Notes under the pieces: model-generated | What the model was told of the DNA's origin: nothing | Databases searched by the model: none | What the model saw: the letters and a program-made list of their open reading frames with translations, nothing else | Translations under genes and position numbers: made by a program | Source of the DNA: Psammoneis japonica | Lineage: Eukaryota | Direction: 5' to 3' | Length of the DNA stretch: 20,219 bases | Assembly (NCBI GenBank): GCA_008632985.1 | Contig: QPGO01000264.1 | Coordinates: forward strand, 62,001-82,219 | Shown: piece by piece, positions 1 through 20,219 of the stretch | Numbering within the stretch: the first letter of the stretch is position 1 | How the letters are laid out: the number at the start of each line of letters is the position of its first letter

Positions 1-135
1 TTCCACTCAACTCAAAGATGCAATGCAAAGTGAGAGGGACACCACATGGGAGGCACCAGTGCAGTCTGTCCAGCACCAATTTGAGTTTGTCATTTGCAGC
101 AGGCACCAGTGTGGTTTTGAAATTTTTGTTGCCCA

Positions 136-238
136 GCCAGGTTGAAGACATCTTCTTCCATCTCATTTGACAATCTTGAGACTGCCATGGCCAGGTTGAA
201 GACATCTTCCATCTCACTTGGCAGTCTCAAGACTGCCA
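136..238 (+). repeat. Imperfect tandem duplication, period about 54 bp
   Basis: gccaggttgaagacatctt...gactgcca starts at 136 and again at 190; the second copy lacks one ctt and has several transitions. Confidence 0.85.
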
Positions 239-418
239 CAGTCTGCAACAAGAAACCTCCGTTTTCTCACCATGGTGAGCAAGCTGCAAAGGGAAGAAGA
301 TGACAGGTGTTGCACAGAGATTTACCTTTTTCTGCACCAACCTCATTCTTGCAATGCTTGCACGAGGCTCAAGGCTCTCCTTTGAAGGAAAGGAAAAGGA
401 AAGACCCATTTCTTTGTC

Positions 419-1930
419 TTGTCATGGAAGCAAACTGGCTCAAATCTTCTTTGTGGGATCTTGCGCCATCATCCAGAAATTGCAATGCACAACGAGCTGT
501 TCAACCCAACTGACATCTTTGTGCATTGTCCATCAATCACGAGGCATGTTGGTGAAGACCCAAATGACAAGGGCTTGCAATGGACTCACCTTGCTCGGGA
601 TCTCTGCCCAGATGGAATTCTGGAGCACATTTGGACCGGCAAGTGTGCCAGCAGCAAAGAAATCAAGGAAGGAGCAAGGCTGTAGAACTCAAGTCATTTC
701 CCAACAACTGGCCTGGCAAGAATGAAGACATCTGGAGAACGTCAATCTTGGAAAACCACTGCATCAAAAAGATCATGCTGTGCCAAGAAGATGAGCTTGC
801 AGTCTTCATTTTGATGCCACGTGCAGAAAAGAATGGACCCTGCATGAGACTCTCAAGCACCCCAAAGGTCTCAAGGTTCACACAGACCCAGCGTGCTTTC
901 AGGCATTTGTCAACAACTGCAGAGACACCTTTCAATGCAAGCACAAGTCTCCAACAGAAAAACGTGATGCTTTCCAAATCAATTGTGAGCAGATTGTAGA
1001 AGAAGAGCACTTTGATGAAAATGTCTGGCCTCTTCTCTGGCACTTCTTAGAAGTTGATGACAGTGCAACACCAAAGCGGCTCAAGGAGATTGTGGGGTAA
1101 GCTGATGATGACAAGAACCCATCAGAAATCATTTCAAGCTGTGAAGAACTCAAGTTCTGCTTCCGACATGCCAACATGATGCCTTTTCTACATGGGCATC
1201 AAGCACGATGTCTTCTGCATTCAACAAATCTGCTGGCAAGGTGAAGGCTGCTGGAGATCATCTGCTCAAGAAGGCAAGCTTCACAGTCGTTGGACAATTC
1301 TCCTCCCCATTTGCTCTAGAAGGACTCAAAGCAACACCAACAGGGTTTTGCACCGGGATGCGATCATCACCAACTTCAAAGCCAACCGGCTTTTCGAACT
1401 TGTGAGTTCCTCTCAACACTCAGTGGTGGACACTTTTGCAGAAGGTGAATGTTGGGTGCACCTTGAAAACTTTGCCTCTTCCCTGAAGGAAACTTGTTCT
1501 TCCCAGAAGCTCAAAGACACAGTGTGCGTCATTGGAATTGACGTGGACAACAAGATCTTAATTTCAAATCATGCAAAACATCAGATCAGCGACGTGCTTT
1601 GTCCATGCAAGGTTGTTTTTGTTTCCATCTCTGCCATCATGTGCTGTCATGTCTGCAGGATTTGGAGCCACCTGGTGAGCAACACTGGTCAACATGGCAA
1701 CTTTGTTGTGCTTTTTGGCGATGACATTGTTTTGGAAACAAAAGGATGGCAAGACAGAGTTGAGGCACGTTTCCACAAGATTGCAGTTCAAACAGGATTG
1801 CCCTTTGGTGCTGCGCACATCACTCTAAATGACAAGTCATTTCCCAGCTTTCCCACCTTTCCTGCTGTCCATCGATGGTGCATCAACCACTTTGACCACC
1901 TGTTGCTGAAGCAGCTCATGAGTCAGGGAG
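419..1930 (+). pseudogene. 5' part of a degenerate gene: Stf0-like sulfotransferase domain followed by a glycosyltransferase family 2-like domain
   Basis: ORF pieces WKQTGSNLLCGILRHHPEIAMHNELFNP (resembles the sulfotransferase RTGS PAPS loop) and ILLPICSR...IGIDVD...VCRIW...FVVLFGDDI...FPSFPTFPAVHRW (GT2-like DxD region). Many stops and frameshifts; no Tyr in the 272-aa ORF. The true start may lie further upstream. Confidence 0.7.
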
Positions 1931-2021
1931 CAGAGGTGCACAAATCGTCTGTTGTTGTTCGCACACGTGCATTCGCACACTCAGCGCGTGCACGAACGAC
2001 AAAACGATGAGGTGGATCATG
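1931..2021 (+). repeat. Left TIR of the hAT element
   Basis: Reverse complement of 4424-4514; the mismatches are all transitions at CA/TG/CG positions. Weaker similarity continues to about 2074 versus 4361 (ttttatggagc). Confidence 0.9.
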
Positions 2022-3013
2022 CTGGCACTTCCGCCTGTCACGGCGTGCTGTGCGTTTAAGAATTTTTATGGAGCTGAAAGTGGTTCAATTGCTGAAACGT
2101 CACACAACAGCACAATGCATCAACATCAATTCAGACAGCTCTACATCCAAAGCAGAGCAGTGATGCCTCAACCCAATGTTTCCTTTCCAATCTACAACAT
2201 CTTCTTCATTTATGATGGTGAGCAAAGTTCAGCAGCACTGTGGGCAATGGAGAAAATTCACTGTTTGTGCTCACGCCTTCATTCTTTTTCTTTGTTTTTG
2301 CTGTCAGGTGTTTCAGCGACGGCGTTTCTCAGGATGAACATTTGCCGGTGGCTGCAGTTGGTCGAGTGCGAATTGGCTTGGTCGCAACCATCATTTTGGC
2401 AAAGCAAAATGGAGCATGTTTCATGTGAGCTTGTCTTCTCTGCTGTTTGTAAATTGTGGCTTTGACAGCTGCATGTTGAAGAAATGTTCTCACCGACTCT
2501 GCTGTCTGCTGCTTGTGTAATTGCCACAGGATGTCCACTTGTGCAACTGCCACAGAAAATGTCAATGCACCCATTTGAAGTGGAGTGGGCTGTCCTGCAT
2601 GTGGTCGTGCATCAACGTCCAAAGCAGTGTGTCCATGATGATGTGGATGCAGGGTTTGCGCCCTAATTCACTGAAGCCCAAAGATGTCTGGTGTGGAACT
2701 CCGCAATTTTGTGCGTGGGAAGGTTGATGGCGAGCAAAGCATGATTGACAATGCCATGTCACGACACTTGTTGGTGTTTGGTGCACACACTGACAACGAA
2801 GCTTTTGTTTCCGCGTGCAGGAACTGGTGACTTGAGGAGATGATAGAGAGCTTTCTAGACACGTGCACATGCGACAAGACAGCAAGTCTTGGTCGCCAAT
2901 GCGATGCGATCGAGAGAACACGATGCCTTGGCTGCTCACTAGAGTCAATCCTCTCTACTTGCACCTCTCTAGCAGCCACCAGTCCACTCTCTAGAGAGAG
3001 ACAGAGCAACTGA

Positions 3014-3037
3014 CTCTCTCTCTCTCTCTCTCTCTCT
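3014..3037 (+). repeat. (CT)12 microsatellite in a CTCTAG-rich patch
   Basis: Read directly from the sequence. Confidence 0.95.
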
Positions 3038-4423
3038 GCCAGACAAGAGAGGGAGGGCCCCAAAACTTTGTCAGTTCGGTCTCTCTCTAGCTGTTTCTCT
3101 AGCTAGAGCAGAGAGGTCATGCCCGCCAACCTTGCCAGCAGCAACAGATTGGTGCATCTCCGGTCCACAATTTTGCAAAACATCAAACGAAATGTGCTGC
3201 CATGGTCTTGCAATTGTTGCCGGCAGTTTGAAGAAGATGGAGTCCAGCTGCCAGCTAGAGAGGTCGTTCCATTGTTGTCATTCAAATTTCATCTTTCATT
3301 GTTCAGCTCATGTCATGTGACACAATGGCACCAGTTGGACCACATGACATGCGATGCTCTTCAGATCCAGCGGCATCATGAATGCAGGTGCATGGCAGCA
3401 GGCAGCTCCTGTTGTGTGGTGTCTCAAGAAACGCTCGGCGTCAAAGCTGTTCATTGCCCGGATCGAACGTGAAGACAAGTGTCACACAGGACGAGCCCTG
3501 TCGCGGTCGACTGTTGAGGCTAAAGAACAAAAGAAATGGGAATCCATGATGATTGTTTCCATGTGCAAGGCACTCAGTTGGTGTGTGATTTGCACAACAG
3601 AAGGCACCAATGGGCCAGTCCAAGAAGCAGTTGCTGATGACGCCTCCTCCTTGGTTGCTTCTTCACCATTGTTGCCTTCAATGGTTTCCCTGATGATGGC
3701 ACGAGCCACTCGTTCCAAGGAAAATGAGTCAATGATGGCCTGCACATCCCCTTGGAGGCAAGCGGTGCTTGGATGCATCCATGCTTGTTGGTGCCATCCG
3801 CATTTTCCTCCAGCAACACACGCTCGGATTCATGCACAATTCCCATGCTGCATGCAGCATCTAAACCCATGGGAGCAGTGACATTTCGATGCACACCTCC
3901 GGCACCAGGCAACAGATCCAACTCAATCTGCACTCCATCGTTGGCAGCAAGTCACATGGATTTCTTGACTCCGTTTCTCTCCACCAACTTGAGGTAAAAA
4001 TGGTGTCTGGCAACAACCATTTCACCTTTTCCCTTGAATCCCTGTTCAAGCAAGTGAACAAAGGAAGCTCTCAAAGCAACAGCAGCCACCTTTTTCCCTT
4101 CTGGAACTTGGCAACAACCCAACAGCGGATGCGCGGCATTTGTGGCAATGCAGCACTGACCGATCTCTTTGCACATCAATTCACAATCACTCCAATTGCA
4201 TTGGCATTGATCACATGCCAGCAACTGTGACCTTGGCACATTGCGCGGAGCATCTGATGTCAGCACAAGTGATTGCATCATCGGGTGTGGCAGAACATGG
4301 ATGCAAACTTGTCGTTTGGTGTGCGTTGCGTCATGTCGAATTTGTAAAAATTTCGATTTTGCTCCATAAAATTTCTTGTGGGTGCAACAGGTCATGACAG
4401 ATCTTGCGTTGAAGATCTGCGCA

Positions 4424-4514
4424 CATGATCCACCTCATCGTTTTGTCGTTCGTGCGCACGCTGAGTGTGCGAATGCGCGTGTGTGAATGACAACAGACGA
4501 TTCATGCACCTCTG
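4424..4514 (-). repeat. Right TIR of the hAT element
   Basis: Inverted copy of 1931-2021. Confidence 0.9.
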
Positions 4515-5910
4515 TCAGGGAGGTGATCTGCACTTGTTTGAGCTGCACAGTTGATGGAATGCATCTTCCTTGGAAATGTCTTGCAAGCTCAGGAAGACAC
4601 TCGGCAGGGACAGCTTTGTGTGGCATGAAAAATGTGCCATCAATTGGCCAGGTCAGATCCTCACATTAAGTCTGATGAAGCTTGAACGTTTTCCAGGTGC
4701 TGGGAAACCCACTGGCCTCTGCATTGATGTTGTTGTCCCATCCTGCTGATGCAACAACAGAAGCATTCTCAAAAAGATTGCAAGTCTTTGCTCTGCCCAG
4801 CATTTGAATGTGAGATTTTGGGCTGTTGCTGATCACCCGACGGAGCCCCATCTCGCAGATGTCAGAAGGCTGGCAACTGACATGCAAGAAAAGCAAGATG
4901 ATGGCAATTGCTTTGTCAATGTGATTCACTGCAGCAAAAACTGAGGTGCAAGCTGTGCAAGAAACACTGGGCACAACTGTTCAACAGATGATTGGGTTCT
5001 TTTTCTTGATGATGATGCTGTTGCTGATGATCACATTCGTCTTTGTTGGGCAAACATCTTTCCTGTTACCTTGCAATGCATGGACTGACATTCGGCATGC
5101 CAGCAATGTCGTGTGCTTTTGAGAAACAATGACGCATCAAGCTCACCCTCCATGTGGGGCATCACTGCAAACCTTCTTGTGCGTGGCTCTCATCTTAACC
5201 ACACAATTCAGTTCAAGGATTTGCACCCAAAGACCGGAGGTGGAGAAGATGTTGATTTCATCTTTTCAGATGAAAGAGTGGTGTTGAAAGGAAGGGAACG
5301 CAATGTGCGCTGTCGTTGGCATTCCAGGTGCAACTGCATCCCATCCATGGTGGAGAGGAGGAAGAGTCTGCTGCAAACAAATTTGAGGTTGAGCCTGGGG
5401 TGACTCTTTGTGCATCACCGAGTGGCCAGAGAAATTGCATTTTTGCCTGCCAAACTGGGTCGAATTCATTGCATGCATTCTTCCTGTTGTTGGCTGTTTT
5501 TCCAGCAACTGCAATGGAGCTCTCCATTCTGTTCTCTTCATTGCTGTCCTGGATCCCTGGGTGAAAGAGTCCACGTTTTACACTGCTGCACTTGCCAATC
5601 CATGGAATGATGGGTCATTGTTGCGAGCATCGCTTGTCACTCTCGGTGCAAGTGCGGTGATCTCATCGCAAGAAATTGCCCACTTGCTTGCACTCATTTG
5701 GCATCTAAGTCTTTTGTCATTGAATGGATTGGTTTGATGGACAGGCAAAGACGCAAGTGCTTGACATCCAGCTGCGTGCAGGTGTTTTCTTCCTTGTCAA
5801 TTTTTTTGTCACTTGCCACCTTTGTGAGGTGTTTCTTGATCCTTTTGCGGTGCTTCTTCACTGTGGCTGTTGATGAAGCAAGGAATTTGATCATTCACTT
5901 TTGTGGATAA
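4515..5910 (+). pseudogene. 3' part of the same glycosyltransferase-2-like pseudogene
   Basis: Continues QGGDLHLFELHS*WNA, then FFLDDD, GITANLLVRGS...HPKTGGGEDVDF and GDSLCITEWPEK...LPNWVEF, followed by hydrophobic C-terminal segments. Multiple frameshifts and stops. Confidence 0.7.
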
Positions 5911-6002
5911 GTTGGCATTAGTGTGTGCATAACTGTCATCGTGCATTAATATTTTGAGGATTTCAAACGCAGTGGGACAACTCAGCAGATCTACTTCGTC
6001 CT

Positions 6003-9000
6003 TCACGCAGCCTGTGCTACACCTTTTCCGGCATCCACAAGGCTTACCCACAGAGAGAAGACAGTGTTGAGCCGCATCTTGTCTTCCACTCCCTTGAAAA
6101 GAGCAAATCCTTCTGTTCTGTATTCTGTCAATGGATCCAGATACTGGTGTTGCCGCAAAATTACGCTTTCTTTCAAACCTTCCATTGACTGCAAGTGATC
6201 ACTCCATGCATTGTCCATTGACACAAGAGCAATGTAGTTTGCTGATCGAGAAAGAGATTCCGGTGAAAGAGATTTAATCTTTGAGTTGAAAACCTCCTCA
6301 ATGGCCACATTGATGAGAAATTTCACCCCATTTTTCGTCCCGTCCAGACAAATCGCTTGTCTTCAACAAGGGTCCAACCGGCGGGAAAAACTGACCAATC
6401 TTCTCTGCTACCTTCTCGACATTAACCGAGCCATCTTCACCAACCTGAGCCTTCACGATGTCTTCCACTGTGTCCTTGTTGTACGTTTTCACTATTTCCA
6501 GAGTATCTCCAGGGCGTCGAAAATAAAATGCTACGGCGACGGTTGTAGATCAAACTGCGTTGGTCGTTGAGCACCTCGTCAAATTTAAAGACTTCCCCGC
6601 GTATTTCGCGGTATTTTCCTTCCACGGCTCGTTGAACCTTGTCGATCGCTTCAGTGATTTGATCTGCTTCCACCGGCATGTCGTCCGATACTCGAAACAT
6701 TTTCAGCATTTTCTGGAGACTGTCACCGCCAAAAATAACAAACGACCGCGTAGCTGCATGTTGATGCGAGAACTTTCATGGCGATTAGTCCCCAAGACAT
6801 ACAAATCACCGCTTTTCAGAACCCGCTCTTTTTCTTCTTCCAAGACGGGTTTGTACACACTTTTTACAGCCTCCGCAGCGTCACGAAGTTTAATGATGAG
6901 ATCGGGATCTTCTTCGTTTTCGGTAGTGTCAGTTGCAACCGTCAAGATTTCGTCTAAATCGATAGCCGTAAGGTCTTTTCCAATCTCTTTCTTGATGGCG
7001 GAAGCCGCTTCCTTCAATGAAAGAACGACATCATCATCGATAGGACAAGGGAAATAGTCTTCAGAAGGCGAAGGAGGGAGCGTCGAAGCCTCCTCCTCAG
7101 ACAAAACTCCTTGCTCTACAAGAACAGACCTTGTTTTGATTCGAGCCATTGTTGTGGGACAACCACCCAGTAGAACCACCCAGTAGAATATCCTACCACC
7201 CCCAGCCATGTTTGTCGCAACCGTCACTACACCAACTCGTCCAGTTTGTGCGACGATTTCGGATTCGCGCGGCGCATTCTTTGGCGATGCATTGAGTAGC
7301 TCAGCCTCGATCCCCTCTTCTGCAAGGGCAGCTACAACCATTTCACTCTGTGCTACAGACGTGGTTCCGATTAGGCAGGGTCGACCATCCTCTTGGCCAC
7401 CACCGACGCCGAGTACTTCTTTGATCAGGGCATCATTTGCGGCCTTTCGTGTCTTGAATGCTACATCAGGATAATCGCGACGCGCAACTGGAAGCGCCGT
7501 AGGCACAGGCGTCACCTTTAGGTTGTACGTCAATTCCAATTCGTCGGCATCGGCCATTGCAGTTCCTGTCATGCCGGACAAGCGAGAATGTTCTGTTGGA
7601 GATAGCAAGAGAAGTGCGCCAGCGTTTTGACCCTCAAGTGCGAAGCTGGGCGCACGATTCGTCCTAAAGTAGAAGGAGTAGCGTACCTGATAAGTCACTT
7701 TTGCAATTACTTGACTTTGCTGCGAGACTTCGATACCCTCTTTGGCTTCGATGCTTTGGTGAAGGCCGTCCGACCACCTACGCCCATCCAAAACTCGCCC
7801 AGTAAATGCATCGATGATTCCAACACCATTCTCCTTACCATTCTCATCAGTCAGAATGGTGTACTCGACGTCTTTGTTGAAGAGCTCCTTGGCTTTCACC
7901 GTCTGCCTGGATAGCGAAAAGGCTATCAATACCCAATGCATTTTCTGCGTCGCGGTATCCCGTTTCAGTACGTACACAATTCTTATTCTTCTCATCCACT
8001 GTGTACTGGACATCTTTTCCAGGGCTTGTGCCAGGGTGCTGGCCGTTGCATACTTGTTGGCAGGCGCAGCAACCTGTTTCGAGATAACCAATGGGGTCCT
8101 CGCCTCATCAATCAATACCGAATCCGCCTCATCCACAACCCAAAAACCATTGAACTCTCCGGCACCCCCGGGCAAGATAGTTTGCGCAGGTGACAATGCC
8201 AAGTGGTCACGAAGGTAGTCAAATCCGAGTTCCGAATTCGTCACGTAGACAACATTACAAGCATACGACTTTTTCCGTTGCTCTTCTGTCATACCACTCT
8301 GAATAAGACCAACAGTCAATCCCAAGAATCGATGGACTTGGCCCATTTTCTCCATATCTCTTCTCGCCAAATAGTCGTTTTACGGTAATGACAAAGGAGG
8401 TGTTGCCTGTCAAGGCATTGACATAGCAAGGCAACGTTGACACGAGAGTCTTTCCCTCTCCAGTGGCCATTTCGGTCAGTCTTCCATCGTGCAGAATCAA
8501 ACCACCTAGCATCTGTAAATCGTAATGCCGCAATTCCAAAACGCGCCTTTGAAAAAAGTGAAAAAATTGGAATGAGAAGCGGCCGCTATGGAAACGGTTT
8601 TAGAGCCAGAACTATCTTGCTTTCTTGTATCTCACCATGCAGCTTCCCTGACCACCGCGAAGGCTTCTTCCAACAAAGGACCATTCACGTCTTCTCCTTT
8701 CTTGAGTCTCTCATGAAATTCGTTAGTTTTGGCCAGCAATTCATCATCGTCTAATTCCTCGATCGTTTCTTCCAAGCCATTGATCCGGTCGACGCGAGTC
8801 TTGAGGCCGGCCAGGTGCTTGTCGTTTTGAGCCTTTCATGTCTTTTCATCCGTTCTCTCCATGAAGTCATCAAAAAGGACATTTTCAATGCACCATTGGG
8901 ACATGATAAATTGGTGTTTCTGGCAGAAGCAACCGAGTGTGATCGGGCAAAGGAAACCGCAGCTTTCTTTTGAGGAAAACAAACGAGGATGCCTAATATC

Positions 9001-9585
9001 CCTGGTCCGTTCCTGGTCTCACTTATGTGAGACAGTGCCGAAATCTCGGTCATAGTCATTCATCGGGTCATTCAACCCCCTGTCTCACATTTGTGAGACC
9101 AGGATTTTATTTACATCAACGTCATCCTATGCTATATAAAATTGTGTTTTGCACGTCCAATGCAACATCCTGCATGAAAAACCCACTTTTAAAATGGCAG
9201 CTCCCAAATGTTTGTTCTGTACAATCTACGTGTTTTCCAGCACAAATCCTGGTCTCACATTTCTGAGGCCAGGGCCACATTTGCACCTAAAATGCCTCTC
9301 CCTTCCGGGTGCATCATGGAAAGCCGCTTTAGATTGTTCAAACGACTTCAACCACCAGACACTTGCGTTTGAGCATGCTTTGACTCCTTCGGTCTGCTCA
9401 GGTGTCAAATGACCGGCTCCTGTGTTGTTGTGGGTCACTGAAAACCTGGTCTCACTCCAGTGAGACCAGAATTCGCGGACCAGGGATGCAGGCAGAAAGC
9501 CACAACAGTGCCGCTGCTGTGACACAGAATGATGACCACGTCCCCTGACTGCCCGACACAAACCAGGCTTGCACAGCGGCTTCAT
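6003..9585 (-). pseudogene. secA: Nuclear-encoded plastid-type preprotein translocase SecA, disrupted
   Basis: Motifs [94 protein letters not shown] and FDEVLNDQR. Introns at about 8547-8633 and 7593-7686. Predicted ATG at 9585 once the MITE is removed, giving MKPLC...GFLPILGILVCFPQKKAAVSFARS (AVS-F resembles the ASAFAP cleavage motif). In-frame TGA near 8838, several frameshifts, a 13-bp duplication and internal deletions. Confidence 0.9.
9000..9485. mobile_element. piggyBac-like MITE (486 bp) inserted in the secA presequence
   Basis: Ends CCCTGGTCCG...CGGACCAGGG; flanks ATAT (8996-8999) and ATGC (9486-9489); four internal palindromes of the type CCTGGTCTCAC-N4-GTGAGACCAGG. Excision with a 4-bp TSD restores an open secA N-terminus. 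The superfamily call rests on the CCC...GGG ends and the 4-bp TSD. Confidence 0.75.
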
Positions 9586-9949
9586 CACGGAAACGGTGAG
9601 CGTGTTTGTCTGTGTAAGAATCACTCAGGTGTGCCACATGAAAGAGGAATTAGGAATTTTAGAATCCTCTAATTGTGGAAAAATGCACACTGTCACCACA
9701 CACAAAATTTGTTGCTCAGAACCGCAGTCAACATGAATCGACAACAGCCGGTTGTTTTTCATGCAAACTGCTGACACTGAGGAAAAAATGAGACATGTTG
9801 TCGTTCATGGTGTTGTCGAGGCAATGTGTCATTTTTTCCTTAGTGTGAGATGTTTTGATGTCGTCATTGTCGACGTGGTTGACAATGGTGGATGGAATCT
9901 CACTCACCTCATTTCTCCTTGTTCATCTGTGTAGAATTCTATGCAAAGA

Positions 9950-10900
9950 ACACACCAGGTGTCGGCATCAATTTCTTCCCACCATGTGTGCCACCATTGT
10001 CACTCCATTGACCATTGCTGTTTTTCTCGGCATGTTTCTTGAAGTGTCTTGCATCCTTCAGCTCCCCAATGTGTTGCACCACCTGATTGTGTGGTGCCTT
10101 TTCCTGAGTGGAGTTGCGCAGACCAACAGTTTGGTTTTTTGCAGCCGCTCAGATCAACCACACTGCTTGTTGTCAAGAAATCCACCATCGGGCGAATGGC
10201 TCAAGGACCCAGGGGAAATGCAACTGCATCTCAATGATTCCGACTTCTTTGCAACATAGAAGGTAATCACAGACAACAGCACTAGAGTGTTGCCACTGCA
10301 ATTTTAACTTTCGCAGCTGCTTTTGCAGTCGAGTCCAACAAGTTTTCTGGCTCGCCCAAGAACTGGACAACATTGAGCCATGGGAATCTGTTTCTGGCAA
10401 GTGACACAACTCCAACAGTGAATTCACAAGCAAGCCATGCAGCCAGTCTATAAATCTGACACTTGCAAGACAATTCTCAGAGAGCACAACACTCAAACAC
10501 CGACATGCCAGTTGTTCAAGGGGTGCAGCTTTGAGCTCTCCTGCAGAGTGGCATCATTGTTGCACCAAAACAAGCTAAACAACAAAGCCTTGCTCTACAA
10601 AATTTACAGAGCAAGAGCTCCAATGCATGCAGCAAGGAATCCAGCTGCTGGAAAACTGGGTCCATGAGTGCACAAGCCACAAGCTCGCCATCTGCCAACA
10701 TTTCTCGGTCTTCCCCTGCCAGTTGCACAATGAGCGGTCCACCTTCCTTCCACCAAAATGGTTTCCACTCAACAGGTCTCCAAGGCAAGTCTGCTGTGAG
10801 GATGAGAAATGTTGTGCCAGTTCTTGTTCTTGATGAGCTGCCATCCCTCAACATTCTTGGAATGACGCTGAACGCCGATGCATTGTGCATGGGCAGAAAC
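9950..10900 (-). other. TpA-depleted degenerate sequence with coding-like fragments, identity unknown
   Basis: Minus-strand ORF fragments 10516-10890 and 10173-10496 look protein-like but I cannot assign a family. ORF length is inflated here because TAA/TAG are lost. Confidence 0.25.
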
Positions 10901-11749
10901 TCACTTCTGAATCAATTTTTGACAGAAAAAGCCCATCATGAAACAACCCCACACAATGAGACTCAGAAATGAAAAAAGAATGTAAAAACAACCCTCTGAT
11001 TGTCTCTGTCTTTTGCCATTGTCATGGTGACATGACAGCGGTGGATGTGAAAAAAGAGGTGAGAGATTGGGCAATGAGCACAGCTCACCATTCTCCATGA
11101 AACGCGTGTTGAAACCACTGTGCCTGCGGGGAGCATTGACCACTTGTGTGTCTTTCTTTGTGGCTGTGGGTGGGTGTGTGCGTGCCATTGCATGCTGCAT
11201 TGCCTGCACTGCGCACACGTGCAGCATCAGTGAAGACTCTACAGTGCAGTGGTGGCGTGGCCACCACACCGGTGACACAGATGACCATTGTGTTTGATGG
11301 CTCATGCCATTTTTGGGGCTGTGGCGAGGTGCGCGGACACTCTTTTTTTTCAATTTATCGCCAAAATGGCGCATCGCACAAACTCTCTCACTGTTCGACA
11401 TGTCCTTTCCAATGTGACCATTTCGTGCAGAATTCACGACATGTTGTCTTCATTCAAAGCTGGGTGCATTTTTCAACATGCCACACTGGCAACCCCAATT
11501 TTACAACACTTTCGAGCTCTCCTGAAAAACCGTTCCACGCACCCGTCGCAGGGAATTTGTCGATTTTTTAGGATGTCCCCATGACCTCTAATGTCCTCAA
11601 TGATCATTCCCCAAATCCGAACACATCATTCACACCAAATGACCCATGCCATTCTAAAATCTGAGGGACACACTTTCAAAAGCAGACAAACTGCCCGACC
11701 CCCTGACTGCCCGACTGCACAACTGCACAACCCCCCGACACGAAAAAGA

Positions 11750-13015
11750 CTGCAATCACCAACCACTGAGTGGTCAATGAAAAGTCTGCAATCACCAACC
11801 ACTGAGAGTGTCTTTTCCAGTGAGTCGCAAACACAAACCTGTGTCTGCATGTCTTCCGATGCAAATGAGATTCACAAAAAATCATCATTTTTGGTGGATC
11901 GCAAACATGTTTTTTGCACCTTGGATGCGATCCACCTTCAAAATCGCAAACAACAATCGCAAATTTCTGGTGCAAAAAGGGTGCAGAAAACCTGTGGAAA
12001 GTGTGCGTCACCATGACGAGACAACAATCGATGCTTTCTTGATGAGAGGACCTTGCAGAGGCCCAACAACTGACACTTTGTTGCATCTTATGAACTTGCA
12101 CACGACGCGTTCCAGGTCCAGGTGGGACCTCGCACTGCTGAACTGTGACATCGACAGTTTTTTGAATCGCGTCGCATGTCGCGCACGCACATTTCTACGT
12201 GATTTTGGCGAAATTTTGTGTGATTTTACAGTGCAATTGTCAGGCTATCCATTGAACAACTTTTAACATTTTTTTCTTCTGCGCCATTCTCGAGTGTCTC
12301 AAGAATGGCGCAGGGCAGGCGCGTTGTCCAAAACTTCGAGTGCCAACATGGATGGATGCACTGCAAACTTGGCCGTTTTTTTTATGTCGAAGACAAATGC
12401 ATCCATTGGCCAGAGTACGAACTACAGAGCTCGCACGTAGAATTCTATGGGGCAAATGTCACAAAAAGTCCCACCTGGGACTGGAACCCGTCACACGGCC
12501 GCATCGAGATGTGAGAGGAGAGCGGACATGTGGGGGGTTTGTGGGGTCAGAAGAGAACAAGGCACAATTCGCACGACAACATTTCACTTGTTTTTGCAAT
12601 GTGGAATGACTTTCACAACATGGCAACACATGGGCACACACTGTGAATCATTCTCCAGTGACAGACGTCGACACATCTTTGAATGGATTGTGGTTTGTGT
12701 TGTGTGTTGCGCTCAAAGCCGCCATGGCATCATGCAATGTTCAACAACTCCATCCTGCCATCAGTTGGTTGTTGATGTTCATGCACGAAGTTGCTTGTTG
12801 CCTCAACGTCTGCCCAAACATCGGCCGAATGTGAGTGCGATTGTGGTCGACTGAAAATGATGGTCGCGCGCAGAACTGCAAACTTGTGCATGGCAGTCTG
12901 TTCGCTTGCCCTTTTTGGTCATGTTCCTGTGTTTGTGTTTGCGACTCACTGGAAAAGATGCTCTGAGTGGTCAATGAAAAGTCTGCAATCACCAACCACT
13001 GAGTGGTCAATGAAA
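11750..13015 (+). repeat. Three tandem 36-bp units (ctgcaatcaccaaccactgagtggtcaatgaaaagt), the second split by the Harbinger insertion
   Basis: Unit 1 at 11750-11785, unit 2 at 11786-11805 plus 12967-12982, unit 3 at 12983-13015. Each contains the palindrome ACCAC-TGA-GTGGT. Confidence 0.9.
11806..12963. mobile_element. PIF/Harbinger-like non-autonomous element, 1158 bp
   Basis: 33-bp TIRs GAG(TG/CA)TCTTTTCCAGTGAGTCGCAAACACAAAC at 11806-11838 and 12931-12963; 3-bp TSD TGA. The empty site CAC-TGA-GTG is visible in the sister repeat units and resembles the PIF target consensus CWCTTAGWG. Confidence 0.85.
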
Positions 13016-13017
13016 TT

Positions 13018-13101
13018 GAACTTTCGCGCGGAGCGCGAACTTTCGGCGAAAGTTGCCCCCTTTTGGAGCGCGAAGCGCTCCAACTTTCGGCTGAAAGTTG
13101 G
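13018..13101. other. Cluster of four closely packed DNA hairpins/palindromes
   Basis: ttcgcgc-GGA-gcgcgaa (13023-13039), aactttcg-G-cgaaagtt (13038-13054), ttggagcgc-GAA-gcgctccaa (13063-13083), ccaactttc-GGCT-gaaagttgg (13080-13101). Confidence 0.9.
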
Positions 13102-13256
13102 GAAACGGAGGGGCTCGCGCAGGAAAAAAAGTTCGTCCGTTGGTGTGTCCGTTGAGTCTTGAATGTGAATCTTGTAAAGAGTGAGTCGTGCGTTGAGTCG
13201 TCTTCAGTGAAACTGCCGCCACCGAAAACACGAAACGCGAAACCTCGCCATGGGCT

Positions 13257-13973
13257 ATGAAACAATGTCGCGCCGTCGCGAGAAGCCCTGGTGTCAAAGT
13301 AAGATACATGAAGAAGTGCATCATGGATGGGAAAACCGCCGACACCGCAATCCCTGTAGAAGAGCAGGACGTCGACGAATCGGCATCAATCAATCAGTCA
13401 AGTACCAGTTGTGTTGTGTCAAGTGTGCCAAGTGCCAATTGTGGTGTTGCTCATGTGCCAGTGTCTTCAGCACCAAATGGCATTACAGACAGTGTGGAAG
13501 CAACAAAGAAGAAACGAGGACGTCCTCGGAAGATCCGATCGCCCAAATTCGCGGTCTCGGATGCGCCGTTGTTTTATACACCGGATCTTCGAAAGAATTT
13601 GATGTCGTCGGAAAGCCAACACCAAAGTCAAGGCCGAAGCGTGGGTGGAATAGAAATGCACACAACCCAAACCAAGCTGCTGAGAAAGAGTTTGCAGGTG
13701 TAGTTTCAGATCTCTGCCAATCCAGACTCGATTCAATACCCAAGTTCCGCGACGGTGTCTTGTTGAAGGCTCGGCTTGAATTTGCTTTTTCTGGGAAGAG
13801 CCTCAAGGATGCAGGAGACATCGGACATCGACAACCTCTGTAAATTTGTTTTGGACAGCTTAAACACAGTGTTGTATCATGATGATTGGCAAGTTGTAGA
13901 GTTGTCGGCGCGAAAAGTACTTGCTTCGTCCGAATCTACCGGACGTACAGTCGTTACATTGAATGAAATTTGA
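13257..13973 (+). pseudogene. rusA: RusA-family Holliday junction resolvase with N-terminal AT-hook, two frameshifts
   Basis: KKKRGRPRK AT-hook; RusA N-terminus FDVVGKPTPKSRPKR...NPN; catalytic region DIDNLCKFVLDSLNTVLYHDDWQVVELSARK. Frameshifts at about 13575 and at about 13817-13830. The start may instead be the ATG at 13323. Confidence 0.85.
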
Positions 13974-14371
13974 AACAGATAGTTCTATAAATGTGCTGTA
14001 GCACCTAATCACTTGATGTGTGAGTTACTTTGCCTAGTTTCATTTTACTTTAGCCTACTTGTATCGCGATGAAGACGTTCTAGAGATGCTAGCGAGAAAA
14101 GCACTTGTTCGTACGAATCGACTGGTCGTTGCACTAAACCAAATTTGAAATAGCATTTTTCACTTGACACACATCTTACCTTGCTCTACTTGTATCTTTA
14201 TGATTGGCGCGTTGTGGAGTCATCAACGAGAAAAGCACACTCACTTCGTCCGAATCGACCGGACGCACAGTCGTTGCACGGCAACAAGTTTGAAATAGAA
14301 ATTTCTACAGCACAAGCTTCTATTAGAACTGTAGCACAATTGCTTGACATGTGTTTTACTTTGGCCCACTT
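13873..14371 (+). repeat. Three diverged tandem copies of the RusA 3' end plus the intergenic spacer
   Basis: Units at about 13873-14060, 14061-14190 (most degraded) and 14191-14371 share tgtatc, gaaaag(t/c)ac, cgaatc, gtcgtt(a/g)ca and tttgaaa; units 1 and 3 also share ctgtagcac and ttttacttt(a/g)gcc(t/c)actt. Confidence 0.85.
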
Positions 14372-16886
14372 CTTTGCATGTGGGTTCACGGGTTTGTTGG
14401 GACTGTTGCTGGCAGCTTTGGATGTGACCTTTTTCACGAATCCTGCCTGGATGCTCTGTCACTGCTCGCCGATGGTTGACACATTCTGAATCTTCCTTGT
14501 GCACCAGAACTCGAGCCTCAAGACCTGTGAAGCAAGGTTGTGTTCTTTCCTTCTTCTTGTCATCCAGTGGGTTCTTCATGCCACCGTCTTCTTCCATCTT
14601 CCTCATTCTTTCCAGGCAAGTGTTCTGAACAGCGCAGCAAACATTGTGAAAATCCACGGATTTGTCATCATGCAGACGAATCGTGCGCCACTGGTCTTCC
14701 GTCATGACGCATTCTAGGAGCTCAAAAGCTGCTTTAAACTTCTGTGGCTCTGCCTCACTGTTTGGAAACTTGAGGTGCAAAAGCCGCTCCTTGGCCAGCG
14801 CTGAAAGGTGACCAAGCTGCTTGAAGAAAAATTGGGCACACATGCAAAGAGACTTTTGCGCCTGTGCTGTCAGCCAAGCCGTCCACTTGATCATGCAATG
14901 TCAGCTTCTTTGTCTTTTTGTTTGATTTCTTCTTGCTTGCAAACCAAGTCAAGAACAGTGTCACAACAGTGGGAGATCGTGGCTTTCTCGTGGAGGCTGT
15001 GACAGGCTGAGTCGCAGTGGCTGACTCGTCAGAATCAACACGACATTGAGAAGTGGCCGGCACATCATCATCAGCAGCAGCAGCATCGGCATCGGCATGT
15101 CTGGTGTGCTTGCAGTGCTGGTGTCAACAGAGTCATTTGGAGTGGAGCCGGTGTTTTGATCAATGACTTTGCACTCGATGCCGTCATCTCGATTGGATGC
15201 TTTTTCATCCGCCAAATCCGTCATGCTGTCTTCCTCCTCTGGTGACAGGAGTTTGACGTTCATTTTCCTGCTCAGCTGATTGGCCTCAAGCTGAGCAATC
15301 TCCAAGTTGCAAAGGGCATGGGCTTGCTCAGAAAGCTTGGTGCATTGTGCATCACATGCCAACAATGCACATGACAGCAGCTCATTCTGATGCTTCAGCT
15401 GCACAGCAAGGTTGAGATCACTCAAAAGATCAGGATTGCGGTCTCAAAAGCTCTCATCCATTTTCTTTCCCCAGATCCAAAGCACTTGTGAGGTGTCAGC
15501 AACATTGCCATCACCAATCTTTGCTTCTGCCAATGGCTCTGGCGGAGTTTTTTGGAAACTTCAGCATGATGCTGAATCATGGCTGCCATGCAGGAGCACT
15601 AGAACAGATGAAGCTCCCCACCTGGCATGAATTGTTTGAGAGTGCCCAACATCACACACAATTTTTCAATGAGCCATTCAATGTCCTCTTGCACATGGCT
15701 CCCGACACATTCCAAGTTCGGAGCACATTTCTTGGTGGGAGCATCATCCCAGCCCATCATTGCATTGGCCACTGGAACAGTGAGCTGAGGTGCAATGCGT
15801 TTGCAAGTCTTGCCGTTGGGAGCTCTGCACGCCCATCCAACCAGAGTGTCAGCTTCTTCAACAGACACTCCTTGATGTGAATTCAAAAATGCAGCCATGC
15901 TGACTCCAATGGACTCAGAAGAACAATCAGTCTGCAGAACTGGGTTGACCTTGCCTCGAATGACACTGGTCGACTTTGCTGCAATGCACTTGTCAGAGAT
16001 GCTCCATGAGTCTGGAGATGCGTGCTTGTGGAGCTCCTTTTCCATGTGGTCTGGATGACAAAGACCTTTCTCACATGCATGGAAGCACGCAAAAGCACAA
16101 CAGAAAGAGACAAGAGCTTTTGTTTGGTGGGAAAAGGAGTCCATGCAAATCTGCTGTTTTGGGCTCACACCGCGCAGCTTCCAAATTCTCATGGAACAAA
16201 TCCCAGAACCATTTGTCATGACATTGATGCCTCATTTCCCCTCCACATCCGGCAGCCATGGTGCTTGCCAAAATCCAGCAATGCTGCTGAAGAGGACCAT
16301 TGTTCATCATTGTCCAACGTCGAACAAAATTGCATTGAAGAGCGAGTGAGAGACGCAATGTCTCTGCGTCGTTTGTGAGTGAACCATTCTCACATCTCAA
16401 TGTCGCACTTCTGTCTGTGACACAAGAATGGCATTTTGCTGCTTGGCTTGAAACAAGTGGCAAAGTCCTGCATTCGCTGCACTCGATGCTCAGCAAGTTG
16501 GCTTTGCCAGCGGCCTTTGCGGCATCACTGCACAGATCCTTGCACCACTTGTCCTCTTCTTCCCAGTCAGGGTGCTTAGGGAGCTTCATTTTTAGTTCTT
16601 CTTTCACCTTTCCAAAAATTTGCTGCTTTGTGTCAACTTTTATGAGCCTGTTGTTGGGATTGTCACGCCGACAGACTGGCTCTTCTGACAAGTGCTTGCT
16701 GAAGTGCATCATGAGTGCCCTGAGATGGCACCCGTCAACATGACACTCCTCCAATTGGTTGAACAGTTTCTCTTCATTTTTGTCTTGAATCGTGTCAAAC
16801 GTTTTGATTGCAGACTTTTCGCTGCTTGTGGCAGAAGAGGCTCGAGACGCCTTGTTGATGGGCGCCTCCAAGACCAAAGTGGGCAT
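14366..16886 (-). pseudogene. Degenerate tyrosine recombinase (Crypton-like), about 840 codons
   Basis: Ordered motif remnants AAG[C]GGE (TGT from CGT would give catalytic R-GGE), EPKT, D[C]SSESIG (SxxR position), xGW and KT[C]KR (TGC from TAC would give catalytic Y). ATG at 16886; stop reconstructed at 14366-14368. The call depends on back-mutating the regional signature. Confidence 0.6.
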
Positions 16887-17107
16887 CCTGCGCGGCTGAT
16901 CTGTGGCAGCGCATGGCTTCTGTGATGGCTGTGTGGCTGCTCTGCTTTTTTGTGAGACGACAGCTCTGCTGGTGCAACTGCATGTCTCCTCTCGAACACA
17001 GCACAGTGGCGCAGAAGTCTTGCAGGTGGGTGGTGAGTCTGATGGAAAATGTTCAGGCGCGGTTCAAGGTCACATGTTTATTCAGACATGAGGTGCTCTA
17101 TTACAGT

Positions 17108-17148
17108 CAACTTTCAGAGAACTTTCGGGTTACTTCTTCTGAAAGTTG
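17108..17148. promoter_or_regulatory. Perfect 11-bp inverted repeat (caactttcaga-N19-tctgaaagttg) with a third internal gaactttcgg; putative binding site or element end
   Basis: Read directly; same core as the hairpins at 13038-13054 and 13080-13101. Function is inferred. Confidence 0.55.
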
Positions 17149-17389
17149 CCGTTCTCTTATTACGGAAGAAAATTTCAACTCCGCCAAAAAAGTGTATGAA
17201 TTTGACAGTACGACAATCACGTAGGTTAGACAAATGAGCCGGTGTTGCAAAAACTGACCTGCAATCGATCGCATTCATTTTTTTTTATTTCGTCGACAAC
17301 ACTTGCATCTGCATCAACAGTGATTGCCGGGCAAAACGATCAAAAATGCAATAGAGACTGAAAGCTGTAGGCCCCTACCTTCTAACAAG

Positions 17390-19625
17390 ATGAAAGAATC
17401 TACGCAAAGACGCAGTTCAAGCTTCTCGCGCTCGTCGCGATGCTTGGAAGCTTATCAAATCAGTTTCACTTGTTCGCACATTGGGAGATATGTGGCTGGA
17501 TCCAAGAGAAAGATTTCGTGGTAAGCATTAGGTTGGTGCTTGTTGTTTTGGGCTGGCTGTACATCACTGGAATCTGAAACGAGCGACGGCATACAGTAGG
17601 GTGTCATCGTTGTCGACGGGGTCGGAGACGCTCAATTTGCGGTACGGTACACAGTCGGAGTCTCGCGGGACAGGAAAAGTGGCGCGCTTTCGACCGGCGC
17701 CTTTTCTTCGTATTTCTTATTTCTTCATTTACGAAGCAACGTATTATTTTGATATCGTGTTTTTTGTTCGTATGTTATTTGGTCTTCTTGTATGAAATCG
17801 ACCGTTGTTTGTTATAAATATATTCAGTGCAGTATATATCACTCGTCTCTATCGCGTTCTTTATGGCGCGTGGACATTTCCTCAGATTTACCAAGATTTA
17901 CCTCATTTTTTGCTCCGTCGTGAACAACAGGCGGTTTGGGTTGATGGACTCAGTATGCTTAGAGTCATCTCGCGGTGGACAACGCGAGAGTGTTCCCTCA
18001 GGTCAAGATCATGAGGTAAAGATATCCGTAAATCGTCGGTAGCTTTCCCATAGAGACTTTCGTTGAACTATTATCGACCTCACAACTAACTTTGTGTACT
18101 TTTTCATACGTTTCATAGATGCATCTCATCTGGTCAGTGCAGAGCAAGAAGTCGCGCGTCGTGTGGAACAACACTGATATTACAAGCCTCATCAGATCTG
18201 GAAACAAGGCTACAAGTACGCACTCCCATGTGGAATATGCTTGGGAGGGAAGTATGGGTATGAAGTTCAGAATTGTTGCACACGCTAACCCGTCTCTAGG
18301 ACGTCGACAGTACGATCTATTCATATGCGAGAAAAGCTTCGTTTCTCTGCCTCAGCTGTCTCAAATATTGTCAAGATATTACCAGAGTCATCAGATTGTG
18401 TCCGCTAACTTAAAAGATTGCCATGAGCAGGAGGCAAAGACTGATGTCCCCGTGAAGTGTTCTCTTCCTAGAGTTGATAGCCGTTTTAGGTCGCGACAAT
18501 GTGGCCGTGACCGTCCACTCACTCGTCAGCGACAGAATCGTCTTGCGGCCGCTGGATTTTCATGTGTGGATTCTTTTGACGAGCTCCAGTCAGATTTGTA
18601 TACGTCAAGTCTTGACAGACTCAGAGCGGAGATGGCTTCGTCTGTTCCACAGACTGAAGACATGGTGTCTAGAGCGATCATAGACGCCTTTGCAGAAGAC
18701 CACGAAAACAGTTATCATTCCGTCTTATCCGCGGAAGAACACGAGCTTGACGCTACTAAATTCGAAGCCGAAGTTCTTTGGGAAACAAAACTTTGGGTCG
18801 AGAAAAACGGAGATTTTAATGGCTTGTACGCAGAAGAATCGAGGTTGCGATACATGCGCGAACAGGTCAACTGCATTGTCTCACATGTGCGGCATCAAAG
18901 ATTGTCTGCGACAGACGCCGCTGTCATACTGCGTAGTACTGCTGCAATCTTAGACTTGAATCTTTCGAAACCGCTTCAAAGGAATACGGTCATCGTTTCT
19001 GGCCTGAGTAACGATGTCAACTGCGAAGATATGATAGAGGCTATGCAAGAATTTGGATGCATCCAAAGAGCTGCCTTAGTGGAAGGTCAAGGCGCTGGTA
19101 TGTAGTTGTGGAGAATCAAATGCAGATATTTGTACCACGACTTTTTGTTCATTCCTCTTCTTTTCACCGTTGCATGGTACAGGGATTTGTCGATACGGAT
19201 CATCGTTGGCTGTTAGTCTTGCGTTCAAGGCAGCAAATCAAAACCAACTGACAATTTCAAATTCAAAACCTACTCTATTTGACTTGAATGAATCGGACAG
19301 CGCCGGCATACTCGACAGTCACAACGTTCCTACAAGTGATCAAGAAACCAAGCTTGCAAGGCGAACTCGGTCTGATGAGCGACCCTTGTCACCGCTTCGT
19401 CACTTGTTCCAGCCCACGGAGCAGGATTTGTCGGAGTTTGACGTCTTTACTCCTCACAGAAGGTCGTTTTCTTTCTACGAAACTCATCGTAAACATCTTC
19501 ACCACCGCTCGTCCGGTGAAGCGCCAGGAGCTCAGATTCTATCACCTTCGGAGAGAACAACGAGTACGACGTCATCAGTGGAGGTAGATGACCTCCATGT
19601 CCTTTCCTTGAGAGTCCCTGAATGA
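17390..19625 (+). CDS. Intact 4-exon hypothetical protein (545 aa) with an RRM-like segment in the C-terminal half
   Basis: Exons 17390-17520, 17931-18015, 18119-19097 and 19183-19625. All introns are GT-AG and phases are consistent (1638 nt); CTAAC branch site at 18086. TVIVSGLSNDVNCEDMIEAMQEFGCI...GICRY resembles RNP2/RNP1. Normal TA and CG content. Confidence 0.8.
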
Positions 19626-19719
19626 AGTGACTGGGACATACTTGTCCTTCATTGTGAATTTCAAGCTGCATTTGTCAAAGTATTCTTCTCATTAAAATAG
19701 AATGGAGTCGTACAACGTG

Positions 19720-20219
19720 TTAGTCGTCTGTTGTTTGACTGGCCCCGGAGAAGCAGCGCAAGTTGAAACCACAACAGTCACCGCACTCGTACACATAAAA
19801 GAAACAACTGCTCCCAGCAGTGGCAGGCTTCAAAGATGAGCGACACCGGTCAGCGCTTCGCATCCCTTGGACGAGCACATCATGTCGGAGTTTTGTGCCT
19901 GGGTTGCTCCATTGCCAGGCATTGTTGCCGACCAAGGTTGTCACTGACAAGGGAAACTGCCCAAAGCTCTGGCTTTCTCTGTCTTTTATGTGATTTTGGA
20001 CCGATTGTTGAAACGACGGCGGCGACAAATCCCTGTCCATTGGTTGGACAGCGACTGCGAGTTATGTGAAATGCATTGGCACAGCAGCTTCGGCGGCACT
20101 GACCATGCAGTTTGGGTTCAGTCCGACTGCTTGGCAAGAGACAACGGGGTCAGTTCAGGGTGCTGCAGCAACTGGCCTTGCGGGTGTTGCACTTGGAGCT
20201 TTGGCTGCTTTGGTGGCCA
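19720..20219 (-). pseudogene. Possible 3' end of a degenerate minus-strand gene running off the window
   Basis: ORF 19720-20040 plus an upstream Ala/Pro-rich frame with a stop; TpA depletion resumes here. No family recognised. Confidence 0.3.

Follow-up and report, generated by a model that had tools for sequence, protein, structure and literature searches.

The question raised by this locus is why long stretches of diatom-lineage nuclear DNA should be almost free of the dinucleotide TA. In the window (the whole stretch of DNA that was analysed, 20,219 nt), TA occurs 362 times in 20,219 bases, and the observed/expected (O/E) ratios are 0.26 for TA, 0.68 for CG, 1.53 for CA, and 1.45 for TG; the TA scarcity is genuine, well past chance level. 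The longest runs without TA cover 977 nt (15600-16577), 865 nt (14735-15600), and 729 nt (12446-13175), and by our own arithmetic, if TA occurred at the 38.4 per kb of the normal segments, a 977-nt gap would have a probability of about e^-37. The bounds of depleted and normal blocks, as given by a two-state segmentation, are listed here together with two smaller features.

1-2841: TA-depleted block 1a; 17 TAs, TA O/E 0.09, CG 0.38, CA 1.74, TG 1.66
2844-3104: TA island around a (CT)n microsatellite; 8 TAs (6 CTAG, 1 ATAG, 1 CTAC)
3117-5904: TA-depleted block 1b; 11 TAs, TA O/E 0.06, CG 0.47, CA 1.84, TG 1.70
5908-9330, minus strand: normal block with a secA copy; TA O/E 0.48
9334-13173: TA-depleted block 2, in part repetitive; 33 TAs, TA O/E 0.13, CG 0.63
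12104-12492: MITE-like insert of 389 nt with 25-nt terminal inverted repeats
13175-14357: normal block with an open reading frame at 13250-13843 (plus strand); TA O/E 0.52, CG 1.13
14360-17078, minus strand: TA-depleted block 3; 6 TAs, TA O/E 0.04
17079-19796, plus strand: normal block with open reading frames at 18119-19105 and 19170-19625; TA O/E 0.61, CG 1.13
19809-20214: start of a further TA-depleted block, truncated by the window end; 2 TAs, TA O/E 0.10

The five depleted blocks have TA O/E ratios of 0.04-0.13 and CG ratios of 0.38-0.63, against 0.48-0.61 and 0.95-1.13 in the three normal blocks, which surround expressed-looking genes, and the edges between the two kinds of block are sharp in the segmentation of this 20-kb window. 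These bounds lie within about 100 nt of the TA-poor intervals proposed in a sequence-only reading of this DNA, which had also correctly placed the first TA at 323; the gap it left at 12200-12460 arises because the MITE-like insert retains 9 TAs (O/E 0.34), along with 24 CpGs (O/E 1.07), inside block 2. The insert is absent from read contigs that derive from further copies of its host repeat, which jump from 12101 to 12495, from 12096 to 12499, and from 12070 to 12501. Coding selection was rejected as the cause of the regional pattern, since the non-coding DNA of the normal blocks (introns and flanks) retains TA at O/E 0.47-0.84. Among 17 homologous metagenome loci, all have TA O/E ratios of 0.46-0.80, with 0.38 in the lowest 1-kb window.

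The direction of change can be read from a decayed gene copy that lies across blocks 1a and 1b, together with an inverted duplication.

317-2016, plus strand: N-terminal part of the decayed gene copy, homologue residues about 6-564
4495-5813, plus strand: C-terminal part (GT2 region) of the decayed gene copy, homologue residues about 529-981
1931-2074, plus strand: inverted duplication arm 1, partner 4361-4514
4361-4514, minus strand: inverted duplication arm 2, partner 1931-2074

The intact-type gene encodes about 1000 amino acids in the order sulfotransferase, unnamed domain, and GT2, and the family is host-type with 223 homologues. In the copy the frames are broken and Tyr codons converted (N-terminal part, 317-2016), and a 2.4-kb interruption is still carried. 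When its codons were compared with 37 homologues, the 23 conserved-Tyr columns read His at 10, Cys at 7, Trp at 1, stop at 1, Tyr at 1, and other residues at 3, so that CAY, TGY, TGG, or TGA stands at 19 of the 23 positions across 317-5813. The secA control, tested against 38 homologues, retains Tyr at 21 of 29 such columns, with His at 2, and in 23 homologues that each span four or more of 8 conserved-Tyr columns, neither His nor Cys occurs at them. Of the three motifs singled out earlier as having lost Tyr, two behave as was claimed: DLHLFELHS (4525-4551, plus strand) and HPKTGGGED (5224-5250, plus strand) align to ...Y..F.LYS and YPKTGGGED of the homologues, whereas KTCKR (15797-15811, minus strand) lies outside any alignment. 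The 272-residue open reading frame indeed has no Tyr but 17 His and 13 Cys, and the 271-residue one likewise has none, with 11 His and 19 Cys. Conserved Arg is replaced by His, Gln, Cys, Trp, or stop at 11 of 39 columns in the decayed copy and, in secA, at 2 of 55, each time by a stop, which indicates that CpG decay is polarised too and agrees, as do the CG ratios of the depleted blocks, with the co-occurrence of CpG>TpG change noted before.

Dinucleotide bookkeeping gives the same picture. Per kb of depleted DNA, normal blocks, and the 17 metagenome loci, respectively, TA amounts to 4.9, 38.4, and 50.4; CG to 28.1, 56.0, and 49.0; CA to 104.5, 77.0, and 71.0; and TG to 108.1, 67.0, and 71.2. 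The combined loss of TA and CG (61.3 or 66.3 per kb, relative to normal blocks or metagenome loci) is thus about the size of the gain in CA and TG (68.5 or 70.3), and depleted DNA has some 18-23 more GC per kb, an increase that TAC>TGC and GTA>GCA should bring about. Because the Tyr codons polarise the change and the bookkeeping balances, the TA loss is the mutation of TA to CA or TG, i.e. A>G at TpA, whichever strand is read. That both strands are affected, as had been proposed, is further supported by TG/CA parity: the four long depleted blocks hold 1306 TG and 1275 CA, and the order of the two is free of tracts (runs-test z between -1.1 and +1.0). Between the two arms of the inverted duplication, which are 79% identical over 154 nt, 3 doublets differ as CA against TG in 146 aligned columns, suggesting that ancestral TAs were resolved differently after duplication.

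Which TAs survive depends on the neighbouring bases. RTAY accounts for 0 of 60 survivors in contrast to 89 of 281 TAs in normal blocks (Fisher p 2e-9), and YTAR for 27 of 60 as against 45 of 281 (p 6e-6), the baseline being coding-rich and some of the 60 perhaps being new TAs rather than survivors. The island at 2844-3104 has no RTAY among its 8 TAs, and its 6 CTAGs belong to the resistant YTAR type. The fitted loss by 3' base is 1.6-1.7 for C, 2.0-2.4 for T, 0.64-0.67 for G, and 0.28-0.52 for A, from which we infer that the process prefers T-A-pyrimidine.

Together, these data make it very likely that a real and regional mutational process has acted here, and our overall reading, regional hypermutation of TpA to TpG/CpA in diatom nuclear DNA brought near to saturation, is probably correct. 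In this process, A:T>G:C change at TpA proceeded on either strand, almost to saturation and in discrete blocks, with CpG decaying to TpG/CpA within the same blocks. The best candidate agent, which we advance tentatively on the strength of the mutational signature, is an adenine deaminase, perhaps of the ADAT2/TadA kind, that would convert A to inosine, read as G, in double-stranded chromosomal DNA, within regions that are duplicated or look foreign. A deaminase had also been suggested from the sequence alone, and that idea is compatible with the data. Coding capacity would be destroyed through the replacement of Tyr by His or Cys and the loss of TAA and TAG stops and of TATA-like signals, an outcome that may resemble that of fungal repeat-induced point mutation (RIP) although the chemistry would be opposite.

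A single earlier report of the signature exists, from an unrelated alga, and the earlier remark that no such genome defence had been described is therefore outdated. Mettrop et al. (2026) measured TpA-specific hypermutation of giant-virus and virophage DNA that is integrated in the genome of Bigelowiella natans (bioRxiv 10.64898/2026.01.13.699255): in mutation-accumulation lines, two regions of integrated viral DNA together gained 231 new mutations, of which 230 were A>G/T>C, all 230 on TpA, at a rate raised roughly 1000-fold, and an ADAT2-like adenine deaminase was proposed as the agent. As in the window, A:T>G:C change at TpA gives TpG or CpA by strand, in discrete nuclear regions whose long-term footprint is low TpA accompanied by elevated CpA+TpG. 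The two cases differ in lineage, B. natans being a chlorarachniophyte (Rhizaria) and the window stemming from the diatom lineage (stramenopile), and in degree, with a Rho TpA of 0.45 in the main B. natans region as against the near-saturated blocks here; a low-TpA subgroup of 324 predicted coding sequences in B. natans has a mean TpA frequency of 0.0018 (bioRxiv 10.64898/2026.01.13.699255). The B. natans rate was measured in mutation-accumulation lines, whereas the process in the window is known from its footprint alone, and the window shows CpG decay and a T-A-pyrimidine preference, while the text of the preprint deals with neither CpG, trinucleotide context, nor diatoms. What is new relative to B. 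natans is thus the diatom host, the near saturation, the accompanying CpG decay, and a target in which no viral relatives were found.

Fungal RIP is likewise a regional, saturating transition hypermutation that acts on both strands and ruins duplicated or foreign genes where they stand, and the two duplication arms of the window were mutated independently after duplication. RIP is triggered by sequence duplication, which here is at most a possible trigger. RIP, however, is a C>T change, chiefly at CpA, by which TpA arises (as summarised in bioRxiv 10.64898/2026.01.13.699255), whereas in the window TpA is destroyed and CpA/TpG made; the claim that the pattern is the opposite of RIP is supported, and RIP itself was rejected on this direction of change. 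Deamination of 5mC also yields CpG loss with TpG/CpA gain, as in the depleted blocks and at the Arg columns, but it cannot remove TpA and explains 21-28 of the 68-70 per kb of CA+TG gain, under half. In animals, APOBEC and ADAR direct deaminase hypermutation against mobile or foreign nucleic acids, but the substrates of these enzymes are single strands or RNA and the resulting changes form strand-biased clusters, whereas the window has neither bias nor clusters; APOBEC moreover gives C>T, and ADAR favours a 3' G, whereas TAG is among the best-surviving contexts in the window (TAR survives best). The U-A context of TadA and ADAT2-ADAT3 matches the T-A-C/T preference, a link by signature only: the substrate A34 of tRNA adenosine deaminases follows the invariant U33, and the bacterial TadA site is U-A-C-G. 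Amphioxus ADAT2 edits DNA, as cited in the preprint (bioRxiv 10.64898/2026.01.13.699255).

As to what is targeted, the sequence-only reading had called the depleted DNA transposon-associated and repeat-targeted. In favour of this, repeats do occur, namely the inverted duplication, the MITE-like insert, and, at 10.7-13.3 kb, a region where read contigs pile up; against it, the largest depleted region (1-5904) is a decayed host-type sulfotransferase-GT2 gene with no recognisable transposon. A Pfam scan of 105 of 125 six-frame open reading frames left every family below threshold, transposon and viral domains included, and a search for viral relatives found none among 287 candidate stretches and none among another 141. 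The targets, a host-type gene copy and repeats here and viral DNA in B. natans, therefore differ from, or are unproven to match, those of the B. natans case.

An unlikely alternative to adenine deamination, yet the best placed of those weighed, is that the thymine is altered instead: in silenced DNA, the thymine of TpA would be oxidised by a TET/JBP-type enzyme to 5-hydroxymethyl- or 5-formyluracil, and the modified base would mispair with G or be misrepaired, giving T>C. In sequence, such a change cannot be told from A>G at the TpA of the opposite strand, and both the strand symmetry and the RTA/TAY context are equally compatible with either route; CpG depletion in the blocks is also expected where DNA bears base modifications. 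5-Formyluracil is mutagenic towards T>C, and dinoflagellate hydroxymethyluracil prefers TpA, a preference for which a literature search found no report. On the other side, nothing in the present data points to thymine modification in diatoms, and the sole experimental precedent, B. natans, led its authors to propose adenine deamination, itself a proposal (bioRxiv 10.64898/2026.01.13.699255).

Error-prone repair of the Pol-eta type, also suggested from the sequence, would be recruited to T:G mismatches in methylated DNA, so that A>G at TpA would be a by-product of the repair of 5mC deamination. In keeping with this, TA and CG O/E ratios are correlated along the window (Spearman 0.73, 400-nt windows), and A>G transitions are a known error of Pol-eta. 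Its signature is WA, which includes AA, but AA is undepleted (75.3 per kb in depleted DNA as against 76.7 in normal blocks), a poor fit. Moreover, TA loss is almost complete but CpG loss only about half, and two windows (11801 and 12801) are free of TA with normal CpG, indicating that the two decays are not strictly coupled. The absence of RTAY and the excess of YTAR among survivors imply a rule for the 3' base, and we know of no such rule for Pol-eta; on this evidence the route is very improbable.

It is equally improbable that the TAs of the cell were misread as CA or TG during sequencing, base-calling, or polishing of modified DNA. Logan k-mer contigs of 679-1626 nt from run X1 agree with TA-free stretches without a single difference (478-1729, 2229-2907, 2884-3620, 4428-6053, 15007-15741, and 15712-17136), which requires accurate reads, and an X2 contig agrees in the same way with 13279-13874 in a normal block. 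X1, the only run containing the stretch, is possibly the source sample of the assembly, with its platform unrecorded, and the exact agreement is therefore no second-platform validation. Misreading is nevertheless hard to reconcile with an insert that retains 9 TAs within a TA-free block, with survivors that obey a sequence rule, with CA and TG outcomes that are random among single sites, so that the error would need fixing per site, and with duplicated arms that bear different outcomes. A point against the hypermutation reading itself is that, of 1286 read differences, the 40 displayed are transition-rich overall, with few changes between TA and CA/TG and these in both directions; summed read changes are near-symmetric (A>G 207, G>A 236, T>C 223, C>T 240).

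Hardly credible, finally, are RNA A-to-I hyperediting (ADAR-like or by a fungal ADAT) copied back into DNA, which would be expected to give A>G on one strand only and is at odds with the lack of strand bias and tracts, the survival of TAG unlike with ADAR, the interruption retained by the decayed gene, and the sharp block edges, even though known RNA editors favour a UA context (bioRxiv 10.64898/2026.01.13.699255), and a genome-wide bias restrained by selection, which is excluded in its uniform form because TA is retained in non-coding DNA beside genes.

The secA copy in the normal block is nuclear and intron-bearing, with coding sequence at about 6006-9059 (minus strand), and a spliced read contig was found for it. 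Its two conserved Tyr that read His (6149 and 8817) lie close to the two ends of the gene, and at 6149, where the window reads CAC (His), the reads include a second copy, diverged from the first, that carries A and thereby TAC (Tyr). Block 3 is occupied by a chain of minus-strand open frames, among which 16233-16868 shares 40% identity with one unnamed metagenome protein.

Over the whole window, TA and CG are rarer than expected (observed/expected, O/E, 0.26 and 0.68) and CA and TG more frequent (1.53 and 1.45), and these biases are uneven along the sequence. A two-state segmentation scoring T followed by A drew the following blocks.

TA-depleted and normal blocks
1-2841: TA-depleted block, 17 TAs, TA O/E 0.09
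3117-5904: TA-depleted block, 11 TAs, TA O/E 0.06
5908-9330: normal block, TA O/E 0.48
9334-13173: TA-depleted block, 33 TAs, TA O/E 0.13
13175-14357: normal block, TA O/E 0.52
14360-17078: TA-depleted block, 6 TAs, TA O/E 0.04
17079-19796: normal block, TA O/E 0.61
19809-20214: TA-depleted block, 2 TAs, TA O/E 0.10

The longest runs without TA measure 977, 865, and 729 nt. The depleted blocks combine a CpG O/E of 0.38-0.63, against 0.95-1.13 in normal blocks, with a CA and TG O/E of 1.41-1.84, and TA O/E follows CG O/E along the sequence (Spearman 0.73); the windows 11801 and 12801, however, contain no TA yet have normal CpG, showing that the two kinds of decay can be uncoupled. Segmentation and counts agree with the sequence-only reading in the position of the TA-poor regions and of the first TA (323); the 272-aa and 271-aa ORFs that it described do lack Tyr, and the peptides that it quoted are found in the window. 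Because TGA is the sole stop codon remaining in TA-free DNA, long overlapping ORFs arise in each of the six frames; the ORF list of the window has 52 entries of 100 aa or more, and most of those in depleted blocks are by-products and a trap for gene callers. The island at 2844-3104 has eight TAs, six of them in CTAG, and contains a (CT)n microsatellite (2993-3090) flanked by short palindromes of the CTAGAG type, nearly all island TAs being CTAG.

A base-calling artefact could mimic such a loss of TA. Two sequencing runs, X1 and X2, have read contigs matching the window, and those of X1 agree with it without any difference at 478-1729, 2229-2907, 2884-3620, 4428-6053, 15007-15741, and 15712-17136; exact matches of this length indicate accurate reads, and X1, the platform of which is off record, may be the assembly's own source. 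An artefact is hard to square with a choice between CA and TG that is fixed site by site, with an insert that bears TA within depleted DNA, and with a context rule. X2, guessed to be a DNA run, has one spliced contig that resembles secA and others on 13279-13874 and 18247-18555, and its cover of the depleted blocks is little or none, which is no evidence of silence; no RNA run matching the window was among the runs listed. The 40 read differences listed, out of 1286, are mixed and too few to polarise.

The composition of the depleted DNA is accounted for by two transitions, TA>CA/TG and CG>CA/TG, because the summed loss of TA and CG (61.3 per kb relative to normal blocks, 66.3 relative to 17 homologous metagenome loci) approximates the summed gain of CA and TG (68.5 and 70.3 per kb, respectively).

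Dinucleotides per kb, given first for 12,205 nt of depleted DNA (MITE-like insert left out), then for 7,324 nt of normal blocks, then for 91,718 nt from 17 homologous metagenome loci
TA: 4.9, 38.4, 50.4
CG: 28.1, 56.0, 49.0
CA: 104.5, 77.0, 71.0
TG: 108.1, 67.0, 71.2
GC: 71.1, 53.4, 48.0
AA: 75.3, 76.7, 83.4

A WA-type polymerase signature, of the Pol-eta kind, would be another source of TA loss, but the AA count is unchanged in depleted DNA, which argues against it. TA O/E lies at 0.46-0.80 across all 17 metagenome loci, and the depletion is regional rather than selective, since TA is kept in the non-coding parts of normal blocks.

TA O/E of non-coding stretches in normal blocks
7587-7686: intron-like stretch, 0.84
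8546-8634: intron, 0.49
1,040 nt upstream of the ORF at 18119: 0.70
514 nt downstream of the ORF at 13250: 0.71
secA flanks: 0.47 and 0.71

The direction of change can be read from a broken gene copy on the plus strand of the first two depleted blocks (317-2016 and 4495-5813). A search with its ORF 1180-2007 found 223 homologues at E<=0.001, the long ones of about 700-1000 aa, and among 10 family members scanned 5 carry a GT2 domain and one of them a sulfotransferase domain. In tblastn, several frames are needed to place homologue residues of about 6-564 on 317-2016 and of about 529-981 on 4495-5813, with 2.4 kb and an inverted duplication (1931-2074 / 4361-4514) between the two parts. Region 1-5904 is a decayed copy of a host-type gene and no recognisable transposon.

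As a control we used the minus-strand secA of block 5908-9330 (Pfam SecA_DEAD, P-loop_SecA, and SecA_PP_bind), the nearest relatives of which are nuclear SecA proteins of diatoms, in named and unnamed entries (60-68% identity), followed by a group of Tribonema and plants (40-46%). Two stretches are skipped by the X2 contig, 7587-7686 and 8546-8634, the latter having GT..AG ends when read on the secA strand; together with the diatom relatives, this identifies the window as intron-bearing nuclear DNA of the diatom lineage.

Tyr (TAY) has the only sense codons that necessarily contain TA. Conserved columns were those with at least three aligned homologues and at least 60% agreement. Among 23 conserved-Tyr columns, the decayed gene reads His at 10 (CAY), Cys at 7 (TGY), Trp at 1 (TGG), and a stop at 1 (TGA), the rest being Tyr (the TA at 323), Val, Phe, and Leu, once each. 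In secA, 21 of 29 such columns retain Tyr and 2 read His, the other six falling at out-of-frame tblastn stretches. One of the two secA His positions (6149) adjoins the block edge, and a second, diverged read copy has A there, which restores TAC; the other (8817) is some 500 nt into the block. His or Cys occupied conserved-Tyr profile columns in none of the 23 homologues covering at least 4 of 8 such columns. The 18 of 150 homologues with at most 1.0% Tyr, at first taken for further hypermutated copies, are simply short fragments with no His or Cys at conserved Tyr. Of 39 conserved-Arg columns in the decayed gene, four read His, three Gln, two a stop, and one each Trp and Cys, whereas the 55 of secA show two stops and no His, Gln, Trp, or Cys; such Arg replacements are the trace expected of CGN>CAN/TGN. 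Tyr columns, dinucleotide bookkeeping, and non-coding TA thus bear out the regional TpA>TpG/CpA signature first claimed from sequence.

A one-strand origin, such as the back-copying of an edited transcript or long patches of exposed single strand, is excluded because TG (1306) and CA (1275) are balanced and randomly ordered along the four long depleted blocks (runs z -1.1 to +1.0), with no strand-coordinated tracts found; AA/TT and similar control pairs do cluster in the same analysis. Among surviving TAs, insert left out, RTAY is absent (0/60 against 89/281 in normal blocks; p 2e-9) and YTAR is enriched (27/60 against 45/281; p 6e-6). In a two-strand survival model, the terms for loss, according to which base follows the A on its 3' side, were 1.6-1.7 for C, 2.0-2.4 for T, 0.64-0.67 for G, and 0.28-0.52 for A, and the products rising most, about twofold, are TGC and GCA, which are partly fed by CpG decay too. 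The favoured site is thus T-A-pyrimidine, as estimated from few sites against a coding-rich baseline.

Repeats give some indication of timing. Across 146 columns, the inverted duplication shows 3 CA<->TG doublet differences between its arms, placing TA loss after the duplication, and 8 of the 21 other differences touch CpG. In a second repeat pair, which spans a block edge, TA in the normal-block copy faces CA/TG in the other four times, and the reverse occurs once. Within block 9334-13173, a 389-nt MITE-like element (12104-12492) is bounded by terminal inverted repeats of 25 nt (88% complementary), and read contigs that stem from other copies of the host repeat skip it, at joints 12101->12495, 12096->12499, and 12070->12501. 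It keeps 9 TAs (O/E 0.34) and 24 CpGs (O/E 1.07) in an otherwise TA-free block, so that it is either younger than the hypermutation or exempt. Summed word depth, which hints at repetitiveness and does not equal copy number, is very high at 10673-13340, reaching 76,569 in the bin 12007-12673 that holds the insert against 66-106 in most bins. Units of 41 nt, direct and inverted, flank the insert-bearing repeat on either side (11730-11838 and 12931-13015), one pair being 100% identical, and could be the termini of a larger repeated element.

The association with transposons proposed from sequence alone is overstated and only partly right: repeats and the MITE-like element are present, but much of the affected DNA is a host-type gene copy or of unknown origin. 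Among the 15 longest ORFs of the window, secA gave the sole Pfam match, and no family reached the curated cut-off outside secA in 105 of the 125 six-frame ORFs that run from stop to stop over 70 aa or more, the other 20 lying inside normal blocks (5958-8751 and 18456-19674). A "retroviral SH3" hit at 5581-5796 (minus strand) was at chance level (E 0.13), and Rfam gave no match at the gathering threshold. Viral contigs yielded 0 confirmed of 287 candidate stretches for the decayed-gene family alignment and 0 of 141 for that of ORF 16233-16868. The minus-strand ORF chain of block 14360-17078 has one unnamed homologue (40% identity over 215 residues). ORF 16233-16868 was rejected as a tyrosine recombinase, as a PDB profile search gave only four chance-level hits (E 0.17-0.62); Pfam found nothing on its homologue P0122.

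Together, these data very probably reflect a targeted hypermutation process acting on double-stranded DNA and converting TpA to TpG/CpA. Its targets would be duplicated or foreign-looking DNA and its chemistry probably adenine deamination at TpA, with an adenine deaminase as a tentative candidate for the enzyme class. Fungal RIP is a functional analogue with the opposite chemistry. To our knowledge, no targeted hypermutation of nuclear DNA from A:T to G:C had been described before a 2026 chlorarachniophyte preprint. In mutation-accumulation lines of Bigelowiella natans, it reports, 231 of 302 new nuclear point mutations fell in two integrated viral regions, 230 of these 231 being A>G or T>C and all 230 on TpA, the rate of about 6e-7 per site per generation exceeding background roughly 1000-fold; TpA-poor, CpA+TpG-rich clusters occur elsewhere in that genome, and the authors propose a candidate ADAT2-like DNA adenine deaminase (Mettrop et al., bioRxiv 10.64898/2026.01.13.699255). 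The signature is the same as in the window, so the view that it had no description as a genome defence is outdated. The two cases differ in lineage (chlorarachniophyte versus diatom), in degree (Rho TpA 0.45 in the main B. natans region versus O/E 0.04-0.13 in the window blocks), and in target, which is integrated viral DNA in B. natans and DNA with no viral relative found in the window. CpG decay accompanies TA loss and a 3' pyrimidine is preferred in the window, whereas the main text of the preprint mentions neither CpG nor trinucleotide context, nor diatoms (bioRxiv 10.64898/2026.01.13.699255). Literature searches on TpA hypermutation in diatoms or elsewhere gave that preprint as the sole relevant paper, and a search on hydroxymethyluracil, dinoflagellates, and TpA found nothing. 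The process is of a kind described only in 2026, to which the diatom window adds.

A broader and rather doubtful possibility is a RIP-like diatom defence in which deamination of chromosomal adenine at T-A-pyrimidine, aimed together with cytosine methylation at duplicated, foreign, or silenced segments, would saturate into TA-free blocks and, with Bigelowiella, represent an old defence spread widely through the SAR supergroup, not a peculiarity of a single alga. A saturated footprint in diatom-lineage DNA would mean that the process extends beyond one lineage and beyond viral inserts, and that it can strip kilobases of DNA of a dinucleotide. Diatoms dominate ecologically and include model species that are genetically manipulable; the deaminase, its trigger, and its relation to methylation and silencing would be directly testable there. 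A natural adenine editor that acts on double-stranded DNA in a defined T-A-Y context would be of interest for base editing. TA-free blocks also yield long spurious ORFs and conceal decayed genes from annotation.

The secA copy itself (6006-9059, minus strand) looks damaged: near 7177-7194 a short tandem duplication breaks its conserved NMAGRGTDILLGG motif, and its PPXD stretch near 7850-8000 is out of frame. Substitutions of 3-4%, together with indels at 6512, 7177-7184, 7899 (31 extra letters), and 8378, set it apart from a second secA copy in the reads, from which the spliced X2 contig derives; the window could represent an allele in decay or a paralogous segment. The normal-block ORFs 13250-13843 and 18119-19625 (both plus strand) have no Pfam family; a 148-aa frame overlapping the former (13257-13703, plus strand) contains an AT-hook-like KKKRGRPRK stretch, below threshold, and a 328-aa ORF of a normal block has a single homologue, at 49% identity, among 5.8 billion clusters.

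Follow-up and report, generated by a model that had tools for sequence, protein, structure and literature searches.

A decayed, probably Crypton-like element in Psammoneis japonica with its own RusA-family resolvase gene

Introduction

Cryptons are eukaryotic DNA transposons built on a tyrosine recombinase; they are rare, their boundaries are poorly defined, and their mechanism is untested. A tyrosine recombinase also stands beside other element-encoded DNA enzymes in the eukaryotic Tec1/Tec2 elements (Euplotes) and Starships (fungi); the former pair it with a DDE transposase, and the latter, very large and cargo-bearing, have a DUF3435 'captain'. To our knowledge neither encodes RusA, and we know of no eukaryotic transposon with a 'recombinase makes, resolvase breaks' pathway. 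Crypton DNA transposons, including the CryptonS and CryptonF groups, are described by Kojima and Jurka (2011; PMC3212892), and in the part of that paper used here, which mentions the Tec elements, they are low-copy elements whose boundaries are hard to define, with short terminal direct repeats (4–6 bp; 5–6 bp) at their ends, TATGG termini in CryptonS, and a C48 peptidase as second ORF in some cases. Neither 'resolvase' nor 'Holliday' appears as a word in that paper.

We analyzed a 20,219-nt stretch of P. japonica DNA (the window), in which a RusA-family gene and a tyrosine-recombinase gene converge. Like Cryptons as described in the part of PMC3212892 used here, the unit is a eukaryotic DNA element with a tyrosine recombinase of several hundred residues as its sole recombination enzyme, without reverse transcriptase, and shares their low copy number, elusive boundaries and lack of long terminal inverted repeats; a conserved C-terminal region without a GCR1_C domain is also found in CryptonS. 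The second gene of the unit is, however, a RusA resolvase instead of a C48 peptidase. Compared with Cryptons by description, its genes lie tail to tail with a motif cluster upstream of each, and its recombinase family has Lys or Arg in place of the histidine in the H-x-x-R box. Flp needs no separate resolvase, whereas the recombinase of this unit lies beside a RusA gene. Phage RusAs (lambdoid and other; PF05866, phrog_140), Holliday-junction resolvases that act as dimers, belong to the same family as the resolvase described here and have the same acidic motif, D-x-D-N-L-x-K ... D-D-x-Q, whereas the RusA of the unit is found in a eukaryote-like context, N-terminally extended and fixed beside a tyrosine recombinase. 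A literature search turned up no account of this recombinase plus RusA architecture, and the pairing has the look of a mobile element of a kind not yet described.

The RusA-family gene

An earlier note on this DNA had claimed a RusA-family gene on the plus strand converging with a degenerate recombinase-like gene on the minus strand, and both are borne out, at 13257–13973 (+) and from 16886 down to ~14430 (−). The resolvase gene was delimited by Pfam, PHROG and family-profile matches, tblastn frames, alignment and a stop map. Pfam RusA (PF05866) is matched by 13776–13970 (E 1.1e-10, 42.7 bits with a cut-off of 22.8), phrog_140 is matched with E 2.7e-13, and a profile built from 18 homologues, 17 of which have precomputed PF05866 annotation, gives 79.5 bits for the C-part and 70.9 bits for the N-part (13211–13840 frame). 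The reading frames run through 3 (13257–~13575), 2 (~13577–13822) and 3 again (13824–13973), and the gene is thus a pseudogene broken by two frameshifts, the first near 13565–13583 and the second explained by GACATCG standing twice in tandem at 13817–13830 (+), a perfect 7-bp duplication. Its catalytic motif (D-I-D-N-L...D-D-x-Q) is intact within the last of these frames and reads D-I-D-N-L-C-K ... D-D-W-Q in the alignment; D116, D118, K122, D137 and Q139 are invariant in 14/14 aligned family members, the acidic catalytic residues of E. coli RusA being three Asp plus Lys. At the sequence level, no PDB chain matched the element RusA.

The N-terminal extension of the family comprises 60–170 residues and holds V-I-D-L plus an acidic run. 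In the window it includes an AT-hook-like RGRPRK motif (13506–13538); the AT hook of the earlier note survives as a GRP-core motif that recurs at this place in 11/15 full-length homologues, and not at the level of the Pfam AT_hook model, which gives 11 bits, below its cut-off of 17.4. Outside the family, phage RusAs come closest (26–47% identity), and in a tree with 45 phage RusAs a single clade of the element RusAs was not rejected (AU p 0.409). The element RusA appears to be phage-derived and to have gained its AT-hook-like N-terminal extension. The 3′ end of the gene and the sequence downstream form a local triplication (13872–14321, +; repeat comparison) with copies at 13872–13987, ~14060–14176 and 14190–14321. 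Both genes had been thought to end inside this duplicated unit, which is correct for RusA, but homology of the recombinase stops at 14460, and the third copy is entered only by what the minus-strand frame adds beyond it, an open read-through down to 14241.

The recombinase gene and its family

The recombinase pseudogene was defined by homologue search, tblastn frames, alignment and a stop map. Homology to a family of ~800 aa spans 16817 down to 14460 on the minus strand, in frames −1 (16817–16092), −2 (16153–15506) and −1 (15527–15162 and 14819–14460), with at least two frameshifts, a stop within the −2 stretch at 15599–15601 and three in-frame stops at 14901–14965. The catalytic positions are also damaged: Arg to Cys in GCGGE (16250–16236), His to Cys in CCAFAC (16102–16085), Lys/Arg to Glu and Arg to Gly in SSESIGVS (15922–15899), and Tyr to Cys in GKTCK (15814–15800), the Trp being kept (TLVGW, 15847–15833). 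It is a full-length but dead copy, with both catalytic arginines and the tyrosine gone.

Searching with the minus-strand ORF retrieved 22 proteins, mostly of 750–830 aa, at E ≤ 1e-3 among 1.84 billion representatives, seven of them at E ≤ 1e-10, which makes this a rare and patchy family. R199, E202, K228, H250, R314 and Y347 are invariant in 15/15 aligned homologues and W338 in 7/7, with Cre-like spacing of the catalytic residues. None of the 15 homologues scanned matched Pfam Phage_integrase or DUF3504 at E ≤ 0.01. A structure check, which the earlier note had proposed for the back-mutated protein, was made on an AlphaFold model of homologue P0003 (pLDDT 73.8), and it recovered a tyrosine-recombinase fold. 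The closest match was Flp (Z 12.6, rmsd 4.0, 236 aligned residues, 11–13% sequence identity), followed by Ndc10 (Z 12.0), Cre (~Z 10) and Xer and lambda Int (Z 7–9.5), and the best 45 rows of the comparison were all recombinase or topoisomerase-IB folds; Foldseek alone gave a weak signal (best E 0.023). The Ndc10 match fits the origin of Ndc10/Cbf2 from CryptonF given in the part of PMC3212892 used here. On the strength of the fold and the catalytic residues, we place this ~800-aa family, with the window copy as a dead member, within the tyrosine recombinase superfamily. Its conserved C-terminal domain (14460–14819 on the minus strand, with ELLECV at 14723–14706 and GLEARV at 14525–14508) is helical and gave no match when compared with known folds.

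Recurrence of the gene pair

What proved decisive is that two further lineages also have the pair tail to tail and mostly intact. A metagenome scan yielded five loci, and in three of these contigs (L001, L002, and L003) RusA lies tail to tail directly behind the recombinase, the repeated linkage that the earlier note had proposed to look for, with stop codons 104 nt (L002) and 17 nt (L003) apart. L001 and L002, at 98.5% identity, are treated as a single lineage. The L003 recombinase is only 30% identical to P0003, and the window proteins are only 35–55% identical to those of L002. The linkage is seen directly in three lineages only (the window, L001/L002, and L003), and the remaining 17 RusA homologues are tied to the element by homology alone. 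In a 27%-identical relative (L004) no RusA was found in the 870 nt downstream of the recombinase. As to expression, one family member stems from a Rhodella transcriptome record.

In L001–L003 and the window the recombinase and RusA are the only genes within ~4 kb; Pfam found nothing else, and neither a reverse transcriptase nor a DDE gene is present. The two-gene unit that had been proposed is upheld by this linkage in L001/L002 and the distant L003 and by a conserved block upstream of RusA (see below). None of the outcomes that the earlier note had named as refuting was seen: the family of the minus-strand protein has a tyrosine-recombinase fold, and the linkage recurs.

Non-coding ends

The left block, upstream of RusA (13010–13101), was assessed by motif counts, DNA folding and conservation with L002. 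It contains five copies of AACTTTC (13019+, 13038+, 13048−, 13082+, and 13093−) and four short palindromes, namely CGCGC-N3-GCGCG, AACTTTC-N3-GAAAGTT, GGAGCGC-GAA-GCGCTCC and CCAACTTTC-N4-GAAAGTTGG. Its predicted DNA fold (13010–13105) reaches −27.9 kcal/mol (z −4.49, 0/200 shuffles as good), and the region upstream of RusA aligns between the window and L002 with a local score of 58 (shuffles 19.2 ± 2.5, 0/300), in a conserved, palindromic 67-nt block. The right cluster, upstream of the recombinase gene (17109–17147; motif counts and DNA fold), holds AACTTTCAG (17109+), AACTTTCGG (17120+) and AACTTTCAG again on the minus strand (17139–17147). The outer pair makes an 11-nt stem. At 17167–17182 there is also a TTGAAATTTTC-type match, though a weaker one, and the fold of 17100–17185 has z −2.56 (3/200 shuffles as good). 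The region upstream of the recombinase does not align between the window and L001, 256/300 shuffles reaching its score.

All 6/6 matches to AACTTTCRG in the 20-kb window fall within 13038–13099 and 17109–17147, with 0.63 expected and six reached in 0/100 shuffles, and 8/10 matches to AACTTTC lie in the two clusters. The clustering claimed for this motif at both outer ends is therefore real, although not as plain inverted repeats: both strands are used within each cluster (left + + − + −, right + + −), and the left end aligned locally to the reverse-complemented right end with a score of 20, which 118/300 shuffles reach. An extended terminal inverted repeat is thus absent. The two ends appear to have only the short motif in common. 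The hairpins ascribed to the left side are likewise confirmed, but the 36-bp repeats (12963–13015) placed with them belong to the flank and not to the unit, since they recur at 11730–11806 and are split by another inverted-repeat unit; a contig of the source sample joins 11715 to 12977.

Copies in the source sample and alternative readings

Exact-match contigs of the source sample (depth 32–38) show every frameshift site of the window copy. The same sample contains relatives that are 83–84% identical, at depths of 266 and 360; these diverged relatives have 7–10 times the k-mer depth of the window copy, contig depth not being equal to copy number. Relative contigs of depth 358–391 have one more C following 13565 (depth 357.7 of 451.1) and 5 extra nt at 16099–16103, two of the frameshift sites of the window copy. 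One contig of depth 266 skips from 13950 to 14124 and from 14153 to 14335 and thus lacks the two extra RusA-tail copies, and a deletion form joins 14662 to 16861 at depth 29.6. Together with the decay of both window genes and the differing decay in L001 and L002, these observations would be in keeping with a selfish element.

An episome, or another genome present in the sample, could account for this excess of depth. We regard it as unlikely that the unit is what integration and decay have left of a small 2-micron-type nuclear episome, with chromosomal copies as accidents. In that case repeated boxes would serve the recombinase in copy-number control or monomerization, and RusA would deal with the junctions that form when the free molecule replicates or recombines. 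Such an episome would account for the higher-depth relatives, for Flp of the 2-micron plasmid being the best structural match to the catalytic domain and for the many homologue-bearing contigs that are unit-sized (3.1–3.9 kb). The AACTTTCRG 9-mer also occurs three times per end, two direct and one inverted, which we take to resemble the three-repeat layout of the FRT site. The 3.3–5.2-kb loci, however, have no replication (Rep) or partition gene, no contig has a circle-type terminal overlap (0 repeats in self-comparison of L001 and L002), and the copies seen here are chromosomal, clearly so for L003 and the window, with cellular genes adjoining. The deletion form, at single-copy depth, also fits dispersed genomic copies.

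It seems quite improbable that the genes are a co-regulated, non-mobile host pair, a domesticated recombinase-like protein plus a RusA for nuclear or organellar DNA repair, with shared cell-cycle promoter boxes and the window holding a duplicated, decaying paralogue. The boxes do sit 130–280 nt upstream of each start codon, at promoter-like distances, and some match TTTCGCGC / TTTCGCGCGAAA; several read TTTCGCGC, which we take to resemble E2F-type cell-cycle promoter sites, and because of this spacing and reading they may be shared promoter elements and not recombination sites. RusA has gained eukaryote-style motifs, and Cryptons have been repeatedly domesticated according to the part of PMC3212892 used here. 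Against this, both window genes are dead, and the L001 and L002 recombinases are disabled by different changes, two TGA stops in one and a 1-nt deletion in the other. They differ at 12 synonymous and 18 non-synonymous positions, which indicates near-neutral substitution. Neither the rarity and patchiness of the family nor the presence of higher-depth relatives and a deletion form in one sample favors a host pair, and the catalytic residues invariant across intact members are what would be expected of an active recombinase.

That the two genes served integration and resolution within a larger virus-like element (a giant-virus insert, a polinton-like virus or the like), of which the window would show a fragment, is highly improbable. 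RusA is a phage-type gene with phage proteins as its nearest outside relatives, and algal giant endogenous viruses carry tyrosine recombinases plus A22-type junction resolvases (PMC13236599), but that paper describes an A22-like resolvase and never uses the word RusA, the viral-contig collection searched contained no recombinase relative and no close RusA, a cellular thioredoxin-like gene begins 350 nt beyond the RusA start in L003, and the window flanks hold a SecA gene, other repeats and non-viral ORFs.

Proposed mechanism and significance

The window, in our judgment, probably holds a decayed copy of a Crypton-like element encoding its own RusA resolvase. No empty site, target duplication or exact ends were found for the unit, and its mobility and boundaries are inferred. 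The relic would be a eukaryotic DNA element of ~3.8–4.2 kb, at single-copy depth, with two convergent genes; the many unit-sized contigs and the thioredoxin-like gene close to RusA in L003 speak for this size. The first encodes a Flp/Cre/Ndc10-like tyrosine recombinase of ~800 aa with its own conserved C-terminal domain, which may bind the clustered AACTTTCRG / TTTCG..CGAAA boxes at both outer ends, although these may be promoter elements instead, and could excise and re-integrate the unit by site-specific recombination via a circular form, as proposed for Cryptons. RusA, tethered to DNA by the AT hook, would cut a four-way junction. Tyrosine recombinases normally resolve their own junction, so the need for RusA is not obvious; the substrate could be the Holliday intermediate of the recombinase itself, in which case a single strand exchange would be sufficient and irreversible, or a junction that arises while the free form replicates.

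More tentatively, and with considerable doubt, the pair may represent eukaryotic mobile DNA of a class not yet described. Recombinase and captured phage RusA would then be obligate partners, the former making only the first strand exchange at the boxes and the latter, tethered by its AT hook, cutting the resulting junction; alternatively, both would maintain a 2-micron-like nuclear episome in algae. The pair would also be a clear case of a phage RusA captured and adapted to eukaryotic chromatin through an AT hook and a SUMO-interaction-like run. Were the genes a host pair instead, they would provide a new case of a domesticated recombinase. The unit offers a concrete two-protein, one-motif system to reconstitute, and a compact recombinase and resolvase pair that goes with a short, recognizable DNA box might attract interest for genome engineering. 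That a resolvase has stayed beside its recombinase across so deep a divergence (30% protein identity) implies that these elements are limited at the step of junction resolution.

The recombinase gene and its family

The minus-strand gene of the unit (14430-16886) gave no match to Pfam or PHROGs in any of five minus-strand frames, and the protein atlas gave nothing usable for ORF A (best 0.80) or for a neighbouring ORF of 328 aa. An exhaustive search with frame B, which lies within this gene (15602-16231), retrieved 22 proteins at E ≤ 1e-3, mostly of 750–830 aa. Of 15 of these homologues, 14 carried no Pfam domain and the remaining one (P0007) was an unrelated repeat protein. The family alignment has the signature G-R-G-G-E, a conserved Lys, S-S-(K/R)-S-I-R-K-G, R-G-G-W, and a Tyr nine residues further on, with R199, K228, R314, and Y347 invariant in the family (15/15), as is W338 (7/7), a signature that, as read from the alignment, shows a tyrosine recombinase. 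An AlphaFold model of one homologue, P0003 (pLDDT 73.8), matched both Flp (Z 12.6, rmsd 4.0 over 236 residues) and Ndc10 (Z 12.0), as well as Cre at about Z 10 and, at Z 7–9.5, Xer and lambda integrase, and the first 45 matches of the structural comparison all had a tyrosine-recombinase-type fold. By Foldseek alone the same model gave weak matches (best E 0.023), and the recombinase profile found nothing meaningful among PDB sequences, where its top match, at E 0.058, fell within a coiled region. The C-terminal domain, folded alone (pLDDT 71.2), reached at best Z 5.2 and Foldseek E ≥ 0.54; the structure searches returned no convincing match to a known fold for it, and it may or may not be GCR1_C-like. 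No relatives of the recombinase were found in the viral-contig scan or, using recombinase patterns, in the prokaryote genome scans.

When the homologues were aligned to the window by tblastn, the gene was recovered at full length, from 16817 down to 14460 on the minus strand. It is read first in frame -1, next in frame -2 (16153-15506, interrupted by a stop at 15599-15601), and finally in frame -1 once more, and there are three additional in-frame stops at 14901-14965. Its catalytic Arg has become Cys (G-C-G-G-E), the second motif reads S-S-E-S-I-G-V-S, with Glu and Gly, and the Tyr is also Cys. The earlier note had described a "degenerate YR-like gene", and the full-length family homology, the frame changes, the stops, and the replaced Arg and Tyr all bear this out; with its catalytic positions substituted, the copy is dead.

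The breaks in the window are real, because contigs identical to it (depth 32–38) span every frameshift site. Introns are ruled out as the source of the frame changes, as homology overlaps at each shift and the residues are all present, and assembly errors are ruled out by an independent assembly of the sample reads, which yielded exact-match contigs with the same breaks.

The RusA gene and its family

The facing plus-strand gene (13257-13973) is a RusA pseudogene, read in frame 3 from 13257, in frame 2 at about 13577-13822, and in frame 3 again at 13824-13973, with RGRPRK at 13506-13538. Pfam RusA matches at 13776-13970 (E 1.1e-10, 42.7 bits against a cut-off of 22.8), as does phrog_140, and with a family profile made from 18 homologues the C-terminal piece reaches 79.5 bits and the N-terminal catalytic piece 70.9 bits, the latter being the one that lies in the other frame (13211-13840). 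The second frameshift arises from a perfect 7-bp tandem duplication (13817-13830). The acidic catalytic motif is still intact, and the last ~115 nt of the gene, with downstream sequence, are present in three copies in the window.

The frameshifted piece of the window itself retrieved nothing in a word-index search. The RusA of L001, one of the metagenome loci that hold recombinase relatives, found 18 homologues, exclusively in metagenomes, and a GRP-core motif is seen in 11 of the 15 full-length family members. Most of the RusA homologues P0023–P0036 also have V-I-D-L (or V-I-N-L / A-I-D-L) plus an acidic run near the N-terminus, which resembles a SUMO-interaction motif and is absent from the window copy. 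Outside the family, the closest RusAs are phage proteins, with 26–47% identity. A tree built from 19 family and 45 phage rows placed the RusA of locus L003 closest to the AT-hook RusAs, and a single clade of element RusAs was not rejected (AU p 0.409), linkage to a recombinase being directly seen for the window, L001, L002, and L003 only and the other family rows being labelled by homology. The L001 protein had no match among PDB sequences, and RusA-family patterns recovered no relatives in the prokaryote genome scans.

Recurrence of the recombinase–RusA pair

A metagenome scan with seven recombinase-family members returned five loci (L001–L005). In L001 and L002, which come from different metagenome records and are counted as one lineage (98.5% identity over 2855 nt), the recombinase is followed immediately, on the other strand, by an intact RusA ORF (192 and 294 aa, respectively) that contains R-G-R-G-R-P-R-K, the stop-to-stop gap being 104 nt in L002. 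L003 has an open recombinase frame of 723 aa (30% identity to P0003) and, 17 nt behind it, a RusA of 170 aa without AT hook. No RusA was found within 870 nt after the recombinase of L004 (27% identity), and L005 is too short to show the presence or absence of one. The tail-to-tail pair is therefore seen in three lineages (window, L001/L002, and L003). Chance adjacency of the two genes is ruled out by the recurrence in L001/L002 and L003. The two-gene unit of recombinase and RusA put forward in the earlier note is supported by the presence of the same pair in independent lineages.

A RusA match (P0030) and a recombinase match (P0005) agree in source type, and for each the longest contig is 3467 nt in length; they may lie on one contig, as a fourth linked lineage. 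L004 is a distant, RusA-less, and A+T-richer relative (39% G+C), in which a 68-nt direct repeat (1-68 / 88-155, 96% identical) within positions 1-155 doubles the recombinase coding start. A predicted complex of the L003 recombinase with the L003 RusA scored 0.00 in a run without controls and carries no weight either way on direct binding.

Relatives in the same sample and decay

The stretch is present in three DNA runs of one sample, no RNA run being among those listed. Comparison of the sample contigs with the window at 80% likeness revealed contigs 83–84% identical to it, one of 942 nt at depth 266 that covers 14335-14829 and one of 759 nt at depth 360 that covers 15136-15500. In relative contigs of depth 358–391 there is one more C after 13565 and there are five more bases at 16099-16103, the very positions of the window's frame changes in RusA and the recombinase. 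The depth-266 contig skips from 13950 to 14124 and from 14153 to 14335, and because of both skips it is free of the extra RusA-tail copies of the window. Another contig (depth 29.6) runs from 14662 straight into 16861 and is a deletion form. Contig depth does not measure copy number, and the higher-depth relatives would fit either several copies in the genome or an episome.

Between the two metagenome copies L001 and L002, the recombinase is disabled in different ways, by two TGA stops (736-738 and 2452-2454) in the former and by a 1-nt deletion near 228 in the latter, and RusA is open in both. They differ by 12 synonymous and 18 non-synonymous changes, the pattern that would be expected of neutrally decaying copies.

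Ends of the unit and the conserved cis block

All six window matches to AACTTTCRG fall in two clusters, at 13038-13099 and 17109-17147 (0.63 expected; none of 100 shuffles reached six), as do eight of the ten matches to the AACTTTC 7-mer. The boxes are arranged + + - + - in the left cluster and + + - in the right one, and the left block (13010-13101) shows strong hairpin folding (z -4.49). Upstream of RusA, ~67 nt are conserved between the window and L002, with three palindromes in the same order (local score 58 against 19.2 +/- 2.5 in shuffles; 0/300), although the encoded proteins are merely 35–55% identical. L003 has a palindrome of the TTTCGCGCGAAA type ~130 nt upstream of its RusA, and there the upstream alignment was marginal with L002 (3/300 shuffles) and not significant with the window (38/300). 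The cis element conserved ahead of RusA and the short motif common to the two ends are thus both real.

Of the matching end motifs claimed previously, the short motif in both clusters stands. An extended terminal inverted repeat is absent, since end alignments were at chance level for window left versus right (118/300) and for the window recombinase side versus L001 (256/300); the ends of L001 and L002 likewise aligned no better than chance (17/300 shuffles). A four-way end alignment gave a common word of ~14 nt, AAATTGA-NN-TTTCG-like, and nothing more, and the TTTCGNNCGAAA pattern had a single window match, without enrichment (51/100 shuffles reached it). Because the boxes lie 130–280 nt from the start codons, promoter and recombination site are inseparable as their role. 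Homology with L002 starts at ~13012, right after a truncated second 36-bp repeat, and our best guess from the sequence puts the left limit of the unit there.

Repeats and setting of the window

The 36-bp repeats, which the earlier note had counted as a left-side part of the element, are outside the recombinase–RusA unit: they recur at 11730-11806, and the array is split from its second part (12963-13015) by a 1.17-kb unit. This unit is bracketed by 41-nt inverted repeats (11798-11838 / 12931-12971, 93% complementary), and a same-sample contig joining 11715 to 12977 (depth 43) appears to be the insert-free form. Nested inside is a MITE-like unit of 389 bp (12104-12492) with 25-nt inverted ends (88% complementary), where loose contig ends cluster at 12104 and 12492/12493 and several contigs skip 393–430 nt; contig depth summed over bins reaches 46,000–125,000 at 12005-12606, against ~100 in the flanks.

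The window has a G+C content of ~47%, abounds in short unrelated reading frames, and resembles nuclear DNA of a eukaryote. On its minus strand, a SecA-like gene (6703-8379; Pfam SecA_DEAD, E 4e-52, with P-loop_SecA and SecA_PP_bind) forms a single open frame with an intron-like insert, in frame, and contains, around 7161-7188, a perfect tandem duplication of 13 bp (2.2 copies) in the region expected for the ATPase motif. Together with the 7-bp duplication in RusA, this makes two genes of the window that contain short tandem duplications. Long inverted repeats at 1931-2074 / 4361-4514 (91 nt at 91% plus 40 nt at 73%) surround ~2.3 kb, possibly another inverted-repeat element, and at 9007-9470 there is a palindromic repeat family of the GGTCTCAC...GTGAGACC type, in four to five copies in inverted pairs. 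The sole Rfam match at 11000-17600 was a sub-threshold miRNA model (17271-17349, 19.4 bits against 51).

A candidate Crypton-like element with a resolvase

CryptonS elements are described from oomycetes and one diatom, with a conserved non-GCR1_C C-terminus, 5–6-bp terminal direct repeats, and, in some cases, a further ORF that encodes a C48 peptidase, and Ndc10 is derived from CryptonF (Kojima and Jurka, PMC3212892). The terms "resolvase" and "Holliday" are absent from that article, and full-text literature searches, Repbase and subscription journals aside, yielded no description of a eukaryotic element with a tyrosine recombinase and RusA. The observation of the earlier note is real, with the corrections made here, and the simplest account of the window unit is a decayed copy of a candidate Crypton-like tyrosine-recombinase element which additionally encodes a RusA resolvase. 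In such an element RusA could cut the Holliday intermediate of the recombinase itself or, alternatively, could act on the junctions of a replicating free form.

Follow-up and report, generated by a model that had tools for sequence, protein, structure and literature searches.

The window analysed here is the whole stretch of 20,219 nucleotides taken from contig QPGO01000264.1 of Psammoneis japonica, and it contains two broken genes in convergent orientation. A gene with an AT-hook and a RusA domain lies on the plus strand, a gene read as a Crypton-type tyrosine recombinase lies on the minus strand, and between their bodies the 3' end of the RusA gene is present in three tandem units, called c1, c2 and c3 (Table 1). 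The window also has genes broken by introns, among them a fragment of SecA on the minus strand (6703-8379; Pfam SecA_DEAD, 177.6 bits). According to the dinucleotide profile, three stretches (1-5500, about 9250-13174 and 14358-17078) are nearly TA-free and rich in TG and CA, and the stretches between them have a normal TA content. The difference is large: the observed/expected TA ratio is 0.49-0.56 in the flanks and in host genes versus 0.04 in 14358-17078. The tandem array lies in a TA-normal island at 13175-14357 (45 TA, observed/expected 0.52), where the body of the RusA gene (13175-13873) gives 0.32, and the left neighbour of this island, 12447-13174, has not a single TA.

Two sets of repeats were also noticed. 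An inverted repeat of 91 nt with 91% complementarity and arms 2402 nt apart (1931-2021 and 4424-4514) is located within a TA-erased zone and may represent the ends of another element. An exact direct repeat of 41 nt (11766-11806 and 12963-13003) is found near the left side of the RusA gene and is overlapped by an inverted partner of 41 nt (93%).

Table 1. Features of the junction between the two genes (window positions; for the six sites the changed base is given in c1 and in c3)
Feature	Position	Strand	Remarks
AT-hook-RusA pseudogene	13494-13973	+	Pfam match and tblastn of companion proteins
Tandem duplication of 7 bp (heptamer x2)	13817-13830	+	Frame shift just before DIDNL; relatives have ...ADIDNL without the duplication
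Unit c1	13874-14060	+	187 nt; last 32 RusA codons, stop, spacer; 16 TA, observed/expected 0.94
Internal re-duplication of c1, about 20 bp	c1a 14021-14040, c1b 14041-14060	+	Repeat families
End of c1	14055-14060	+	Kept CTACTT, AAG TAG on the minus strand
Unit c2	14061-14191	+	131 nt; CTACTT kept at 14186-14191; 8 TA, observed/expected 0.71
Unit c3	14192-14371	+	180 nt; abuts the recombinase gene; 8 TA, observed/expected 0.56; last TA 14357
TA-erased zone	14358-17078		6 TA in 2721 nt; observed/expected TA 0.04, TG 1.60, CA 1.78, CG 0.44
Crypton-type tyrosine recombinase pseudogene (as read)	14366-16886	-	At least 3 frame changes, in-frame TGA codons, catalytic Tyr -> Cys
TGG where c1 and c2 have TAG; putative former recombinase stop	14366-14368	-	Unit comparison, tail frame
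One extra base, shifts the recombinase tail out of frame	14496	-	Absent from three paralogous contigs
Site	13898 / 14216		TA>TG
Site	13918 / 14238		TA>CA
Site	13946 / 14266		TA>CA
Site	13956 / 14276		TA>TG
Site	14052 / 14363		TA>TG
Site	14056 / 14367		TA>CA

The open reading frame 15599-16231 of the minus-strand gene has 22 homologues at E<=1e-3 (mostly 750-830 amino acids long), seven of them at E<=1e-10, and tblastn of these proteins covers the window from 16895 to 14460 in alternating frames. The family alignment contains the motifs GRGGE, W-x-E-x-KT, S-x-K-S-x-R-x-G and RGGW and an invariant or nearly invariant Tyr. None of 11 recombinase homologues showed a domain in a Pfam scan, and a sequence profile search of the PDB with the recombinase family gave coiled-coil noise only. 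The core of one relative (L001) was modelled with a pLDDT of 87.3 and a pTM of 0.90, and among ranks 1-10 of a Foldseek search with this model FLP comes first, followed by Ndc10, Cre, lambda integrase and XerH; the match to FLP, the best one, has E = 7.7e-3 and a TM of 0.52, and no match reached E<=0.001. On the strength of the alignment motifs and of the matches of this fold model the gene is read as the pseudogene of a Crypton-type tyrosine recombinase. The open reading frame 14241-14900 gives the frame of its last conserved domain (90.5 bits, other frames below 0).

The Arg of GRGGE is invariant in the relatives, which have K-x-x-R where the tetrad R-H-R-Y has H-x-x-R, and in the window the first tetrad Arg reads Cys (AAGCGGE) and so does the tetrad Tyr. 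In the columns with Tyr in at least 60% of 13 relatives the consensus Tyr is kept at none of seven and Cys stands at four, including the one column where all 13 relatives have Tyr. Consensus Arg is kept at 4 of 15 columns, with three changes to Cys and three to His, and these Arg losses are a read-out of CpG decay. This comparison of the recombinase with its family establishes the direction of mutation, and much more clearly than the triplication does. At 14710-14711, 15423-15424 and 15445-15446 the window has CA and high-depth paralogous contigs have TG, which fits one ancestral dinucleotide resolved independently in each copy. The TA-free zone 14358-17078 takes in the recombinase coding sequence and exceeds it by 192 bp on the upstream side and by 8 bp on the downstream side.

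The plus-strand gene is recognised by Pfam as RusA (PF05866) on 13776-13973 with 42.7 bits against a cut-off of 22.8. An AT-hook, RGRPRK, is encoded at about 13515-13532, the RusA core starts from about 13595 in a frame different from that of the AT-hook, and the C-terminal part extends over 13824-13970 to a TGA stop at 13971-13973. DIDNLCK and HDDW can be read in this part, and the matching columns are common to the relatives; they correspond to the putative acidic active-site motif of RusA, D-x-D-N...K with a later DD. In the relatives the companion gene is a single open reading frame with an AT-hook and a RusA domain, the latter detected by Pfam in 5 of 5 loci tested, and in the window these parts are spread over three frames. 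The companion proteins of loci L002, L011 and L008 (RusA 36.6-49.6 bits) align by tblastn in frames +3, +2 and +3 and also cover the N-terminal piece, for which no Pfam match was obtained when the piece was taken alone and no homologue of near-full length was found in a homologue search. The reading frame is broken by two frame changes, one near 13565 and the other at the heptamer duplication. An extra C is carried at about 13565 by a paralogous contig of depth 358, and therefore the window has a 1-nt gap between the frames of the AT-hook and of the RusA core. Homologues of the C-terminal piece are limited to two proteins with 62% identity, which are too distant to polarise synonymous sites.

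It had been predicted that the ancestral element had a RusA stop, a short spacer and then the recombinase stop, and this layout is found in relatives. Among 37 related metagenome loci seven have a RusA-like open reading frame convergent to the recombinase, with stop-to-stop distances of 104, 104, 99, 47, 23, 21 and 10 bp, and in many of the others the contig breaks off shortly behind the recombinase.

The triplicated 3' end of RusA, also part of the original prediction, was confirmed as three head-to-tail units filling 13874-14371. Local alignment scores exceed those of shuffled sequences with z of 36.4 for c1/c3, 16.2 for c1/c2 and 14.7 for c2/c3, and none of 500 shuffles reached the score of any pair. 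Tandem Repeats Finder at a minimum score of 30 did not report the array, which was found by the repeat-family search. Both internal junctions read CTACTT|GTATC, and the outer breakpoints have only TT in common. The units are old. They differ from each other by 19-28% plus indels, and between c1 and c3 there are 31 differences in 161 aligned columns (20 transitions and 11 transversions) together with several indels. Unit c1 continues the RusA reading frame to its TGA, and since c1 contains an internal re-duplication of about 20 bp, the end of c3 can be aligned to c1a or c1b. Compared with c1 and c3, unit c2 lacks nucleotides in four places (3, 1, 8 and about 40 nt). Despite 12 deleted nucleotides it has an open frame of 28 codons (14062-14148) ending at a TGA homologous to the RusA stop, but as the protein identity of c1 and c2 over their common codons is no more than about 50%, c2 is regarded as free of coding constraint.

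Each junction is spanned by an exact contig with no other letters: one covers 13850-14143 (depth 32.4), the other 14122-14398 (depth 35), and depths of 32-35 correspond to a single copy. A paralogous contig of depth 266 joins 13950 to 14124 and 14153 to 14335 with 33 letters in between, and because of these joins it holds one unit only. The triplication is real and, judging from the contigs, private to this copy of the element, with the reservation that the bridging contigs come from one public sample, perhaps the very one that gave the window, and so are not independent proof of the assembly. An artefact of assembly was considered and set aside, since exact contigs cross both junctions, albeit possibly from the window's own sample. 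Adjacent double transitions exchange TG and CA among the units at 13903-13904, 13922-13923, 14010-14011 and 14017-14022; in the last of these c1 reads TGTGTG, c2 CACACA and c3 CATGTG. Such exchanges would be explained if TA, or alternatively CG, was the ancestral state and each copy resolved it in its own way.

The outer end of c3 is CCCACTT, that is AAG TGG on the minus strand, and it had been proposed that this TGG was once the TAG stop of the recombinase. The proposal is supported when a 1-nt insertion at 14496, a tail motif and a read-through score are taken into account. The frame of AAG TGG differs from the frame of the last conserved domain, and without base 14496 the text ...VHKK IQNV... 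enters the frame of AAG TGG. This base is absent in run X1 from contigs making up a depth of 304.5 out of 409.4 (two contigs) and in run X2 from 5.76 out of 5.76 (one contig). The C-terminal tail of the family has the motif S/T-I/L-x-x-F... followed by a Lys-rich end, and its profile scores a modest 8.3 bits in the AAG TGG frame versus 0.1 and 0.9 in the other two, a score reached by 1 of 1434 windows in the six-frame translation of the whole stretch. A read-through in which the two frames are joined by an X obtains 90.6 bits, a modest gain of 5 bits over the 85.7 and 85.0 of the straight frame. The tail ends with ...NPHAKK immediately before the TGG, and several relatives have KK or KKK immediately before their stop. 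As for the site itself, CTACTT (AAG TAG) is present in c1b and c2, CTAGTT in c1a and CCACTT in c3 alone, and it is because TA stands here in c1a, c1b and c2 and CA only in c3 that the TGG is accepted as a former TAG. Pairwise Smith-Waterman alignment of homologue tails with the three tail frames gave chance alignments only, and the tail frame also contains an in-frame TGA at 14459-14461. The support for the TGG as a probable former stop is thus good but not complete. Past the TGG the frame now runs 56 codons further, to 14198-14200. Only one further segment of the window matches the tail-motif profile as well, 11950-11970 on the plus strand (8.4 bits); it may be what is left of a second recombinase tail, or the match may be due to chance.

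The original prediction also held that the array records the direction of mutation, with TA in c1 changed to TG or CA in c3. All six differences that it listed are present at the places given, but only part of this reading can be upheld. A single reverse difference, not listed in it, is found at 13976-13977, which is CA in c1 and TA in c2 and c3, so that losses stand to gains as 6:1 (two-sided binomial P = 0.125) and the excess is not significant. Transitions hit six TA positions of c1 versus 3.35 expected (hypergeometric P = 0.09). Since MAFFT and gapped pairwise alignments of c2 are unreliable in the middle of the unit, three-way counts were limited to 132 in-register columns of repeat blocks. 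In these columns 20 changes are private to c2, 14 separate c1 from c2 and c3, 11 are private to c3 and three are different in all units. The tree of the units is accordingly star-like (branches of 14, 20 and 11 changes) and unrooted, and polarisation by majority is reasonable on that shape; as the root is not known, any polarity called specific to c3 depends on the star.

On this basis two of the six sites, 13898 and 14056, are losses private to c3 (TA>TG and TA>CA), and the TA at 13898 is also backed by a GTA codon in the outgroup loci L001 and L002. Three others are unpolarised. At 13918 and 13956 c1 is split from c2 and c3, and on a star tree c1 would have gained TA at both, while 13946 gives no polarity since it falls in a deletion of c2. 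Residues of the relatives decide neither 13918 (L, L, C, R, R, E, L) nor 13956 (S, A, S, R, K, R, I, with T in c1 and A in c2). The last site, 14052, is TA in c1b only and TG in c1a, c2 and c3, and so it probably runs opposite to the predicted direction. Changes private to c3 show no enrichment at TA sites, with 2 of 11 falling there (8 transitions in the 132 columns), and if about one seventh of these columns lie in a TA, which is a rough estimate and not a computed value, the two losses would be about what its 8 transitions hit by chance. The edge of the TA-erased zone does not tail off smoothly over the units, as c3 keeps six TA within 14296-14357. It can be said that the triplication alone is a weak recorder and does not establish the direction of mutation. 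Most of the other differences between the units, at least three of the six listed sites included, are ordinary divergence, either unpolarised or running the opposite way.

The history which we consider likely is that the gene junction of a dead Crypton-type element was triplicated, and that regional erasure of TpA swept the recombinase gene together with the edge of c3. The stretch would be the tail-to-tail junction of an AT-hook-RusA gene on the plus strand and a tyrosine recombinase gene on the minus strand of such a transposon. A segment of about 185 bp would have been tandemly triplicated in this copy only; it begins at 13874 with the third base of a RusA Leu codon, takes in the RusA stop and the spacer, and ends with the final Lys codon and the stop of the recombinase. 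The identical junctions and the 2-nt TT microhomology suggest one origin by slippage or unequal exchange, followed by expansion of the array, and the units would afterwards have diverged by 19-28% with indels. Separately, a regional rewriting of TpA to TpG and CpA, accompanied by CpG decay, would have swept the recombinase gene, with its 3' edge in the last 14 bp of c3, where TAG became TGG, the older AAG TAG being retained in c1 and c2. The triplication, the dinucleotide contrast, the Tyr>Cys changes of the recombinase and the change of the stop site private to c3 are seen directly, as are the identities of both genes, and it is the membership of the stop-site change in the sweep and the order of events that we infer. 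The chemistry would be A-to-G at TpA on either strand, by analogy with what was proposed for Bigelowiella.

Two other explanations of the unit differences were weighed. Recombination between diverged copies could have produced both the array and the sharp edge by bringing together the recombinase and c3 from a hypermutated copy with RusA, c1 and c2 from unmutated ones; the spacer repeat would then be the point of exchange, and the differences between units would be polymorphism of the family and not a record made in place. The element is indeed multi-copy, with 215 contigs matched in run X1, of which 71 are less than 90% alike, and the paralogue of depth 266 fits c1 up to 13950, c2 at 14124-14153 and c3 from 14335. 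The divergence of the units is also about that of the paralogue from the window in 14335-14829 (81 of 495 letters differ), and the 28-codon open frame of c2, retained as far as its homologous TGA, counts in its favour. However, identical junctions fit the expansion of one original duplication, and the low protein identity of c1 and c2 speaks of no coding constraint in c2; this origin is regarded as rather unlikely. Still less credit can be given to the view that the six differences are neutral transitions unrelated to hypermutation, c1 having gained TA through C>T and G>A and c3 having lost two by chance. The absence of a significant excess in either count agrees with it, as do the four TA gains in c1 and c2 on a star tree, or five with site 14052 of c1b (its state being judged from a comparison of both sub-copies with c2 and c3), versus two losses, and the six TA that c3 retains near the edge; c3 itself has no gain by transition beside its two losses. 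Against it, the c3 loss at 14367 is inside the TA-free zone, past the last TA at 14357, with a second TG at 14362-14363, and the adjoining zone lacks about 96% of its expected TA; purely neutral change seems improbable.

It is conceivable, though quite doubtful, that neither chance nor the extent of the element but the recombinase gene itself set the limits of TpA erasure, which would have ended at its stop codon and spared the convergent RusA gene of the same multi-copy transposon. If this were true, gene-bounded erasure would point to targeting by transcription unit or chromatin domain, and the array would provide two unmutated internal controls at the very edge.

A comparable process was reported for Bigelowiella natans, where TpA>TpG/CpA hypermutation of integrated viral DNA was seen in mutation-accumulation lines and an adenosine deaminase was proposed to be responsible (Mettrop et al., bioRxiv 10.64898/2026.01.13.699255). 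The depletion of TpA coupled to enrichment of TpG and CpA in a bounded region is found in 14358-17078 as well. Both cases have in common a local loss of TpA with gain of TpG and CpA, foreign or mobile DNA as the substrate, sharp regional limits and a change of A:T to G:C, here seen as Tyr>Cys in the recombinase and at the two polarised sites of c3. The differences are that our lineage is diatom-like (the word "diatom" is absent from the text of the preprint), that only the end state and not new mutations is observed here, that CpG is depleted too (0.44), and that the target is a small DNA transposon instead of viral DNA.

Among transposons the nearest known group is CryptonS, which is described from oomycetes and Phaeodactylum; its C-terminal region is conserved, and a C48 peptidase gene is present in some cases, the catalytic tetrad of Cryptons being R-H-R-Y (Kojima and Jurka 2011, PMC3212892). 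The likeness consists of a stramenopile-type host, a small element and a recombinase whose C-terminal region is conserved and which has no GCR1_C domain. In contrast to CryptonS with its C48 peptidase, the additional gene here is a convergent AT-hook-RusA, and unlike the R-H-R-Y tetrad the family has K-x-x-R instead of H-x-x-R. Crypton-type elements are bordered by short terminal direct repeats (4-6 bp) and have neither TIR nor LTR; the ends of the present element are situated beyond the junction. A full-text literature search, limited to main texts, returned nothing on TpA erasure in diatoms or on a Crypton with RusA.

Repeat-induced point mutation (RIP) of ascomycetes makes CpA>TpA transitions and enriches TpA. 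It resembles our case in that dinucleotide-specific transitions kill repeated or mobile DNA and wreck its reading frames, and it differs in that TpA is here erased, with TpG at 1.60 and CpA at 1.78. As its direction is opposite and TpA is nearly absent from 14358-17078, RIP was rejected as an explanation; it is also named in the discussion of the Bigelowiella preprint (bioRxiv 10.64898/2026.01.13.699255).

The junction carries a caution, since old tandem copies which differ by 19-28% are unreadable as a clean before-and-after pair. Erasure of TpA deletes TAG and TAA stops and thereby creates long false reading frames, and the 56 extra codons behind the probable former recombinase stop are a worked example, in which two older duplicates of the erased stop persist alongside. 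The edge of the hypermutated domain is placed to about 10 bp, within a transposon and between its two genes, and this position constrains models of how the mutation process is aimed.
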